Part shown: positions 1 through 64,000 of the stretch, piece after piece | Position numbering within the stretch: position 1 is the first letter of the stretch | How the letters are laid out: each line of letters begins with the position of its first letter | Virus record (IMG/VR): IMGVR_UViG_3300012665_001179 | DNA: 64,000 nt | From: an uncultured virus (IMG/VR IMGVR_UViG_3300012665_001179) | Taxonomy: Duplodnaviria; Heunggongvirae; Uroviricota; Caudoviricetes | Direction: 5' to 3' (one strand) | Notes under the pieces: generated by a model | Seen by the model: the letters and a program-made list of their open reading frames with translations, nothing else | What the model was told of the DNA's origin: nothing | Database searches by the model: none | Program-made: the position numbers and the translations under genes

Positions 1-830
1 TTTTCAACCATCCAACGACCGTTAGAATCTGTATCTAAGTCAAATGTACCAGCAGTAGTTGTACCTACTTGAGCACCAACTTTAGCGGTTGTATAGATTG
101 TACGGATAACTTCACGGTTGATCTCAGCAAGAATTTCTGTTGAGAGGATGTTGCTTAATTCGGTTTCTGCGTCTAGACCATGAACTGCTTTCAAGTCTTG
201 TGCAAGTTCCATTGAGTATTCTGCCTTCAAAGCACGTGTCTTTGCAGTTACAGAAACTTTCTCAATTGAGAATGCCATTTCTTGGAATGTCAAATCTTCA
301 GCAACCGAAGTAGCCATAGCTTGACCAGTTGCAACTGTCGAAGCAAATACGTTTTGTGAACCGAATGCTGTGTTAGCAGCAAGTGAAACTGCGGTATGGG
401 ACAATTTGTCGCCAGACCATGCTGTGTTAGCCTCATTGTAGAATGCTTCAGCAGCACCAGCAGCAACGTTTTGTGATGCATAGGTTGAACGCATTGCGAA
501 GATCAAACCTGTAGGACCTGTCATTGGCTGAACACCGCAGATGTCATAAGCGATCAGGTTTGGTAATGAACGGCGAACTAAAGAAATCAGGATTGGATCA
601 AAACCAGCAACAGGACCTACGGCAGCAGAACCACCGGAGAAACCTGTACCACCCAATGAATTGGTTGGTGCTGTCTCTTGAAGCATTTGACCTGATTTTT
701 GCATCTCTTGAGCTTGGTTCTCAAGAATAACTGCTGTAACTGCCTTACGATATGGATCTTTAATCGCTGGCAAATCTGGGTGGTCGAGTACGCCTTCCCA
801 TTTCTTTTGTAAATTTTCAGAAAGATACAT
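1..830 (-). CDS. gp23: Major capsid protein (T4 gp23 family), 3'-truncated by the window edge
   Basis: Absent from the ORF track because it runs off the edge. Translated by hand from ATG at 830: MYLSENLQKKWEGVLDH...FDPILISLVRRSLPNLIAYDICGVQPMTGPTGLIFAMRS...FSIEKVSVTAKTRALKAEYSMELAQDLKAVHGLDAETELSNILSTEILAEINREV, the canonical gp23 motifs. Possible maturation cleavage after LQE (residue 52). Confidence 0.98.
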   Translation of the reverse strand, partial: MYLSENLQKKWEGVLDHPDLPAIKDPYRKAVTAVILENQAQEMQKSGQMLQETAPTNSLGGTGFSGGSAAVGPVAGFDPILISLVRRSLPNLIAYDICGVQPMTGPTGLIFAMRSTYASQNVAAGAAEAFYNEANTAWSGDKLSHTAVSLAANTAFGSQNVFASTVATGQAMATSVAEDLTFQEMAFSIEKVSVTAKTRALKAEYSMELAQDLKAVHGLDAETELSNILSTEILAEINREVIRTIYTTAKVGAQVGTTTAGTFDLDTDSNGRWMVE

Positions 831-851
831 CTTTAAATCTCCTTAGTTTTA

Positions 852-1904
852 TTAAATTTTTGTTTTTGAAATTGCTTGCATTACTGAAGCGACATATGGA
901 TCAGCAGCTGCTGTTTTCTTTTCGCCTGCTTCAGCATCTTCTACCTGTTCGTGTAATTGCTTCTCATTGGCTTTTACAATGCCAGATGGGAAATAGTTTT
1001 CACGGATTGTTTCAAGTTTCTCAGTGAATTCTTCCTCTGTGGAAAATTCTACACTCTCTGCGAGTGATTTGATTTTTTCAACTTGAGTTGCCGTTAAACC
1101 TTCACAAACGGTACGAACGATATCTGTCTTTGTAGATTCTACAAGAGCTTTCTTGTATTCGATACCACGCTCAATCTCTTCATTGAGTTTGGTTTCTAAA
1201 TCTTCTACTTTACCAGAAAGTTCATCAACTAGGTCGACCTTGTCTTCTGGAACATCGATATAATGTTCAGCAAACAGATTGCGTAAACCTGCGATAAACT
1301 CTTCAGTTAACTCTGAACGTAAACCAGATTCGATAGCGATTTGATTCTCTTCAACCCACTGTTCAACAACGTAGTTGAGGTAGTCATCAACCTTCTCGGT
1401 TAATTCTGATTTAACAGCTTCAACAGCTTCTTCTAACATAGAAGAGTATTGTGCTTCAATTTGATCTTCAATTTGAGCAACACGGTCAGTAACACGTGCT
1501 TCAAAAATTGTAGCTACTTTAGATTTGAAGTCTTCAGAAATGGTAGAATCATCGGCAAATAAGGCATCAACATCTTCCTTCATTTGCTCTTTCATCTTAT
1601 GTTTCATTTCTTTCTTAGCTTCCAAAACGACTTCTTCATCTTCAACTTCTACGTCTTCTTTTTTCATCTTCAACTGAGTATCAGGAGAAGCATCAGAAGG
1701 CTTAGTTGTTGGAGCTGTAGCACTCTTAGCTGCTTTGGTTGTATCCAATTTAGCAGAATCATCGTCTGGTTTGTAATTCTGAGGGGTAGGACCACCAACA
1801 TCTACTTCAGTAGATGGTAGTTTTTGAGGAGGCATTGCGGATGCTTTTGACTTGCTACCAGACAAAATATCAGCTGCTGCTTCCATAAGTTTATTTGTTG
1901 CCAT
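852..1904 (-). CDS. gp22: Prohead core scaffold protein (T4 gp22 family)
   Basis: Acidic coiled-coil protein with FKSKVATIFEA, VDDYLNYVVEQW, AIESGL and F..KLETIRENYF motifs; lies between gp21 and gp23. Confidence 0.93.
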   Translation of the reverse strand: MATNKLMEAAADILSGSKSKASAMPPQKLPSTEVDVGGPTPQNYKPDDDSAKLDTTKAAKSATAPTTKPSDASPDTQLKMKKEDVEVEDEEVVLEAKKEMKHKMKEQMKEDVDALFADDSTISEDFKSKVATIFEARVTDRVAQIEDQIEAQYSSMLEEAVEAVKSELTEKVDDYLNYVVEQWVEENQIAIESGLRSELTEEFIAGLRNLFAEHYIDVPEDKVDLVDELSGKVEDLETKLNEEIERGIEYKKALVESTKTDIVRTVCEGLTATQVEKIKSLAESVEFSTEEEFTEKLETIRENYFPSGIVKANEKQLHEQVEDAEAGEKKTAAADPYVASVMQAISKTKI

Positions 1905-1929
1905 TAGGAATCTCCTTTTTTTATTTCTT

Positions 1930-1937
1930 TATTTATA
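1930..1937 (-). promoter_or_regulatory. T4-type late promoter TATAAATA upstream of gp22
   Basis: Plus-strand tatttata at 1930-1937 is an exact match to the T4 gp55 late promoter consensus, intergenic, 26 nt upstream of the gp22 start. Confidence 0.8.
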
Positions 1938-1940
1938 AAA

Positions 1941-2591
1941 TTACAGTTTTCTTAAAAAATTCTCGAATAAATGAAGAGCAACTTCTTCTACTTGTTTAGA
2001 AGAGGCAGTTCTTATTTGTCTCTTTGCATTGTCGATGTCGCACTCTACATAACGACCTTCAACAAATAACCATTCTTTATTTTCCATGATACCTTGTACA
2101 AAAGCACCAGGTGCCGAAGGATCAGCAACGATATCTGCGGCTGTCGCTAAACGAAAGTCGTCCTGAACGATATTGTATCCCTCTTTAGCTTGAACCAAAG
2201 AACCCATACCACGAGAAGAAACGCCAAGGTTAACTCCCGAATCAATAAAGTTTTTAACGATTTGACCGTATGGTGTATCTAAGATTAATGCCTTACCGAC
2301 AAATGTGTTACCATCTTCTTTTAAGGAAACAATCTTATGTGAAACTCTTTCGAGGTTGATAGAAGGTGTATCTGGATGACCAAGTTCACCTAAAGCTCTA
2401 TTAGTTTCAACGTACTCTTTCATATAACGAGACACTTCATTACGAAGTGTTTCCATCTTATAGTAACGTCTATTTCTATTAGGTTCATCGCCTACTAGAA
2501 AACGACCTTCAATATAAAGATTCTTCTTACCTGATTCGGTTGTCTCAGTGAGATAGTTTACATTCTCGACAACTTCTTTTATTAATTTCAT
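1941..2591 (-). CDS. gp21: Prohead protease (T4 gp21 family)
   Basis: NRNRRYY, ALGELGHP, INLERVSH, GVSSRGMGSL and DIVADPSAPGAFV motifs. Confidence 0.97.
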   Translation of the reverse strand: MKLIKEVVENVNYLTETTESGKKNLYIEGRFLVGDEPNRNRRYYKMETLRNEVSRYMKEYVETNRALGELGHPDTPSINLERVSHKIVSLKEDGNTFVGKALILDTPYGQIVKNFIDSGVNLGVSSRGMGSLVQAKEGYNIVQDDFRLATAADIVADPSAPGAFVQGIMENKEWLFVEGRYVECDIDNAKRQIRTASSKQVEEVALHLFENFLRKL

Positions 2592-2600
2592 TTTAATTCC

Positions 2601-2978
2601 TTAGAATTCTAAAGGTGTAGGATAATCAGCTGTCTTAGACACCTGAAGTATCAGAGTGCCTGCTGTACCTGAATTTGTTACGTAAATGTTTGCAGTAGAT
2701 GTATTTGAGATTGCAATATCACCTTGTGTTAATGGTAAGAAATTATTACCAACCAATTGCAATACTATTACTCCAGTATCATCATTACCTCTATAAACAG
2801 TCCAAATACCATCAGTTGACGAAATTGCAGTTGTAATACTTGCTGACGTAACTATTTCTGCAACTGGACTAGCTGTTGGCTCTGTTGAAAGTGCTGTTAG
2901 ATTAATACGTGTAGGGGTATTACCCGTTACAGTAATGACAGACTTCGAACGTCTTGCGTTTACAATGTTGTATGCCAT
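2601..2978 (-). CDS. Hypothetical protein, beta-rich, probably virion structural
   Basis: 125-aa Thr/Ser/Val-rich ORF tightly packed within the head operon; no family recognised. Confidence 0.6.
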   Translation of the reverse strand: MAYNIVNARRSKSVITVTGNTPTRINLTALSTEPTASPVAEIVTSASITTAISSTDGIWTVYRGNDDTGVIVLQLVGNNFLPLTQGDIAISNTSTANIYVTNSGTAGTLILQVSKTADYPTPLEF

Positions 2979-2979
2979 G

Positions 2980-3420
2980 TTATCTTATTCCCATTGATTT
3001 TCGGCGGCGCATTGACATCTTTCTTTTCAGTAAAGTTCTTGTCAACTTAGCACGACCTTTTGTTTTCCAATATCTTTTAAGTGCTCTTTGCTTATGAATT
3101 CTTTGAGTAGCAGATATACGTTTAACTGAGCTACCTGATATTCTATAACCTTTAACTGCTGATCTACGAACATTACGTTGAACAACAATTTTTCCTTTCG
3201 AATCACGGCGAATTCTTCTACGAATCTTTTGAACTCTACCTACTTTAGTAACGTTTCTACTTGGAGCTTCATCTAGTAATTCTACTTCTTCATAAACACT
3301 AGAGCCAACTACTTGTTTTAATTCTTGTAGTTTATCTGAAGCGATCTCATTCAATCTATCGAATATAGATTGTTTTGCTTCAACTAACTTATTCTTAATT
3401 ATGTGATCTACAAAATTCAT
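2980..3420 (-). CDS. gp68: Prohead core protein (gp68-like)
   Basis: Acidic N-half and a very Arg/Lys-rich C-half ending KRKMSMRRRKSMGIR; position upstream of gp21. ATG at 3420 preferred over TTG at 3432. Confidence 0.7.
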   Translation of the reverse strand: MNFVDHIIKNKLVEAKQSIFDRLNEIASDKLQELKQVVGSSVYEEVELLDEAPSRNVTKVGRVQKIRRRIRRDSKGKIVVQRNVRRSAVKGYRISGSSVKRISATQRIHKQRALKRYWKTKGRAKLTRTLLKRKMSMRRRKSMGIR

Positions 3421-4210
3421 ATATCTTGTCAAAACTATCTTGTGATTCGGTTAAATTAAGAATAAACTGTCTTTGATTTTCTTCAGTTAAACTATAAAAT
3501 ACTTCTAATATTTGTTCACATACATTAGATTCCAAACGAATAGAAGTACCGTCATTCAACTGATGTTCTATTTGTTCATTCAAATCAATGGCATATTCCA
3601 TTTTCTGAATGAACGATTCTGGATTAAGTACAGCATTTACATTTGTACCAAAAGGCACCGAGAAATATTTTTTAATTTTATCATTAAAATATAAAGCAAC
3701 TTTCGTATTGTCTGGATAAAGACGTATTGCTTTTCTTCTCAAGACTAATACGAAAGGTGGTTCTTGATCGAACATACCACCTGGTATACCACCCATCCCC
3801 GTGAGTTCGTTTATAATTTCTTCTTCTGTAATCGCACGTGTAGGATCTTTTCTGACTTCATCAGGATCATACAATTTAATTCTACTCTTTCTTACTTTTC
3901 TACCTGAAGGTGATAGTTTAAAATCTGTGGTACTAATGCCGGCATAATCTTCTTTGACAGCTCTACGAGCCTGCATATTAATACTCTTATTATTGGAAAG
4001 TAAATCTACCATCTTGGTGAAAATGTTTTGAATAATAGCACGGTCAGCTTGTGTAAAATTAGGTTTGTCTTGACCCATCTTATCCAAGATTTGGTGTATT
4101 CTACTCAACTGTGCTTTGTTTGCCAAACCGGCACGAACTAAAGCATCAAACTTAGAATAGTCTGTCTTTTCTTCTTCAACGATAGATTTAAATTCGTTTA
4201 AATATTTCAT
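3395..4210 (-). CDS. Hypothetical head-module protein, possibly a prohead core/internal protein
   Basis: 271-aa ORF overlapping both neighbours, between gp67-like and gp68-like genes; many (L/I)xE motifs. Confidence 0.6.
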   Translation of the reverse strand: MKYLNEFKSIVEEEKTDYSKFDALVRAGLANKAQLSRIHQILDKMGQDKPNFTQADRAIIQNIFTKMVDLLSNNKSINMQARRAVKEDYAGISTTDFKLSPSGRKVRKSRIKLYDPDEVRKDPTRAITEEEIINELTGMGGIPGGMFDQEPPFVLVLRRKAIRLYPDNTKVALYFNDKIKKYFSVPFGTNVNAVLNPESFIQKMEYAIDLNEQIEHQLNDGTSIRLESNVCEQILEVFYSLTEENQRQFILNLTESQDSFDKIYEFCRSHN

Positions 4211-4404
4211 TCTGGTGTTTCTGTTTCTTCTGGTTCTAATTCGGTTTCTTGTTCAGGTTCTTCAGAACGATATAACGATTGTGCTATATCTTTCTTAATA
4301 AAATCTAAAGCTTCAAAAGACTTATTAGATAAAGATTGTGTAATAGCTTCTTTTGCTGCAGCTGCATTGCCTTGGGCAATTAAGTCAATAATATTATTTT
4401 CCAT
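4207..4404 (-). CDS. gp67: Small prohead core protein (gp67-like)
   Basis: 65 aa, helical N-terminus (IIDLIAQGNAAAAKEAI) and Glu-rich tail; immediately downstream of the portal gene. Confidence 0.65.
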   Translation of the reverse strand: MENNIIDLIAQGNAAAAKEAITQSLSNKSFEALDFIKKDIAQSLYRSEEPEQETELEPEETETPE

Positions 4405-4412
4405 GATATCTC

Positions 4413-6077
4413 CTACTTGGTTGTTTTATTTAGTCTAGAGGAATACTTCTCTACCTCAGAGTCTAGCATAGGTGTCATACTCTCAGAAGCACCTTCTTCT
4501 TGTGTGTTATCTTCTGGAGGATAAGCATCAGGATCAACTTGTTCTTCTTGACCTGGAACTCCTAATGCTGGTCCTATTCCTTGTTCTTCTTCTGCGTCCA
4601 TTTGTTTTTGCATGTTCTTAATATCTTCATCAGACATATGTAGAACATGCTTCTTAATCCATTCTTGTGAATAATATTTACCAATAAACGGATCTGTCAT
4701 CGTTAATAAATTAATACGTTCACGCAATAATTCTGCATCACGCAATTCAACAAAGTTATTATCTTTCTTAAAGTCGTAATAGATGGCTTCTCTAAACTCT
4801 TCCCATTCAGCTTGTGTGCAGATACCTTTTAATACTAATTGTACTTTAAGTGCATGGTCGAATATCTGAGCAAACTTATTACGAAGTCTTTGAATAAACT
4901 TTGTAAACTTAACTTCATCTCTAGTAACTTCAGTAGAACGACCTATACCAATCATACCGCCAGATTGTTGTGGCTCTAATCGTGAAAGAGGAACATTCAA
5001 TGAATTTAATAATTTGGATCTAAAATACTTAACATCTTCTAATTCGCCAAGATTTTGACCAGCTGGTAGAGTTGTAATCTCTGTACCTTTACCACCTTCA
5101 CGGCGAGGCAACCAGAAATCTTCTAACATTGACATGTGCTTACGGTCATCTCTCAGTTCACCAGTCGATGCATCGTAAACCATTTTATTTCTATACTTCA
5201 CCATAACGTCACGTAAATATTGTTCAGCTTTACCTTTTGGTAAATTACCTACGTCAATATAAAAGATTCTACGTTCTGGTGCTCTCGATAGTCTGTAAAT
5301 AACAATTGCATCTTCAATCATTCGCAATTGATTTAAAGGTTTAATTGCTTTGTGTAGATACGAAATAACAAAAGTGTTTTTTGCATCCATCAAACCTGAA
5401 TTGACATTAATTACCGCATCAGGTGCAATTCTTAAACCGTTATTAACTTGTGCAGTATATGTTTGTGTATTTGTACCTTTGTCATTATACACATAGTATT
5501 CTGCGATAGATTTGATTACATTGGCACCAGTTTTTGGATCTCGGTCTTTTTTAATCTCACGTACTTTACGAATCTTACGTGGGTCAATGTATCGTAATTC
5601 TTTAATACCTTCTTTTGGATTTGTTTCGTCAACTACGATATGATAGTAAATTCTACCATCAATATACCAACGTTTAAACAAATCATCAGCTAAGTTACTA
5701 AAATTAACCATTCGAAGAATTGTTTCAAACTCATCGATGATTTTCTTCTTAATAGAATCTGGTTGTTTTAATTTATCTACGATAATATCAACAACTTTAC
5801 CATCTTCTGTATGTGTGATTGCTTCATTAACAATCTCATCAATAGCCATCTCACATTCTGGATGATTGGCCATTTCTCTATAACGAGTAATAAGTTCGAG
5901 TTCATTACGAACCGAACCTTCTAAATCTACATACGTACCATAGTACGCATTAGAGGTAATAGTAACCGCACCGTCATCAATAGATTCGGTGGGAAGTGCA
6001 AAAGAAGCTTGCTCAGGTTGTTGAACCTGAACAATATCTTTTTTACCTAAGGTAAAACCAAAAAGTTTTATAGCCAC
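4413..6077 (-). CDS. gp20: Portal vertex protein (T4 gp20 family)
   Basis: AIDEIVNEA, WYIDGRIYYH, ELRYIDPRKI, YLHKAIKPLNQLRMIEDAIVIYRLSRAPERRIFYIDVGNLPKGKAEQY and EDFWLPRREGGKGTEITTLP motifs; GTG start. Confidence 0.98.
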   Translation of the reverse strand: MAIKLFGFTLGKKDIVQVQQPEQASFALPTESIDDGAVTITSNAYYGTYVDLEGSVRNELELITRYREMANHPECEMAIDEIVNEAITHTEDGKVVDIIVDKLKQPDSIKKKIIDEFETILRMVNFSNLADDLFKRWYIDGRIYYHIVVDETNPKEGIKELRYIDPRKIRKVREIKKDRDPKTGANVIKSIAEYYVYNDKGTNTQTYTAQVNNGLRIAPDAVINVNSGLMDAKNTFVISYLHKAIKPLNQLRMIEDAIVIYRLSRAPERRIFYIDVGNLPKGKAEQYLRDVMVKYRNKMVYDASTGELRDDRKHMSMLEDFWLPRREGGKGTEITTLPAGQNLGELEDVKYFRSKLLNSLNVPLSRLEPQQSGGMIGIGRSTEVTRDEVKFTKFIQRLRNKFAQIFDHALKVQLVLKGICTQAEWEEFREAIYYDFKKDNNFVELRDAELLRERINLLTMTDPFIGKYYSQEWIKKHVLHMSDEDIKNMQKQMDAEEEQGIGPALGVPGQEEQVDPDAYPPEDNTQEEGASESMTPMLDSEVEKYSSRLNKTTK

Positions 6078-6098
6078 AATATAATAATCCTATAGGAT

Positions 6099-6121
6099 AA
6101 AAGGAAGAGCAAAGCTCTCCC
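6099..6121 (-). terminator. Probable rho-independent terminator after gp19
   Basis: Minus strand reads GGGAGAGC-TTT-GCTCTTCC-TTTT: an 8-bp stem with one G-U pair followed by a short U tract, just after the gp19 stop. Confidence 0.65.
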
Positions 6122-6126
6122 TTCTA

Positions 6127-6672
6127 TTAAGCAACACCGTCTTCAACTGATTCCCACCATTGATATGAAAGATTCACTGTGAATTCTTCAATCGTATCGT
6201 TGGAACCCCAATCTACATCAATCGCTGATAAATCTGTTGGAAACAATCCAAGAAATTTATACCTTTTGATTGTTTCACCACTCTTTGCAAACTGTTTAAC
6301 ATCACCATCAACAGTATAACCTGTAGGTGATGCTGCAGCTGCATTACGAAGGTTTAGACTATGGCTATTTAGACCATTCATCCAACGTTCGAATGCATTA
6401 CGTATGATAAAGTCTTCATCGTTAATAACGGTGATAGACCAATCTGCAAAAGTTCTGTTACCTGCAAATTTTAATTCACGACCAAAATACTGCACAGGTA
6501 CCATGTTAACAGTTGAACCAGGTAATTGTGCAGTCTTACACATGAATGTTAATTTTGTTTGTGCTGTTCCAGGCAATGCGAATGCAGGAAACGGCATACT
6601 CACCTCAAATAAATTTGGGCGGGCACCGTCACCTTGCATCTGAGAGCGGAATTCGTTTACATTAAAAGCCAT
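6127..6672 (-). CDS. gp19: Tail tube protein (T4 gp19 family)
   Basis: GARPNLFEV, FMCKTAQLPGS, GRELKFAGNRTFADWSITVIND and IEEFTVNLSYQWW motifs. Confidence 0.96.
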   Translation of the reverse strand: MAFNVNEFRSQMQGDGARPNLFEVSMPFPAFALPGTAQTKLTFMCKTAQLPGSTVNMVPVQYFGRELKFAGNRTFADWSITVINDEDFIIRNAFERWMNGLNSHSLNLRNAAAASPTGYTVDGDVKQFAKSGETIKRYKFLGLFPTDLSAIDVDWGSNDTIEEFTVNLSYQWWESVEDGVA

Positions 6673-6693
6673 TTGTATTTTCTCCTATCTCTC

Positions 6694-6701
6694 TATTTAT
6701 T
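6694..6701 (-). promoter_or_regulatory. Late-promoter-like AATAAATA upstream of gp19
   Basis: Plus-strand tatttatt at 6694-6701, overlapping the gp18 stop, with a GGAG Shine-Dalgarno downstream. Confidence 0.55.
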
Positions 6702-8391
6702 AGAATTTTCCGACTATTTCATTGAACGCAACACCTGTACGTACTGCTACAAAGTTGAGTTGTATGAAATTAATCGAACGAGCTGGTTTAATATAAATGT
6801 CACCTACAAATTGGTTCTGATCTATAACTTCTGGTGTATTATTTGTTGTATCGCAAACAACACGGTAGTCGTAGATACCACGGCGACCTTGAATATCACG
6901 CAAGAACGGTTCTACAAGATTTACAAACTGCGCTCTTGTAAATTCATCGTTAAATTCAAATAGAGTTGAACGTGATGCCTTAGCAATTGTCTTCTCTAAG
7001 ACCAAGAATAGACGGCGAACGTTGATACGATCAAATGCTGAAGGTCTATTTTGGAATGTCTTGTCACCATAAAGAATTGTACCTTCACCAGGGAATGTAA
7101 CTACTGGATTGATACCTGCTTTATAGATTTCATCACGTTCAGATTTTTTAGGATTCCAAGAAAGCTTAACAACATTTTTGATCTGACCTCTATTCAAACC
7201 TGCTGGTGAGAACCAAGGATCTCTCTGCACATCTGTTCTTGCACATAGACCTGCAATATCACCATTTAAAGGTATCCAACGATAAACATCGCTGTATTTG
7301 TCGTATTGATATTTCCAAGCAGAATCAAAAACAACGTAAGTGCTAGGATTTGCATCTAACGCATGATTGAATAAAGCTGTAGCTTCATTACCACTATTAT
7401 CAATAACAATAGTAGAAGGAGGCGATACAAACAACATGCAATCTTTACGATCTTCAACAATATTAATTAGTGCATTAACAGTAGTACTATCTGTATATGG
7501 ACCAGCCATCAATAAAGAAATATCTACAGTATCCGAATTATTAAATAAAGCAAAAGATGTTTGTACATTAGATGTAACTGGAGCAGCATCTACTCCACCA
7601 GCTAAAGTATATGATATAACACTAGAAGCTATTACATAAGGAGCATTGTTTTTTGCGGTTACAGCTGTACCCCAATCACTACCTACTGTAGGATGTTTTA
7701 ACCACCACAAATATTTTGATTTGTTATTAATAACATCTTTATAGTAGTTTGAAGAACCGTCACTATTTTTAGCATCAGATGCTTTAGAAACAAAACCAAA
7801 TTTTTCTAATATGGTATTTGCTGTACCTGTAATTTTACCTGTAGAATCTAAAACAATTATGTGAATCTCGTCTTCTGATATATCTTCAGTGGAATTCAAG
7901 TTTGCATAATCTGAACTAGCTGGACGACTATCGAATTGGTTTTTATATGTCCAAGCTTGAAATACAGTATTATTAGCATCGCAAATTTCAATACGAATGC
8001 CATTACCTAAAGTACCTGGATATTTTGCTGCGAAAAATTGTGTTCCTGATCCGTCAGAATGATTATCTGTGTAATCAGTTTCATTTAAAATAACCGGTCC
8101 AGTACCATTATCAACCGCATTTTTTGCTGCGACTCCGACTGAACGTACTAATTTTAAATTGCTTCCATAAGCAAGGAAGTTTGCTGCTGTGAAAAACGAT
8201 GTAGATGTGTTACCGTCAGGTTTGCCAAAACGCTCAACCAACTGAAGTTCATTATTAATGGAAGTAATTTCATTAACTGGACCCCAGTTGAAATTACCGG
8301 CAAAACCACCGATAGTAGTAGCTACAGAGGGAATGACCGTTGTTAAGTCAATCTCTGAGACATTTACACCTGGTGATAATTGAAATGCCAT
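6700..8391 (-). CDS. gp18: Tail sheath protein (T4 gp18 family)
   Basis: MAFQLSPGVNVSEIDLT, FNWGP, PWFSPAGLNRGQI, GDKT, AFDRINVRRLF and IKPARSINFIQLNFVA motifs. Confidence 0.98.
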   Translation of the reverse strand: MAFQLSPGVNVSEIDLTTVIPSVATTIGGFAGNFNWGPVNEITSINNELQLVERFGKPDGNTSTSFFTAANFLAYGSNLKLVRSVGVAAKNAVDNGTGPVILNETDYTDNHSDGSGTQFFAAKYPGTLGNGIRIEICDANNTVFQAWTYKNQFDSRPASSDYANLNSTEDISEDEIHIIVLDSTGKITGTANTILEKFGFVSKASDAKNSDGSSNYYKDVINNKSKYLWWLKHPTVGSDWGTAVTAKNNAPYVIASSVISYTLAGGVDAAPVTSNVQTSFALFNNSDTVDISLLMAGPYTDSTTVNALINIVEDRKDCMLFVSPPSTIVIDNSGNEATALFNHALDANPSTYVVFDSAWKYQYDKYSDVYRWIPLNGDIAGLCARTDVQRDPWFSPAGLNRGQIKNVVKLSWNPKKSERDEIYKAGINPVVTFPGEGTILYGDKTFQNRPSAFDRINVRRLFLVLEKTIAKASRSTLFEFNDEFTRAQFVNLVEPFLRDIQGRRGIYDYRVVCDTTNNTPEVIDQNQFVGDIYIKPARSINFIQLNFVAVRTGVAFNEIVGKF

Positions 8392-8437
8392 GGTTTAATC
8401 TCCTTTTATCAGGCTTTAGTAATTCTATTTTATGTTG

Positions 8438-8445
8438 TATTTATG
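8438..8445 (-). promoter_or_regulatory. Late-promoter-like CATAAATA upstream of gp18
   Basis: Plus-strand tatttatg at 8438-8445 in the gp17-gp18 intergenic gap. Confidence 0.55.
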
Positions 8446-8448
8446 TTT

Positions 8449-10083
8449 TTAGAAATTTGAGGGAGTATATCCTTGACCCCTTATATCGTCATACCATGCC
8501 ATGCCTTTACTATCTATCGTAGGTTCTGGTTGTCCGTTATCTATAATACCTACAGGTAATAAGTCTTCTTCCGCACTCATGTTATTTTCTTCAACCAAAA
8601 CTCTACGAATATCAATATTTGTACTATCTCTAAAATAATTCTGTGCTGCCAGCCATGCAAACTGAACTAGTCCCATAACTAGGTCGTCATAATTACCTTC
8701 TTCAGCAGCATACGAATCTTTATTTCTAGCAAAAGTATTCAATTCTGCAATCGTGTCAAAGTCATTAATGATTAATTTATCAGATTCGATAAGCGTCTTT
8801 AAGTTTGCACATCCAATCTTTTTAACAGATTTAGTGGTTCTCAAACCAAAAGAAGTTGCACGTTTAAAACCACCAGATATACTTTGACCTTTAATATGAT
8901 GGTGTTCAATTTTGTAGATGTTTTCATATTCTAAGTCATAGTGTAATACATCTACCACTTGTTGACCTATATTATTCGTTTCAATTAAAGCAAAGGCCTC
9001 ATTATATCTTTTAGATAACGAATAGATGACCGTCGGAAACAATAATAAAGGCAATTTATTACTACGGTATTTTGCCACTTGTCTATACGGTATTTGAGTT
9101 ACGTCAACCACATTGATTGTAGAATAGTCTTGGTTAACGCCTTCGGAGCAGTCAACACATGAAACGTACATGTGACCTTTCTGTGGCATTTCGTAGATGT
9201 CCAGACCGTCCTCCGACTTAACTGGAGTGTGAAACGCAAGTGATCTCAACTTCACACCAGATATTAATGTTGCCGTAGAACCAATAAACTCAGTTTCAAA
9301 TTCTTGCCTAAACTGTTCTTCACTGGTATTCCGAATAGTTTCATCTCGCCACTTTGCATCTCGACCTGGAACCATCGACCAATGTACTTCAACAGGAACA
9401 TACATCGATCTCTTTTCAATTGCATCTGTCCACATCTTATAAAATTGATTCAATCCGTTAGGAGTTGAAACAATAATTACTTTAGATGTTTTACCAGAAG
9501 AGATAACAGGATACGTTGACATGAAGAATTCTTGTGCCATGTTATGTGGTACGAACGCAAACTCATCTAAGAAGATTAAGTTAAATGTACCACCACGGAC
9601 ACCAGCAGCAGAAGTTGCATATGCAAATATCTTCGAGCCGTTTTCTAGTTCTATATTACCTTTATTCCAAGTAATGATACCTTGTTGTAACCATAAAGGT
9701 AGATGTTCGTAAGCTAATTGAATTTTAGCAAGAATGTCACGTGCTAATTGACCTTTGTTTGCAAGAATACCTACAACATAATTCTCACTGAATAAAACAG
9801 ACCACAACATATAACCGACCGTTGTGGTTGTTTTTCCAACCTGTCGAGGCATTTTACATATAATGAATCGATTGTCGTTGAAGGTATTCACCATATCTTC
9901 TTGGAAATTCCACATGTCGAAAGGAACTAAGCCTTTATCAACATGAACAATCTTTACATAATTTTTAATAAAATGTACGGGGTCTTGGGAGCATTTTAGT
10001 ATTTCTGCTACCTGTTCCTCTGTGTATGAAAGTTCGACACCAACCCGTTTAAGGTTTACATTACCAAGATAACCATCATTCAT
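8449..10083 (-). CDS. gp17: Terminase large subunit (T4 gp17 family)
   Basis: Walker A (MPRQVGKTT), Walker B (LIFLDEFAF), IIVSTPNG, FRQEFETEF, and nuclease motifs VDCSEG..QDYS and YDDLVM. Confidence 0.98.
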   Translation of the reverse strand: MNDGYLGNVNLKRVGVELSYTEEQVAEILKCSQDPVHFIKNYVKIVHVDKGLVPFDMWNFQEDMVNTFNDNRFIICKMPRQVGKTTTTVGYMLWSVLFSENYVVGILANKGQLARDILAKIQLAYEHLPLWLQQGIITWNKGNIELENGSKIFAYATSAAGVRGGTFNLIFLDEFAFVPHNMAQEFFMSTYPVISSGKTSKVIIVSTPNGLNQFYKMWTDAIEKRSMYVPVEVHWSMVPGRDAKWRDETIRNTSEEQFRQEFETEFIGSTATLISGVKLRSLAFHTPVKSEDGLDIYEMPQKGHMYVSCVDCSEGVNQDYSTINVVDVTQIPYRQVAKYRSNKLPLLLFPTVIYSLSKRYNEAFALIETNNIGQQVVDVLHYDLEYENIYKIEHHHIKGQSISGGFKRATSFGLRTTKSVKKIGCANLKTLIESDKLIINDFDTIAELNTFARNKDSYAAEEGNYDDLVMGLVQFAWLAAQNYFRDSTNIDIRRVLVEENNMSAEEDLLPVGIIDNGQPEPTIDSKGMAWYDDIRGQGYTPSNF

Positions 10084-10517
10084 TATTTTATAATACTACG
10101 TAACATCCATCCGTGTTTTTGGTGATTAGCTAAAATGTCTTGCAAGAAATTAGAAACTGCGGGTTCACCAGCTTCATCAGCAGCAACAATACCTGCACGT
10201 AGATGAATGATGAAACGATCATTGTCGTTCTTTAATTCACTCATCATGGCAAGTGCTGGTGGAATATTAGTTGTTTCTGGTATATCAGCCAACTCTATCA
10301 TTCTTCCTAAAGATGTTGGAGCATATGCATCCAGTTGACGAATCTGTTCTGCAATAGTATCAGTTTGACCAAAAACAGATTCATAAAAATCACCTAGAAA
10401 ATCGTGATATTGTGGAAAGTTTGAACCTTCGATATTCCAGTGAAACGAATGTGCTTTAAAATATAAAGCAAAGTTTGTCCCTAGAATAGTTTTTAATTGT
10501 GTTATTAATGTTTCCAT
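10083..10517 (-). CDS. dps: Dps family ferritin-like DNA-protection/iron-storage protein
   Basis: LYFKAHSFHWNIEGSNFPQYHDFLGDFYE...DTIAEQIRQL...QKHGWML matches the Dps ferroxidase pattern (HWN, second His 12 residues later, DxxAE) and C-terminal K..WML. Confidence 0.93.
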   Translation of the reverse strand: METLITQLKTILGTNFALYFKAHSFHWNIEGSNFPQYHDFLGDFYESVFGQTDTIAEQIRQLDAYAPTSLGRMIELADIPETTNIPPALAMMSELKNDNDRFIIHLRAGIVAADEAGEPAVSNFLQDILANHQKHGWMLRSIIK

Positions 10518-10524
10518 ATTAGTC

Positions 10525-10905
10525 CTATTTATTATCTTTTAAAAGTTTCATTAATTCGTTAGTTGAACCCACAAATACAGCCTTATCAACATTGATAGGA
10601 CCATCATTCTTTTTACCTGTCAAATCTTTCTTACGTTTTTGAATCTCCATTAAATCTTTATTCAAATCGGAAAGACTTTTAATTAGATTGGCAGCGACCT
10701 CATAGTCTCTCGCCTTTTCAGATTCTTTGGCAACATTAAGAATACCGTCAACTGCTTTATTACCTTTATCTATCAGTTCTCTAATATTCTGACGAGCAAA
10801 ATCTGCATCATCTTCTATAGGTTCTTTGACCTCGACAATGTTACTTTCAACGTGTATAGGTTCCACATCAAAAACTTCTGATAATTTTTCATTTAATTTT
10901 TTCAT
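10525..10905 (-). CDS. gp16: Terminase small subunit (T4 gp16 family)
   Basis: DDADFARQNIRELI, ARDYEVAANLIK and AVFVGSTNELMKLLK motifs typical of T4-like gp16. Confidence 0.92.
   Translation of the reverse strand: MKKLNEKLSEVFDVEPIHVESNIVEVKEPIEDDADFARQNIRELIDKGNKAVDGILNVAKESEKARDYEVAANLIKSLSDLNKDLMEIQKRKKDLTGKKNDGPINVDKAVFVGSTNELMKLLKDNK
10526..10533 (-). promoter_or_regulatory. Late-promoter-like AATAAATA upstream of dps
   Basis: Plus-strand tatttatt overlapping the gp16 stop; only 9 nt from the dps ATG, so it may be coincidental. Confidence 0.35.
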
Positions 10906-10914
10906 AATTATATA

Positions 10915-11694
10915 TTAAACTAAGTAAGTTATACTATCTGCAAATCCAAATTCATCGTCTATCATTGACGCAGCATTATCAGATTCGGTATGAAAGATTA
11001 CTGTCAGATTATTGGTCGTTACATTACTGGTTGTTGTAGTTTCGATATAGACATTTGAATTTGAATTACGTATATAAGACTCTTCTTTGATTGCAGGCCA
11101 TATGAAACTTCTGGCTGTAAATTCTAAGTTCCAAATAATTAATCTGGTTGAAGCCATATCACCTTCATAATCAACTTCATTTGATACCGAATTTAATGTG
11201 ATAGGCATATCACTAGAACCTACATCACCCATTGTTGGATTAAACTTTACAGTTACAGTATAATCTGGTGTAAAAAATGGTAATATTTGTTCTAATATTT
11301 GAGTGCCGTCTTCAGTATTTCTAACATAAATCGACATTGAAAAATCAAACGTATATGGCACAGGCATACGTTGAGACTTTAATGTTGTTGTAGAATTATT
11401 AGTGGCAAAGTTTTTGGCAGTTGTTATTTGTTTTCTAGAAGGATCATATGCCATTCCAGTCATATCAAATGAAATTCTAGGAACAACCGTATTGACAGAC
11501 TTCAGTAAATCTGGATCTGCCAAAAGTCGAGTCATGTATTTCTCTTTAGAACCATAAGATAACGGTACTCGAATTCTTTCTTTCTCTACACCTGCTTTGG
11601 TAAATCTAATGATTTGCAGGTCATTAAAAATTGTGCCAAATGCCACAACAATTTTTCTAATTGTTCTATTATAAAAAAATTCGTTATGTAACAT
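10915..11694 (-). CDS. gp15: Tail sheath stabiliser/terminator (T4 gp15 family)
   Basis: FYNRTIRKIVVAFGTIFN, VPLSYGSKEKY, PRISFDM and QILEQILPFFTP motifs. Confidence 0.95.
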   Translation of the reverse strand: MLHNEFFYNRTIRKIVVAFGTIFNDLQIIRFTKAGVEKERIRVPLSYGSKEKYMTRLLADPDLLKSVNTVVPRISFDMTGMAYDPSRKQITTAKNFATNNSTTTLKSQRMPVPYTFDFSMSIYVRNTEDGTQILEQILPFFTPDYTVTVKFNPTMGDVGSSDMPITLNSVSNEVDYEGDMASTRLIIWNLEFTARSFIWPAIKEESYIRNSNSNVYIETTTTSNVTTNNLTVIFHTESDNAASMIDDEFGFADSITYLV

Positions 11695-12641
11695 TATGGT
11701 TCACCAAATGGGTTATGTTCTGTGAAGTCAATAATACCTTCACCTTCGGTTTCTATTCTGTAATTGTCTGTAACATCTTCAAATGTATTATCAAATACTG
11801 ACATATCGTCTGGTGCATATGTAGTATAAACTGCACCACTGGTATTTCCTTTTAAGAATTCTCCATTAGCAAAAGTGCCATTGACACGAATAACATCAAC
11901 ATAATTACCAGTCCATGTATGCACTATGGCTTGAGCGTTAGCATTTGCTAAAGTTGAACCTTGATAAACAATCTCACCTTGCAAATATCTACCTGAACCT
12001 ACAGTTACAGGCAATCTTGTCTTACGATAATAATCGAATGCTTGATCGTCAATTTCACTACGACCTGTGTTTATAATTTCATCCGACATTACGAATTGTT
12101 TGAGAGTTAATGCATAAACATAAACGTTACCTCCACGGCCACGACCTAAAGTATAAAACATTGCTTGATCGTTTTCATGTTCTACAAAAGTAATCTCAAA
12201 AAAACCATTTGTTAGTGGTATATAAATTAAATCACCTTCTCTAGGTCTTTTTGGAGCAGTATTATTAGATGCTGTTAAACCACCAATTCTAGCAACGTTG
12301 TAATTGGCGGTGCCGATTTCATGTTTAAATCTTCTGCGAGATACTAACACTTTAACTTCATCACGAATTTCTAAACCAAATTTAGAAATAAAATCTTGGT
12401 CACCATCCATACCAGTAACATTTTCCAAATATATTTCAATTGGAACTGCACTAACATATTGTTTCAGAGTATCTTCACCATATAACTTATCTTCACCGTC
12501 AGGATCACGAGATGTTCTTGGTAAATAATAAACATCCATACCATATATTTGCATTGCTTCAATAACTAAATCTTCAACTAAAAGTTGTTCTTCAGTTATC
12601 TGATTGGCAGGAAAGTTATTAAAATAAAAGTTTGTTGCCAT
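11694..12641 (-). CDS. gp14: Neck protein (T4 gp14 family)
   Basis: LVEDLVIEAMQIYGMDVYYLPR, SKFGLEIRDE, RPREGDLIYIP and C-terminal IIDFTEHNPFGE motifs. Confidence 0.95.
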   Translation of the reverse strand: MATNFYFNNFPANQITEEQLLVEDLVIEAMQIYGMDVYYLPRTSRDPDGEDKLYGEDTLKQYVSAVPIEIYLENVTGMDGDQDFISKFGLEIRDEVKVLVSRRRFKHEIGTANYNVARIGGLTASNNTAPKRPREGDLIYIPLTNGFFEITFVEHENDQAMFYTLGRGRGGNVYVYALTLKQFVMSDEIINTGRSEIDDQAFDYYRKTRLPVTVGSGRYLQGEIVYQGSTLANANAQAIVHTWTGNYVDVIRVNGTFANGEFLKGNTSGAVYTTYAPDDMSVFDNTFEDVTDNYRIETEGEGIIDFTEHNPFGEP

Positions 12642-12642
12642 T

Positions 12643-13599
12643 TTAACCCATCATGATTTCATTGGGCAGTACGTTATACATCTGCATCTCATCTTCTATT
12701 TTAGTGATCTCTAAAACAGCTTCATCATAGATTTCTTTACCATTTAAAGTTACGCCACCTGGCATTTGAATACCACCAAATTTCTTCAGGTTGGAACCCC
12801 ACTGTTCTTTGATCTTGGCAGTTGCATATTGTTTTATGAATCGATCATTCCAAACATCTGTAAATCCAGCTTTAGTCATAGTAACTGAAGCAATATTACT
12901 TGTTAAATTACCTGTAATATAAATCTGTGTTGGTGAAATTATTCTATTAACTTGAACTGATTGACCGTCTGATAAAGTTATGAAATCATTTTCTATAATT
13001 TCTTGATCGAATTTTGTACCTGTACCTGTCATCACATTCGAAGTATTTGTACCTGTCAATGTTCCGGTTAATGTGATAGTATCAGGTTCCATTTTACGAT
13101 AACATTCGATGATTACATATTCACCTACGGTAGCATCTCTCGACCAATCAATATCTAACATCAAACGATTTTGAAGTCGATTAAATCTGAATTGCGGAGT
13201 ACCAGAAAACAACAGATTCAATGTACGAATATGTTGCATGGTAATCTCATAAGACACATAAGATACTGAGGTGAAGTCGTATAGATCATGCAATCTTAAC
13301 TGATATCTCAAGTCAAACATATTGACTGAAGAATTAGAATCATCAAAAGGCAAAACAGAATGCACAAATATTACAGAATCAGGACAATAAATCCATCTAC
13401 GATCAATATCTTCTTGAGTGAAACGATGCTTCATGTAAATCTTTTCACACCCATCAAAATGATAGTCATGAAAAAACTGTAAAGCATCATCAATACGATC
13501 TTCAATTTGGTCATCATCTACATTAATTTGAATTACTGGCCAGCCTAAACGGCGCATACAGTAATTTTTAAATTCAGCTCTTGTAGTAATTTGTGCCAT
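12643..13599 (-). CDS. gp13: Neck protein (T4 gp13 family)
   Basis: YCMRRLGWPVIQINVDDDQIEDRIDDALQFF and KEQWGSNLKKFGGIQMPGGVTLNG motifs. Confidence 0.95.
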   Translation of the reverse strand: MAQITTRAEFKNYCMRRLGWPVIQINVDDDQIEDRIDDALQFFHDYHFDGCEKIYMKHRFTQEDIDRRWIYCPDSVIFVHSVLPFDDSNSSVNMFDLRYQLRLHDLYDFTSVSYVSYEITMQHIRTLNLLFSGTPQFRFNRLQNRLMLDIDWSRDATVGEYVIIECYRKMEPDTITLTGTLTGTNTSNVMTGTGTKFDQEIIENDFITLSDGQSVQVNRIISPTQIYITGNLTSNIASVTMTKAGFTDVWNDRFIKQYATAKIKEQWGSNLKKFGGIQMPGGVTLNGKEIYDEAVLEITKIEDEMQMYNVLPNEIMMG

Positions 13600-13618
13600 G
13601 TTTTTATCTTTAAAGTGA

Positions 13619-16531
13619 TTACGCTTGTGCTTCTGACCAACGAAGTAGTAATATTGAGTTTGAAGCTGTACCTGCTGACAAACGAATATTGACAGCTAGA
13701 ACATCAGAACCATCAGGATATTTAAAGTCGCCACCTAAAGGTGAACCAGATAGTTCTTTTAGTTTTGATAGATTTAATACTTCTTTACTAGCACCTGCGG
13801 TATCTGTAGGTCCTGAAAACGCAAAAACTTGTTCTCCAGGTAAAGCAAATGTTCCAGATATCCAAGTGAATGATGTTGATACTTGAGCAAAACTAGGTTG
13901 ACCGCCAGCAGCTTCTGGTGTTAAGTTTGTCCATGTAGCTGTATTCAAGTTTTTAGGATTAAGAACACCTTCAACGATAACTGAACCTGGTGTTGATGCT
14001 GCACCGTGAACTGAAACTCCAATTTCTTCTAGTAATAATTGACTTCGATTTAATAAGTCTTTAACACCCAAAGCACCAACTTGACTGTTCGAAACACTAG
14101 GTGCTAAACGAATCAAGAATGCGGTTTGGTTAGTTGTTGTTAATGACGCTACTGCTCTTTGATAGTTAAAAATGTAACCTCTATCTTGATCGTAACCGCC
14201 ATCCATAATTAATGCAGAACCCCAATGGTTCAATGTTGGACTAGCAGTATTACTAATCAGTATAACACCTGAATTATTAGGATGAGTAGCAGCTACGCCT
14301 CCTGTTACTGTATTAGTTACACCTAATTGATACACTGTCATTGGTGAAGCACGTACACAACCGGTTAAATTTCCGGCACCAGATGTTGTACTTTTACCTG
14401 AAAAGTAAATTGCTTCACCATCAATCCAAACTGTACCTGAAGTTGGGAAATATCTAGTCTCTGCTACTGGAATAGTTGTTTGAGTAGCATCCATTGAAGA
14501 AGTTAAATAAGTTGTAGGACTATCATTTTCGATACTGTATCGAACTGGTAAGTTACCAGAACGCATGTAAGCTTCATCATTAACGTTATTGTTTTTAATT
14601 CGATGTGCGAAGACCCAATTACCATCAGCACCACGACACATGAAGTCAGCAAAACCAGCACCATACCAACTGTATTGAATGCCCATCATCTGCATTTTAT
14701 TTAAATTAATATTAAAACCACTTGGACCGTTTCCATCAATTGTATCGATATTAAAATCACTTTGTGGTATTCTTGTTTCTGAGATTAAACTTCCTCGAAC
14801 ACCAGTGGCATTAGTTCCTCGATAATCTGGAGTTACAAACATTAAAGTAGAATTAGCAACATTACAAACAAAGTGAGTCATACCACGAAGAACAATTTTA
14901 TCTCCAGCACGAACTTGTTCACCAAAACGAGTATTAGATCCGATTAATTGATTTGAATTCTGTACAACTTGAATAGTTCCCGTTAATTGATTGGTGGCAG
15001 AACGTCTAACAGCGTATAAAGTATCACCATCATATTCCCAAAATAATCCATTTTGTTCATCAAAAAGACCAGCACGAACACTGGCACCTTGCCATGATGT
15101 TAAATAAGTTTTTGAGTCAGCGTTTAATGTTGGTGTAGTTGAACCTAATACACTTGTTGCATTTACTGTAAACTGATAATCATTAAGAATTGAGGCTACA
15201 TTATAATAACCTTCATAACCTGATGTTGATATGCCTTGTAATCTAATATTAGCATTTGCTTGCATTCCATGATCGGCATCATCTGTAGTAACTGTAATAA
15301 CAGAACCTACAGTTGTTCCAGAAGCAACGACATTTAATGTATCATAGTTTGGTTTAAATAAAGTACCAGTTGACCACAAAAATCCTTTACCTGATTGATA
15401 TCTAAAGTATTTTTTACTTTGACGAACAACTGTTGATCCATATGATGGACTACTTGTTTGTAAAGTTACACCACCATCGAAAGGTCTATGTAAAAGTTTT
15501 GAATTAGAAAAAGCGTATAGTGTAAAACCAGATATACCAGAAACCGCAGCACCAGCTCTAGCTAAATAAGTAAAAGTTGTGGGAGAAGGAACACTCAATA
15601 TAATAAATGGTCCGGTAGCAAGTGCAGCATTTGTTCCTGTGGATACTGCGGCATAAATTGACATTCCAGGTAATAAACCATGTTGTGTCGTGGTAGTTAC
15701 TGTGATTGTTGATGGATTAGCACCGTCACTACTCATAGTAGTAACTGGTATAGTGGCTCCACTATAAAATGCTCCACGTTTAACTACAGTGTCATCACCA
15801 TATAAACTTTGTCCGTTTACTGTTCCTACTATACCTCGAGCAAAAAAAGTAATATTTGTTGGAGTTGTTACAGTATTAACAACAAAATTACCATCAGCTC
15901 TACTAAAACCTGCAATACCTCTGTTTAATCCTGAAACACTAACTGCTGTATTACTTGGATATAAACCATGTGCTGTAGTAAATCCTACATTTATTAAACT
16001 GTTAGTTGTACTTGTTGTAGTGAAGTCAGTTGTAACTGTAGAAACAACAAGATCAACACCAGGTAATTCGTATATACTAGGATAACCCCTCATGGTACCG
16101 TAACCCGCCCATTTGGTTGGTTGAAGTCCGTATTCAAAGTCAGCATCAATTAAAGATTGTGGTGTCGATACACGCATACGTTCAATAGCGTCTGTACCAA
16201 ATCTATAAGGTCTAAAACTTTCATCTTCAACATTTACAAAAATCTGTAGTTTATCTCCAGAACTTTGACCTGTAGTGTTTACAGATAAAGTAATTGTGGT
16301 GTAACCACCATGAGCTTGTAACAGATTAGGAAATGCATTTAAGGCAGCTGTTGTATAAACTGCTGTTGTTCCTGCATAGGCTGAGTCAGCAAAGTTATAA
16401 AGTATAACGTTGTCTGTTGTATTCGTAATAAGTAACAAATCATCCAAGTCGTACTTGCCTGGAATTCTAATCGTACCTACACCAGCATTACCTGGTGTAA
16501 AAACGTATTTCAATATATGCCGTTTTGCCAT
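13619..16531 (-). CDS. Large virion structural protein (fibre/appendage associated)
   Basis: 970 aa, beta-rich, with three T..HG(L/M) modules (TTAHGL, TTQHGL, DADHGM); located between fibre and neck genes. Confidence 0.7.
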   Translation of the reverse strand: MAKRHILKYVFTPGNAGVGTIRIPGKYDLDDLLLITNTTDNVILYNFADSAYAGTTAVYTTAALNAFPNLLQAHGGYTTITLSVNTTGQSSGDKLQIFVNVEDESFRPYRFGTDAIERMRVSTPQSLIDADFEYGLQPTKWAGYGTMRGYPSIYELPGVDLVVSTVTTDFTTTSTTNSLINVGFTTAHGLYPSNTAVSVSGLNRGIAGFSRADGNFVVNTVTTPTNITFFARGIVGTVNGQSLYGDDTVVKRGAFYSGATIPVTTMSSDGANPSTITVTTTTQHGLLPGMSIYAAVSTGTNAALATGPFIILSVPSPTTFTYLARAGAAVSGISGFTLYAFSNSKLLHRPFDGGVTLQTSSPSYGSTVVRQSKKYFRYQSGKGFLWSTGTLFKPNYDTLNVVASGTTVGSVITVTTDDADHGMQANANIRLQGISTSGYEGYYNVASILNDYQFTVNATSVLGSTTPTLNADSKTYLTSWQGASVRAGLFDEQNGLFWEYDGDTLYAVRRSATNQLTGTIQVVQNSNQLIGSNTRFGEQVRAGDKIVLRGMTHFVCNVANSTLMFVTPDYRGTNATGVRGSLISETRIPQSDFNIDTIDGNGPSGFNINLNKMQMMGIQYSWYGAGFADFMCRGADGNWVFAHRIKNNNVNDEAYMRSGNLPVRYSIENDSPTTYLTSSMDATQTTIPVAETRYFPTSGTVWIDGEAIYFSGKSTTSGAGNLTGCVRASPMTVYQLGVTNTVTGGVAATHPNNSGVILISNTASPTLNHWGSALIMDGGYDQDRGYIFNYQRAVASLTTTNQTAFLIRLAPSVSNSQVGALGVKDLLNRSQLLLEEIGVSVHGAASTPGSVIVEGVLNPKNLNTATWTNLTPEAAGGQPSFAQVSTSFTWISGTFALPGEQVFAFSGPTDTAGASKEVLNLSKLKELSGSPLGGDFKYPDGSDVLAVNIRLSAGTASNSILLLRWSEAQA

Positions 16532-16557
16532 TCTATTATTTCTCCAAAATTATCTTT

Positions 16558-16565
16558 TATTTATC
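16558..16565 (-). promoter_or_regulatory. Late-promoter-like GATAAATA
   Basis: Plus-strand tatttatc in the gap upstream of the 970-aa gene, with GGAG downstream. Confidence 0.5.
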
Positions 16566-16566
16566 T

Positions 16567-18924
16567 CTAACCTAAAGCAATTGCCATCGCAGCTGCTGTA
16601 GCAATTATCGATGTACTAATTGGTGTGTTAGCATTTAATTCATAAACAGAATTTGCGAGTCTATCGATAGCAACTTGAATTGTGGCAGGTACTTGTCCTG
16701 CCCATTTAGAAGTATTTGATGCTACATAAGTCGTATCAATAGATGCAGTTAATTCTCTAATAGAAATAGATTCGCCAGTTTGTGGGGCAGTTACAAATGT
16801 TAAAGTGTTTCCAGATATAGTATAATCTGTTACTGGTCTTTGAGCCAGACCGTTAGTGAACACAATTATATTATTAGCATTCATGTTAGCAGTAACAGCA
16901 AATGCTACAGTAGTGTTATCACCAGTAAATGTTCTTACATTAGTGTTGGCAGATGCCATACTAGAAACACTATTTGCTGCGTTGTATGCTAAGTTTGCTT
17001 GTATTCTTGCCCATGCATCTGCACCACCACCTCCACCGCCACCAGTATTAGCAACCGCAAAAGCAGCATTAGCATAACTCGCAGCAGAATTTGCTGTACT
17101 GTATGCTAAGTTTGCTTGTACTCTAGACCAAATATCTGTTCCTCCACCACCAGTATTTGCCTGTGCAAAAGCAGCATTAGCGTAATCACCTGCACTTGTA
17201 CCTTTTGCATCAGCAGTATTTGCCTTGATGAAAGCAGCATTTGAATTATCACGAGCGAACTGATCTGTGCCTGCACCACCAGTATTGGCTTGTGCAAAAG
17301 CAGCATTAGCATATGCTGCAGCTGAGTTTGCTGTGCTTCTCGCATAAGCATCTTCACCAAAACCACCAGAATTTAAGTCTGTACTGACACCGCCACCACC
17401 AGAAGTAATATCTAAAAAGAATCCTCTAGCTGATCCACCTTGTTCAAAAATTCTTAATTTGTTCCGATAGATATCAATCGTTACGCCAGTACCAGCTATT
17501 GTAGTATTAGTTACAGGTTTACCTAATAATATTTCACCACCTTCATCACCATCAGAATTTGTAACAGTTAATAATTTTGTGCTTAAAATTCCTGTAGTTT
17601 TATTGAAAGTTAGATTAGTATTTCCTGCAAAAGTTGTTCCACCATCATTAAATTGAACTTGAGTATCAGTGCCACCAGGAGTACCAGTAACACTATTGGC
17701 TTTTGCAAAAGCCGCATTAGCATATATTGCTGCGGAGTTTGCAGTACTATATGCAGTATTAGAATAATTACTAGCACTATTAGCTACATGGCTTGGAGTA
17801 TTTGCTTGTAAGAATGCTGCATTAGCATAATTTGCAGCACTAGTAATATTGTTGGTGAAATTATTGGCGGTTGTGAAAGCAGCATTAGCATAATTACCAG
17901 CATTGACTGCTTTACCATCTGCTGTATTGGCAGCAGTGAAAGCACCATTCGCATAATTCGCAGCACTAATAACATTGTTAGCAACTGTAAATGCGCCATT
18001 AGCATAGAAACCTGCACTGGTACCTTTAGCATCGGCTGTGTTAGCTGCACTAAAAGCACCATTAGCATAGTTACTGGCACTAGTTGCACCAGAACCACCA
18101 GAATTTGCTAGAGCAAAAGCAGCATTAGCATAATTACCAGCATTGACTGCTTTACCATCTGCTGTATTGGCAGCAGTGAAAGCACCATTCGCATAAAATC
18201 CATCAGTGTCGGAACCTATGTTTGCATATGTCGATCCATCATTACTGAATTGCCATTTATCTGTAGTTTCATTCCAATGTAAAAACGTTGGATTAGAACT
18301 ACCACGAACAACTCTAACACCAGCATCCAATGTAGGCGTACCAACAACATTGTAATTTAAATCTATAAAATTATCTTGAACTTGTAATGTATTTACAGTT
18401 AAAGTTGTTGTGCAACCTGTAACAGAAAAATTACCTGTGATTGCAACATCACCTGTAATAGTACCACCTGAAGATGAAAATTTACCGTTAGCAGCTGTAA
18501 ATGCACCGTTAGCATAATTACCAGCACTGGTGCCTTTAACATCGGCTGTATTGGCTGTATTATATGCTAAGTTAGCTTGCACCCTAGACCAAAGATCAGT
18601 AGAACCAGATGCTGCCGCATTTGCAACAGCGAATGCAGCGTTTGCTTTATCAAAAGCACCAGTAGCATTAATAGATGCAGTATTAGAATTTGTAAATGCA
18701 CCGTTAGCGTAATTACCAGAACTGTTGGCTGTTATGAATGCACCGTTAGCATAGAAACCCGCACTATTAGCTACATGGCTTGGAGTATTCGCAACTATAA
18801 AGGCAGCATTAGCCTGCGAAAATGATGATTCGATTTGAGGAGCGACATTAATACCACCAGTCACAACTGCGGTGTTGGCGTATAATGTTCCGTAAATTCT
18901 TGTGCCGTCTTTTAGTAATGCCAT
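16567..18924 (-). CDS. Fibre-like structural protein with Asn-periodic heptad (ANxAF/ANxAxxY) repeats
   Basis: 785 aa with Ala/Asn-rich heptads, an RG...WNE..DKWQF.NDG domain, a GGTDTQVQFNDGG motif, a C-terminal FTGD...NG..Q.P..DYT module and terminal AMAIALG. Confidence 0.75.
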   Translation of the reverse strand: MALLKDGTRIYGTLYANTAVVTGGINVAPQIESSFSQANAAFIVANTPSHVANSAGFYANGAFITANSSGNYANGAFTNSNTASINATGAFDKANAAFAVANAAASGSTDLWSRVQANLAYNTANTADVKGTSAGNYANGAFTAANGKFSSSGGTITGDVAITGNFSVTGCTTTLTVNTLQVQDNFIDLNYNVVGTPTLDAGVRVVRGSSNPTFLHWNETTDKWQFSNDGSTYANIGSDTDGFYANGAFTAANTADGKAVNAGNYANAAFALANSGGSGATSASNYANGAFSAANTADAKGTSAGFYANGAFTVANNVISAANYANGAFTAANTADGKAVNAGNYANAAFTTANNFTNNITSAANYANAAFLQANTPSHVANSASNYSNTAYSTANSAAIYANAAFAKANSVTGTPGGTDTQVQFNDGGTTFAGNTNLTFNKTTGILSTKLLTVTNSDGDEGGEILLGKPVTNTTIAGTGVTIDIYRNKLRIFEQGGSARGFFLDITSGGGGVSTDLNSGGFGEDAYARSTANSAAAYANAAFAQANTGGAGTDQFARDNSNAAFIKANTADAKGTSAGDYANAAFAQANTGGGGTDIWSRVQANLAYSTANSAASYANAAFAVANTGGGGGGGADAWARIQANLAYNAANSVSSMASANTNVRTFTGDNTTVAFAVTANMNANNIIVFTNGLAQRPVTDYTISGNTLTFVTAPQTGESISIRELTASIDTTYVASNTSKWAGQVPATIQVAIDRLANSVYELNANTPISTSIIATAAAMAIALG
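17876..18196. repeat. Exact 81-bp direct repeat inside the 785-aa fibre gene
   Basis: 17876-17956 is identical to 18116-18196 (offset 240 bp, in frame). Confidence 0.9.
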
Positions 18925-18949
18925 TTTATTTTTTCGTTAAATGATTATC

Positions 18950-18957
18950 TATTTATC
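18950..18957 (-). promoter_or_regulatory. Late-promoter-like GATAAATA
   Basis: Plus-strand tatttatc in the gap upstream of the 785-aa fibre gene. Confidence 0.5.
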
Positions 18958-18961
18958 ACTA

Positions 18962-19888
18962 CTATATTATAGAATTATATTCATCAAAATAACCAGATAC
19001 TTGATATGTTCCATCTGATTTTCGTCTTTCAGCAACACTACTATCTAAATTAATTTCATCAAAAAACATTGATTTATACCGTTCAGGAGTAATTTGCATT
19101 TTTGAAAATGGAGGTGATAATGAACTCCAAGGAGCACCATTAATATTATTTACTGTAAAATTATTCGAACTTGAGTCTTTTAAAAGTTCATCACTAGTTA
19201 AATGTTTTAACAATAATTTAGTTTCTGATCCTGAAATAGCCGCAATATTTCCTAAAGCACTTTGATTTATATCAAATGGTGACCTAGGTACTGGAAAATT
19301 ACCAGTATAAACTCCTACACCATTTACAAATCTAAAATTAGTAATATATCCTGTACATCCAGCACCACCAGAAGTATTATATGCACCAATAACCATACCG
19401 CCATTCAATGCCGTTTGCGATGTTATACTAGTTGTGGATGTAATGGAAGCTAAATTTATACCATTTAAATAAACAGTAAATGTGTTTCCTATACGAACGA
19501 TGGCATAATGATGCCATGCATTTAAACTTGGTGCAGTTCCACAATTCAAATTAAACGACCATTCGGAATTCAAAACTTTTCCTAAATTTAAATTAAACTG
19601 TGAATTACCTACATTAAAATAGTAATTGTTTGGTGCTTGCTGTCTTGCTACACCATCATATGAAAATGCACAATCAAAATTACCTCTAACCGTCTGATAC
19701 ATCCAAAATTCGACAGTATGGTCGTTTGTGCCCAAAGTGAAAGCTGAATCAATTGGTACAGTTAAAAATTTACTTGGCGTATTTGAAACTTGAACACTAC
19801 CACCACTTACAGGCATAGAAATTTCATCAAGTTCACCACTAGTCTGTAATACTCCTGTGGGAAATAATCTCGAAACAGTTGTTGCCAT
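18962..19888 (-). CDS. LamG/concanavalin A-like lectin-domain virion protein
   Basis: DHTVEFWMY, LNAWHHYAIVRIGNTFTVYLNG, IG...GYITNFRFVNG..VYTGNF.VP, TKLLL and DSSSNN motifs. Confidence 0.85.
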   Translation of the reverse strand: MATTVSRLFPTGVLQTSGELDEISMPVSGGSVQVSNTPSKFLTVPIDSAFTLGTNDHTVEFWMYQTVRGNFDCAFSYDGVARQQAPNNYYFNVGNSQFNLNLGKVLNSEWSFNLNCGTAPSLNAWHHYAIVRIGNTFTVYLNGINLASITSTTSITSQTALNGGMVIGAYNTSGGAGCTGYITNFRFVNGVGVYTGNFPVPRSPFDINQSALGNIAAISGSETKLLLKHLTSDELLKDSSSNNFTVNNINGAPWSSLSPPFSKMQITPERYKSMFFDEINLDSSVAERRKSDGTYQVSGYFDEYNSII

Positions 19889-22800
19889 TATCCAAACACC
19901 GTATCTAAACTGTTTGTAGTTGAATTATAGAATTGATATACTATACTAACGTTAGATGTGTTTGAGAAACCTACTCTATTACCAACATAAACACTATCCG
20001 AAACACCAACGCCACCAGTAACCATCAAAGTACCTGTATTAGGACCTGTTGAAACTATGTTTGATGTAATGTTTAAGTTACCACTTATAGTATCACCAAC
20101 TTTTAAAACTCTATTGTTTGCAGCTGTGAACGCACCGTTAGCATATACTGCTGCGGAGTTTGCGGTTGTGAACCCACCGTTAGCATATACTGCTGCGGAG
20201 TTTGCAACATGATTCGGAGTATTAGCACGTAAGAATGCTGAGTTAGCATAATTTGCAGCACTAGTAACATTGTTAGCAACCGTAAATGCACCATTAGCAT
20301 AGTTTGCAGCACTTGTTACGTTGTTAGCAATTGTAAATGCACCATTAGCATAGTTTGCAGCACTGTTAGCTACATGACTCGGAGTATTAGCACGTAAGAA
20401 TGCTGAGTTAGCATAATTGCCAGCATTAACTGCTTTACCATCTGCTGTTGATGCATTATCGTCTGCTGTATTAGCCTTAGTAAATGCACCATTAGCATAG
20501 TTCGCAGCACTAGTTACATTATTTGCAGTTGTAAATGCACCATTAGCATAATTACCAGCACTGGTACCTTTGGCGTCAGCTGTATTGGCTGTGTCATATG
20601 CTAAGTTAGCTTGTATTCTAGACCAAACATCAGTAGAACCAGAAGCCGCAGAATTAGCTAAAGTGAATGCAGCATTAGCATAATTACCAGCATTAATTGC
20701 ATTTGTGTTAGCTGTATTTGCTGTAACGTATGCACCATTAGCATATGCGCCAGAACTTGCAGCTTGATCTAATGCAGTATTAGCATAAGCAAACGCAGTA
20801 TTTCCGTAAATACCAGAAGTGACTAAATCTGAAGCTACACTGTTAGCTTTAGCAAAAGCACCGTTAGCGTAACTTGATGCTCCTATTAGATTATAAGAAT
20901 CCGTATTCGCTAAAGCAAATGCTGCGTTAGCGTATAATCCTGCACTAACCGATTTAACATCTGCTGTATTGGCCGCAGTAAAGGCACCGTTAGCATAGTT
21001 ACCAGCTGAATTTGCTTTCTCGAATGCTGCATTTGATAATGTTGATAACAAAGTACCATTATTAAAATAGTAGTTATCAGTATAGATTGCATCAACATAA
21101 ACATTGCCTTGAATACCTACACCACCAGCAACTGTTAATGCACCGGTTGTTTTTGATATACTAGGAACAGTTGGTACAATAACAACATTATTAGCTGCCG
21201 TTATTCTCATCACTACATGTTGATCGGCAAAACCATTAGCCGTGAATACAATGTCGTTAGTTAAACCAGTACCTATAATTACATTACCACCACCCGTATA
21301 TGTATTTCCATAAACAAGGAAATAACCATCATTAGGTTTAATTATATCAAAACCTTCATAATCGTAAGTGCTACTTGCTAAACCAATATCTAAGTAAGTA
21401 TCAAGTGCTGTTCCATTATCAGCTGTGATAAACAGGTCGCCAGATGAATTGGGACCTGGATTAATATTCTGAATTCCAATTGCAGAATATCCATCATAAT
21501 TAGCACTAACTTGGAATACAATCTGTGGTTGAGTTAGATATCCTGAAGGTATACCAGCATATAACGCATTAAATCCATTTGCAGCATATCCAAAGAAACT
21601 ACCAGTATTACCAGAAATAGCAACAGAAGTTACGTTGCCTGAATATGAAATATTTCCAGTAACAGTAAGGTCACCAGTAACATTAACATTACCTGTTATT
21701 GTACCACCAGCAGTATTGAATTTAGTATTTGCACGATCATATGCTTCTTGTGCTAAAGTGCCAGAGGCATTCGCCTTGTCAAAGGAAGCGTTAGCTGTGA
21801 TATACGCACTATTAGCATAACTTCCAGAAGTAACAGCTCTACTATCAGCATTTGCAGCATTTGTATTAGCAGTGTTGGCTTGAGTAAATGCACCATTGGC
21901 ATAATTAGACGCATTGTTAGCAACTGCAAAGGCACTGTTAGCATATCTACCAGAAACTATCGCATTTGTGTTTGCGGTGTTTGCACCTGTAAATGCACCA
22001 TTAGCATAATTAGATGCGTTGTTAGCAACTTCAAATCCAGCATTAGCATGATTGTAAGCAGCATTAGATTGTATGAATCCTGCATTTGCAGTTATGTACG
22101 CACCATTAGCATATACATCAGCAGATTGTAATGCTATATTTGCGTAACTGGTGCCGTCATTAGTTAACTGCCAATTATCTACAGTTTCATTCCAAAGTAA
22201 AGATACATTTGGTACACCACCACGGTTTACTTTAATTCCAGAATCTTCAATAGGAATATCAAATAAAGTTAATTCAGAATTTAATAGTATAGTATTAGAA
22301 CCGACACCTAAGTCTCCAGTAATAATTACATTGCCCGTTACTGTTCCGCCAGAACTACTAAATTTACCGTTAGCAACCGCAAAGGCAGCATTAGAATATG
22401 ATGCTGCGGAGTTTGCAGCAATAAAAGAAGCATTAGCATATATTGCAGATGAATTAGCAACACTAAATCCTGAATTAGAATATGATGCTGCTGAATTCGC
22501 AACAGCAAAAGCAGAATTGGTATATACTGCGGCTGAATTAGCTACTGTAAAAGAACTATTAGAATATACTCCCGCAGAATTAGCGGCAACAAATGAACTA
22601 TTCGAATAAGATGCTGCGGAATTGGCTACTTCAAAAGCAGAATTAGAATATATTGAAGCTGAATTGGAAGTTACAAAGGCAGCATTAGCATATACTGCTG
22701 CCGAATTCGATGTCACAAAGGCAGCATTAGCATATATCGTGGCAGAATTAGCAGTAATGAAAGAAGCATTAGCAGTATTCGAAACACCTGTACCTCCAGT

Positions 22801-25053
22801 ACCAGAACCTATACCAGAATAATTTACACCATCATTAGTAAATTCCCATTCATCACGAACTTCATTCCATCGTAATTGTACAGGAGGTTCATCTCCACGT
22901 ATAACTCTAAATCCTACATTTTGTGTTGGTACACCCGATTGATTATAAGCTAAATCAATTTGATCGTCTCGAATTCTTAATGTAGATACATCAAGTGTTG
23001 TGGATGAACCATTAAAAGTTACATTACCGTCAACTCGCAAATCACCAGTGATTGTACCGCCAGTTAACGATAGTTTTCCGTTTGCCGCAGCAAAGGCAGC
23101 GTTAGCTGTATTGGCTGCATATGAGGTTAAACCTGTTCCGCCTAAAGCAGTATTTACAGCATTAGCAGCATAACTTGCAAGATTGTAAGCAATGTTAGCA
23201 GTTGAACTTGCATCATTGGCAACATTCAGTGCAGTATTTCCGTTCGCAAAATCAATAACTGAGTTTGCTTTTCCGAATGCCGCTAATGCAATACTTCTTG
23301 CCGTGTTAGCTGTATTGAAAGCAGCATTCGCTTGATTATATGCATTAGTAACATTGTTTGCTGCATCACTCGCAGCATTAGCAACATTAGAAGAATTTCT
23401 TGCTGTAGTTAATGCAAGATTCGCAGTATCAAAAGAAGCGTTTGCAGAATTAAACGCTAAATTAATTCTGATGGGATCGGCTAAGTTTGCTTTATCAAAA
23501 GCCGCATTTGCGTAGATTGCTGCGGAGTTTGCAGTACCACTAGGTGTATTCGCCTGTACAAAAATGGTGTTTGCTCTGGCATCTAATACATTTAACTTAC
23601 TATCAACAGTAGAAACTAAAGCTTCGGCAGCTGCAGCTGCACCAGCAGCAATCGCAGCATCAGAAATTGCAGTATTGGCCTTAGCGAATGCTGCGTTAGC
23701 ATATATTTCTGCTATTTCAGAAGCAACATTATTATAAACTGTACCATCGGTTGTGTACTGCCATTTACGTGCAGATTCACTCCATCTAAATGACACATTT
23801 GCAGAACTACCACGATTAACTTCTATACCAGAATCTTGTGTTGGTGCAGTCGATGTTGGTAAATCTGCATTGAGTGTAATGATATTATCACCAATGTTTA
23901 ACTCGTTGGTGTTTACATATGTTATATTTCCGCTGACTGTTAGATTACCAGCAACAACCATGTTGCCTGTAATTGTACCACCAGTTGTATTAAACTTTGT
24001 ATTCGCAACCGCAAAGGCTGCATTTGCCTTATCAAACGCACCAGAAGCATTAGCACTAACCGATGCCGTATTGAAAGAAATATTTGCTTGATTTGATGCA
24101 AGTAGGTTTACAGTTTCGAGTGCTGCCAGTGTTGGCGCATAAACTGAATTAGCTAATGAATATGCTATGTTTGCTTGATTGAATGCCGAATTCGCATATT
24201 GACTTGCTCCATTTGCTTGTTCAAAAGAAGCATTTGCACGAGTTCTAGCTAACGCATCGGTTGTACCACCAAAAGAATTTGCCAATGCAAATGCCGCATT
24301 AGCGTATATACCTGCACTTATTGATCTTGCGTTTGCATTATTAGCAGCTGCAAATGCACCATTAGCATACACTGCTGATGAATTCGCAACGTGACTTGGA
24401 GTATTTGCGGCTATAAAAGCGGCATTAGCAGTATTATATGCACCTTGAGCAAATTGTGGTGTTGCTGCATTGGCAGCTTCAAACGCAGCATTTGCCTTAT
24501 GAAAAGCATTGTTTGCAGTGCTATAAGCACTAATAGTATATGCTTCACTTGCAACTGAAATAGCAGCATTTGCTACCTGAGTTAAACGTCCTTTTTCATC
24601 GACTGTAAACACCGGAATGTTAGATGCACCACCATATGTTCCTGCTACAACTCCAGTCGTATTCAATGTTAATACGTAACTGTTATTACCTGACCCATTG
24701 GTTGTTATTCTGGCATTTGCATCGCCAGTCAAAGTCATTGTGATGGTGTTTGCTAATACTCTAGCCGCATTTGCAGTTCCGAAAAGACTACCTGTAACTG
24801 TACCAACAAAACTATTAGCTACAATATTACCTTGTGCTGTTCTTAGTACTAGTGTATTTGGAATTGCTTGAGCTGTTCTAGAATCTATGATCTGAGTGTA
24901 GTAATAACCGCCAGTGTTCTGTACAGAACCATCTGGATGTCCTATAAACAATACATCAGAAACAAACGAATATGCCTGTTCACCTGCAAACAAACTGCCG
25001 GCCGCAGGAGAAGTATTCGCTACGGAATATTTTATTACTAATGAGGTAGCCAC
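19888..25053 (-). CDS. Long tail-fibre-like protein with coiled-coil heptad repeats
   Basis: 1721 aa, GTG start; N-terminal IKYS...P..GSL.AGE.AYS....LFIG (Mtd_N-like) motif, TGVVAGTYG...VDEKGRLT motif, three RG...WNE....W..TNDG domains and long ANxAF/ANxAxxY arrays. Confidence 0.8.
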   Translation of the reverse strand: MATSLVIKYSVANTSPAAGSLFAGEQAYSFVSDVLFIGHPDGSVQNTGGYYYTQIIDSRTAQAIPNTLVLRTAQGNIVANSFVGTVTGSLFGTANAARVLANTITMTLTGDANARITTNGSGNNSYVLTLNTTGVVAGTYGGASNIPVFTVDEKGRLTQVANAAISVASEAYTISAYSTANNAFHKANAAFEAANAATPQFAQGAYNTANAAFIAANTPSHVANSSAVYANGAFAAANNANARSISAGIYANAAFALANSFGGTTDALARTRANASFEQANGASQYANSAFNQANIAYSLANSVYAPTLAALETVNLLASNQANISFNTASVSANASGAFDKANAAFAVANTKFNTTGGTITGNMVVAGNLTVSGNITYVNTNELNIGDNIITLNADLPTSTAPTQDSGIEVNRGSSANVSFRWSESARKWQYTTDGTVYNNVASEIAEIYANAAFAKANTAISDAAIAAGAAAAAEALVSTVDSKLNVLDARANTIFVQANTPSGTANSAAIYANAAFDKANLADPIRINLAFNSANASFDTANLALTTARNSSNVANAASDAANNVTNAYNQANAAFNTANTARSIALAAFGKANSVIDFANGNTALNVANDASSTANIAYNLASYAANAVNTALGGTGLTSYAANTANAAFAAANGKLSLTGGTITGDLRVDGNVTFNGSSTTLDVSTLRIRDDQIDLAYNQSGVPTQNVGFRVIRGDEPPVQLRWNEVRDEWEFTNDGVNYSGIGSGTGGTGVSNTANASFITANSATIYANAAFVTSNSAAVYANAAFVTSNSASIYSNSAFEVANSAASYSNSSFVAANSAGVYSNSSFTVANSAAVYTNSAFAVANSAASYSNSGFSVANSSAIYANASFIAANSAASYSNAAFAVANGKFSSSGGTVTGNVIITGDLGVGSNTILLNSELTLFDIPIEDSGIKVNRGGVPNVSLLWNETVDNWQLTNDGTSYANIALQSADVYANGAYITANAGFIQSNAAYNHANAGFEVANNASNYANGAFTGANTANTNAIVSGRYANSAFAVANNASNYANGAFTQANTANTNAANADSRAVTSGSYANSAYITANASFDKANASGTLAQEAYDRANTKFNTAGGTITGNVNVTGDLTVTGNISYSGNVTSVAISGNTGSFFGYAANGFNALYAGIPSGYLTQPQIVFQVSANYDGYSAIGIQNINPGPNSSGDLFITADNGTALDTYLDIGLASSTYDYEGFDIIKPNDGYFLVYGNTYTGGGNVIIGTGLTNDIVFTANGFADQHVVMRITAANNVVIVPTVPSISKTTGALTVAGGVGIQGNVYVDAIYTDNYYFNNGTLLSTLSNAAFEKANSAGNYANGAFTAANTADVKSVSAGLYANAAFALANTDSYNLIGASSYANGAFAKANSVASDLVTSGIYGNTAFAYANTALDQAASSGAYANGAYVTANTANTNAINAGNYANAAFTLANSAASGSTDVWSRIQANLAYDTANTADAKGTSAGNYANGAFTTANNVTSAANYANGAFTKANTADDNASTADGKAVNAGNYANSAFLRANTPSHVANSAANYANGAFTIANNVTSAANYANGAFTVANNVTSAANYANSAFLRANTPNHVANSAAVYANGGFTTANSAAVYANGAFTAANNRVLKVGDTISGNLNITSNIVSTGPNTGTLMVTGGVGVSDSVYVGNRVGFSNTSNVSIVYQFYNSTTNSLDTVFG
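22365..22773 (-). repeat. About nine tandem degenerate 42-bp (14-aa) coding repeats
   Basis: ANSATIYANAAFVT / SNSAAVYANAAFVT / SNSASIYSNSAFEV ..., with Asn every 7 residues. Confidence 0.85.
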
Positions 25054-25054
25054 G

Positions 25055-25258
25055 TTAGAAAGATCCGCCAGTTACAGGTGGAACAGTTTTAAATACAAAC
25101 TTACCAGAAGAGGCTTCGTATGTTAATACATGTCCATCAGCTATATTATTAGGAACTACAACATTTGTTATTTGTTGCATTGCAAGATTTGCTGTCTGTG
25201 CAACAGTCACCGATGCAACTGTTGTCTTTTGTGGTTTTACTTGAATTTGTATTGGCAT
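25055..25258 (-). CDS. Small fibre-associated structural protein
   Basis: 67 aa with a DG.VL.Y....GKF motif and terminal GGSF, as in short fibre-associated modules. Confidence 0.6.
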   Translation of the reverse strand: MPIQIQVKPQKTTVASVTVAQTANLAMQQITNVVVPNNIADGHVLTYEASSGKFVFKTVPPVTGGSF

Positions 25259-25260
25259 TT

Positions 25261-25593
25261 TTATCTCGTGACATTAGGTAATACTGTTATAATACCTTCA
25301 AATATTCGAGTTATAGCACCTGCTCCATTATCTATCTCTACATCATATACGTATCTTCCTGCGGTTAAATTTGCGGTGTTAGCAGCACTCATAGACATGG
25401 TGATTTCGCCACTACCTGGTGATGTAACTGAAACTGTGAAGTCTTGTTTAGTGGAAGAATAATACGATTTACGCATTTGTGATCTGGCAGTATATCCAGA
25501 TAGATTTTGACTAACTCCAGTACCATCACTTACCGTGATAACAGTATTAAAAGTCGCACCTTGTTCTAATGTTAGTTCTACGAATTCAGCCAC
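25261..25593 (-). CDS. Small beta-sandwich virion protein (fibre adaptor-like)
   Basis: 110 aa: LEQGATF...NLSGYTARSQMRKSY...GEITMSMSAANTANL.AGRYVYDVEI...RIFEGIITV.P.VTR, a pattern common in T4-like aquatic phage fibre regions; GTG start with GGAG SD. Confidence 0.75.
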   Translation of the reverse strand: MAEFVELTLEQGATFNTVITVSDGTGVSQNLSGYTARSQMRKSYYSSTKQDFTVSVTSPGSGEITMSMSAANTANLTAGRYVYDVEIDNGAGAITRIFEGIITVLPNVTR

Positions 25594-25643
25594 AATAACT
25601 CCTTTTTATTGTCTATTTAGTCAAACCAAGTAGTCTATTTTAA

Positions 25644-26207
25644 CTAATCTGTTCCTAAAAATAAATCTACAGGCAAACATAATCTATGATTTGAAGAACA
25701 AGCACTAACATAATGATACACAAAGCTTGGAAATACTATAAAATCTCCCATCACCGGTTGATATTGTATAGGTTGAAAAATATTCTGAAATTCTAAAGGA
25801 TATCCTCGATTCGAATTGTTTCTAGGATCCGTAAATATAAGGCTTCCACCCTCATTTTGTTCACCCGTTAAGATATAAAAAACGGCACTTAAATGTGCGC
25901 CAGAATGATTATGACTAGGTAGACTGGACTGGTTAAACCAAGATTTCATTTCACAATCGAAATCATCTAAATTTTGATGAAAGATTTCATTCAAATATAA
26001 TTTAAAAGTTGGATAAACTATATTATTTTTAAAACTCAGTACACATTCATTATCACACTCAAATAAATTAGAATCTTTTATGGTGTTATCTTCATTAAAA
26101 TTTGGAGTAGAAAAAAATGCATTAGCTAAATTTTCTAAAATTTCAGTGTCTTCTATTTTTCCACGATAAAAACTCGTAGTCCAAAATTCATTAAATCCTA
26201 AATTCAT
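25644..26207 (-). CDS. Putative 2OG-Fe(II) oxygenase (HxH...H type)
   Basis: HNHSGAHLSAVFYI, GGSLIFTDPR, GDFIVFPSFVYHYV and a distal Arg (HRLCL). Confidence 0.85.
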   Translation of the reverse strand: MNLGFNEFWTTSFYRGKIEDTEILENLANAFFSTPNFNEDNTIKDSNLFECDNECVLSFKNNIVYPTFKLYLNEIFHQNLDDFDCEMKSWFNQSSLPSHNHSGAHLSAVFYILTGEQNEGGSLIFTDPRNNSNRGYPLEFQNIFQPIQYQPVMGDFIVFPSFVYHYVSACSSNHRLCLPVDLFLGTD

Positions 26208-26618
26208 TTATTTATCCTCAATGTTTACCATAAATTCTTCCATAAAATACTCTTTAATATCAGGAACAATTCCTAAAGTCTCATCAAAATCTAAACCAAT
26301 TATTTTTAAAATGCCATCATAGATATCTTTACCATTCTCATATGTTACGAAGTAAGGATCATTGTTAAATAATAAAGAAGGGTCATTCAAAACTTCATAG
26401 AAATTTTCTCCAAAATATTTACTAATCCATCTAGCATAACATATACCTACAACATAACTTTTTGCTGGATAAACCCAACCTAATTCAGTAGTTGTAAAAT
26501 ATTTTATAGAAGATTCTACGATATTATCATCAATTACAATATTGTGCAATTTTAAATCATCATCATGATTCTTATTTAATCTATGAAATATGTCTTGTCT
26601 AATTTTCCACTCTTTCAT
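26208..26618 (-). CDS. Hypothetical protein in the radical SAM/oxygenase cluster
   Basis: 136 aa, abuts both neighbours; YPAKSY and L.DP.LL..NDPYF motifs; no family recognised. Confidence 0.7.
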   Translation of the reverse strand: MKEWKIRQDIFHRLNKNHDDDLKLHNIVIDDNIVESSIKYFTTTELGWVYPAKSYVVGICYARWISKYFGENFYEVLNDPSLLFNNDPYFVTYENGKDIYDGILKIIGLDFDETLGIVPDIKEYFMEEFMVNIEDK

Positions 26619-27139
26619 TATTGCATCACCATATTAATAACTATTCTTTTTTTATCTGTGTTTATTTCATCGACTCTATGAATAAGTTCTGAAGAATGAT
26701 TCATCAAAACAACATTCCCATTTTTAGGATAATAATGTTTTTCTTCACCATCAAAAGATTTAATTTGTAAACTTCCACCATCTCCAATATCTAAATCTGA
26801 TTGATAACATAAAGCTTGTATTGTTATATTTTCTTTTTTATCTGTGTGCCAATTATTGCCATTATCGTCTATACCGTAGTAACAAATAGAACGCATAATT
26901 TTTAAATTGGGATAATATACTTCATATCTAGGTAACTGTGTATCTTTTAATATCTTTGACGCTGAAAGACATAAACTTGTACCGTAAAGTCCTACTGTAT
27001 TAGTTGTTTGATTCCATTTTATATTGGAAGGCACAATATCTTTCAATCGTTCATCATGATAACAATAATAACCATACAACATAAGGCTAAGGTGCATATC
27101 ATCCGAATTAAATTCTTTATTAGCTTCTATTATTTTCAT
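26618..27139 (-). CDS. 2OG-Fe(II) oxygenase
   Basis: HxD (WHTD), GGSLQI, PKNGNVVLM, distal His (IHRV) and Arg (KRIVI). Confidence 0.8.
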   Translation of the reverse strand: MKIIEANKEFNSDDMHLSLMLYGYYCYHDERLKDIVPSNIKWNQTTNTVGLYGTSLCLSASKILKDTQLPRYEVYYPNLKIMRSICYYGIDDNGNNWHTDKKENITIQALCYQSDLDIGDGGSLQIKSFDGEEKHYYPKNGNVVLMNHSSELIHRVDEINTDKKRIVINMVMQ

Positions 27140-28034
27140 ACCATTTTATGAGATGTTTAAACCCATTACAACTTTCATCTAAAGACTTTACTTCACGTAA
27201 ATGTTCAGATAAACAATTACCATAATACTCACAACTAGAACAATATTTATTTAAACCAACACGATGTTTTTCTTTATCACACCATTGCCAATATTCTCCT
27301 AAAGTATCATATTCTAAAAAGAATTCGTTATCGTTTAAGTCGAATTCCAAAACACCATATTTTCCATTTGGAGTAATGTAAATATGATCGTCTGAAAAAC
27401 TGTTTCGTGTTTTATCTAATACCGAATCTAATAAAGATTCATTTACAAATTCAAATTTTTTATCAGTATGAAGTATCCACTTTTTGACAAAATCTTCAAA
27501 TGAAGTGTAAGGAACATCAAATTGATTTGCTTGATTTGAACTATAAGGTTTTATTTCGACAGAAACTAAATTATCAAGCATGTTGAACATATCAATCATC
27601 TCATCAACATCTTTCTTCATAACATCTGAAGAAGCCAATACCAATATAGAAAATGGTTTATTCAGTAATGCCATGTTTTTAAATACTCGTTCGGAATCTT
27701 CTCTAGCATCAAAATCATAACTAACTGTTGTGTAAACTCTATCATCAAGAGTGATATCATTTACCATCGATAAATTGGTAATTAAACTTATATCATCAAT
27801 ACCATACACATTCAAAAGAGTTATTAAATCATTCCAATATTGTTTAGGTAATAGACCTAATTCTCCACCATACAAGTCAACTTTATCAATATTTACATGT
27901 TGTGAAATTTCCGATAGAATTTCATTGAGTCTATCTAATTCTAATAATTTTTTATCTGATAATTGTTGTTCGGTAAGGTAACAAAATTTACATCTAAAAT
28001 TGCAATAGTACCAAGGATTGATCGACAGTATCAT
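27120..28034 (-). CDS. Radical SAM protein with partial SPASM-like C-terminus
   Basis: CNFRCKFC (CxxxCxxC), YGGEL, and C-terminal CSSCEYYGNCLSEH...SC. Confidence 0.92.
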   Translation of the reverse strand: MILSINPWYYCNFRCKFCYLTEQQLSDKKLLELDRLNEILSEISQHVNIDKVDLYGGELGLLPKQYWNDLITLLNVYGIDDISLITNLSMVNDITLDDRVYTTVSYDFDAREDSERVFKNMALLNKPFSILVLASSDVMKKDVDEMIDMFNMLDNLVSVEIKPYSSNQANQFDVPYTSFEDFVKKWILHTDKKFEFVNESLLDSVLDKTRNSFSDDHIYITPNGKYGVLEFDLNDNEFFLEYDTLGEYWQWCDKEKHRVGLNKYCSSCEYYGNCLSEHLREVKSLDESCNGFKHLIKWYENNRS

Positions 28035-29059
28035 ATTCCATTTGCTTTTAATATATCAGGTGCCAGTGTTTTCATTTTCTTACAATGTGTAGAATTCATA
28101 TTATATGTTTTATGGTCTTTGATTGTTTTTTTACATCCATTACATATTTCAAACATAGGACAAGTGTAACAATCATCTGTCATAGTCTGCAACTCTAAAA
28201 TATTCCTAATAGGAAATATTTTTTTGCCTTTCATTTCTTGATTAAAATCAATACTGTATTCTCTATCATCACCAAAAGCACCGCAGGAATAATAATCTCC
28301 TGAAGGCTGAAGCGTTCTAATAGTAGAATCACATTCACGATTTTGAGGACAACAAGTTGATTGTCCTATTAAACGTTTCATCATTTGTTTAGTATTAAAT
28401 TCCCACGGATGTAATCCTTTTTTCCATATCTCAACATATATCTCATATATGTTTGCTAGTAAATATGGTTTGCCTTGTTGCCCCATTATGATGCCTTTAA
28501 ATTTAACTGGGGGACCACTACTCATTGCATAGTTAAGTTTACATTCAACTCCCATGCGTTTTGCAAGCTCTACATTTTTGATAGCGTCATGTTCATTTTC
28601 TTCTGTTATAACGCTAATAAAATCGGGTCTATAACCACAATGTTCTAACATAGCATCGCTACATTTCCAAAAATCTTCTTCAGTAAATTCGGATAGATCA
28701 CCTTTCAATCTACCTCCACCATACTGAAAAGATGTGGTCACTCCCATTCGTGGATGATTAAATAAGTCTTTCCATTTATTAGGATTTTTATAAAATGGCC
28801 AAAGATTACTTGTAAAAGAAATAGTGGCGTGAGAATCAATATCATCTAAGTGTTTAATTAAATCCCAATAGTATTGAGGATCCATCATCAATGGATCACC
28901 ACCATTAACAATTATAGTTTTGGTTTCTGGAAAACGTTTTAAGAATTGGTAGATGTAATCTAAATCTAACTCTAAAGATTTATCTTCGGTAATATTTGTG
29001 CTAGAACAAAAAGTACATTTAAAGTTACATCGTTCTGTAGGTTTAATTATTAAGTCCAT
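28031..29059 (-). CDS. Radical SAM/SPASM protein
   Basis: IKPTERCNFKCTFC, NGGDPL, CCPQNREC...YSC and CYTCPMFEICNGC...HC. Confidence 0.94.
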   Translation of the reverse strand: MDLIIKPTERCNFKCTFCSSTNITEDKSLELDLDYIYQFLKRFPETKTIIVNGGDPLMMDPQYYWDLIKHLDDIDSHATISFTSNLWPFYKNPNKWKDLFNHPRMGVTTSFQYGGGRLKGDLSEFTEEDFWKCSDAMLEHCGYRPDFISVITEENEHDAIKNVELAKRMGVECKLNYAMSSGPPVKFKGIIMGQQGKPYLLANIYEIYVEIWKKGLHPWEFNTKQMMKRLIGQSTCCPQNRECDSTIRTLQPSGDYYSCGAFGDDREYSIDFNQEMKGKKIFPIRNILELQTMTDDCYTCPMFEICNGCKKTIKDHKTYNMNSTHCKKMKTLAPDILKANGI

Positions 29060-29060
29060 T

Positions 29061-30128
29061 TCAATACCAAACTATATTATCTTCTAATTTCTTAGCAGGA
29101 CTTATACACTCATTTATTTTTGATATTTTCATTAAAGTATGTATTCCTCGTTCCGCACAATCAGGCACCAATTGGCAATTTCGACAAGCATCATTATTTG
29201 ATGCCCAATCTAATTGTTCTAAGAATCCCGAAAGATATGTATTATATAATCCATTAAATGTCCATGAGTCTTTAACTTCAAAAGCTTCATCAAAAGATGC
29301 TAGACCTTCTAATAAAAAAGGAGTCATATAAAGCTTTCCAGATTTGTAAAAAATGTCCCAATCTTTACCTTCATGTGGCAACAACTCTGCAATTTCTATA
29401 TCTTTACCGTATTTTTTACGAGCTCTAGTAATATACTCTTTGAGTGTCATAACGGCATCATAAAAATTTTTTCTATTTTTTTCTTGACTTAAATCGGTTC
29501 TGGTATGAGGTAATATTATATCTGCCGTTAATCCTTCTAATATAGAAGACTTATAAGTTTTTAATATAAGTTCTTCAGTGATGTTAGTATTATTTTCTTT
29601 GTCATATATGGAACTTGTTTCATAATTAATTAACAGATAAGTTTTAGTATGTTTAACATTAGGCATATTTTTAAGTGTTAATTCTATACGTCTTCGTATT
29701 CTATTCACATATTCTTCATTATCAATATGATATGCCTCGAATGGTACAACAAACTTTACCAATCCACCATACAACAACCAATTTAATTGTTGTCCTAGTT
29801 TAATGTAATTTTCATTGAAAGGATCTAAAAAAGCACAATTAATTGATGTTTTTAAAAACTTCTTTGATAAATTTTTAATCTTAGAACTAGTTAATACCAA
29901 ATCTCTATTAACACTAGTCATGATATCTGTCGGTCCTATTTGCAAATTCATAGGACGAAATTCTGATTTTGCTAAATCATCAACCAAATAAAAAATTCTA
30001 TCAAACTCATCATCAGAAGGCCAACTATTGCCATCTTTATCAATAGAACAACCGGTGCAATTATAGTTGCATCCGTTTGTGACTTCAAGTGTGAAGTCTA
30101 TCAATTTTTTAATATTATCTTCTTTCAT
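29061..30128 (-). CDS. Divergent radical SAM-like protein
   Basis: LEVTNGCNYNCTGC; no GGE motif (IGPTDI instead); C-terminal CRNCQLVPDCAERG...EC. Confidence 0.8.
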   Translation of the reverse strand: MKEDNIKKLIDFTLEVTNGCNYNCTGCSIDKDGNSWPSDDEFDRIFYLVDDLAKSEFRPMNLQIGPTDIMTSVNRDLVLTSSKIKNLSKKFLKTSINCAFLDPFNENYIKLGQQLNWLLYGGLVKFVVPFEAYHIDNEEYVNRIRRRIELTLKNMPNVKHTKTYLLINYETSSIYDKENNTNITEELILKTYKSSILEGLTADIILPHTRTDLSQEKNRKNFYDAVMTLKEYITRARKKYGKDIEIAELLPHEGKDWDIFYKSGKLYMTPFLLEGLASFDEAFEVKDSWTFNGLYNTYLSGFLEQLDWASNNDACRNCQLVPDCAERGIHTLMKISKINECISPAKKLEDNIVWY

Positions 30129-30718
30129 ACTATTAAAGGCTTCTTTGATTCACCGTCAATTACACTCCAACCAAACACAAGACTTGTTCTAGGAATATCT
30201 CCAAAGTAAGGTTTAACTCTATGTGTTGTGAAACCTGGAAAAACTATTAATCTATTTTGTTTAGGTAAAATATTTATGGCATTATCTGGATAATCTGCAA
30301 ACGTTAAATGCTTGTATAAAGTAAGTTCTCCTCCAACCCAATGATCGTCTCGGTAACTACTATCAATATAATATATGGCTGTAATATAACCACCTTCAGC
30401 TATGTCATGGTGAGGTTCGTATAGATGATTACCTACCATACTCTGATCGTATTTGTGTAGGTACCCCTTCTGAAGATCATTATTTTTTAGATTATTATAA
30501 TTTATATTATTTTCCAAACAATACATCCTTACCACGAGTGAAATTGATTTGAACAATTCGGATTGTGAAGATGTCATATTATTAATGTCTTGACCTTCAA
30601 TAGTTTTTGCAATTGAAGATTCAAATTTTAAATTTTCATATAATAAACTATCAGTAACAAAATTATCAATTACTTGTATCTGTGTAGTCCAGAGATTAAA
30701 TGTTTGATGGTTATTCAT
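30125..30718 (-). CDS. 2OG-Fe(II) oxygenase (prolyl-4-hydroxylase-like)
   Basis: PHHD (HxD), ITAIYYI, GGELTL, PKQNRLIVFPGFTTHRV and RTS. ATG at 30718 (ATGA overlap with the upstream stop) preferred over TTG at 30736. Confidence 0.9.
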   Translation of the reverse strand: MNNHQTFNLWTTQIQVIDNFVTDSLLYENLKFESSIAKTIEGQDINNMTSSQSELFKSISLVVRMYCLENNINYNNLKNNDLQKGYLHKYDQSMVGNHLYEPHHDIAEGGYITAIYYIDSSYRDDHWVGGELTLYKHLTFADYPDNAINILPKQNRLIVFPGFTTHRVKPYFGDIPRTSLVFGWSVIDGESKKPLIV

Positions 30719-31251
30719 TGTGGGTTTCTTATCCAAAAATCTCCATCTCTTTGAAATTTAAGATGTTTCATAGTCTGTCGATGATATGGTTCATGAGTAA
30801 TTCTTCTTTGATTCATTACAAGATGCAAACATTCGAGATGTGAGCCTGATGGGCAAATAATTTTTTTATCACCAAACATAGAGATTATATCATGCCACAT
30901 TTTACGAATAAAGGCTCTATTCTCAATAGAACTTTTACGATTCATATAACCAGCAGTTTTTACACAACTAATAATAATTTCATCATCATAAATGTGTATT
31001 AGTGCAACACCCTTTTCGATCTTTTCTTTGTCAGTGCAATGTACCCATTGAACATCATATTTACTTCTTTGGCAATCATCATATAAATCTGGATCTTTTT
31101 CTTTATCACTAAACCAGATAAAAACGTGAGCTCTTCTCGAACAAATTCTTGGAACTACTGGGTATATTATTCTTAGATAGTCTAATTGTAATTCTACATC
31201 AGACGGATATGGTGGTGAAGTAAGAATTGCTTCTTCTTCATAATCGTACAT
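30715..31251 (-). CDS. Hypothetical protein in the radical SAM/oxygenase cluster
   Basis: Frame is open to 31335, but ATG at 31251 (MYDYEEE) gives a short overlap with the upstream radical SAM stop; no family recognised. Confidence 0.65.
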   Translation of the reverse strand: MYDYEEEAILTSPPYPSDVELQLDYLRIIYPVVPRICSRRAHVFIWFSDKEKDPDLYDDCQRSKYDVQWVHCTDKEKIEKGVALIHIYDDEIIISCVKTAGYMNRKSSIENRAFIRKMWHDIISMFGDKKIICPSGSHLECLHLVMNQRRITHEPYHRQTMKHLKFQRDGDFWIRNPQ

Positions 31252-32263
31252 TGTCGATATATCTGTACGTAATTTTGTAGATACACTCATCAAGTTCTTC
31301 TCTGAATTTATAATCATGTTGCATAAAACAACCAAAGGTACATCTATCTAGGTACTCACAAGAAACACAATCATATTTTTCTAAAAATTTATCTTCTATT
31401 TCTGAATTATCCATCTTTTGTATTTTAGATGAATAGAATTTTATAACCTTTTCATCTTGAACTAAATTACCACAATTACACATAGTTCCATCAGCAAGAA
31501 CTAGTTTACTGGTTCTACAAGATGCGTAATTAGTTTTGTTATGAATCCAATCTTTGATGGGATGAACGTTCGGATAATTATCAATTAGATGTTTGAAAAC
31601 ATCTACTAACTGTTGATCTGTAGGAGCTTGAACTTCAGCAGATTCATCAGGCATGTAATAATCAAAATATATGTAATATCCTTCATTGTATAATTTTTTG
31701 AAATAAGGATCTTTATCTTTAAGTATGTAATCGATATTAGGAGAATTTAGTAACATACTAATACAAGAAATACGTTTACCAAAATATTCCATATTCTCCT
31801 TAAAGATTAAGAAGTCATTGATATTGAATCTACCACGAGGATCATAAGATGTTACGAGATTAGATTCAACATTAACAGTTTCAGAAAAAGATAATAATGA
31901 TTCTATGAGATCAATCTTATCGGTAACTAAATTAGTAACCCAATTTAGTTTTACTTTTTTATTATATTTTTTACTTAGATTTTTTATACCTACAATTAAT
32001 CCTTTATAGGCTGTAAGTAATGATGAATTAAATATTTTTGATGCAAAAATCTCGCCACCCATGATATTAAAAATTACAGAATGGCGAGTTTCTGATTGTA
32101 AGAATTTTTCAATAGGAACTAATTTTTCAATTACAGTATCAATTCCAATTTCATTTTCATGATCTTGCCAACAAAAAGAACATCTTAAATTACAATATTC
32201 GAAAAGATGTATTGTATATTCTTGCTCAGCATCACGTTTACGTTCAATAATAAAATCACGCAT
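31238..32263 (-). CDS. Radical SAM/SPASM protein
   Basis: CNLRCSFC, MGGEIF, SCR...MCNCG and CVSCEYLDRCTFGC...EC. Confidence 0.94.
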   Translation of the reverse strand: MRDFIIERKRDAEQEYTIHLFEYCNLRCSFCWQDHENEIGIDTVIEKLVPIEKFLQSETRHSVIFNIMGGEIFASKIFNSSLLTAYKGLIVGIKNLSKKYNKKVKLNWVTNLVTDKIDLIESLLSFSETVNVESNLVTSYDPRGRFNINDFLIFKENMEYFGKRISCISMLLNSPNIDYILKDKDPYFKKLYNEGYYIYFDYYMPDESAEVQAPTDQQLVDVFKHLIDNYPNVHPIKDWIHNKTNYASCRTSKLVLADGTMCNCGNLVQDEKVIKFYSSKIQKMDNSEIEDKFLEKYDCVSCEYLDRCTFGCFMQHDYKFREELDECIYKITYRYIDNVRL

Positions 32264-32265
32264 TT

Positions 32266-33360
32266 TTACAACAATCTATATTTCGATATATCTTTATTAT
32301 TGTATTTTTGGCCTAAAAAGTATTGCACTAAAGGATAATTAACGTTTAGAAAATCAATACGAGGAACTAAAGAAGTATCGAAAGGATTCTCAACAATATA
32401 TTTTATTATATCATCCAATTCTAAATCTGTAATAGATTCACGGCAAGTAATAGTAACAAATTTATTAAAACCAAAAACACTTCTATTAATTTGCATTCCT
32501 TCAAACTTTTCAAAAATGTTATATAATGTGTTCATCAATTTTATAACTTTTTCATCACTTAGTCCTTCTAAGCTACATTTACCATAAGACTTCTGTGATC
32601 TTTCCCAAATCTCATTATCGGAATAGGATTCTAATTGTTCAATAGTCTCTAAAGGATCTAAACGAGTTATGTCTACCAATTTAGGATCAATATCAAATGT
32701 GCTTAAAAATTTATGATTAGTAATATTCAATAAAACCATTTGCCGGTTATCTTCAAACATTTCTACAAACCAACGGCGTAAAAACATATGTAATGTTTTT
32801 TTCAGTTCTTCTTTATAAGAATTATCGCCAGACAAATAAGTTGATAGTAGAAATTCATACGTATGCTTTAAATTTAAAGATTTTAATGAAGTTCTATTTA
32901 CAGATTGTGCGTTTTCCCATTCAGTTTTAATATCACCTATATCGTCCCACAAAAAATTCAAATCAATACTAAACAATGGAACTAATTGTGAATTTGAAAT
33001 GATTCTTTGGTTGTAAATCGTATAGTCAACGATAGTTTTAAAACCAGCATAATCTAAATTAGGTAGTGTTGTTTTAAACCAACAAGCCATAAACTTTTTA
33101 TATGATATAGTATCACAAAAAATTATTATTTTTTTACCAGATTCATCACTAAATTCTTTTATTGTTTTTATAAATCCTAAGAAGTCATCACCTATAACAT
33201 CTTCGAAAGTTTTGCCATATAAAATTAATTTTCCCAATACGGCTTTTTGTAAAACTTCATACATCTCGTAACCGTGTTTTTCTGAAATAACAACACGGTC
33301 TAGATGATTTTCTATTCTATCATCAAATTCTAAGTAAACTTTATTAAACAGATGTAACAT
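32266..33360 (-). CDS. Hypothetical protein in the radical SAM cluster
   Basis: 364-aa ORF coupled to both neighbours; no clear family. Confidence 0.75.
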   Translation of the reverse strand: MLHLFNKVYLEFDDRIENHLDRVVISEKHGYEMYEVLQKAVLGKLILYGKTFEDVIGDDFLGFIKTIKEFSDESGKKIIIFCDTISYKKFMACWFKTTLPNLDYAGFKTIVDYTIYNQRIISNSQLVPLFSIDLNFLWDDIGDIKTEWENAQSVNRTSLKSLNLKHTYEFLLSTYLSGDNSYKEELKKTLHMFLRRWFVEMFEDNRQMVLLNITNHKFLSTFDIDPKLVDITRLDPLETIEQLESYSDNEIWERSQKSYGKCSLEGLSDEKVIKLMNTLYNIFEKFEGMQINRSVFGFNKFVTITCRESITDLELDDIIKYIVENPFDTSLVPRIDFLNVNYPLVQYFLGQKYNNKDISKYRLL

Positions 33361-34060
33361 TTTCCAATTCCTCTATTGTTTTTTGTTTGTGTAAATTGTA
33401 GGAATTTCCTTCTATCAAGCCTTCAGCAATACCATAAGTTAGTAAAAATAGCGGGTTATTCTCATTAGCCCAATAGGCATACATATTTTTACCTTTAAAC
33501 ATGTAATCATTAAAATAATGAGTATAAAATTTTAATGAATTTTTATCGGTATTATTATAAAAAGAATAAAAATTTTCATGCTTCAATAAACTGATAAAAT
33601 TAACTCCAGTTAATTCTGAAGAATTATCAGTTTCAAAAGATGAAACAAATTCCTTAAACATATCGTTTTCGATGATATGCATATTATAAAGTGATAAACT
33701 TTCTAATTTCAAAATCCATTTGTTTAAGATGTCTTTATTTTGTTCAATAAATTCATTATCTTGTAAAGGCACTAGTTGTTTTACTTGATGTAAAATATTA
33801 ATGACTGCTGATTCTAATGTATTAATATTGACAATCATTGTAGATTGTAGATAATCTTTAATCATATCATAACATTCGTCACTAGAACATCCAGTAAAGT
33901 CTATATCCGAAGGTATATCCAGATTTGAAAGATATGTTAAAAGTTTTGTTCCTTTTAAAGAACTATCTTTATATTTAATTACAAAAAAGGTTGACTTGTC
34001 ACTAAAATATTTTTTTAGATTATCAAGTGTTATGGGTGCAATAGTTTCAACAATATTCAT
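33344..34060 (-). CDS. Hypothetical protein in the radical SAM cluster
   Basis: 238-aa ORF whose ATG overlaps the stop of the 181-aa gene (TAATG). Confidence 0.75.
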   Translation of the reverse strand: MNIVETIAPITLDNLKKYFSDKSTFFVIKYKDSSLKGTKLLTYLSNLDIPSDIDFTGCSSDECYDMIKDYLQSTMIVNINTLESAVINILHQVKQLVPLQDNEFIEQNKDILNKWILKLESLSLYNMHIIENDMFKEFVSSFETDNSSELTGVNFISLLKHENFYSFYNNTDKNSLKFYTHYFNDYMFKGKNMYAYWANENNPLFLLTYGIAEGLIEGNSYNLHKQKTIEELENVTSV

Positions 34061-34605
34061 TATCTTCTTCCTCTAGCTCCGTGACATGATGAATGGCAAG
34101 ATGTGTGACAAACAGTAATTGTGATCGTAGTTGTAGCTGCTCTTGCAGTATTATACGATGATCTCAAATTATCAAAAAGTGATTCTAAACCACTGCTAGT
34201 TATTGTCGATCCTGAAGATACACCACCATTTGCTGGTGAACCAATACTTTGACCATACATTCCATAACTAAGATAAGCAACAGCTGTTTGATCGAATTGT
34301 GTACCTGAACCTGTCAACTCCAAAATAGCTCTTAACCTTCTAATAGAGGTATATCGTGCAGTTTCATTGACAAGAGTGCTGTAAATGGTTGAAGCTGTGA
34401 TTGTTCCGCCAACCGGAGAAATAGTGCCGCCTGTTACACCAATAGGTCTGCCTGCGGTTGTTCCTCCGAGATAACCCGCATCAAATTGGGAAAAAGGAAG
34501 AGCATTAGTTCCCCATGAAATTCCCGCACTGGCTGTGGCTGTCACGTAATCAGCAAATCTATCAACGATATTTTGAGGGTTAATATTATTAGTTAAGGTT
34601 GCCAT
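34060..34605 (-). CDS. Structural-like protein with C-terminal CHTSCHSSCHGARGRR tail; candidate substrate/precursor of the cluster
   Basis: 181 aa, Thr/Gly/Ser/Ala-rich, no Lys; all three Cys and all three His are in the last 16 residues (motif at 34081-34110). The ORF is clear; the substrate role is inference. Confidence 0.7.
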   Translation of the reverse strand: MATLTNNINPQNIVDRFADYVTATASAGISWGTNALPFSQFDAGYLGGTTAGRPIGVTGGTISPVGGTITASTIYSTLVNETARYTSIRRLRAILELTGSGTQFDQTAVAYLSYGMYGQSIGSPANGGVSSGSTITSSGLESLFDNLRSSYNTARAATTTITITVCHTSCHSSCHGARGRR

Positions 34606-35647
34606 TTTTTAATATCCAAACTTTATTTTTTTGTTTATTTTTTAAAAATCTCATCAAACTTTTTGGAGCTCCACATACATCATTTTGCCATTCTAGTTGA
34701 TGGCAGTCTCCACCACAATATTCAAACACATCACATGAAAAGCATCTAGGATCTCTACTACGTTCACATGATATATTTTCTATTCTTCTTTCACTATTTA
34801 TAACATCTTCCAGATTATCATTTATATGTCCAAATTGAAATTCTGGAGCAGAATTTGGACATCCTGATAATGTACCGTCAGCATTTACAGTGAATATTTT
34901 TTCTTCACAATCTCTACAGAAAGTTCCGCCTTTTAAAAAACCAGTATCAAATTTAGAGTAAATAATTTCTAAAAAATCATTGTCAAACCAATTCCTAGCA
35001 CCATATTTTTCAGACTGTTCATGTAGTTTTAGAAACCATTTATCTTGATCGACATTACTCGGAAATATTTCAGGGAATTTTTTAGCATTACCATTCTGAG
35101 TTAATCTTTCAAACGAAACTTCTTGTACACCCAATCTACGAATCCAACGTAATAATACTATAGGTTCTATGTCTAAAGTATCTTGTGTCACACTTATAAA
35201 AAGTTTTATGGTTACACCACGACTCAATAAACTTTTAACATTACTATGCCAAAGTTTATATTGTTTATTATTGGCAAATCTAATTTTAGGATCCCAAGAA
35301 GTTCCTATTCTATTATCAAAAGCTTCTTCTATGAAATCATAATGTTCTTGATCCAACTTAAATACTAAATTCGTTGTTGCTCCCCAAGTCATGGCAGGCC
35401 ACAAGTCTTTACAATTTTCCCATACATGGCGCATTTCATGAACAGGAACTAAAAACGGTTCACCACCGTGAAATTCGCAATGTATAGAATCGGAACTGTC
35501 GGGATAATATGTTCTAAAACGTTTAATCCAATCAGCAACTTTTATAGCATTCCAAAAAATTTTAGGACCATTAGTACCATTGGTGAAACAATGCTTACAA
35601 TTTAAATTGCAAGTTTCGGTAGTTTTTAAATAAAACATCCAATTCAT
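34589..35647 (-). CDS. Radical SAM/SPASM protein, most canonical of the five; candidate peptide/protein maturase
   Basis: YLKTTETCNLNCKHC, FHGGEPF, CRDC...GCP and CFSCDVFEYCGGDC...VC (CxxCx5CxxxC-xn-C). Confidence 0.95.
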   Translation of the reverse strand: MNWMFYLKTTETCNLNCKHCFTNGTNGPKIFWNAIKVADWIKRFRTYYPDSSDSIHCEFHGGEPFLVPVHEMRHVWENCKDLWPAMTWGATTNLVFKLDQEHYDFIEEAFDNRIGTSWDPKIRFANNKQYKLWHSNVKSLLSRGVTIKLFISVTQDTLDIEPIVLLRWIRRLGVQEVSFERLTQNGNAKKFPEIFPSNVDQDKWFLKLHEQSEKYGARNWFDNDFLEIIYSKFDTGFLKGGTFCRDCEEKIFTVNADGTLSGCPNSAPEFQFGHINDNLEDVINSERRIENISCERSRDPRCFSCDVFEYCGGDCHQLEWQNDVCGAPKSLMRFLKNKQKNKVWILKNGNLN

Positions 35648-36117
35648 AATTTATCTACTAAAAATTTTTCAAGACCGAAACTTAATATTAAAGATTCTTT
35701 ATAATTTGTGGCTTTATGTGGAGTATTAGAAGGTATGAATACACTTTCACCAGAAAGATACGTATTAATTTCATCTAATATCTGTAATGTTTTTTCACCC
35801 CAAATGACATGTATATAAACATCGTCCGGATCTACATGAGTTCCAAAACTTGCAGAATTTTCATAAGCTCTGAAAGCATGACAAGTCACAGCACCATTAT
35901 GTTTATATACATATTGCAATTCACAACATGTGTCATATATTTGTGCATTATATTTTTCCATACCCTCAACTTTTACGGTTTTACCGTAGTTGGAATGAAG
36001 TTGACCTAGATCATCAATATAAATTTGTCGACCTAGGTCATCCAGTATAGAAATTAACTTTTGTTCATATACCAAATCATGTTGTATAAAATTCTCAAAC
36101 TCATCAATAGTTATCAT
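35644..36117 (-). CDS. Small JmjC/cupin-type oxygenase
   Basis: SFGTHVDPDDVYIHVIWGEKT...GESVFIPSNTPHKA gives an HxD...H triad resembling YcfD/ROX-type JmjC enzymes. Confidence 0.8.
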   Translation of the reverse strand: MITIDEFENFIQHDLVYEQKLISILDDLGRQIYIDDLGQLHSNYGKTVKVEGMEKYNAQIYDTCCELQYVYKHNGAVTCHAFRAYENSASFGTHVDPDDVYIHVIWGEKTLQILDEINTYLSGESVFIPSNTPHKATNYKESLILSFGLEKFLVDKL

Positions 36118-36118
36118 A

Positions 36119-39100
36119 TTAAAGAATTAATGCTTCTATTACACTTTCTTCTTCAGTTGTTTTTGTTTCTAATGCAATAGCGAAATGATTACGTGGATTA
36201 TGTCTACCAACACCTAAAGTATCACTTGTACCGATAGGGTGACCTTTTTTGATTGCGCCTTTCACACGTACAGGTACTCGACCTTTCAGTGCAACATAAA
36301 CACCGTCTTCTAAGCCTTCATTCATTCTAAATGCAGGCTTCAATGATATCACGCCGATAGCTCTAAAGTCAACAACAGAAGCAGCAGTAATTTCCTTTTC
36401 ACCACCTATGGCCATCACAGTGCCTTCCGGATAATCTGCATCAGGTAAATATTTTTCTGCTAAGTCAGCATATCGAGCTGATGTTGCAGTGCCATTAAAC
36501 AGCGTTGCCCAAACATCAGTAGATACAGCTATATCACCTAAAACTTTTAATGCTGCTGTACCCGAAGGATCAGTTTTACTTGTTGTTGTGCCACCATCCC
36601 TAATATAAACACTATTATAGAATGTTGATGTTCCGTCACCTATACTCGGAGTACCCAACACGGTGAAAGCTAAAGCACTATTTACATTACCACCAGAAAT
36701 ATTTGTTGCAGTTGTAGCATTAACTGCTGTTGTAGCAGTTGTTGCTGTTGCAGCAGTTAATGCTGAACCTGCACTACCTGTAATACTAAATCCAAATGAA
36801 CCAGTTGCCGGCATTCTAGCCGCAGGTATTGTACCTGACGTTAGATTAGTTGCATTTAGATTAGTTAAATCTGCACTAGGAACATCAACCCAACTAAATG
36901 CTGATCCAGTCCATTGTAAGTATCTGTTAGCTGTTGTAGGAGCATCGATGAATCCTGTTGTACCCACACCAGTCTGCACTAGAATCTGTCTATTTGTACC
37001 GCCGGCAACGGCAGGTGCGGTACTACCACCAAAGTCGGTGTAAGTAGAACCATCATTCGTGAACTGCCATCTTGCTGTAGGTTCATTCCAACGAATCTCA
37101 ACGTTAGGACTTACACCTCTATCTACAACAAGTGCTGCTCTGAATAATGGATCAGCAGATTGAATGATATCATAGTTCATCACAATTCTAGCACCAGATG
37201 CACCTGTTCTAACGCCTAATAAATCAAAAGCAATGTTAGCTCTTTGTGCATTGATACTAGCACCATCCATATTTAAGGTACCGGTCATTGTACCACCGGA
37301 AGTTAACAACGAATTGTTAGCTCTCAAGAAAGCAGCATTGGCATAAAGTGCTGCGGAGTTGGCAACTGCAAATCCAGCTAAAGCCGTATTGGTGGTTGTA
37401 TTTGCTAAAATGTAAGAAGCTGAACCTGTTCCTTGTGCGGCTTCTGCGGCAAGTTGAGCAGTTGTTGCTGATACGAATCCTGAATTTGCTTTCTCAAATG
37501 CACCATTAGCATAATTTGAAGCAGCACCAGCATTGATATCTGCGGTATTAGCCTTTACAAATGCACCGTTAGCATAGAAACCTGCACTATTCGCAACATG
37601 ATTTGGCGTATTAGCAACAATGAATGCCGCATTTGCATATAACGCAGCAGAATTTGCCACGTGAGTTGGTGTGTTTGCAACTATGAAGGCTGCATTAGCA
37701 TACAATGCAGCAGAATTGGAAACATGACTCGGAGTATTCGCTTGCAAGAATGCAGAGTTAGCATAACTAGAAGCACTGTTCGATACGTGACTAGGAGTAT
37801 TTGATTGTAAGAATGCTGCATTTGCGTAATGACTTGCAGTAATAGAAATCGTATGTACCGTATTAACAGCAGCAGGAGTTGCAACATCTGTGATACTTGT
37901 ATTAGTTACTTGTGATGATAATTGTCCAGCATCGAGTATTCTGTTTAATTGTGAATATGTATTACCTGTAGAAATCTTCCACTGATCTACAGATTCGTCC
38001 CAATTAATAATAGCATTATCACCTTGAGCTCTCTTATTAATAATCGAAGCATCAAGATTTGTAGTTGTATTTGCATTCAATAAGAAAGATTGAATCTCAA
38101 AGTTTACAGTTCCAGTTTGTGTGAATGCACCTGTTACGGTTAAATTGCCGGCAATAACTACGTTAGATAAATTAGTTTTACCTGCAACTTGCAATACAGT
38201 TGTTTCAGGAGAAGCACCAGCAGCAACTCTAACTAAACCACCAGTAGTAACATCTACTAATGAGGAAACGTTTACTGTACTCACATTTGCATTAGAAGCA
38301 AATATTCTTGTTATATTACCTGTATTGATTGTCGCTTGATTGGATTGTAATGTAACAATGTTTGCTGATTGTATTGTGCTTGTGTTACCAACGGCAACAT
38401 TAAAAGTTTGATTTTCTATTGCAGCTGTTGTAATACTACCAGTACCTAAACTAAAGTTACGAATATTACCAACGTTTGCATTTGTTATTAAAATATTTGC
38501 AGTATTGATTAATGATAGATTCGAAATTAAAGTTACAACATTACCTGTCTGGTCTACCGTCATGTTTGTGACGTTAGCTCGTGTTACTGTGGCATTTCCT
38601 AAGATTGCATTATTAATCGTAGATGTATTTGAAGATAATGTTACTATGTTTGCTGAAGAATTGACTGTTAATGAGCGAACGTTAGCAACATCAAAATAAC
38701 TATTACCTGTAGCTATAATATCAACCAAGAATGCATCATTGAATACCTGCAAGTTTAACATTGTGCCTAAACCAATAAGGTTCAGAACGTCAAAGGTTGC
38801 TTGCAATGCTCTTACGTTATCTGAAGCTACATTTGATGAATTAATTGTTGATGCAAAAACTGTATTAATATAAGCTGAACCAGAATTCGCATATAATACA
38901 TTTCCTTTTTCTGCAACCGTTCCAGGCAAACGAAGAATGCCTGAGGCTGTTACGTTGTTTGCTACTGTTATATGATTACTGAAAGCAGCGTTTGATGCCG
39001 AAATATTTCTAGTTACGACTAAATCTGTACCAACAGTAACACCATTAGCCACATTTAACGAAGTTGCACCTGAACCACCAATACTTACTGTACCACCAAT

Positions 39101-39376
39101 AATAGCATTACCTGTTGGAGTGCCTACAGTGCCTAAGTAAAAGTTATTTGCTAATGATAAGTTATTCTGAAAGAGAACACTATTGACAACTTCAAAAGGA
39201 GTTCCTGATGCAGTAATTCGTAATGACGCAGTATTTGATATAATCAAAGTACCTTGCGTTTTATCATATGATGAAAAACCAAGATCATTTAAATCAGAGG
39301 CAGATTTATTAGTCTGTATTCTCCATTCATCAATGGTATTAGTTCTTGTGATATTTTCGATTTGTGAAATTGGCAT
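36119..39376 (-). CDS. Tail fibre/appendage protein with C-terminal intramolecular chaperone (Peptidase_G2-like autocleavage) domain
   Basis: N-terminal NTIDEWRIQTN, beta-solenoid-like Asn/Val/Thr region, 21-aa ANTPSHVANSAALYANAAFIV repeats, and C-terminal ATSARYADLAEKY...GTVMAIGG..EIT...GVIS..PAFRMN...VALKGRVPVRVKG. Confidence 0.85.
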   Translation of the reverse strand: MPISQIENITRTNTIDEWRIQTNKSASDLNDLGFSSYDKTQGTLIISNTASLRITASGTPFEVVNSVLFQNNLSLANNFYLGTVGTPTGNAIIGGTVSIGGSGATSLNVANGVTVGTDLVVTRNISASNAAFSNHITVANNVTASGILRLPGTVAEKGNVLYANSGSAYINTVFASTINSSNVASDNVRALQATFDVLNLIGLGTMLNLQVFNDAFLVDIIATGNSYFDVANVRSLTVNSSANIVTLSSNTSTINNAILGNATVTRANVTNMTVDQTGNVVTLISNLSLINTANILITNANVGNIRNFSLGTGSITTAAIENQTFNVAVGNTSTIQSANIVTLQSNQATINTGNITRIFASNANVSTVNVSSLVDVTTGGLVRVAAGASPETTVLQVAGKTNLSNVVIAGNLTVTGAFTQTGTVNFEIQSFLLNANTTTNLDASIINKRAQGDNAIINWDESVDQWKISTGNTYSQLNRILDAGQLSSQVTNTSITDVATPAAVNTVHTISITASHYANAAFLQSNTPSHVSNSASSYANSAFLQANTPSHVSNSAALYANAAFIVANTPTHVANSAALYANAAFIVANTPNHVANSAGFYANGAFVKANTADINAGAASNYANGAFEKANSGFVSATTAQLAAEAAQGTGSASYILANTTTNTALAGFAVANSAALYANAAFLRANNSLLTSGGTMTGTLNMDGASINAQRANIAFDLLGVRTGASGARIVMNYDIIQSADPLFRAALVVDRGVSPNVEIRWNEPTARWQFTNDGSTYTDFGGSTAPAVAGGTNRQILVQTGVGTTGFIDAPTTANRYLQWTGSAFSWVDVPSADLTNLNATNLTSGTIPAARMPATGSFGFSITGSAGSALTAATATTATTAVNATTATNISGGNVNSALAFTVLGTPSIGDGTSTFYNSVYIRDGGTTTSKTDPSGTAALKVLGDIAVSTDVWATLFNGTATSARYADLAEKYLPDADYPEGTVMAIGGEKEITAASVVDFRAIGVISLKPAFRMNEGLEDGVYVALKGRVPVRVKGAIKKGHPIGTSDTLGVGRHNPRNHFAIALETKTTEEESVIEALIL
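37555..37830 (-). repeat. About four tandem 63-bp (21-aa) coding repeats
   Basis: SNTPSHVSNSASSYANSAFLQ / ANTPSHVSNSAALYANAAFIV / ANTPTHVANSAALYANAAFIV / ANTPNHVANSAGFYANGAFVK. Confidence 0.85.
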
Positions 39377-39385
39377 CTTAAACCT

Positions 39386-39616
39386 TTAATTGTTCTTTTC
39401 TAAGAGAATCTGTAACATTTTTTTTATTTCGGACATGTCTTCAGTTAAGTTATTAACTTGAGATTTCAGAGTATTTATCTCTTCATTTTTACCAGATATT
39501 CTCTCACCTAATTTTTTTCTAGCTTCGTTCTCGGCCAAAACCGCACGGTTAGTAGCTAACAGTGCGGTTGTCTTGGTGTCTTTAACGAAGTGTGTACCCT
39601 CTACTTTAACTCTCAT
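39386..39616 (-). CDS. Small conserved coiled-coil protein
   Basis: MRVKVEGTHFVKD..T.ALL.TN followed by a coiled coil (EINTLKSQVNNL..DMSEIKKML); ATG at 39616 lies 1 nt after the upstream stop. Confidence 0.75.
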   Translation of the reverse strand: MRVKVEGTHFVKDTKTTALLATNRAVLAENEARKKLGERISGKNEEINTLKSQVNNLTEDMSEIKKMLQILLEKNN

Positions 39617-39617
39617 A

Positions 39618-42600
39618 TTAACCTGCCGGTAAAGCAATGATCCTCAAATCTTTAACTCTTGGAATAACTGAAGGATCGATAGATGTCATAACAATTTTAA
39701 TTGAGAATGTTTTAAAGTTGTCATAAACAATTCCATTATCGGCCGTGTAAGTTATTGTATCTTCAGTTAAAGACGGTCTGTATTCATATTCTATAAATTC
39801 ATTTTCTTTAGTTGTAGCAAAGTTTGTTGGATTGAAACATTCTAATTTCTGATAACCTCTATCTTTAAACGGAGTGCTATCAGATGAAGATAGAATTTTA
39901 GCGAAAACAGTAACTTCTGTACCAGTTGGTTTATTTGCTGATAAGAATATTCTTATATCGCCAGCATCAAAACCATCAGCAAGAGTAATTGGTTTTGTAA
40001 TGTATCTTGCTAAACATGGACCACCAGAACTATCATATTCACTATTCAATACAATAGAAGCATTTGAAGCTGTTACTGGAACTGAAATACTAAAGTCGTC
40101 CAAATAACCTGTACCTGTTGCTGCAACATTCAAACTTAAAACATTACCACTAGGATCAACATTCAAATAAACTAACGCACCTGAACCTGTAGTCGATGAT
40201 ATTGTAACAGTATTTGAATTTGCATAACCAGAACCTGGTGATATAATATTAAAATCTTCTTCATTAATTTCAGCATTATCAATGAAGTTTTCCCATGCAT
40301 TTAAGTGCATAGCTTCCAAAGATACCATCGGTGAAACGGCAGGATCACTGGTAGAAATTTGATATTTAACCATGAAATCGCCAGAATTCTGAATTTCTTT
40401 TCTTCTAAATCCAACAGCATATTTTGTATCGTCACTCATATAATAAGTGACTCTAGGTTCGATTGCTCTATATACTGTTTCTTTAGCTGAATCTACGGGT
40501 TTAGAAATGAATGAATAACTTGTAGAGAAGGCTTCATTCGAGAGTAGGGATATTCCCTTATCAAGCAGTCTAAACTTATCTATGTTATATTTTCGATCAA
40601 AATTCGGAGTTCTTAATACGAAGTTTGCTGGATCGGTTGTAAATACACATCTATTCAAAACAAACATTAAATCTTCATTAATGTATGGAACATATTCCAT
40701 AGAGTTTTGAGATTTGTACAATGTACCCACATATGGGTTAATTGAAACATACTGACCACCTGTGGTTGTTTGTCCTTTTTCTGCTGTCCATACTATGTAA
40801 TCAGGACTATCACACAATACAACTAGTGCATACAGACCAGGTTTTAAGAAAACAGGAGAAGGGAAAGTAAATTGAGTTGATGTTGATAAATCATCCGCAT
40901 CAGGAGCTGAAGTAACAGTAACATCATTAGGATTTTTAACAACAACAGATTCAGGATACCAGAAATCTGAAGAAGGTAATCCATTAACTGTAGGTCGAAT
41001 TTGTACCGATACAGGCAAATCATCATCTTTAGAACTGAAGAATACATTAACACTAGACATTGTTAATCCATTTGGATATACCGAAGGATCAACAAAGAAT
41101 GTTTGAGCTAATGGGTCAACTCTCCATGTGCTTGTAATTCTACTATCAGAAGCCGTAGATTGTAGAATTGCTGATGTAGCTGTACCTACAACTTTAACAC
41201 CAACATCTATATTATAAACAGTATCCATTAATGTAGTTTTATTAACAGTTACACCTGAAGACACAAAAGTTTTTTCAGTGAAAGAAATAGAATCTAAATC
41301 ATACGTGTTGTTAAATGATTCTGTTAAACGTAGTTTTCTTTCACCTGTACGGAATGTTGCAGCTGGTGGGTAGAATACACCAGCAATATCTCCGTGTTTA
41401 TTTGTTATGTTTGTACCTATAGAATATATCCAACTACTTGAAGCCGCATCTGTGGTACTGAGTGTACCTGAGATATTAGCAACTTTAGTTGTTGTATTAT
41501 AGTTCGTAATTGTATATGAAGAACCTCTACCCGCTTCAGTCGAAGCTTCATGTATGAAGTATATTGTGTTACCAGCAATATTAACAGAAGGAGCATCTGA
41601 AGCTAAAGTAATAGTATTTGATGTTAATGCTCGTGTTATACCAGACTTATGTTCAACTAAAGTAGCTATGTAAGCTTCTTTTAATGATGTCAATCCTTTC
41701 AAGTATTTACCGGTTAATGCCAGTCCAGTTTCATTAACAATCGAAACAGTATTTGTTCCTGGTATAGAATTAACCACACGAACTAAATTGAAAGCTGTTC
41801 CACCAGCTAACCAACTATTCAACTGAGTGGCTAATTCACCTGTATTATTCGCTAAGAGTGCAACTTCACCATCAGAGAATTCGGTGTTTGCACCCAAATA
41901 TACTTTATTAGGAATAACGATAAAGTTATCTACAGAAACACCATCAAAGAATGAATAGAATCTTGTGAATGGTCGAAGAGCATTTGATATGAATGTAATA
42001 GCTCTAGGCTTCAAGTATGGGTTGATCGAAACGTCAGTGACAAAATCACCAATTTTAGTTTGACTTGTTGAAACGCCAAATTGTTCTTGACTTAAAGTCG
42101 CACCTTTTGAAATGTAAACTCTATCAGTAGTGATTTGTTGATTACCAAAAACATTACCACCAAGACCTACGGTTTGATTAGTAACAGTAGATACGGTTTC
42201 AAACCATTTAGAATCTACAACCTTTGCAAAAGGATTGTTAGCATCATTTACCCATGTAGGATTTGCATCACTTATAAATTGAAATGCCTCATTAACGAAA
42301 TTAAATGCATTTTCTAATCCTTGAACAGAATTCAATGTAACTCTTGCTGTTTTATCGATGTCACTTTCCATGGTAAATTCTGGGAAAAGTTTCATCTTGC
42401 CGTTAAAGTTACCATAGATGGCACCAGCAACAGGAACAGTTTTAGTAGCATAAGGTTGTTTAACCATTTCGGTTGTTGAGTATGCTAACATTAATGTTTT
42501 CTTATCGGCTACACCAACAGCAGCATAGTTACCAGAAGAAGCACTCTCATCGAAATCTAATTTAAATGTACGCATTAACGATGCCGGTTTTAATTCACCA

Positions 42601-45600
42601 TTTTCGACTAAGCAACGATTATCAAAACTAACATCACTGTAAGTTGCTTGTACGTCAGTTGATGTGAAGTTGTCAACTAGAATACCATATTTCGATCTTT
42701 CTAAACCATTGGCATCTAGGACTTTAGAATCGTTTGCGTTTTTCTCAAGTGCGTTCAGAGCAACATAATATTCCAAACCTTTAATACGATTTTCAAATGC
42801 ACCAATATCACTCATAGTGAATCTACGGTTATTTTGGAAATCTGCACGAATTAATTTTACATCATCAGTATATGGTGGGATATACAGTGTGTATATCAAC
42901 ATATCATCACCAGATACGGTAGGTTGTACAGGTTTAACACCTGGTTGACCTTGTATTACACCTATTTCTTTTGAAGGTTTAACAACGATTTGATCGATAC
43001 GTGATAGATAATGTTCGAAAGATAATTCAGCAACTTCATCAGGATCAGCATTAACACCATTTGCAATTGTTGTTCCTGCAATAGCTCTTGTAGGTCTAAA
43101 ATCTAAAAATCCTCGTGCTGAAATTAATCGATTACCCTCTTTGTCATTAAACAATGGTATGTCAGCATAATCACCTGGATATGAATCTACAGTAAACAAC
43201 CCACTATTTTGTGGTGATAAACCATGCGAATAGTATTTGTATTGCACCAACAAAGTTGATCCAATAGGTGAACTATAACCACGTTTTAATCGTATTGTAG
43301 CATGATCGTAATGTGTTCTTCTTTGGCCATTATCAAATTCATAATGCGAAGTGACATCATGGTCATCATTCGTCAACATTGCAGTTGTAACATTTGTAGT
43401 ATTAGTACGTGAGTCGGTAATTCTAACGATTTCAAAAATATCAGGTACTTGTAAACTTACTGCTTTACCTGGCGTTTTCAAATCTGCCATTGCACTAGTT
43501 GTGTCGAAGAATGTGGCACCAACAGTGTCGAAAACATAACCTCCAGTAAATGTCGTTACTGTTCCTGTATTCGATGATGTTAATCTTTCTAAGTCTGTAC
43601 CAGCAGGTTTTAAGTTATAAGGAACTTTAGCATGCAAATTTTCAGCCGCAGTTAATGACGGTCTTAATGTTTTAGAACGAATAGCTCCAGTTGCACCAGC
43701 TTCTGCATTGTTAACTTTAGTCTTAATTAAAAAATCAACATAAGTTGCAGGAACTCTAATATCAAACGTCAACGAACCATCGCCAGCAGCGGTAACGGTA
43801 AAGTTTGAATTTGCTAAACTTAAAATTGTATTTGGGTAAATACCAAATTGAGCATTTGCATTTGTTTCGGGACGAACAAAACAAATAATGTTATTCAATA
43901 TTGTTGTTTGTCCTAAAACTCCTGCTGATCCAGCAAATGCAAAAGTATCTGTACCATTAGGTGCAAAAGAGATTGTTCCACCTAAATTAGAAACTTTATT
44001 TGAATATAATTTTGTGGCATAGAAATCGAAATTATCGATAGTGCCTTGTTTGATAGCTTCAAATGGCAAATCAAATACAGCATTCTCTCTACTCTTTTCA
44101 GCGATTAAAGAGAAACCATTTGTATCTTTTGATGAACTATCAACGTTTGCTGAGAATGTTAATGATGTACCACTCTTAACTGAAAAACCTTCTGCTCTGT
44201 AAAAGTCAGCATCAATAGAGAAAGCATTTGATGCAGGAATAAAAGGTAATGCAGATTGCAATGTAATTGTCAAATTAGCATTGTTAGAAGATTCAATCAG
44301 AATAGGTGCAACTGCAAGACCAGCACCATCAGTGATTCTAAAGTACATATTTGCATATGCGTTAATACCACCATTAGCAGTAAATGAAGTTGGCAACTTA
44401 ACTACAGTATTTGTAGATGCTGATGCCGCAGTAGTACCTATAATTGAAGATGTGTTGACTTGAAACACATGCATTCTGTGAATATGAGTTCGTCCATCAG
44501 CTCTAGATGTTGCATCATCATATTTTAACATGTTAGCACGTAATGTTCCTATCTTAGTAGAATCATATTTTGCTGTAGATGATGTGTCAATCTTTTCAGC
44601 CGAAACGCAATGTATATCTAATTGTGGGAAAGAAGTAATATCTAAAGTTTTAGAGACGTTCTTAACAAAAACATAACTACCATATGAAGTAGGTACATCA
44701 TAATCAGAAACGTTAGATGTATCTCTCGCTCTCGGAATACCTAGTACTGTCGGTGCAATTGTTTGAAATTCATAACCACCAACATATGCTTTACCTGGAT
44801 CGAGAATAGCGGAAAAATAATCAGCATTAACAACATTGTTATTTGCTGGGTCTTGCCAATCTTCTTGCATTGATAGAACGAAAGGATCAACGGTATAGTT
44901 ACCAGATTCTTCAAATGTTCTACGAGCTAATGTTTTTTCCAATTCACTGTAAATTGGATAATCAATTTCTTTAGTTTTTACACCGTTAACTAAACGAATA
45001 ACTTCAAAGAATGAAGATTCGTCAGCAGAATCTAATGTTCTTTTTGATAAACGAGTATCTACTTTAAATCTAGTGGCACCTGGTGCTTGATAGTTAAATG
45101 AGCCTTGTGCAGGATCTAATAGAGAAGCATCATCAACTTCATCGATCACCAACTCATCAAATTCAATACCAATTTTGTATGATGGCTGTTTGTTGATAAC
45201 GGTAGAGTTATTACCTACACGATAGAATGGTTCTAATACTAAGAATTCAGGAACAACCTTAACAAATTGTCCTTTGAAGAAATAAACACCTTCTTGAATG
45301 CTAGCAACATAAGAACGTCCAACAGCGTTACTAGCTCTAACTTGAGCAAATAAATTTTGACCTACAACTTTTATCTCATCAGTCTCAGCAAATCTATCAC
45401 CACTCAAATACTTAACAATCATCACAGGTGTTGTATTGGTATTGTTATCAATAGCAATAACTTTAGCACGAACATTTTTAGTTGAGTTATAACTGACAAC
45501 AGTTGTGTTCAGGAACAAGTCTAAAGAAATATCTGCACCTGAATATTGAGTTTCTAAAATAACATAGTTAGCTCTATCATCAAGAGAAATTTTACCACCA

Positions 45601-45785
45601 GTAATGGGACTACCGTTCTGAAAGATATGTTTACCAAACTTTTCAATCTGACTTGATAAAATGGTTTGTAATTGTGTTAGTTCTCTTGCTTGTAATGCAT
45701 AACCCGGTCTAAACAATAGACGCATGAAGTTTTTATCTTCATCAAAATCATCGTTATATGGGTCAAAATTGAAAAGTTTTGTCAT
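39618..45785 (-). CDS. Large virion structural protein (DUF4815/VrlC-like)
   Basis: 2055 aa; N-terminal FN.DPYNDDFDE.KNF..LLFRPGYALQARELTQLQTIL, NYQAPGATR, LARRTFEESGNYTV, DPLAQTFFV and terminal PRVKDLRIIAL motifs. Confidence 0.88.
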   Translation of the reverse strand: MTKLFNFDPYNDDFDEDKNFMRLLFRPGYALQARELTQLQTILSSQIEKFGKHIFQNGSPITGGKISLDDRANYVILETQYSGADISLDLFLNTTVVSYNSTKNVRAKVIAIDNNTNTTPVMIVKYLSGDRFAETDEIKVVGQNLFAQVRASNAVGRSYVASIQEGVYFFKGQFVKVVPEFLVLEPFYRVGNNSTVINKQPSYKIGIEFDELVIDEVDDASLLDPAQGSFNYQAPGATRFKVDTRLSKRTLDSADESSFFEVIRLVNGVKTKEIDYPIYSELEKTLARRTFEESGNYTVDPFVLSMQEDWQDPANNNVVNADYFSAILDPGKAYVGGYEFQTIAPTVLGIPRARDTSNVSDYDVPTSYGSYVFVKNVSKTLDITSFPQLDIHCVSAEKIDTSSTAKYDSTKIGTLRANMLKYDDATSRADGRTHIHRMHVFQVNTSSIIGTTAASASTNTVVKLPTSFTANGGINAYANMYFRITDGAGLAVAPILIESSNNANLTITLQSALPFIPASNAFSIDADFYRAEGFSVKSGTSLTFSANVDSSSKDTNGFSLIAEKSRENAVFDLPFEAIKQGTIDNFDFYATKLYSNKVSNLGGTISFAPNGTDTFAFAGSAGVLGQTTILNNIICFVRPETNANAQFGIYPNTILSLANSNFTVTAAGDGSLTFDIRVPATYVDFLIKTKVNNAEAGATGAIRSKTLRPSLTAAENLHAKVPYNLKPAGTDLERLTSSNTGTVTTFTGGYVFDTVGATFFDTTSAMADLKTPGKAVSLQVPDIFEIVRITDSRTNTTNVTTAMLTNDDHDVTSHYEFDNGQRRTHYDHATIRLKRGYSSPIGSTLLVQYKYYSHGLSPQNSGLFTVDSYPGDYADIPLFNDKEGNRLISARGFLDFRPTRAIAGTTIANGVNADPDEVAELSFEHYLSRIDQIVVKPSKEIGVIQGQPGVKPVQPTVSGDDMLIYTLYIPPYTDDVKLIRADFQNNRRFTMSDIGAFENRIKGLEYYVALNALEKNANDSKVLDANGLERSKYGILVDNFTSTDVQATYSDVSFDNRCLVENGELKPASLMRTFKLDFDESASSGNYAAVGVADKKTLMLAYSTTEMVKQPYATKTVPVAGAIYGNFNGKMKLFPEFTMESDIDKTARVTLNSVQGLENAFNFVNEAFQFISDANPTWVNDANNPFAKVVDSKWFETVSTVTNQTVGLGGNVFGNQQITTDRVYISKGATLSQEQFGVSTSQTKIGDFVTDVSINPYLKPRAITFISNALRPFTRFYSFFDGVSVDNFIVIPNKVYLGANTEFSDGEVALLANNTGELATQLNSWLAGGTAFNLVRVVNSIPGTNTVSIVNETGLALTGKYLKGLTSLKEAYIATLVEHKSGITRALTSNTITLASDAPSVNIAGNTIYFIHEASTEAGRGSSYTITNYNTTTKVANISGTLSTTDAASSSWIYSIGTNITNKHGDIAGVFYPPAATFRTGERKLRLTESFNNTYDLDSISFTEKTFVSSGVTVNKTTLMDTVYNIDVGVKVVGTATSAILQSTASDSRITSTWRVDPLAQTFFVDPSVYPNGLTMSSVNVFFSSKDDDLPVSVQIRPTVNGLPSSDFWYPESVVVKNPNDVTVTSAPDADDLSTSTQFTFPSPVFLKPGLYALVVLCDSPDYIVWTAEKGQTTTGGQYVSINPYVGTLYKSQNSMEYVPYINEDLMFVLNRCVFTTDPANFVLRTPNFDRKYNIDKFRLLDKGISLLSNEAFSTSYSFISKPVDSAKETVYRAIEPRVTYYMSDDTKYAVGFRRKEIQNSGDFMVKYQISTSDPAVSPMVSLEAMHLNAWENFIDNAEINEEDFNIISPGSGYANSNTVTISSTTGSGALVYLNVDPSGNVLSLNVAATGTGYLDDFSISVPVTASNASIVLNSEYDSSGGPCLARYITKPITLADGFDAGDIRIFLSANKPTGTEVTVFAKILSSSDSTPFKDRGYQKLECFNPTNFATTKENEFIEYEYRPSLTEDTITYTADNGIVYDNFKTFSIKIVMTSIDPSVIPRVKDLRIIALPAG

Positions 45786-45798
45786 TTATTCCTCGTTA

Positions 45799-47139
45799 CT
45801 AAAAACTTAGTATGAATTTTATTCTATCTTTTTGGTTTTCACTTCTAGAAATCGGTATTATCTCCGAAACATGCAATATATCACCTGTATATAATGCTAA
45901 TGTTGGAGCTGTTCTTGCTAAAGAAATTCTAATCGCACCACTCAGATTACCTTTAAGTGGTATGTTGTTGTTATATGTGCCTCTTATATCATTTAGATAT
46001 AATTGATTTGCAGCTTCATCAAATGAAATTACAGTTCCTCTGAAAGTTGCTTCATCAAAAGAATCACCTTGAAAAACATATTCATCATCATTATAATCAC
46101 CAATACCTGGTGAAACATCTATCTTTGTATATAACGTATATAAATTTGAATCGGCGAGTTCTAATGTTCCAGCTTTATAAGGATTCTTAATTATATAAAT
46201 TAAACGAAAATCATTTTCTACTGGATAAACTCCAGATTCAGATCCATCAAAATCAACATTGAACATGATGGTGTTTGCATACAATTCTTGTACTGGATTA
46301 TATCCGTGACCGTTTTGTGGTGATAATACTACACTAGCTGCAGCATTTGAACCTATGCCACCGGCAACATCGGTAAATATTAAATTTGCCTTAGTATAAC
46401 CTAATCCTCGGTCTTGTATAATTATCTCCGTAACTCGGCCGTTGATTACATTTGCTCTTAAAGCAGCACCGCCACCATCACCATCGATAGTTATAATTGA
46501 CTGTAAAGAGCCGTCAACGTAGTTATTACCAGCATTTGTAATTCTCACTATATCTATGCTCCTATTAATAGCAGCATTTCTGACGAATCTATTGTATGTA
46601 ACAGGCATCCAACGTTCGGTTAAGTATTTTTCTTGTTGCGATGTAGTTAATGTGTATAGGTATTTCCATTTATAACCATCACCAGTAACAAAGTAAGGTT
46701 CTTCTAATGATGTGGTAGATAATGAAATCTCGGGTTCATAAGTAGAATTTCTACCACCATTGTTATCTAAACATTTAAAAACTTGTCGTTTAGAATTCAA
46801 TACATAAAAATTGGTATTAATGGGACAAATGGTACAACCATATTGTGCATATGCTGTATTGGAAGTCCAGTCAATTCTAGGAATAACAAAACTTACATCG
46901 TTTAATGTCATTCGTTTGGCGACAATACCTTCATCATAGTATTCAATTAAATCTCTTGTCGATTGACCTGGTGTTGGTTCAATTTCTTGTCCATCATTCC
47001 ATGGCAATTCTCTACCCACAGCACAATAGAGGTATGATTTTCTATCATCCGGAAGATAATCGTTAGCACTAACATCCATAAGATTATAGAATTGTTGTGC
47101 GATTTCAGTTGAAAAATTTGTGGTTATTATAGTTGACAT
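45799..47139 (-). CDS. gp8: Baseplate wedge subunit (T4 gp8 family)
   Basis: VIPRIDWTSNT.Y, FYVLNS..QVFKCLDN, DGYKWKYLYTL and SPQNGHG.NPVQEL motifs. Confidence 0.9.
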   Translation of the reverse strand: MSTIITTNFSTEIAQQFYNLMDVSANDYLPDDRKSYLYCAVGRELPWNDGQEIEPTPGQSTRDLIEYYDEGIVAKRMTLNDVSFVIPRIDWTSNTAYAQYGCTICPINTNFYVLNSKRQVFKCLDNNGGRNSTYEPEISLSTTSLEEPYFVTGDGYKWKYLYTLTTSQQEKYLTERWMPVTYNRFVRNAAINRSIDIVRITNAGNNYVDGSLQSIITIDGDGGGAALRANVINGRVTEIIIQDRGLGYTKANLIFTDVAGGIGSNAAASVVLSPQNGHGYNPVQELYANTIMFNVDFDGSESGVYPVENDFRLIYIIKNPYKAGTLELADSNLYTLYTKIDVSPGIGDYNDDEYVFQGDSFDEATFRGTVISFDEAANQLYLNDIRGTYNNNIPLKGNLSGAIRISLARTAPTLALYTGDILHVSEIIPISRSENQKDRIKFILSF

Positions 47140-47144
47140 AGTTC

Positions 47145-47152
47145 TATTTATT
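47145..47152 (-). promoter_or_regulatory. Late-promoter-like AATAAATA upstream of gp8
   Basis: Plus-strand tatttatt in the gp7-gp8 gap; very close to the ATG. Confidence 0.4.
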
Positions 47153-47171
47153 TAATTTTTTCAAAGGTATT

Positions 47172-50100
47172 TTAATTAATATACGCTGTTTCATATGTTG
47201 GAAGTACATTCAAAGCAACTACAGCTAAGTGATTATTACTACTGTCGTATGGCGTATCACTATTCAACAATAGAACAGTGTTCGTTATAGGAACTAATGG
47301 TAACGATGGAACGGTGAAATCAGTCGTGTACAATGCTGTTTTTGTAACTCTGAAATTAGAAAGTTTACCAAAGAACACATCGCCCGCTAATTGGTAATTA
47401 CCAATGAATGCGTATTGTAAAGTACTGTTAATTCCACCCCACGATGAAGTAGAGGCTTGTTGAACTCCATCAATGAACATTTTTCCAGAACTTCCATTTC
47501 TAACTAAAGCAACATGATGCCACTGGCCATCGAATATATCAACAGCACCACTAGATATTCTGGATCCGGATCCACTTCCATTTATCGAGAAGAAGCTCTC
47601 TCCATTATTATACCAGAAATTAACACCATTCGGAAATGCAGATCCAGTATTAACAGCATCAGTATTAATGATAAATGCGTTAGGAATGTTATCATGTTTC
47701 ATCCAAAACTCTACTGTAAATGGAGTTGATGAAGACAATACTAATTGTGTACTATCGTTAGCCAACAAACCTTGCCATGTAAAGGTATCAAATTCATCGA
47801 AACCTGAACCTGCTTCATTAAAACTCATAACATTTTGAGCAGTTCCACTAACAACTGTTATTGTTATATTAGAAGACGCATTAGAATAATAGATTCCTGA
47901 ACTGCTGACAGCGGTTACTGTATATGTATTGAGAGCCTGTGTTTCTGAAGTTGTACCCACAAGTCCTGCATTGGACGTTATGAATGATAGCCCAGCGGGC
48001 AAGGTGTTTCCAGTTATCTCAAATCTTACATTTCCATAACCATCTGATGCATAGTTATAATATGATTCGCTAGTTGATAACATTGTCGTATTAACGGTGG
48101 TACCTAAACCAAAGATTAATGATGATGTTGGTACATTAAGAGCAACTTCCGGTACTGTATATCTGAAAATATGAGAGGCACTTACACTTTGACCGAATTC
48201 ATCATTAGCTGTTACTGTAATAGTCGTATTAGTTATATCTTCTGGACGACCTCCAAAATACACATATCTGTCTGATATTCTAGCAGGTGAGACAATACTA
48301 TCACCTAACTTAACTGTATTACTATAAACGAACATTCCAGCTGGTAATGTATTAGCACCTGTAACCTCAAATGTTATATTACCTACACCACCATTAGATG
48401 TAAATAGTGGAGCATGATGCGCTGAAGTAACACGAGGATTTACATTAGCATCAAGGCCACGTGCAAATGCGCCATAGTAGTATTCATCGCCTGGATAAGC
48501 CAAACTTAATGTTAATGCAGGTACACTAACTTGTAATGTAAATGTATTTGATGCTGTTTGATATGAAGAATCTCTAACAGTTACGGTATAGGTATTCGAG
48601 CCTGAAACTTCCGTAGGTGTACCACTTATAGAACCGTTAGATGTAGTAATTGTTAAGCCTGTCGGTAAGTTAGGTGTGACACTATATGTTAAAGCTGTAG
48701 TTAATACATTGCCTTGATTAAATGCGTAAATTGCATTTGCTGTTCTAAAACCATCGATAAACATATAAGCGCTATTGCCAGATTTAACCACTGCAATATG
48801 ATGCCATACATTATCTCTTACAGCTACACCATTATTTGTTAGTGCGGTGTTAGCGTTTTGTGAAACAAATGTCACAGCGGCATTATAGACGCTGCCTAGA
48901 CTTAAAGATATATTGGCTGTGTAATTTTCAACCGCAGTTGAATAAAACAAGCCAGATACAGAACCTTGGCTACCATCAATAAATCGACTTGATGAATTTG
49001 CCCAAAATTCAAGAGTAAAGTCTCCTGTAGCAATATCTAATATAGCATTAGATGGTAAAACAGCAGCAGTGTTAACACCGTTAAAATAATATACATTTCC
49101 ACGAACAGTATTTCCTGTAACAATAACTGTAGGAAGTTGACTTGGTATACCTGTAGTTACACGACCAGGAGCAGTATTGATAGTTAACGCAAGATTACTA
49201 CTATCAGTAAATGTGTCAGAAGTAATTAATAATACAGTATTTGCGACTGCGACTAGTTTAGAAGTAGGAACAGAAAAATTACTGGTGTATAATGCTCGTT
49301 TTGTAAGTCTAATTTCAGACAAATAAGCTTGAACATAACCTTCTGTAGTATTTGCAGTTCCTCTAGACGCAGCACCAATAGTCATAAGATTAAATGATGG
49401 ACGTGTATTAGAGAAAGCTTTTTGAGTCACAGTTATATCGGATTTGGCTTGTACAGGTAAGAAGCTAGTAAATTCATTTATATTTAAATTTCTAGAAGAA
49501 ATTAATCTATTAGTTATCAAACGTGGATTAACTTTTATCGTAAATGTATTGCTAGCTTGTCGGCCTAAAATATCTCTCACGGTTAAAGTGTATGATGTTG
49601 TTGATGTGTTGATAGTTTCACTCACACCTAAACCCAGAAGTCCATTTATAGCAAATGGATAATCATTTTGAGCAATACCACCACCATAACCAATATTACC
49701 GTTGTTTGTAAAACTGAATGCTCCATAAATATCATTTCTTAATCCATAAGGTACATTTGGTGTAATTTGATAAGTTCTTGTTTGTCCGAGATAACCTCCA
49801 GTAATAGTGCCGACTGTTATAGATTCGTCAAAACCAGTATATACACCAATGGAATAACTAGCTGTTATACTATTAGCGGCATTAGCGGTTACTACACTCA
49901 ATGCTGGCGCACGTGAAAACGATATAGAAGTGTTTGGCCATCCCTTTATCACTACAGGATTAGCAACATTAGTAGTTAATGTTAAATTATTATTACTACT
50001 ATCAATAATTGTATTTTTGTTAATTAATAAAACAGTGTTTGCTACAGGAACTAGTGGTAAAGTAGGAACAGTAAAATTAGTTGTGTACAATGCTCTCTTC

Positions 50101-53100
50101 GTAACTCTAAAGTTAGAAAGTTGCATTGGATCATCGACATAAGGTTCCCAGGAGCCAATCATGTGATCGGATAAAGAGAATGTCCAACCAGAATTAATAA
50201 ACCGGTCATCTATTAAAAATCCGTCAACAAATGTTTTTAAACTACTACCGGATCTAACAAGTGCAACATGATGCCAACTACCGTCCGAAACTCGAACATC
50301 AGGGTATTCAACAAATTGAGAGTTGCGTATTTCCATTTCGCCAGAGTAGATAATGAAGTCAAGTGCAGTTTCGGCAGGCTCTAAGTAAGTTTCCTCCGGT
50401 GCTAAGTAATTATTATATGAGAATACTCTTGCACCAGTAACATAATCTCCGGCAAATGTGTTAACCCAAAATTCTATTGTGAAAGCACCAGTATCAAAAT
50501 TCAATTGTGCGGTGTTTGGCAATTGGATATTTTGAAGATTTACTAGATAATCGTAAGTTGTATTTGGTCCGCCACGTTGTGAACTAAATCCGGATACTGA
50601 AGGTTCATTGAAACTCATGACATTCATTGTGGATTGAGTATCGTAAATAGCTATATCAAAAATTATTGGCGATGCGTTAGCATATGCACTGCCGCTATTT
50701 GAAGTAACTGATAATGTATATGTGTTAATACCATAAGTCGAATTGACATTACCACTAATATACGCAGCAATGTATTCATTATTAGCAGGATAATCAGCAG
50801 TAAAGAATGTTAATCCATCAGGTAATGTGTTGCCTGTTAATTTGAATTCTACGTTTCCATAACCCTCCGATTTTGATGAGACCATGAGCTCAGCGTAAAT
50901 AGAAGTATTAGGAGCAAATTCTAACGATTGTATGTTTCCTTGTCCGGTAACATAAGTAATCGTTTGTAATGCATTTGCAGCAGCAATTTCAAAATATGGA
51001 TGTATAATTTCAATAACAGTAGAATTGCTTGAAATTTGGCCAGTATCATCATTAGCAGTTACGGTAATAGTTGAAACATTAATTCCTTCAGGAACACCTC
51101 CAAGATATACGTACCTGTCTGAAGCTCGTACTCCTCCAGAAGATGGGTTTCCCGAATTATCATTGATTAATGTAGTTGAACTATACAAGAATGTTCCGCT
51201 AGGTAAAGTATTGGCGCCAGTTACAGTAAATGTTATATTACCTGCACCACCATTAGCGGTAAATAAGGTTCTGTAATACCCATTAGCGTTAGCAAAATTT
51301 GTATATGTTACAGTTAAATTACGAACTCTATTTAACGACAAGGTTTTTGCTACAACTTGTAATGTAAATGTATTCGATACCGTTTGGAATGAATCATCAT
51401 TAGCAGTTATTGTAAATGTATTTGCACCATATAAATTTGTAACTGAACCAGTAATAGCACCATTTGATGTTATAAATGTTAAACCAGTCGGTAATGTGTT
51501 ACCGGATAATGCGTATGTTATGTTTCCATAGCCACCAGATACGGTTATAGGTCTAAATGTATTTGCACTATTCGTTTCAAATGTTAATGTAGCTGTTGTC
51601 GTATTAGCATACAATTGTGTAACTGCAACTTCTAATGTAAATGTGTTTGATGCTGTCTGGAAAGAATCATCATTAGCAGTTATTGTAAATGTATTTGCGG
51701 TGTATAATGTTAAAGTTGAACCAGTAATAGCACCATTCGAGGTTATAAATGTTAAACCAGCAGGTAATGTGTTACCTGACAATGCAAATGTTATATTTCC
51801 ATTTATACCATAGCCACCAGATACGGTTATAGGTCTAAATGTATTTGCGACACCATATCTAAATGTCAATGCAGGTGTTGTTGTATTGGCATAGAATTTT
51901 GATGCTTGAATATCTAAACTAGAAGCAGAATTCCATCCTTTAGTCGTAATTCTAGTTCCATCAAATGACTGTACGTAGAAATCTCTTTCTGTTGTAGGAT
52001 CCGAAATTGATCCTAAGAAATTATTCGACTCATCATACTGATTACCCATTGCTTTTATTGGCGTACCGGAAATGAATACCGTATTAGATGCAGGAACAAA
52101 AGATTGTGTCATACCAGGAACATTATTAGAGAATGCTAATGGATACAGAGCCGCATTTGACTCTCCTTGCGATGCAGGTATAATGTATCCTATTAGATTT
52201 CCTAAACCACCCGTTACTACACCAATATTGATCGAAGCATACGTTGTGTTTGCAATTATGCTGCGAACGGCTCTACTTGTAAACGATGTTGGAATCTGAG
52301 CACCTGGAAGTTCAAATACAATGTTCGAACTTGAAACTTGTTGACCTACTGCATCTGTAGCAACAATCTTAATCGTACTGGAGTATGGATAGAAACTAGC
52401 TGCAACACCAGGTTTAACGATAGATGTTCCTGAAATCTTTCCGTTAGAAGTATTTAAAGTTGTTCCTGAAGGTATAGTATTACCACCTAATCCATCTACA
52501 CTATATGTGTATGGTGTTGCACCACCAGAAGCAGTTGCTGGTGTAAAGTTCGGGTCTTGGCCAACATAATTATATCTAAGTGTCGTACCTGTACTCATAG
52601 TTAAAGGAACAACAACACTCATCACAAAAGTATTACTATTTGACTGACCAATAACATCTTGAACAGTTACAGTGTAAGTATTAGCAATTACAGTTTGTGC
52701 TGTATTACCGGTGATGAATCCATTTGCAGTATTAAATGTCAGGCCTGTTGGTAGAGAAGGTGTAATACTGTAAGTTATACCAGTTGTTAAATTGAAGCTT
52801 GGTGAACTAAACAATGTTGTGTCTGAAATTACCTGAGGTAATACATCTTTAGGTGTAAATGTTAAAGCAAGATTACTACTATCAGTAAATGTTGGTGAAT
52901 TTATCAGTATTACTGTATTTGCAACTGCGGTTAATGTTGTTGTTGGTGGCGTAAATGCACTTGTATATAAGGCTCTTGATGTAATTCTAAAGTTTGCTAA
53001 GTAACCAGTATAGGTATCATCGAGTCCTAAACCTAGACCAAATCGACCTCGACCAATTTGGCCAGAAGTTAAGAAGGAATTAGTTGCGCCTGCCCAAGCA

Positions 53101-56100
53101 CCAGCAGCACTATTAGCAACTAACACACCATCAACATATATGTAACCTGTATCATTATATCTTACACAGGCAACGTGATGCCATGTATCATCTAAGTAAT
53201 TACCATTTGCAATTATCTTATAACTTGAACCTTGAGGTGAGAATGATATTCTGCCTGCACCACCAGTGATCTCAGCGCCAACCGAAATTTGGAAATTAGT
53301 TCTTGTTGATGAAGAATCGATAATTATAGCATTAGCTGTTTGACTTGCGGAGTTAGCCTTCATCCAGAATTCAGTTGTAACATCACTAGAGTAAAAATAA
53401 ATTTCTCCTGCGAATGGCAATCTAATACCATTATTGACACCATCAAAGTAATAAGAATTTACAGTTTCACCCGATGTTGAACCTGATACAGCTATAACTG
53501 GTAAGAAACTATTAGCAACATTCGTATTCAATAATCTTGAAGCTATTAAGGTGCGAGCTAACAACTGAGGATACACTTGCATTGTGAATGTATTGCTTGT
53601 CGTTTGACTTGCTTGATCGCTTGCAGTTACGGTATAAGTTGTTAAACTTGTATTCGATGTAGCTATTCCTGATATGAAACCATTAGAAGTATTCAGTGAA
53701 AGTCCTGTTGGTAGACTTGGACTGATACCATATGTTATTTGACCGTAACCACCAGAAGCTGTTAATGTGTTAAAGCTATTTGCAACACCAGTTACTAAGT
53801 TTCGTGTTACTAATGCCATTGTGCTTGTCAATGCAGGTGCTACAACATTCATAGTGAATGTATTCGAAGATGTCTGTATTAAAGGATACTCATCTGTTAT
53901 AATTATTGTGTAGATAGAGTTAGACGATAATTCTGAAGTAGTTCCACTAATCAATCCATTAGATGCACTATATGAGAGACCTGAAGGTAAATATGGTAAC
54001 AGTTGATAAGTTAAATTTCCATATCCTCCAGTAGCGGTTACAGGTGTAAATGGATCCGCAGAATTTGCTATTAATGATTTAAAGCTAATAACTGTGGTTG
54101 CTGTTATTGGTGTAGGTGCAATGACAGTTAAAGTGAATGTGTTACTTACAGATTGACCTGCTCTATCGTTAGCCGTTACAGTAAATGTGTTAGCAACTAA
54201 AGTTGTTGTTGTATTACCACTAATATAACCATTAGCGGTGTTAAATGTTAATCCTGTTGGCAGACTTGGATTAATTTCATAAGTCAATCCACCAAAACCA
54301 CCTGTAGAGGTTATCGGCGTAAATGCATTACCAATACGTGTTGTTATCGACTTAGTAGAAATTATAGTTGATGTTACAATTGGTAATGGAGTTATAGTTA
54401 ATGCAAATGTGTTACTTGAATTTTGACCCACATCATCAGTCATAGAGATGGTGTAGGTGTTTGCTGTCACTAACGCTCCAGGTATACCACCTATAGATCC
54501 TGTGAAAGGATCAAAAGTTACTCCAGCTGGCAACGATGGAGTAACGGTATATCTTATACTACCATAACCACCAGATGGTATTACTGGTTTAAATGTTGTG
54601 GCTAATGTATTAGCAGTTAATGTTTGAGTTGCAATTGATCGTAAAGCTAATAATGGTTGTGGTGTGATACCTAAAGTAAATGTTGCATTGGCACCACGAC
54701 TTCTCTTATCAAGAGCTGTAACTGTATATGTTGTCGGTGTTTTCAGTACGGTAGGTGTTCCACGAATATTACCATTGGATGAAATCATTACTAATCCATC
54801 AGGTAATACTGGACTTACTAAGTATCTTGATATACCACCAATACCACCTGTTGCAGTAACAGGTGTAAAGTTATTTGCTTCACCCGCAAAAATGTTTATG
54901 GAAGCAATTTGAGTACTCATTCTTATATCACGTAACGATGATGCTGCACCAAGGTCTATCTTCAGATTAGCAGAAACAAAAGAACCACTAGATGGGAATA
55001 TTGTAGATACGAAAATAGTATTCGAGTTTACAAAAGTTACAGTATCAACTTCATCGTAGTATAAAGAAATAGTTCCGTTTGTTACAGTCGATGTTAAAGT
55101 ATTCTGTGTAATTATTGAGTTTGCATTAGTAACATAAGCCACAACTTCACTATTTCCAGAAACTAATCTAATAACTTGACCATCATAAATGTCATTGATA
55201 AAGTTTGTGCCATTACCCGTTATGGTATTTGAACCAGAAACATATGATACTGTACCGTTTAAAGTCTTTAAAAGGTTACGGAAAACAATGGTGTCGCCAA
55301 CAGCAATTGAAGATGCTAAGTTGACATTGGCTGAACTGCCTGTGACCCTAGCAATGCCTGTTCCGACAAAAACGTTAAATGTATTAGACAAGGGAGTAGT
55401 TATATAATTATTACTTGTGATTATTAAGCTAGCAACATCGTTATCAAATTTCTTTATACGAGTTACAAAAGATTTTGTTCCTGCCGGATGTAAAACATCC
55501 GATAATGTTTTTGAGAATTTCTTATAGTCGTTTTCAGTGTTAATAACATATGAGAAATTATGATACTTATTAGCATCTTGGAATCTTTTCTCTGAACTTG
55601 GTTGACCGTCTTCATTTAAGTAAATACCTGGATAACGAATCAAACCATTTTCAAATTTAGCAGTTGCCTTCGCTTTACCGTTTCCGAAGAAAATATAATC
55701 GTAAATATCAGCACTGATTGTATTATCGAATGACTTTAATTGTTTTGTATCATCAAAAGTACCTATGTAATTGAAAATACGTACATGTGAATTACCTGTA
55801 ACATACTTATCAAAATAAGCTTCGAATGTTGTATTCGTATTTGATGTACCTTGATAAAGTTTAGTATTAGATGTAAATAAAAGTCCTTGAGTTACATTAC
55901 TCAAATATAAATCTGCATTTCTTAAAGATACTATAGGTGCTGAAGTATAGTCGTAGCCATAACTAATAACTTTGATTTTCGAGACTGCACCAATTCTACT
56001 TGTGGATAATTCTACTTTCTCACCATCACCTAATATCTCAGGTATGACCAATTGAGCATTTGAACCTGTTGTACTATTGATAGTTATTGTTGGTAAGTCT

Positions 56101-57773
56101 GCAAGTGTATAACCTTCACCACCTCTAACATAGGCAGAAGATTCGTTGAATTCCGCAGCTTTAATACCGTTATTACCAGCAAACACTTGAGTTACTTGTG
56201 CATTTGCACCATAACCTCGACCATTTGAAGTGAATATTAAAAAGTCGCCAACGTTATAGTTACTACCACCGTTAACAACTCGGATTCTACCTAAAGAACC
56301 TAATTGAGTTAAGTTTCTTCTATGTACTTTATAAACTTGAAGATTATTGATGTTGGTTTCGAATGAACTACCAATCGTCAATGTATTGGATGTTACTTCT
56401 TGTACAGTCTCTACTTGTTCAAATCTATTCTTAACAAACAAACGAATTAAATCGCCTTTTTCTAACGATTGAGTTAAATCTTGTGTGCTGTCACGTATGA
56501 TGTTAGTTTTGCGAGTAACAAATGCAGAAGATATAACTAATTCATCATCTATAGATTCATTATATAAACTATACGTTTCAATATCTGGTCTAGAACTATA
56601 TCCACCACCAGAAGAAACCGCAGATAAGAATGCGATTGAATATAAGTTTAAAGATTGTTTTGTAGTAAGCTGATTGATAGTTTTGTTATTAGCAACGTTA
56701 TCAATTGAGTTGATCGTATTAGAAAAGATTGATTGTATCTCAATATTACTTACATTGAGTGTACGATAATTCTTCTCATCAACCAAAATAATTTCTGCTT
56801 TAGATTCTTGACCTAATCTACCAGAAGCAAATCCACCTTTAAAGTCAATGATAGATGTATTGGGGAATATCGATCTACGGAAACCAAAACCACCATCTAC
56901 AGTAATGATTTCGTTAATTTGTCCTTTTAGAACTTCACCTACAACAGCTTCAGCAGGTTGAGCTTTAGATCCTACTTCTTCATTTAAACCACCAACAAAA
57001 GTTATAGGATCACCGCTGTATTGTATTTCAATATCTTCTGGATAATAAAACAATCCACGTGGATCATTATCTTTATAAAACAATCCACGATTCTTAGGAT
57101 CAATTTGAATTTCAGATAGAGATCCAATAAGTTTTGAATTAACAGTGATAGTATCTTCACCATCAAAATAAGATGCAGTTAATGTTTCACCAGTTGCGAA
57201 TAAACGATTAATATTAGAAACAAATAATTCGATGTATTGAATACCCAATGCTCTATCTACAGAGCTCACTACTTTCTCAATTATAGCCGTAGCATCTGAA
57301 GTTGTACCACGCACTTGAGTTTTTACTAAGTTGAATACATTAGGATCGGCAGTTTCAACTCGTAACGCTAATGGTAATACCCATTTACCATCAGATAATT
57401 TTAGAATGTCATTAGAAGGGAAATAAATGTCTATGTTTTCATTATAAAGAACTTTAAATAAAAACTTAATAGAATCTGGTGTACCTTTTGATCTGTAGAA
57501 TTGATTGATTGTTTTTAGAAACTTAACATCGTCTAATAGAATCTCTTCTGGAAAAGAAGGTAATAATTCTTCTTTAATTTGCTTTATAAAATAATCATTA
57601 GCTAAATCAATATCTTTAGCGTTTAGTAAATTATAATTTTCGTATATTGGTTTACCACTAGTCTCCATCCACTCATAATATTTTTCCAAGAATGTGACGA
57701 AGTTTGGATTCTCCTCACGGACAAATCCAGGTAATTGTTTTTCTACTAGAGGTGATAGATAATTGATAGACAT
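47172..57773 (-). CDS. gp7: Baseplate wedge initiator (gp7-like) with a large C-terminal Ig-like/LamG extension
   Basis: N-terminal QLPGFVRE..PNFVTFLEKYYEW, FYRSKGT..SIKFLFK.LY, then Q D..KYH.FSYVI and HPAGTK motifs; followed by about 16 He_PIG-like repeats (GG.G..TY....LP.GL.....G.I.G) and four LamG domains. Confidence 0.85.
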   Translation of the reverse strand: MSINYLSPLVEKQLPGFVREENPNFVTFLEKYYEWMETSGKPIYENYNLLNAKDIDLANDYFIKQIKEELLPSFPEEILLDDVKFLKTINQFYRSKGTPDSIKFLFKVLYNENIDIYFPSNDILKLSDGKWVLPLALRVETADPNVFNLVKTQVRGTTSDATAIIEKVVSSVDRALGIQYIELFVSNINRLFATGETLTASYFDGEDTITVNSKLIGSLSEIQIDPKNRGLFYKDNDPRGLFYYPEDIEIQYSGDPITFVGGLNEEVGSKAQPAEAVVGEVLKGQINEIITVDGGFGFRRSIFPNTSIIDFKGGFASGRLGQESKAEIILVDEKNYRTLNVSNIEIQSIFSNTINSIDNVANNKTINQLTTKQSLNLYSIAFLSAVSSGGGYSSRPDIETYSLYNESIDDELVISSAFVTRKTNIIRDSTQDLTQSLEKGDLIRLFVKNRFEQVETVQEVTSNTLTIGSSFETNINNLQVYKVHRRNLTQLGSLGRIRVVNGGSNYNVGDFLIFTSNGRGYGANAQVTQVFAGNNGIKAAEFNESSAYVRGGEGYTLADLPTITINSTTGSNAQLVIPEILGDGEKVELSTSRIGAVSKIKVISYGYDYTSAPIVSLRNADLYLSNVTQGLLFTSNTKLYQGTSNTNTTFEAYFDKYVTGNSHVRIFNYIGTFDDTKQLKSFDNTISADIYDYIFFGNGKAKATAKFENGLIRYPGIYLNEDGQPSSEKRFQDANKYHNFSYVINTENDYKKFSKTLSDVLHPAGTKSFVTRIKKFDNDVASLIITSNNYITTPLSNTFNVFVGTGIARVTGSSANVNLASSIAVGDTIVFRNLLKTLNGTVSYVSGSNTITGNGTNFINDIYDGQVIRLVSGNSEVVAYVTNANSIITQNTLTSTVTNGTISLYYDEVDTVTFVNSNTIFVSTIFPSSGSFVSANLKIDLGAASSLRDIRMSTQIASINIFAGEANNFTPVTATGGIGGISRYLVSPVLPDGLVMISSNGNIRGTPTVLKTPTTYTVTALDKRSRGANATFTLGITPQPLLALRSIATQTLTANTLATTFKPVIPSGGYGSIRYTVTPSLPAGVTFDPFTGSIGGIPGALVTANTYTISMTDDVGQNSSNTFALTITPLPIVTSTIISTKSITTRIGNAFTPITSTGGFGGLTYEINPSLPTGLTFNTANGYISGNTTTTLVANTFTVTANDRAGQSVSNTFTLTVIAPTPITATTVISFKSLIANSADPFTPVTATGGYGNLTYQLLPYLPSGLSYSASNGLISGTTSELSSNSIYTIIITDEYPLIQTSSNTFTMNVVAPALTSTMALVTRNLVTGVANSFNTLTASGGYGQITYGISPSLPTGLSLNTSNGFISGIATSNTSLTTYTVTASDQASQTTSNTFTMQVYPQLLARTLIASRLLNTNVANSFLPVIAVSGSTSGETVNSYYFDGVNNGIRLPFAGEIYFYSSDVTTEFWMKANSASQTANAIIIDSSSTRTNFQISVGAEITGGAGRISFSPQGSSYKIIANGNYLDDTWHHVACVRYNDTGYIYVDGVLVANSAAGAWAGATNSFLTSGQIGRGRFGLGLGLDDTYTGYLANFRITSRALYTSAFTPPTTTLTAVANTVILINSPTFTDSSNLALTFTPKDVLPQVISDTTLFSSPSFNLTTGITYSITPSLPTGLTFNTANGFITGNTAQTVIANTYTVTVQDVIGQSNSNTFVMSVVVPLTMSTGTTLRYNYVGQDPNFTPATASGGATPYTYSVDGLGGNTIPSGTTLNTSNGKISGTSIVKPGVAASFYPYSSTIKIVATDAVGQQVSSSNIVFELPGAQIPTSFTSRAVRSIIANTTYASINIGVVTGGLGNLIGYIIPASQGESNAALYPLAFSNNVPGMTQSFVPASNTVFISGTPIKAMGNQYDESNNFLGSISDPTTERDFYVQSFDGTRITTKGWNSASSLDIQASKFYANTTTPALTFRYGVANTFRPITVSGGYGINGNITFALSGNTLPAGLTFITSNGAITGSTLTLYTANTFTITANDDSFQTASNTFTLEVAVTQLYANTTTATLTFETNSANTFRPITVSGGYGNITYALSGNTLPTGLTFITSNGAITGSVTNLYGANTFTITANDDSFQTVSNTFTLQVVAKTLSLNRVRNLTVTYTNFANANGYYRTLFTANGGAGNITFTVTGANTLPSGTFLYSSTTLINDNSGNPSSGGVRASDRYVYLGGVPEGINVSTITVTANDDTGQISSNSTVIEIIHPYFEIAAANALQTITYVTGQGNIQSLEFAPNTSIYAELMVSSKSEGYGNVEFKLTGNTLPDGLTFFTADYPANNEYIAAYISGNVNSTYGINTYTLSVTSNSGSAYANASPIIFDIAIYDTQSTMNVMSFNEPSVSGFSSQRGGPNTTYDYLVNLQNIQLPNTAQLNFDTGAFTIEFWVNTFAGDYVTGARVFSYNNYLAPEETYLEPAETALDFIIYSGEMEIRNSQFVEYPDVRVSDGSWHHVALVRSGSSLKTFVDGFLIDDRFINSGWTFSLSDHMIGSWEPYVDDPMQLSNFRVTKRALYTTNFTVPTLPLVPVANTVLLINKNTIIDSSNNNLTLTTNVANPVVIKGWPNTSISFSRAPALSVVTANAANSITASYSIGVYTGFDESITVGTITGGYLGQTRTYQITPNVPYGLRNDIYGAFSFTNNGNIGYGGGIAQNDYPFAINGLLGLGVSETINTSTTSYTLTVRDILGRQASNTFTIKVNPRLITNRLISSRNLNINEFTSFLPVQAKSDITVTQKAFSNTRPSFNLMTIGAASRGTANTTEGYVQAYLSEIRLTKRALYTSNFSVPTSKLVAVANTVLLITSDTFTDSSNLALTINTAPGRVTTGIPSQLPTVIVTGNTVRGNVYYFNGVNTAAVLPSNAILDIATGDFTLEFWANSSSRFIDGSQGSVSGLFYSTAVENYTANISLSLGSVYNAAVTFVSQNANTALTNNGVAVRDNVWHHIAVVKSGNSAYMFIDGFRTANAIYAFNQGNVLTTALTYSVTPNLPTGLTITTSNGSISGTPTEVSGSNTYTVTVRDSSYQTASNTFTLQVSVPALTLSLAYPGDEYYYGAFARGLDANVNPRVTSAHHAPLFTSNGGVGNITFEVTGANTLPAGMFVYSNTVKLGDSIVSPARISDRYVYFGGRPEDITNTTITVTANDEFGQSVSASHIFRYTVPEVALNVPTSSLIFGLGTTVNTTMLSTSESYYNYASDGYGNVRFEITGNTLPAGLSFITSNAGLVGTTSETQALNTYTVTAVSSSGIYYSNASSNITITVVSGTAQNVMSFNEAGSGFDEFDTFTWQGLLANDSTQLVLSSSTPFTVEFWMKHDNIPNAFIINTDAVNTGSAFPNGVNFWYNNGESFFSINGSGSGSRISSGAVDIFDGQWHHVALVRNGSSGKMFIDGVQQASTSSWGGINSTLQYAFIGNYQLAGDVFFGKLSNFRVTKTALYTTDFTVPSLPLVPITNTVLLLNSDTPYDSSNNHLAVVALNVLPTYETAYIN
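51391..51848. repeat. Recent tandem duplication of one Ig-like repeat in gp7
   Basis: Identical 41-mers at 51526-51566 and 51808-51848, and identical 35-mers at 51391-51425 and 51664-51698 (offsets 282 and 273, differing by a 9-nt indel). Confidence 0.85.
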
Positions 57774-59849
57774 TTACTTTATAGCTTTTAATGTAACAAC
57801 TGCACTTGTCGGGTCTTCTATGTCAAAAGCCAACATTTTATTTTTCTGTGAATAAAATACTGACGACTTAGGTCTAACGTTAATAGTCATTATACCTAAT
57901 GCATTATCTATGCCTAAAGGAGCAAAGTCATTTATGGTTATTTTACCTAATAGATAATCTATAGAACCGACAACGCCACCATTTGCTAAAGGTAATAAAA
58001 CATTTTTTGTACTTTGATTAGTAACTTCATCTGGTTTAAAATAAGAAATTCTAATTTGACCATATCTATTCTCCAATACAGCCTTAGCTTCTCCTAAAAT
58101 ACCACCACCTCCAGTAATTCTAACAATTGCTGTGGTATAACCAATACCAGGGGTATTAACTTTAATTGATTGCAATTTTGAGTTTACAATCACTGCTGTA
58201 GCAGTAGCACCTGTACCATCACCAACAATTTCAACCGTAGGTGTTGAGGTATAATTAATACCTGGATTTAATATAGTAATCGATTCAACACCAGTAAATG
58301 ATGATGGAACTTCTTCAAAGAAACATGATCTTTGAACACCATTTTCATCCATCATCGTAAAGTTAGGTGATGAGTAGAAGTTATCTAGTGTTGTACCTCT
58401 TGATAATTCTACACCAAAATCTAATATGTAATCATTAGTAGCATTCAATGTTGGATTAAATCTTTTTGATAAAAATATTTCTATTTCATTAGAAAGAATA
58501 GAATTATCTGAAGCGTCAATTGATGTTCTCAATCCAGAAGATTTAAACAATGAATTGAATTTATTTAGGTTAGATGTACAGAAGTTTTGTATCTTTGTTC
58601 TTACCGTATCCTCTAAAACATTTAAGTTTAATAATGTTTTTGTTGGATCATAGTAAATAGTAGAATATACTTTAATAAAATTATAATCTACATCGATGAT
58701 TTCAGGACGAACAGTTAAAATACTGATTGGCTTAAGTACATTCTCAACAATATGTTCTTTTTCAGTTATTGTTAGTTCAAACCCATTCGCAGGTTTTGCT
58801 GAGATGAATACTTTGCCATAAACTGGCGGTTCATTTTCTTCACCACCCCAAATATTTACGGCATCAAAGTATGGGTATTTTTGTTGTATTAATTTAATGT
58901 AATCATTCTTTGTTACTGCACGATTCTGTGAAGTAAATTGTAATGGTGCGGCAAATTTAATCTCATCAACAGTTTCACGTTCTTTACCACCAGATGCGGC
59001 AGAATTAACAACGATATTAAAGTTTGAATATGAATTTAATGCTTGAGTTGCAACAAAGTCTGAGGATTTGTTTGCATTTTGGCCACTTGTTTTTAGATAG
59101 TTTACAGTTACAACGGCACCATCAGGTAATTTTTTACCTAAGATATCGTCACCAAAATAAATGTCGTAGGTTTGATTTTGACTTTCTTGTAAGTAATAAA
59201 CTTCAGATGTGGATGTTACTGATAAAATATCCGTAGCTAAATTATAGATTGACGATTGTGTATTTGAAACGGATTGACGTACAACTACAGTTAATGTAGA
59301 AGTATCAATGTTTGCATCGGGTAAGTTAAATGATTGTTTAGGATTACTTGATTCGCTGTGAGTAAACCCATAAGTTACTAATTGTCCTTCGTAAATATCT
59401 AAGTTACCAAATACAAAATTGTTTGCTGTCTTTTGTACAACTACATCTTCCAATGTAACAAACGTATAAGGAACACCATCGATGGCATTCGAAATAAACT
59501 TATAACCTCTAGGTAATGTAAGAGACTCAGGTGTAGATGATGAAGTAACCACTGTAAAATTAATGTTTGCTTTTGCAGCTGCAACTGATCTTGGAGTATA
59601 ACCTAACTTTTTAGCATGAGCAACAACTGAATTTCTCAATAATGCGGTGTGCATGAAAGATTCGTTAGCAATCATGTTTAAATAATACGCATTGTAGTGT
59701 GTATTATATGCTAAGATATCTAAAAGAACATTTAGACCAGCACCTTCAAAATCGTAATCTGTAAATTCACTTTGTTGTTTTAGAAAGTTTTTTAAGTTGT
59801 TCTTAATCTGGTCAAAATCAAGTTCCGTTACTTTTAATCTGTTTGCCAT
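57774..59849 (-). CDS. gp6: Baseplate wedge subunit (T4 gp6 family)
   Basis: ELDFDQIKNNLK, FTDYDFEGAGLNVLLDILAYNTHY, AKKLGYTPRS, QNRAVTKNDY and WGGEENEPPVYGKVFIS motifs. Confidence 0.96.
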   Translation of the reverse strand: MANRLKVTELDFDQIKNNLKNFLKQQSEFTDYDFEGAGLNVLLDILAYNTHYNAYYLNMIANESFMHTALLRNSVVAHAKKLGYTPRSVAAAKANINFTVVTSSSTPESLTLPRGYKFISNAIDGVPYTFVTLEDVVVQKTANNFVFGNLDIYEGQLVTYGFTHSESSNPKQSFNLPDANIDTSTLTVVVRQSVSNTQSSIYNLATDILSVTSTSEVYYLQESQNQTYDIYFGDDILGKKLPDGAVVTVNYLKTSGQNANKSSDFVATQALNSYSNFNIVVNSAASGGKERETVDEIKFAAPLQFTSQNRAVTKNDYIKLIQQKYPYFDAVNIWGGEENEPPVYGKVFISAKPANGFELTITEKEHIVENVLKPISILTVRPEIIDVDYNFIKVYSTIYYDPTKTLLNLNVLEDTVRTKIQNFCTSNLNKFNSLFKSSGLRTSIDASDNSILSNEIEIFLSKRFNPTLNATNDYILDFGVELSRGTTLDNFYSSPNFTMMDENGVQRSCFFEEVPSSFTGVESITILNPGINYTSTPTVEIVGDGTGATATAVIVNSKLQSIKVNTPGIGYTTAIVRITGGGGILGEAKAVLENRYGQIRISYFKPDEVTNQSTKNVLLPLANGGVVGSIDYLLGKITINDFAPLGIDNALGIMTINVRPKSSVFYSQKNKMLAFDIEDPTSAVVTLKAIK

Positions 59850-60253
59850 TATCGTGCTCGTTCTAGGAAGAAATTAATTGTTATTGGCTCTGTTCGGTTG
59901 ATTATACTGAAATATAATTGTACGGTAAAACCATTATTTGTATAGTCTGGTATTACAGTCGTTCCAATTACGTTTACTCTAGGTTCAAAGTTTGCGATAG
60001 TTTGAGTTATCTCACGTTCTATCATAATTGCAGTCACGGCATCTATATTTTCAAATAACAACTTACGAACATTTGAACCTATGTCTGGATTGAAAGGTCT
60101 TTCGTAGTGGTTTGTCAATATTAAGTTCTTGATCGAATTAATAATAGCAGTATCATCGACAAACGTGTTGACGTCCTTTTTGATTGGATGAGCAGTAAAG
60201 CTCAAATCCAAGTCTTTATATCTCTGCGGTATTTGGGTAGTTACGAGTGCCAT
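59849..60253 (-). CDS. gp25: Baseplate wedge subunit (T4 gp25 family)
   Basis: YKDLDLSF..HP, AIINSIKNLILT..YERPF.PDIGS and FEPRV motifs. Confidence 0.95.
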   Translation of the reverse strand: MALVTTQIPQRYKDLDLSFTAHPIKKDVNTFVDDTAIINSIKNLILTNHYERPFNPDIGSNVRKLLFENIDAVTAIMIEREITQTIANFEPRVNVIGTTVIPDYTNNGFTVQLYFSIINRTEPITINFFLERAR

Positions 60254-60257
60254 GTGT

Positions 60258-60265
60258 TATTTATT
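60258..60265 (-). promoter_or_regulatory. Late-promoter-like AATAAATA upstream of gp25
   Basis: Plus-strand tatttatt in the short gap before gp25; very close to the ATG. Confidence 0.35.
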
Positions 60266-61080
60266 CAGGTATTTGCCAGAATATCCTTTAATTTTTGAGT
60301 TCCTGTCAAATTAATCATCATACTTTGACCTGCCGAAATGGTATTTTTTATGCCATTTAAGAAAGAGTAATCAGTCTGCAAACTCTTACAATTCAAATAA
60401 TGATTGTAATCAGCCGTTCTTCTTTGATTTAATAGAGTATTTGCAGTATTAATACGCACGTTAATTGCAGTAATATCACCTGCATTCATAGTACTTACGA
60501 CACCTACAATCGAAGAAACAATATTTGCATAATCAGAACCTAATATTCTCGCATTTGATGATATCTCATCATTTACAAATAAACTGGTAAAAGCACCCAT
60601 AACTATAGATTTATCAGTAACATCTTCAGAACCAGCAACAATATCAAATGCTGCTGAAGTTGTTGATAATACCAAAGATTGATCTGGATAAAAAACGTTA
60701 CTTATTGTTGTGGGACCAGTTACACCAGACATTCTGTTTGTATGTTCAGTAAAACAAGTTATTTCATTGAATAATCCATTTGCAGCAGCAGACAATCCTG
60801 CCACTTCGGTAGGTATTGTAGGAAAAACGTTACTGCGGTCATTGTTAACGATTGCAATAATAGAAGTTACATTGGTACTCAATGAAGATACATTTGCACC
60901 TACAGGATTAAAGAAATAATCATCTCTACTTACTGCATTATTGGCAAGATCATCTTTTTGCCAAGTTGTTACTTTAGTCGGATTTAAATTTAAAAAATTT
61001 CGATTTGCATCACTAATTGTAATGATATCACCAAACTTATCGGTGTCGAAATTAACAGTTACTCTATTAGATACACTCAT
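60265..61080 (-). CDS. Hypothetical baseplate-region protein
   Basis: 271-aa ORF between the gp5 C-terminal gene and gp25; no family recognised. Confidence 0.7.
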   Translation of the reverse strand: MSVSNRVTVNFDTDKFGDIITISDANRNFLNLNPTKVTTWQKDDLANNAVSRDDYFFNPVGANVSSLSTNVTSIIAIVNNDRSNVFPTIPTEVAGLSAAANGLFNEITCFTEHTNRMSGVTGPTTISNVFYPDQSLVLSTTSAAFDIVAGSEDVTDKSIVMGAFTSLFVNDEISSNARILGSDYANIVSSIVGVVSTMNAGDITAINVRINTANTLLNQRRTADYNHYLNCKSLQTDYSFLNGIKNTISAGQSMMINLTGTQKLKDILANT

Positions 61081-61092
61081 AATTATTTTCTA

Positions 61093-61986
61093 TTAAGCAA
61101 TTGCTGTTGTACCGGTTGTAAGCTGGCCATCATTACCATTACCATGCAAGTGTGTATTATATTGTGATCTTAATGCCATTAAAGATCCGCCATTATCAAG
61201 TACCATTCCACTAGTGACAGTACCAGTATTATTCATAGTTGTAGAGTTCAAAATTCCCGTATCAATTATCATAGCGTTCATGTAAGGAGCGCTCACGGAG
61301 GTATCAGCAACAACAACACCTACACCTGGAAAAGTTAAGCTAGGAGAAATATGGCCTACTTCTAATCCACCCATAGTAGCTATACCCATCATTGATGTTA
61401 TTTTTTGTGATGTAGTTATATTTAATTCAGCATGTATTCCACTCTTTGAAGCAATTGCACCAGTAACATCTAAATTACCTTGTATTTGTACTCCTTCAGA
61501 AGATGACAAAGTAATATCACTCAATAACCCACCAACAGATAAATCCATATCGCCTTGAGAATTTATCGAACAATCACCAGCAACATATGTAGTAGAATCT
61601 CCTCGAACTTCTTGGAAAAAATCTCCATCAATACGTTGAACATAATCACCTTTAACATGCATTGTACAATTACCCTCAATGGTAATATTACAATAACCCT
61701 TAATTAATACATTTTTATTTCTAGTGATAATTTCATAACCATCACCAACAATTTTATGCACTTCAGTGCCGTCATTTTGAACTTCAGTATAAGAACCTGA
61801 ACGATGTTGTATTCGGTGATGTTCATATTCAGGCGTTGAGTCCATATGAAATGAACTTCCTGAAGGTGTTTGAGCTATAACCTTGTTATGAGGATGCTTA
61901 GAATATTTTAATTGAGATTCCGGTTCAATCCAAGTTTCAATACCCTCAGGTCTATTATCAAGATATGTGTTAGTATTAATCGTCAT
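61093..61986 (-). CDS. gp5: gp5 C-terminal part: beta-helix puncturing spike
   Basis: EPES....HPHNKV..TPSG....DSTP......HRSGSYTEV..DG..VHKIVGDGYEI, V.G/I.G beta-helix repeats, and terminal YNTHLH. Confidence 0.8.
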   Translation of the reverse strand: MTINTNTYLDNRPEGIETWIEPESQLKYSKHPHNKVIAQTPSGSSFHMDSTPEYEHHRIQHRSGSYTEVQNDGTEVHKIVGDGYEIITRNKNVLIKGYCNITIEGNCTMHVKGDYVQRIDGDFFQEVRGDSTTYVAGDCSINSQGDMDLSVGGLLSDITLSSSEGVQIQGNLDVTGAIASKSGIHAELNITTSQKITSMMGIATMGGLEVGHISPSLTFPGVGVVVADTSVSAPYMNAMIIDTGILNSTTMNNTGTVTSGMVLDNGGSLMALRSQYNTHLHGNGNDGQLTTGTTAIA

Positions 61987-61988
61987 AG

Positions 61989-63356
61989 TTACATTACATA
62001 TTCTTTAGTTTGTTGGCTAGCATCAATTATAGTTTTTTCTGCTTCTGGTGAAGAAATATTATTAAAGAAATCTTGTGTTGCATTTGCTGTAATTTCAAAT
62101 TGGTTTTGAACGTTTTGAAATGAATCGGAGAATCTATCTATAATTGTTGGAGGTTGTGTATCACTTACAACACCACTTACAATACCACCAGCAATAGCTG
62201 ATTTCAATTCTGAAATTAATTCAGCTGCACACTGAGCAACAATCGAAGCTATGATTGCTGGTAATGATAATAACCATTTTAAAAGTTCTGCGGCAAGTTT
62301 AATCAATTCCTGTATTGCTGTAATTAACTTTTTAATTACTTTTACAAACTTCAATATTCGTTTTAATTCACTAGCAAATTTTCTTATCTTATTTCTAATT
62401 GTTTGTATTAATGGTGAGGTAGATTCACTAGCAAAATATGCTTCTAATTTCTCACGTATTGCTGAAATAGCTTGTCGAACTAATAAAACAAATTCATAGA
62501 TTGCTTGTTTTGTTGATTGTGATATACTACAAACATGCACTCTATTTTTATCAGCCTGTTCAATTGTTGAACCCACATAACAAGAATTGTTATTTGGAAT
62601 TCCGTTACCTCTATTTAGGTCAGAGCCAGACGTACTTTTGGCTCGTGATGCTAATGGTGAAATAGCTCCACAACCATGAAATTGAGATGCACTAATAATT
62701 GTTCCGTAAGGTGCCATTGGTTCTATAAGTGCGTCAGCTATAGAAAGAGTTACACCCCAACCATCATTTTCATTTCTCGATAATAATATTTTTATTTGAA
62801 TGTCATTAAATTTGTAAGAAGAATAATTATTTAAAAAATTTTTGATGTAATCATATCTCGATTTTTTCTTATCGTCAGGAGAATAATATTCTTCGTAAAC
62901 TTTTCTAAGTTCTTTTTCAAAGAGACTTAATCCTACAGGATTTCTATGCAAATCTTCTCTAAGTTTCAACCAGTTTAAATCTCTAGGAACACCAGTTTTA
63001 TACAACTCCTCCATAGCAACTGGATAGTGCTGCCAAATTTTTTTGTAGTAATTATTAACAGCATTGATTGGTGTGTCACCAGCAGGTAAAGACATTTCAC
63101 CTGTATATTTACCTTGTACGTTTAAAGTACCTGTGTTATCAAGATAACTACCATAAACAAAATCATTTAATTGTAATGAACAATTTTCAAAAGCAGTACT
63201 ATTAACAGACCACGGCAAAGCGGCTGTAGGAAGTGCTTGTCGATTGTATGTCTGGTCTAATCTACGAACTCTAACTCTTCCTTGAAGTGTAGGGTCTTTA
63301 TTATCTTCAACAACACCGTACCAAACAGTATTAAGATTTCTATCGTAATAAGTCAT
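61989..63356 (-). CDS. gp5: gp5 N-terminal part: OB-fold hub-binding domain plus unknown helical domains
   Basis: WYGVVEDNKDP.LQGRVRVR...LPT..LPW is the gp5 OB-fold signature; no lysozyme domain recognised. Confidence 0.75.
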   Translation of the reverse strand: MTYYDRNLNTVWYGVVEDNKDPTLQGRVRVRRLDQTYNRQALPTAALPWSVNSTAFENCSLQLNDFVYGSYLDNTGTLNVQGKYTGEMSLPAGDTPINAVNNYYKKIWQHYPVAMEELYKTGVPRDLNWLKLREDLHRNPVGLSLFEKELRKVYEEYYSPDDKKKSRYDYIKNFLNNYSSYKFNDIQIKILLSRNENDGWGVTLSIADALIEPMAPYGTIISASQFHGCGAISPLASRAKSTSGSDLNRGNGIPNNNSCYVGSTIEQADKNRVHVCSISQSTKQAIYEFVLLVRQAISAIREKLEAYFASESTSPLIQTIRNKIRKFASELKRILKFVKVIKKLITAIQELIKLAAELLKWLLSLPAIIASIVAQCAAELISELKSAIAGGIVSGVVSDTQPPTIIDRFSDSFQNVQNQFEITANATQDFFNNISSPEAEKTIIDASQQTKEYVM

Positions 63357-63359
63357 GTT

Positions 63360-64000
63360 TTAACCTGATATAGTTTGCAAAGGCGAACTAGCGTAATACG
63401 CATTTTTATTTACTGTAGAATTTGTTGAATCTGTAACAGCTTCAACTACCACTTCATGCATATTGTTTTTTGCTTTAATTATATGCCTAGTTGCAGTTAT
63501 TAAATAGTTTCCAGTTAAAGATTTATCATGAACATCTTCATCTTCCGATTTATAACCTCTAGTGGGAACAAATACACCAATACTTCTACCACATGTTATA
63601 TCAAAATCACCATTTAATACCATTTTTATTTGTCTTGTATTCAAAGAATCAAATATTGCGGATCTTTGAAACTTAATCTTTTCGGTCATTTCTAAAAATG
63701 TAATTGACTCTCTATCACCGGTTTTAACAAAATCACTATCTCGCCTTGATGTTTGAAATGGGTGAATTACAATCTTGGAATTAAACATTTCTGTATTTTT
63801 TAAACCCGCACGATTCTCTATTTCTGTTAGTAAAGGACTCTTATTAAGATGATTAGGAATAGTATTGTAATGGTCAGCATAATTTAAATTTTCTACAGTT
63901 ATGGTTTTTGTTAATGGATCAAACCCAATAAATGTACCAGCATATACGCCTTTTCTAACATTGTCTAAAAAGTTATTTTGGTTTTTAACTTCAAAATGTT
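63360..64000 (-). CDS. Baseplate hub/tail protein (gp27-like position), 5'-truncated
   Basis: The frame stays open beyond the track's internal Met at 63788 to the window edge (HFEVKNQNNFLDNVRKGVYAG...); C-terminal NGDFDITCG...LTGNYLITATRHII motif of hub proteins; directly upstream of gp5. Confidence 0.65.
   Translation of the reverse strand, partial: HFEVKNQNNFLDNVRKGVYAGTFIGFDPLTKTITVENLNYADHYNTIPNHLNKSPLLTEIENRAGLKNTEMFNSKIVIHPFQTSRRDSDFVKTGDRESITFLEMTEKIKFQRSAIFDSLNTRQIKMVLNGDFDITCGRSIGVFVPTRGYKSEDEDVHDKSLTGNYLITATRHIIKAKNNMHEVVVEAVTDSTNSTVNKNAYYASSPLQTISG

Follow-up and report, generated by a model that had tools for sequence, protein, structure and literature searches.

A widespread phage gene cassette of radical-SAM and Fe/2OG enzymes that probably matures a Cys-His-tailed protein beside the tail-fibre genes

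We analysed a 64,000-nucleotide stretch of DNA (the window) from an uncultured virus (IMG/VR IMGVR_UViG_3300012665_001179), a marine T4-like phage in which a gene cassette lies directly behind a tail-fibre gene. According to the ORF list and coordinates, the cassette is made up of 14 co-oriented, mostly overlapping ORFs on the minus strand, from 36117 to 25644, here numbered g1 to g14. They encode five radical-SAM enzymes, a JmjC-type cupin, three Fe/2OG oxygenases, four unknown proteins and a 181-aa protein with a characteristic C-terminal tail. The initial annotation had described a co-oriented 14-gene block, its gene order and a distance of 1 nt to the fibre stop, all of which are borne out by the coordinates; the orientation is now specified, and as the block is on the minus strand the order follows descending coordinates. 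A single nucleotide (1 nt) separates the end of the fibre gene at 36119 from the start of g1 at 36117. The overlaps are of 4 nt (g1/g2), 17 nt (g2/g3), 1 nt (g3/g4) and 17 nt (g4/g5) in the first half, and of 4 nt (g8/g9), 4 nt (g10/g11), 20 nt (g11/g12) and 1 nt (g12/g13) in the second, with gaps of 2 nt (g5/g6), 1 nt (g9/g10) and 0 nt (g13/g14). The larger overlaps of g6/g7 (98 nt) and g7/g8 (22 nt) hinge on TTG starts that are possibly placed too far upstream.

The gene directly upstream of the cassette (36119..39376, minus strand) encodes a 1085-aa tail-fibre-like protein matching phrog_19602 (tail fiber) and phrog_22593. Its C-terminal ~130 residues (36122..36514, minus strand) form a Peptidase_G2-type intramolecular chaperone (IMC) autocleavage domain, and this chaperone-type C-terminus is the only part conserved among the upstream proteins of other loci. 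PF11962 is detected in 22/26 aligned fibre C-termini (best E 9.7e-9), the window's own fibre scoring 16.1 bits, under the cut-off of 25, and a profile of the fibre C-terminus matches the autochaperone domain of phi29 gp12 and the chaperone domain of Dpo31. A VrlC-like DUF4815 protein is encoded just upstream in the window. On the other side lie a 110-aa LtfC-like fibre-assembly protein (25261..25593, minus strand; phrog_1084 and phrog_3304, L-shaped tail fiber protein assembly), whose gene recurs downstream of the cassette and closes the block in many loci, and a 1721-aa tail fibre (19888..25053, minus strand; phrog_13481, phrog_4242). The late-promoter-like motif ATAAATA is depleted in the window (14 found, 42 expected) with 13 of the 14 copies on the coding strand; one is located at 39472..39478 (minus strand), roughly 96 nt ahead of the fibre gene, and several others 22–47 nt before structural gene starts. 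The T4-type late-promoter-like motif TATAAATA occurs inside g2 (34795..34802, minus strand), 190 nt before the g3 start; only two copies are present in 64 kb (12.6 expected), the other one just before the head scaffold gene. Gene order and these promoter-like motifs suggest that the cassette would be expressed late.

The enzyme set proposed earlier, five radical-SAM enzymes and four Fe/2OG oxygenases including the JmjC protein, is confirmed, with catalytic residues kept in all nine proteins. Three of the five radical-SAM enzymes carry the full SPASM cysteine set: g2 (352 aa, 34589..35647, minus strand), with conserved C13, C17 and C20 and seven C-terminal cysteines, g6 (341 aa, 31238..32263, minus strand), with C24, C28, C31 and seven C-terminal cysteines, and g10 (342 aa, 28031..29059, minus strand; PF04055 41.6 bits). 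Their SPASM TIGR04085 scores are 36.1 bits for g2 (cut-off 27), 20.2 for g6 and 23.8 for g10. The other two, g9 (29061..30128, minus strand) and g11 (27120..28034, minus strand; PF04055 29.7 bits), have four C-terminal cysteines. The g9 enzyme is divergent, with a weak match to PF04055 (Radical_SAM, E 0.003), its CX3CX2C motif being formed by C20, C24 and C27 and followed by C315, C318, C324 and C341. In at least 90% of relatives, the CX3CX2C motif is accompanied by seven or eight further conserved cysteines in g2, g6 and g10 and by four in g9 and g11. The g2, g6, g10 and g11 proteins all match Radical_SAM and phrog_1802. For g2 and g10, the best full-length matches are peptide- or protein-modifying SPASM maturases (PapB, 4.5e-14; TIGR04083; anSME; DynA, to which g10 is similar over its full length at a sub-threshold score; YhhB), every one of them far below the family cut-off, so that no reaction type can be transferred. 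An N-terminal recognition domain is absent from g2, the CX3CX2C motif already starting at residue 13.

All four oxygenases display an HxD/H...H triad that is kept in at least 90% of relatives. The JmjC/cupin Fe(II)/2OG oxygenase g1 (157 aa, 35644..36117, minus strand; JmjC_2 25.8 bits with a cut-off of 22, Cupin_2 27.1) has H94-x-D96...H134 and K109 kept in at least 90% of 50 sequences. The triads are H109-x-D111...H172 in g8 (30125..30736, minus strand; 2OG-FeII_Oxy_3, 35.2 bits), H98-x-D100...H154 in g12 (26618..27139, minus strand; 28.4 bits) and H99-x-H101...H165 in g14 (25644..26207, minus strand; 2OG-FeII_Oxy_5, 45.5 bits).

No Pfam or NCBIfam family was matched by g3, g4, g5, g7 or g13. 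The 238-aa core partner g4 (phrog_20767; 33344..34060, minus strand), directly downstream of the tail gene g3, is modelled with confidence (pLDDT 88.7), and structure and profile searches returned no known fold or family for it. Profile searches also found no family for g5 (364 aa; 32266..33360, minus strand), present in 30/51 complete loci, or for g7 (~200 aa, start codon uncertain; 30715..31335, minus strand), present in 11/51. The 136-aa core protein g13 (phrog_20737; 26208..26618, minus strand) has 16 invariant residues and is found in 42/51 complete loci; a known relative was sought and none was found. In agreement with the initial annotation, profile searches of all 14 proteins detected no protease or transporter family in the block.

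The candidate client of these enzymes is g3 (181 aa; 34060..34605, minus strand), which in the structure model consists of a globular α/β body and a flexible tail. The model (pLDDT 88.3) is ordered up to residue 166, and the tail (pLDDT 44–57) is its sole low-confidence part; a structure search against the PDB gave no convincing match. We found 574 homologues, all unnamed. The tail, CHTSCHSSCHGARGRR (34063..34110, minus strand), follows the consensus (C-H-x-S)3-R-x-R-R. The tail pattern itself served to pick part of the loci, so C, H and R are invariant by construction in the tail-picked ones; in the 120 best homologues, picked by homology, all three Cys-His pairs are kept in 118. The Ser at +3 of the successive CH pairs, which was outside the search pattern used, is present in 227, 209 and 228 of 249 unique proteins (84–92%). 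Two tandem tail genes are carried by 14/78 loci, as in multi-precursor RiPP loci, and the g9 family reaches five tandem copies in variant loci.

Hundreds of uncultured phages carry the same kit, which is also present in jumbo phages and predatory bacteria. Its genes and the tail are found again in 78 non-redundant viral loci and 39 genome loci, a conservation that makes the block more than chance. Each of the 51 non-redundant viral loci picked by the tail and having full flanks contains three to eight radical-SAM genes, with g6 present in 51, g10 and g11 in 49 each, g2 in 47, g4 in 44, g13 in 42 and g1 in 40. In 54/72 loci g2 immediately precedes the tail gene, and in 50/74 g4 is the neighbour on its downstream side. 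Conversely, 60/80 loci fetched by g10 possess the tail gene; among the 20 others, 12 are truncated ahead of the position expected for g3, seven are of an inverted type cut at the contig end, and one (L192) was assigned to neither class. The tail gene also directly follows the g2 orthologue in all seven named phages checked (DT01, RSL2, Atu_ph07, Phosso, SURPRISE13, RsoM3USA and FLC8), despite a diverged body. The proposal that a CHxSCH-tailed gene accompanies the enzymes is thus supported by 7/7 named phages, by 51/51 tail-picked loci and by 60/80 g10-fetched loci with 19 of the remaining 20 cut. The phage cassette is usually located behind a fibre with a G2-type chaperone domain: in 42/68 viral loci a fibre gene of this kind ends under 2.5 kb upstream and on the same strand, and in RSL2- and DT01-type phages the upstream structural proteins have no detectable chaperone domain. 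In addition, the cassette is present in the chromosomes of Bdellovibrio-like predators (E about 1e-127 between g10 and its homologues there), next to pilin-like proteins that carry an S74 chaperone domain and lie within 10 kb of it in 13 loci; five such genomes have only one to four S74 matches each. No signal peptide is obvious by eye in the g3 homologues of these bacteria, so a surface role there would need a separate export route.

A positional homologue of g3, though a distant one, is listed in a published virion proteome. Gp170 of Atu_ph07 (31.89 kDa) was identified in the particles with eight unique peptides and 35% coverage (Attai et al. 2018, Supplementary Table S5), and the translated Atu_ph07 tail gene (P0003) has 296 residues and a mass of 31.89 kDa and ends in CHSSCHASCHNSRSRR. 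Gp170 was detected in gel bands 1–9 and was most abundant in band 1, where otherwise proteins of 75–139 kDa peak, while proteins of ~30 kDa peak in bands 7–8 (Attai et al. 2018, Table S5). This top-band peak of a 32-kDa protein could also reflect aggregation. Gp165–169, Gp171 and Gp172, which are the enzymes and the g4 homologue, are missing from Table S5 (Attai et al. 2018). The presence of Gp170 and the absence of the cassette enzymes fit the earlier suggestion of a product retained in the virion; since the phage was PEG-purified and many proteins appear in the table, Gp170 could be a contaminant.

On sequence grounds, the cassette is real and widespread and would represent a variant of radical-SAM protein maturation. 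Our preferred reading, which we hold to be fairly likely, is that of a fibre-linked maturation cassette with g3 as the client, exposing its disordered (C-H-x-S)3-R-x-R-R tail; its target is probably a protein of the virus particle, and the modification probably one that has not been described before. From the data above we infer the tail as the substrate, as well as the type of reaction and what the product does in the virion. The cassette would be transcribed late, jointly with the abutting tail-fibre gene. In the cytoplasm of the infected cell, the SPASM-type g2, g6 and g10 would act on the tail, helped by g9 and g11 with one auxiliary cluster, and the likely products would be carbon-sulfur or carbon-carbon cross-links at the Cys, His and Ser residues of the tail. 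Side-chain hydroxylation, most obviously of His and Arg, would fall to the JmjC-type cupin g1 and to the 2OG oxygenases (g8, g12 and g14), and the core proteins g4 and g13 may assist. The enzymes would be left behind. The matured g3 would enter the particle and most likely become part of the fibre and baseplate apparatus or sit on it; its form there may be SDS-resistant or covalent and of high mass. For a tail of only 16 residues nine enzymes look like a large set, and some of them may therefore target the g3 body, the fibre or something else.

That same excess of enzymes, together with the tight linkage to fibre genes, would also suit a Cys-His tail that is no substrate itself but a structural, metal-binding motif (Zn, Fe, Cu or Fe-S) in an accessory protein of the fibre, the enzymes modifying the fibre, the g3 body or a component of the host envelope. 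As Cys and His are well known as metal ligands, metal binding alone could account for the conservation of the tail, and three of each at a fixed spacing are typical of such motifs. However, a SPASM gene immediately adjoins the tail gene in those 54/72 loci, with a 17-nt overlap in the window, function-known SPASM enzymes act mostly on Cys-containing peptides or proteins, metal binding leaves the conserved Ser at +3 unexplained, and tandem tail genes travel with expanded g9 arrays; we regard this reading as rather unlikely.

We give less credit still to g3 being a precursor whose tail is cleaved and released, either as a modified peptide (toxin, signal or metallophore) or as a peptide-derived cofactor like PQQ and mycofactocin, its body acting as a large leader. 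The conserved C-terminal core, variable N-terminal part and multiple copies do resemble RiPP or peptide-cofactor loci, and the R-x-R-R end could serve as a processing site, but protease, transporter and recognition-domain families were not detected in the block, the g3 body is a well-conserved folded domain, peptides covering 35% of a full-size homologue were found in Atu_ph07 particles, and the cassette is part of the structural module rather than of a metabolic gene neighbourhood. Phage base hypermodification reportedly employs radical-SAM and 2OG enzymes, and g10 and g11 have weak N-terminal matches to MoaA, viperin and QueE, from which one could imagine enzymes acting on DNA, nucleotides or a small molecule, with g3 as a structural gene that ended up in the block without being related to them. 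These matches, however, span only the shared radical-SAM core, the full-length ones being to peptide maturases; the block contains no nucleotide-handling family, co-occurrence of the tail gene with the enzymes is strict whichever of the two is taken as the starting point, and the same set stands next to pilin-like fibre proteins in bacterial chromosomes, all of which makes such a role very improbable.

The preferred reading, maturation of g3, has relatives among known systems. In fold and cysteine pattern, the cassette enzymes are similar to the RiPP maturases PapB (ranthipeptides), DynA/DarE (dynobactin, darobactin) and YhhB/XyeB/FxsB (three-residue cyclophanes) and to anSME, with which g2 and g10 align over their full length, and the loci share the adjacent substrate gene and, in some cases, multiple precursor copies. 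They differ by scores far under the cut-offs (PapB, 52.4 versus 340 bits), by the absence of an N-terminal recognition domain, leader protease and exporter, and by three to eight radical-SAM genes per locus. The term RiPP-like, used in the initial annotation, holds for the enzymology but not for the client, a folded protein of 119–434 aa and not a short leader-core peptide. In quinohemoprotein amine dehydrogenase, the SPASM enzyme QhpD cross-links Cys residues of QhpC, a small protein kept in a larger assembly; the QhpD model TIGR03906 gives a weak full-length match (E 1.4e-4, 20.7 bits versus a cut-off of 453), and substrate and biological context differ.

Radical-SAM maturation of whole proteins has published precedent in HxsA (PMC13128918) and CrpA (PMC13692751), as far as the accessible text of both papers describes it. 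The HXS antiphage system comprises HxsA with His-Xaa-Ser repeats, the radical-SAM enzymes HxsB and HxsC, and HxsD (Li et al., Nat Commun 2026, PMC13128918); in the accessible text, HxsA is a whole protein, rich in basic residues, that is matured by radical-SAM enzymes with a +8 Da change mapped to an SHRSS motif, and works outside the cytoplasm once mature. HXS, as described there, and the cassette both pair a protein-sized, repeat-bearing protein with several radical-SAM enzymes, the repeat here being (C-H-x-S)3 followed by R-x-R-R. Unlike HXS, a host defence in that account, the cassette is phage-encoded within a structural module, its repeats start with Cys and sit at the extreme C-terminus, oxygenases are added, HxsD and HxsA models and a peptidoglycan-binding domain are not matched, and its enzymes fall far under the equivalog cut-offs (HxsB, 25.9 versus 370 bits; HxsC, 31 versus 267.9). 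CrpC of Methanococcus voltae is a SPASM enzyme with three [4Fe-4S] clusters that installs ranthionine thioethers on Cys-rich CrpA (Dieter et al. 2026, PMC13692751). By description and generic SPASM similarity, it resembles the cassette in standing next to a protein-sized, Cys-bearing substrate; it differs, in the accessible part of that report, as a single archaeal enzyme with a substrate Cys-rich throughout, without oxygenases or a link to virions or fibres.

In pelagimyophages, radical-SAM 'gene cassettes' have been reported as a variable insert in the host recognition cluster (Zaragoza-Solas et al. 2020, PMC7029224). The accessible text mentions the presence of the insert only and describes no client protein, tail motif or function (PMC7029224). 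The insert lies between a VrlC-like baseplate gene and neck genes, among tail fibres (PMC7029224), and, on this partial description, is probably the same kind of block in the same genomic place as the cassette of the window.

According to its gene annotation, the window covers the structural region of a T4-like myovirus, encoding portal, scaffold, prohead protease, sheath, tube, large terminase, neck and baseplate wedge proteins; the tail sheath shares about 50% identity with those of Pelagibacter and Methylophilales myophages. Family matches identify two giant structural genes on the minus strand, one coding for a 2055-aa DUF4815 (VrlC-like) protein (39618–45785) and one for a protein of 3533 aa that carries baseplate-wedge and repeated virion-protein modules (47172–57773). 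The cassette consists of 14 minus-strand ORFs, named g1 to g14 in reading order and running from 36117 down to 25644, and is bordered upstream by a 1085-aa fibre gene (36119–39376) and downstream by a 110-aa LtfC-like fibre-assembly gene (25261–25593), both on the minus strand. The g1 start lies 1 nt past the fibre stop, and 11 of the 13 internal junctions are overlaps of 1–20 nt or gaps of 0–2 nt, while the remaining two hinge on doubtful TTG starts. The ORF coordinates reproduce exactly the gene order claimed in the initial annotation, and its enzyme labels agree with our family searches of the cassette proteins. The G+C content is 0.27–0.30 inside the cassette (window 26001–34000) versus 0.35–0.40 in the flanking fibre genes. 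Low G+C was set aside as a mark of recent transfer because the Gly/Ala/Thr-rich fibre genes push the G+C of the flanks up; the contrast may reflect fibre composition rather than foreign origin.

Five cassette proteins, g2, g6, g9, g10 and g11, carry the CX3CX2C motif, which provides the ligands of the SAM-cleaving [4Fe-4S] cluster in the radical SAM superfamily and is kept in at least 90% of the 78–109 relatives of each. With the Pfam radical SAM model PF04055 (gathering cut-off 29.5 bits), g10 and g11 score 41.6 and 29.7 bits, and g2, g6 and g9 stay below the cut-off with 21.2, 19.6 and 18.2 bits; phrog_1802, whose annotation names a radical SAM domain, matches g2, g6, g10 and g11 with E-values of 1e-40 to 1e-66. 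The SPASM model TIGR04085 (cut-off 27 bits), for which a C-terminal seven-Cys region holding two auxiliary clusters is expected, is passed by g2 (36.1 bits); g6 and g10 score 20.2 and 23.8 bits, both below the cut-off. Each of these three proteins has seven to eight conserved C-terminal Cys residues. By their Cys pattern, g9 and g11 are classed as twitch-like rather than SPASM enzymes, because merely four further C-terminal Cys are conserved. Over their full length, g2 and g10 resemble SPASM enzymes, with all scores far below the family cut-offs; such enzymes make thioether, ether or carbon–carbon cross-links, or formylglycine. The cluster motif of g2 begins as early as residue 13, and hence this protein lacks an N-terminal recognition domain.

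The 2OG oxygenases g8, g12 and g14 reach 35.2, 28.4 and 45.5 bits against a Pfam cut-off of 27 bits and have conserved facial triads. The cupin g1 matches JmjC_2 (PF08007), the family of the ribosomal-protein Arg/His hydroxylases, at 25.8 bits (cut-off 22), a match confined to residues 75–116; its HxD...H triad (H94, D96 and H134) and the 2OG-binding Lys K109 are conserved. Alignments of 11–109 relatives for each family retain the CX3CX2C motifs, the Cys of the auxiliary clusters and the HxD/H...H triads in no less than 90% of sequences, and on the strength of these conserved catalytic residues all nine enzymes look active. No Pfam or NCBIfam family was matched by g3, g4, g5, g7 or g13, and the Pfam, PHROG and NCBIfam searches found no protease or transporter family in the cassette.

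The 181-aa protein g3 ends with the C-terminal sequence CHTSCHSSCHGARGRR. Its homology search returned 574 unnamed proteins, and among the best 120 of them 118 carry every one of the three Cys-His pairs as well as the R-x-R-R end, the other two having one substitution each. A degenerate DNA pattern of this tail matched at least 123 stretches in viral contigs and led, together with other searches, to 90 tail-gene loci, or 78 once redundancy was removed. The invariance of Cys, His and Arg in these pattern-selected loci arises by construction. The Ser that closes each four-residue unit lies outside the pattern; of 249 unique proteins, 227, 209 and 228 retain it at the three positions (84–92%). 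This gives (C-H-x-S)3-R-x-R-R as the motif at the extreme C-terminus. Four tail proteins have a fourth CHxx unit. The metagenome protein P0125 (374 aa) is a fusion in which a Gly_rich_2 domain (PF21722) at the N-terminus precedes a g3-like part that ends in the standard tail.

The cassette is real and widespread. We examined 51 full-flank viral loci, defined by flanks of 3 kb or more upstream and 9 kb or more downstream of the tail gene, and all of them contain radical-SAM genes, from three to eight per locus with a mode of four. Relatives of g6 are present in 51/51 loci, those of g10 and g11 in 49/51 each, g2 in 47/51, g4 in 44/51, g13 in 42/51 and g1 in 40/51; g5 and g14 follow with 30/51 each, then g9 (23/51), g12 (18/51), and g7 and g8 (11/51 each). 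In 54 of 72 loci g2 directly precedes the tail gene, and in 50 of 74 g4 directly follows it. In the reverse direction, 304 relatives of g10 were found in viral contigs, and the loci of the best 80 include the tail gene in 60 cases. The other 20 comprise 12 contigs cut before the g3 position and seven with an inverted architecture whose contig ends inside or just after the g9 array. Tested in both directions, the proposal that a CHxSCH-tailed gene accompanies the enzymes was thus borne out. The single candidate exception among these best 80 of 304 g10-defined loci is L192, a viral contig locus of 21276 bases with relatives of g2, g4, g9, g6, g10, g11 and g13, where no tail gene was found in the 2.3 kb upstream of the g2-like gene.

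A search of named phages with g2 gave 15 records, and in the seven inspected (DT01, RSL2, Atu_ph07, Phosso, SURPRISE13, RsoM3USA and FLC8) the tail gene directly follows the g2 orthologue and ends in CHxSCHxSCHxxRxRR. The bodies of these seven tail genes code for 178–306 aa and are divergent in sequence. Megablast of the cassette against phage records gave no match, and tblastn with g3 retrieved DT01 only, because the g3 body diverges. In phiRP12 and phiRP31, radical-SAM genes are arranged differently from the cassette. Two tandem tail genes occur in 14 of the 78 loci, with proteins that are either short (124–140 aa) or long (247–309 aa). One variant architecture recurs in L012, L037, L045, L046, L050, L078, L086, L089, L091 and other loci: the fibre gene is followed by two short (124–140 aa) tail genes and then five tandem g9-type radical-SAM genes, with g6, g13, g11 and g10 on the opposite strand.

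The predicted structure of g3, based on an alignment of 27 sequences (pLDDT 88.3, pTM 0.80), has a compact α/β domain (residues 1–166), from whose last strand the tail exits at low confidence, with the pLDDT falling from 57 to 44. Fold searches with this model retrieved no convincing relative, either with Foldseek (best E 0.42) or with VIA-align against 48,161 chains (best Z 4.2, r.m.s. deviation 5.1 over 144 residues). The g4 model (pLDDT 88.7) has no nameable fold, the best Foldseek E being 0.37 and the best VIA Z 5.0 over residues 1–58 only. Profiles of g4, g13 and g5 matched nothing below E 0.09 in the PDB, and Protein Atlas searches with g4 and g13 yielded no usable lead. When g3 (alignment A1) was modelled together with g2 (alignment A6), SAM and three 4Fe-4S clusters in a complex prediction run without controls, the scores were 0.02 and 0.00 against a mark of 0.32, which speaks neither for nor against a complex.

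Two described systems of protein modification come closest to the cassette. In the available text on the bacterial HXS defence (PMC13128918), HxsA has five His-x-Ser repeats, is served by two radical-SAM maturases and gains 8 Da on SHRSS; CrpC/CrpA is presented in the part available of PMC13692751 as a protein thioether cross-linking system. The cassette tail, like HxsA, has H-x-S units, three in number, whose Ser is retained in the quoted 84–92% of the 249 proteins. The cassette scores 25.9 versus 370 bits with the HxsB model TIGR03978 and 31 versus 267.9 bits with the HxsC model TIGR03977, and g3 matches no NCBIfam model, hence none for HxsA. Since scores stay short of equivalog level, the cassette is assigned by sequence to neither HXS nor CrpC/CrpA. 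What sets it apart from both is that its unit is Cys-His-x-Ser, that the repeats stand at the C-terminus, that oxygenases are added, that radical-SAM enzymes differ in number, and that it is linked to virion and fibre. Scores with other maturase models are also below the cut-offs: 52.4 versus 340 bits for the ranthipeptide maturase PapB, 39.9 versus 349 for anSME, 44.1 versus 450 for DynA, 34.5 versus 445 for YhhB and 19.1 versus 450 for XyeB. The initial annotation had called the operon RiPP-like. Of the RiPP pattern, a candidate precursor gene next to a maturase gene is seen here (g2 upstream of the tail gene in 54/72 loci), and modification of the core is predicted. The clients are folded proteins of 119–434 aa instead of short leader-core peptides, and no protease or exporter family was found in the cassette.

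In the literature searched, which lay outside subscription journals, no description of the tail motif or of a cassette function was found, and within these bounds the cassette is undescribed in function. The available parts of two jumbo-phage papers list cassette genes without comment (PMC8066314, PMC11898562), and the genes appear in gene lists only in that of PMC5468394; a remark on pelagimyophages in the accessible text of PMC7029224 is an earlier mention of such genes. The part available of a jumbo-phage review (PMC7824862) contains no mention of the cassette that we could find.

The proteins encoded upstream of other cassettes range from 128 to 1819 aa, and what they conserve of the 1085-aa fibre protein is the last ~130 residues only. 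By sequence comparison, this C-terminus is probably an intramolecular chaperone/autocleavage domain of the Peptidase_G2 type (G2 domain), with predicted cleavage. PF11962 was detected in 22 of 26 aligned domains (best E 9.7e-9), the window's own fibre scoring 16.1 bits against a cut-off of 25, and the profile of the domain matches the autochaperone domain of phi29 gp12 (E 4e-4) and the chaperone domain of the tailspike Dpo31. In 42 of the 68 viral loci with sufficient upstream sequence, a same-strand fibre with a G2 domain terminates within 2.5 kb upstream; no G2-type domain was found in the upstream structural proteins of RSL2- and DT01-type phages. The idea that the fibre C-terminus is a docking site for g3 was dropped because the conserved domain is this common chaperone domain.

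The g3 homologue of Atu_ph07 could be traced in the published particle proteome of this phage (Supplementary Table S5 in Attai et al. 2018, PMC6102473). Gp170 is listed there as a hypothetical protein of 31.89 kDa, with eight unique peptides and 35.16% coverage, present in gel bands 1–9 and most abundant in band 1. Our translation of gp170 (P0003, L003:13044–13934) has 296 aa, a computed mass of 31.89 kDa and the C-terminal end CHSSCHASCHNSRSRR; the mass matches the table and the Gp numbering therefore agrees. Proteins of 29–32 kDa in the same table peak in bands 7–8, and most other proteins with their maximum in band 1 have 75–139 kDa (PMC6102473), so Gp170 migrates mainly at several times its own mass. 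Such behaviour fits an SDS- and heat-resistant or covalent assembly, and could also stem from aggregation. The upstream fibre with the G2 domain, Gp176 (L003:8596–10419; 66.07 kDa), peaks in band 4 alongside proteins of 50–55 kDa (PMC6102473), which fits a chaperone domain that has been cut off. None of Gp165–169, 171 and 172, the set made up of the enzymes with the cupin and of the g4 homologue, is listed in Table S5 (PMC6102473). Because the phage had been purified with PEG and Table S5 has many entries (PMC6102473), Gp170 might be a contaminant; with this reservation, the peptides of a full-size homologue in particles fit a virion-retained product.

We favour, with moderate confidence, a fibre-linked maturation cassette in which the g3 tail would be the client and the matured protein would enter the particle. 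The conserved residues of the tail are exactly Cys, His, Ser and Arg. That the tail only binds metal and the enzymes act elsewhere is a reading that we consider unlikely beside the conserved Ser and the position of the tail gene directly next to a SPASM enzyme gene in 54 of 72 loci. Release of the tail as a peptide or cofactor appears more improbable still; the finding in virions of peptides from full-size Gp170 argues against it. That the enzymes carry out nucleotide or small-molecule chemistry is, to our mind, very improbable beside the similarity of g2 and g10 to SPASM enzymes and the co-occurrence of tail gene and enzymes in both directions. Radical-SAM and 2OG cross-linking and hydroxylation are known for small peptides; examples on whole proteins are few and very recent. 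If the maturation reading is true, a dedicated nine-enzyme kit that matures a protein of the virus particle would represent virion maturation of a new kind, located in the host-recognition region of abundant marine phages. Culturable carriers include Atu_ph07, RSL2, RSF1, FLC6, FLC8, SURPRISE13, DT01 and Phosso, and for one of them (Atu_ph07) a particle proteome exists in which the client runs at anomalously high mass.

The cassette also occurs in cellular genomes. Scanning one genome per prokaryotic species with the tail pattern matched 47 contigs, 39 of which have a tail ORF, and in 38 of these 39 cassette genes surround it; the odd one is a 32-aa chance ORF in a high-GC contig. Twenty-seven of the 39 loci are labelled Bdellovibrionota (Bdellovibrio, Bacteriovoracaceae, Halobacteriovoraceae and Pseudobdellovibrionaceae), some on contigs of 1.3 to 2.8 Mb. 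Three annotated loci are flanked by housekeeping genes (serine dehydratase, FabH, acyl-CoA synthetase and Mrp/NUBPL ATPase) and are therefore chromosomal rather than prophages. The bacterial relatives of g10, g11 and g2 are close (E 1e-90 to 1e-139), and by eye the g3 homologues of predatory bacteria have no obvious signal peptide.

Beside the cassette in 13 loci, 11 of them labelled Bdellovibrionota, lie 17 genes whose products end in a Peptidase_S74 chaperone domain, such as L148:5077–6204 and L155:2169–3410, both on the minus strand. The proteins are mostly of 320–476 aa, with one shorter ORF of 156 aa, and a type IV prepilin-like signal is found in 11 of the 11 N-termini read. Five such genomes (3.4–4.2 Mb) contain 3, 1, 3, 4 and 3 S74 matches, and in each of them one match is the gene adjoining the cassette, one genome having no other; the chance of an S74 gene within 10 kb of the cassette is by simple arithmetic about 1–2% per genome. 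S74-terminated fibres are known Bdellovibrio adhesins, and the available text of that study does not mention the pilin-fibre chimera (Caulton et al. 2024, PMC10769870).

A FastTree phylogeny of g10, midpoint rooted and read without support values, places most predator sequences in one clade, which also contains two viral contigs; L165 falls outside it. Its sister is a single phage clade that mixes T4-like, Atu_ph07 and RSL2/DT01 lines. This topology would fit an old split between predators and phages and exchange among unrelated phages. Further copies lie in contigs binned to unrelated taxa, namely L163 (Dysosmobacter), L168 (Bacilli MAG), L173 (Flavobacteriaceae MAG), L181 (Methanobacteriota MAG), L143, L144, L152, L162 and L179. 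Phage fibre genes stand beside the cassette in L143, L144, L152, L162, L179 and L181, and these are probably contigs of phages that were binned with cells. L168 has a G+C of 0.28 and three g6-like genes and resembles a separate form associated with Gram-positives.

The occurrence of the same kit beside pilin-like fibre proteins in predators suggests a shared role in attacking Gram-negative cells. A bolder reading, which we regard as rather unlikely, is that the kit shared by unrelated phages and Bdellovibrio-like predators turns the CHxS tail into a cross-linked, hydroxylated and strongly basic warhead, carried on or covalently joined to adhesin fibres and acting at the Gram-negative envelope in attachment or entry. 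If this were true, the carriers would be phage tail fibres in one case and pilus-borne S74 fibres in the other, two kinds of bacterial killers would have peptide-antibiotic chemistry as a shared tool, and the warhead would possibly be a counterpart to the host HxS-repeat defence that blocks DNA entry.

Terminator and sigma-70 scans gave neither signal above shuffles. The T4-type late motif TATAAATA is strongly depleted, with two copies in the 64 kb versus 12.6 expected; one lies just before the scaffold gene (window 1930–1937) and the other inside g2, 190 nt before the g3 start (window 34795–34802). The shorter ATAAATA has 14 copies versus 42 expected, 13 of the 14 being on the coding strand, several of them 22–47 nt ahead of the starts of structural genes and one some 96 nt ahead of the fibre gene. 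These distributions suggest that the late motif is a working promoter in this phage and fit late transcription through the cassette, and the copy inside g2 would perhaps give g3 extra transcription.

Follow-up and report, generated by a model that had tools for sequence, protein, structure and literature searches.

The SPASM-type radical-SAM enzymes of the CrpA/CrpC pair in Methanococcus voltae and of QhpC/QhpD act on a protein and not on a short peptide (PMC13692751, in part), and HxsA provides a further protein-substrate precedent for radical-SAM maturation (PMC13128918, in part). The protein considered here, CHX, is encoded in a 64,000-nucleotide stretch of DNA from an uncultured virus (the window) and, by analogy, may work like these protein-directed systems. 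CrpA and QhpC have, as CHX does, Cys-rich C-terminal motifs with the acceptor about three or fewer residues after the Cys (in their case C-x-x-Q/D), but CrpC possesses an RRE and works alone (PMC13692751, in part), whereas the CHX cassette comprises 4-5 radical-SAM enzymes plus oxygenases, with an rSAM_A devoid of the RRE. CHX is also unlike CrpA in its invariant His and RxRR and as a viral, very probably structural, candidate substrate, and the cassette radical-SAM enzymes scored negligibly with TIGR04463 (17 vs 525 bits). The HXS system is similar in the His-x-Ser repeats on a folded protein, in more than one radical-SAM maturase and in a product that works as a protein; however, HXS serves bacteria as a defence in the periplasm, where its effector binds peptidoglycan (PMC13128918, in part), whereas CHX has a Cys in each repeat and a C-terminal core, is phage-encoded and, via a homologue, virion-borne. 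No orthologues of HxsB and HxsC were found in the cassette (25.9 vs 370 and 31 vs 267.9 bits), nor does CHX conform to an HxsA-type effector, having no NCBIfam or Pfam match and repeats that are C-terminal and Cys-led.

Among the peptide systems, the SCIFF/PapB ranthipeptides share the CxxxC spacing, and PapB is the best match of rSAM_A; the SCIFF precursor model, however, has six Cys in about 45 aa, against three Cys in the folded 181-aa CHX. With the precursor model TIGR03973 the window CHX gave no match at E <=10 and its best paralogue reached 15.6 vs 50 bits, while the cassette enzymes attained 19.6 vs 425 bits with the maturase model TIGR03974. Thus, the core that had been predicted as SCIFF-like or His-Xaa-Ser-like resembles both (CxxxC, H-x-S) but belongs to neither family by its models. 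At the level of the ranthipeptide (ranthionine) class, the window has a SPASM enzyme over the TIGR04085 cut-off, rSAM_A, encoded beside a candidate Cys-motif substrate, an adjacency that recurs in 79 of the 80 loci (best 80 of 168), and the residue usage at Cys+3 appears compatible with a thioether from S to a non-alpha carbon. The His triceptides (HaaB, ScaB, YhhB) and dynobactin have, like CHX, His at i and a beta-carbon residue at i+2, but they are small released peptides and their chemistry leaves the invariant Cys of CHX unexplained (PMC11002830, in part). The triceptide motif H-x-S/N/A is found three times in the tail, with Gly in 0 of 408 i+2 positions; DynA and YhhB are among the NCBIfam matches of the cassette enzymes, far below the cut-offs, and the 3-CyFE maturase models (FxsB, GrrM, XyeB, YhhB) gave 19-35 bits vs cut-offs of 310-450. 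The CXXX-repeat maturase TIGR04115 was likewise not matched (24.6 vs 350 bits); its target models (TIGR04114, PF27846) produced no NCBIfam match in 20 homologues, and PF27846 was present on 19% of one neighbouring Atlas cluster (score 0.80).

In the T-even phages, a trimeric fibre formed by gp37 carries the small partner gp38 at its tip. The present locus is comparable with gp37/gp38 and with phi29 gp12 in having a trimeric fibre, with a putative self-cleaving chaperone at the C-terminus, beside a small partner built on three helices; CHX matched gp38 neither in sequence nor in fold by Foldseek, VIA (none above Z 3.8) or profile search, and gp38 is not known to have modifying enzymes. Co-folding of three fibre-tip fragments with three CHX chains scored 0.01 in a single run, a value that is weighed neither way as to tip binding. 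The Bdellovibrio MAT fibres are, similarly to those discussed below, S74 fibres of predatory bacteria, but the MAT proteins carry signal peptides and share a conserved beta domain at the N-terminus (PMC10769870, in part), whereas the CHX-linked modules have prepilin-type N-termini; the words 'radical' and 'pilin' are absent from the main text of that paper, and a pilin/S74 module with a twin-arginine protein was not seen in its accessible part. Phage radical-SAM clusters have been noted without a substrate in the accessible parts of PMC7029224, PMC11898562, PMC5332604, PMC5468394 and PMC8066314, nothing on the CHX system was found in the accessible part of PMC7824862, and no description of the CHX protein or of the cassette function was met in the literature, the search lying mostly outside subscription journals. 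Within that scope, the CHX system is real, widespread and previously undescribed. The reading preferred here, with a rough probability of 0.6, is that CHX is a late-made structural protein of the fibre apparatus and the dedicated substrate of the surrounding cassette, its tail being modified and kept.

The CHX gene and its cassette

The window contains the minus-strand neck and tail region of a T4-like phage, with baseplate wedges, a VrlC-like protein, fibres and neck proteins; in the stretch that begins with the baseplate gene at 45799 and ends with the fibre at 19888, neighbouring genes either overlap or are separated by no more than 50 nt. The cassette of 4-5 radical-SAM enzymes and oxygenases follows a fibre gene (Table 1), whose DxAE domain is weakly similar to Peptidase_G2 (E 0.0056) and to the phi29 gp12/Dpo31 chaperone (E 0.005-0.007).

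Table 1. Features of the CHX locus in the window, with their supporting evidence.
Feature	Coordinates	Strand	Evidence
Fibre, 1085 aa, C-terminal DxAE autochaperone-like domain (36119-36466)	36119..39376	-	PHROG tail fibre
Cupin/JmjC-like oxygenase	35644..36117	-	Pfam Cupin_2 and JmjC_2; by BLAST in 60/80 loci (best 80 of 168)
rSAM_A, radical SAM/SPASM, without N-terminal RRE	34589..35647	-	SPASM over cut-off; PapB best NCBIfam (E 4.5e-14, scoring well short of the cut-off)
T4-type late promoter TATAAATA, inside rSAM_A, ~190 nt before CHX start	34795..34802	-	
CHX protein (181 aa, folded body and Cys-His tail)	34060..34605	-	ORF, AF2 model, 574 homologues
CHX body repeat 1, residues 5-20, helix-start motif	34546..34593	-	Profile-profile 82% to repeat 2, 20% to repeat 3
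CHX body repeat 2, residues 66-78	34372..34410	-	Profile-profile 85.5% to repeat 3
CHX body repeat 3, residues 132-144	34174..34212	-	Profile-profile comparison
CHX tail C166-R181, 16 residues, (C-H-x-S/N/A)3-R-x-R-R, proposed modified core	34063..34110	-	Invariant residues, position frequencies
p238, conserved partner of CHX	33344..34060	-	Directly downstream in 75/80 loci (best 80 of 168)
p364, conserved accessory, no known family	32266..33360	-	68/80 loci (best 80 of 168)
rSAM_B	31238..32263	-	Family scans; 71/80 loci (best 80 of 168)
p206, optional accessory protein	30715..31335	-	27/80 loci (best 80 of 168)
Fe(II)/2OG oxygenase a	30125..30736	-	PF13640 over cut-off
rSAM_C, divergent, optional	29061..30128	-	Weak PF04055; 9/80 loci (best 80 of 168)
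rSAM_D, most conserved cassette enzyme	28031..29059	-	PF04055 over cut-off; DynA best NCBIfam, E 1.3e-11
rSAM_E	27120..28034	-	Family scans; 60/80 loci (best 80 of 168)
Fe(II)/2OG oxygenase b	26618..27139	-	PF13640
p136, conserved accessory after rSAM_E	26208..26618	-	56/80 loci (best 80 of 168)
Fe(II)/2OG oxygenase c	25644..26207	-	PF13759

The predicted 181-aa gene was recovered as an open reading frame that overlaps the 3' end of rSAM_A by 17 nt, and its position directly after the most canonical SPASM enzyme was borne out, rSAM_A being alone of the five above the TIGR04085 cut-off (36.1 vs 27 bits). The body is Thr/Gly/Ser-rich, as had been described (Thr 26, Gly 20, Ser 19, Ala 17 in the first 165 residues), and the whole protein has Cys at 166/170/174 only, His at 167/171/175 only and no Lys. 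The lack of Cys, His and Lys before the tail is thereby correct for the window protein, and freedom from Cys is a family trait (118 of the 120 listed homologues), but the lack of Lys is not, as 66 of these 120 have Lys in the body. The array CHTSCHSSCH occupies exactly 34110-34081 and RGRR follows, in agreement with the 4-residue-periodic C-H-x-S array of the original prediction, except that the third unit is C-H-G-A; the CH..CH pattern occurs once in the six frames of the window, which speaks against a chance match.

The AF2 model of CHX (95 sequences) has a mean pLDDT of 87.9 and consists of three long helices, a long beta-hairpin and a last strand that leads into the low-confidence tail (51-57). 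The helices start with the repeated motif, so that the body looks pseudo-threefold; the internal repeat claimed earlier is supported by the profile-profile probabilities of Table 1 compared with <=2% for control segments, and the N-terminal segment, overlooked before, is probably a third copy, to judge from the profiles. The PHROG scan returned PHROG 35144, which matches the tail alone, and the PDB offered no fold relative by Foldseek (best E 0.83), VIA (best Z 3.8) or profile search, which does not by itself establish a new fold. The ESM Atlas search yielded no named relative, while in BFVD the relatives were DT01-sized and uncultured phage proteins, A0A2L0UZF9 of Atu_ph07 and three Myoviridae proteins of 504-660 aa with a CHX-like fold at E 2e-4 to 2e-3 (A0A8S5USJ7, A0A8S5USJ8 and A0A8S5USV2 of Myoviridae sp. 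ctijX18). The confident model of p238 likewise met no counterpart in the fold search (Z 5.0 at best, across 55 residues), and hence no RRE is identified in it, and for p364 and p136 no PDB relative was found.

The motif TATAAATA, which we take to be the T4 late promoter motif, is found no more than 300 nt ahead of CHX in 59 of the 63 distinct sequences that precede this gene, as compared with 1/64 for rSAM_A, 0/67 for p238, 0/57 for rSAM_D and 0/55 for rSAM_E, and it precedes the structural gene p110 in 27 of 33 related loci. Its spacing to CHX varies from -221 to -23, and therefore it reflects more than a coding constraint. CHX thus appears to have a dedicated late promoter, which the original prediction had missed. 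The LtfC-like p110 (25261-25593 in the window) marks the cassette end.

Conservation and spread among phages

At 90% clustering the homologue search, confined to lengths of 99-317, gave 574 proteins, of which 120 were listed; at 50% clustering it gave 581, of which 150 were listed. Near the C-terminus, CxxxCxxxC was kept in 142 of the 150 listed homologues and the full terminal pattern in 136, and among 38 deliberately diverse homologues with a mean column identity of 22% only nine residues were invariant, i.e., C166 H167 C170 H171 C174 H175 R178 R180 R181. Loss of the tail among homologues had been named beforehand as the outcome that would count against the prediction, and the tail proved to be the best preserved part of the protein. 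In the 136 homologues the position that follows His tolerates 17 residue types (Gly in 70 of 408 cases), while the Cys+3/His+2 position (n=408) is Ser in 361 cases, Asn in 36, Ala in 8, Asp in 2 and Gln in 1, with no Gly or Thr. With both Gly and Thr excluded, this residue would seem to need an unbranched beta-carbon, as a hydrogen-abstraction site would; tight packing is an alternative reason for the restriction.

The other outcome named against the prediction, homologues mostly apart from radical-SAM genes, did not occur either. In the IMG/VR neighbourhood set (the best 80 of 168 loci, not dereplicated, 10-kb flanks), rSAM_A lies directly upstream of CHX in 79 of 80, the remaining contig starting within the gene; p238 is non-adjacent in five, explained by four contig ends and one mis-called start; and rSAM_B, D, E and p136 are present in 71, 63, 60 and 56 of the 80, respectively. 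Scanning with nothing but the tail motif turned up at least 123 stretches, and among the 80 with flanks that were analysed, some being overlapping loci of one contig or repeats of the IMG/VR set, a cassette radical-SAM gene stood within 4 kb of the motif in all 80. The carriers in these loci span 124-402 aa, 44 of 86 distinct ones match the window CHX body by BLAST, and tandem CHX paralogues are found in many loci. Short carriers of 124-140 aa are tandem-duplicated in L094, L119, L127, L128, L089 and others, where they directly follow the fibre and precede rSAM_C-like genes in place of rSAM_A. In another variant (P0150, 453 aa in total), a Gly-rich fibre-like domain of 270 aa is fused in front of CHX.

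Of 50,697 phage records, the same 15 are matched by rSAM_A, p238 and rSAM_D, namely, Chiangmaivirus members, Atu_ph07, Phosso and DT01, therefore the cassette crosses unrelated phage lineages as a unit; rSAM_D retains 56-64% identity in the jumbo phages. CHX was detected in 12 of the 15 by tblastn and confirmed by translation in RSF1 and Phosso. RP12 and RP31 have radical-SAM genes without a match to rSAM_A or rSAM_D. CHX and the enzymes travel together in T4-like, phiKZ-like and Atu_ph07-like phages and in bacterial chromosomes, with the gene order reshuffled. Against the preferred reading, no DxAE domain was seen on the genes upstream of CHX in the phiKZ-like phages.

Virion proteome and Bdellovibrionaceae fibre modules

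The Atu_ph07 protein AUZ94952 corresponds to gp170, by counting back from CDS 180, and its mass of 31.89 kDa fits the published table. It is a distant CHX homologue (tblastn E 7e-3, body HMM E 2.7e-6, Foldseek E 7.4e-6) and occurs in the virion proteome with 8 peptides, 35.16% coverage, in bands 1-9 and most abundantly in band 1, while the flanking gp168, gp169, gp171 and gp172 are absent from it (PMC6102473 Table S5). The structural-protein reading of the original prediction is thereby upheld for a homologue, though not for the window phage itself, and CHX is very probably a virion structural protein. In the records of RSF1 and RSL2 the upstream gene is annotated as virion structural and the CHX gene as hypothetical, which speaks against the preferred reading. 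The ~32-kDa gp170 migrates mainly at the gel top, an anomaly that the original prediction had not noticed, and, in the 140 copied rows of Table S5 (one band chosen for two ambiguous rows), is the sole protein peaking in slices 1-3 among the 71 below 50 kDa with at least 3 peptides. The preparation was PEG-purified and the loading buffer as written lists no reductant (PMC6102473), so disulfides or aggregation could explain the band 1 position. When the peptide sum was restricted to fully tryptic peptides of at least 7 residues, the lone 8-peptide set of 104 residues (35.14% vs 35.16%) omits the tail peptide; with shorter peptides allowed the tail peptide appears in 2 of 8 sets, missed cleavages being ignored, which makes this a weak test. 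The 66-kDa fibre gp176, upstream of gp170, peaks in band 4 among proteins of 50-56 kDa (PMC6102473 Table S5), which would fit a fibre that has lost its chaperone domain by cleavage.

The genome scan for the CHX tail revealed 6 loci, two of them in Bdellovibrionaceae MAGs. In this family (that of G002) the tail motif was present in 11 of 182 genomes and rSAM_D in the same 11, with 0 matches of the reversed DNA pattern in the 182; most of these genomes are MAGs, so absences are soft. The loci lie among housekeeping genes and the cassette order is shuffled. Nearby is a fibre module (L239-L249) in which two or three proteins, 320-385 aa long, start with a prepilin-type segment and end in an S74 chaperone, together with a ~200-aa protein with a W-N-D-x-x-D motif, which is probably related to the DxAE chaperone of the phage fibre on the profile evidence (HHalign 64.5%, E 6e-5; HMM E 1e-4 to 2e-2) and is encoded in 11 of 11 cassette genomes vs 1 of 171 others. 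In 10 of the 11, the pilin/S74 module has cassette-type genes no more than about 16.5 kb away; the link is provided by a p364-like gene in G003 and only by a 2OG gene in G176, and in G080 the module is distant from the cassette, which tells against the preferred reading. These copies beside fibre genes are new here and had escaped the original prediction. The linkage of the CHX cassette to self-chaperoned fibres is repeated in viruses and cells.

In the quick tree with a long outgroup, 10 bacterial rSAM_D form one clade (SH-aLRT 99) nested among phage sequences, which suggests that the bacterial gene may have been acquired once from phage; as one clade, the 11 genomes are not independent events of co-occurrence. 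All 11 retrieved modules are flanked by a protein of 115-156 aa that starts in a twin-arginine-like manner; 1 of 6 tested passed the Tat model, and the protein has no counterpart in the window or the phage loci. The cellular CHX proteins show no N-terminal hydrophobic signal, so that their export to a pilus has no evident route, a point against the preferred reading. The exceptional genome with the module and without the cassette, G175, has beside it a second-type set of radical-SAM/SPASM proteins of 552, 378, 340, 442 and 376 aa (L246:1971-8629 and 15840-16970; G175:C108) and a small 128-aa HxH protein with HSHTH and HRH motifs, which is weakly like the CHX helix repeat (E 0.002) and for which no viral relative was found.

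Proposed maturation and competing readings

On the basis of the genomic association, CHX is probably the substrate of the cassette, whereas its fibre-associated role in host contact is only slightly favoured. The tail chemistry and the position of CHX on the particle would be as follows. The cytoplasmic SPASM radical-SAM enzymes, with p238, p364 and p136, would remove a hydrogen from the beta-carbon of the Ser, Asn or Ala in each C-H-x-S unit, and the ring would close either to Cys at i-3, as in the ranthionine type exemplified by CrpA (PMC13692751, in part), or to His at i-2, as in the His-cyclophane type of HaaB/ScaB (PMC11002830, in part). The oxygenases and, where present, a B12 radical-SAM enzyme may add oxidation or methylation. 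The tail would stay attached, with the folded body acting as leader and carrier at once. This pseudo-threefold body may join the upstream-encoded trimeric fibre once the fibre chaperone has cleaved off, or CHX may instead form a cross-linked appendage, and it would display a rigid His/Arg-rich ligand, possibly metal-loaded, for the target cell surface. Thus, the originally proposed RiPP core on a structural carrier is retained as to the conserved core-like tail, the folded carrier and the radical-SAM tie, and its SCIFF and HXS links are reduced to resemblances. As 4-5 radical-SAM enzymes seem many for 16 residues, some of them may have other substrates.

The gp170 ladder, which extends through bands 1-9 and is strongest at the gel top, could also mean that the enzymes join CHX tails to the next subunit or to a fibre chain. 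The product would be a covalently linked polymer, for example a whisker or collar, in which the tail is a staple and not a receptor ligand. The own late promoter of CHX would suit the high copy number of such a polymer, tandem paralogues are found in many loci, and Atu_ph07 has hairy whiskers (PMC6102473); nevertheless, this is fairly unlikely, because the radical-SAM peptide cross-links in the cited papers are intramolecular (PMC13692751, in part) and the non-reducing buffer could produce the same ladder. Three invariant Cys-His pairs would fit an unmodified or cofactor-loaded Cys3/His3 metal site (Zn, Fe, Cu, Fe-S), with a cassette that builds or loads the cofactor or acts on other fibre proteins, and the different radical-SAM set with an HxH protein near the G175 module indicates that His may be a shared need. 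However, a simple metal site needs no co-inherited multi-enzyme cassette, the exclusion of Gly and Thr at Cys+3 fits beta-carbon chemistry, and the best matches of the enzymes are peptide maturases, which leaves this reading unlikely; metal binding after tail modification is compatible with the preferred one.

A classical RiPP, in which the tail is released by cleavage to act as a diffusible toxin, signal or anti-defence peptide and the body is no more than a large leader, would agree with the short C-terminal core, the basic RxRR end and the contig L090 with five tandem core units of differing codons. It is nonetheless quite improbable, given that no protease or transporter was recognised in the window cassette by family scans, that the body is well folded and its homologue is found in virions, and that no conserved cleavage motif precedes C166, where a beta-strand leads into the tail. 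The last reading, with a cassette that modifies DNA bases or metabolites and CHX as an unrelated structural passenger, draws on the phage radical-SAM and 2OG enzymes that are reported to act in base modification (PMC8989533) and on the DHFR genes within the RSL2 cluster, but the persistence of CHX with the enzymes across phage types and bacterial chromosomes despite reshuffled order, the SPASM-type matches and the location in the tail operon make it scarcely credible.

Beyond the preferred reading of a retained, modified tail, it is a tentative idea, with distinctly less than an even chance, that phages and Bdellovibrionaceae share a radical-SAM-matured attachment device, in which the cytoplasmic cassette would turn the 16-residue Cys-His tail into a rigid ligand on a small carrier at the end of a self-chaperoned trimeric fibre. 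The fibre would belong to the phage tail in viruses and be anchored by a type IV pilin in the bacteria, which would have obtained the device from a phage and perhaps export it folded through Tat with the twin-arginine escort; the ligand may be metal-loaded or inter-subunit-stapled. If the proposal is true, virions bear cross-links of the RiPP type that phage-encoded enzymes have introduced, a substrate can be assigned to as many as five uncharacterised radical-SAM enzymes, and phages and predatory bacteria have in common a chemically tailored module with which they recognise host or prey. CHX is a candidate substrate for the radical-SAM/2OG clusters that have been listed repeatedly near the tail genes of T4-like and jumbo phages from aquatic habitats (PMC7029224, PMC11898562, PMC5332604, each in part), with gp170 of Atu_ph07 as a cultured model, and together with the cassette it suggests an undescribed way to build attachment fibres.

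The CHX variant with five tandem core units (L090:3-362) is located on a short phage-like contig in a Dysosmobacter assembly, where it is probably contamination, considering the adapter-like ends. B12-binding radical-SAM genes are present in some cassettes (L229:7153-8880, L087:18473-20144), and ORFs of 550-610 aa occupy similar places in many phage loci.
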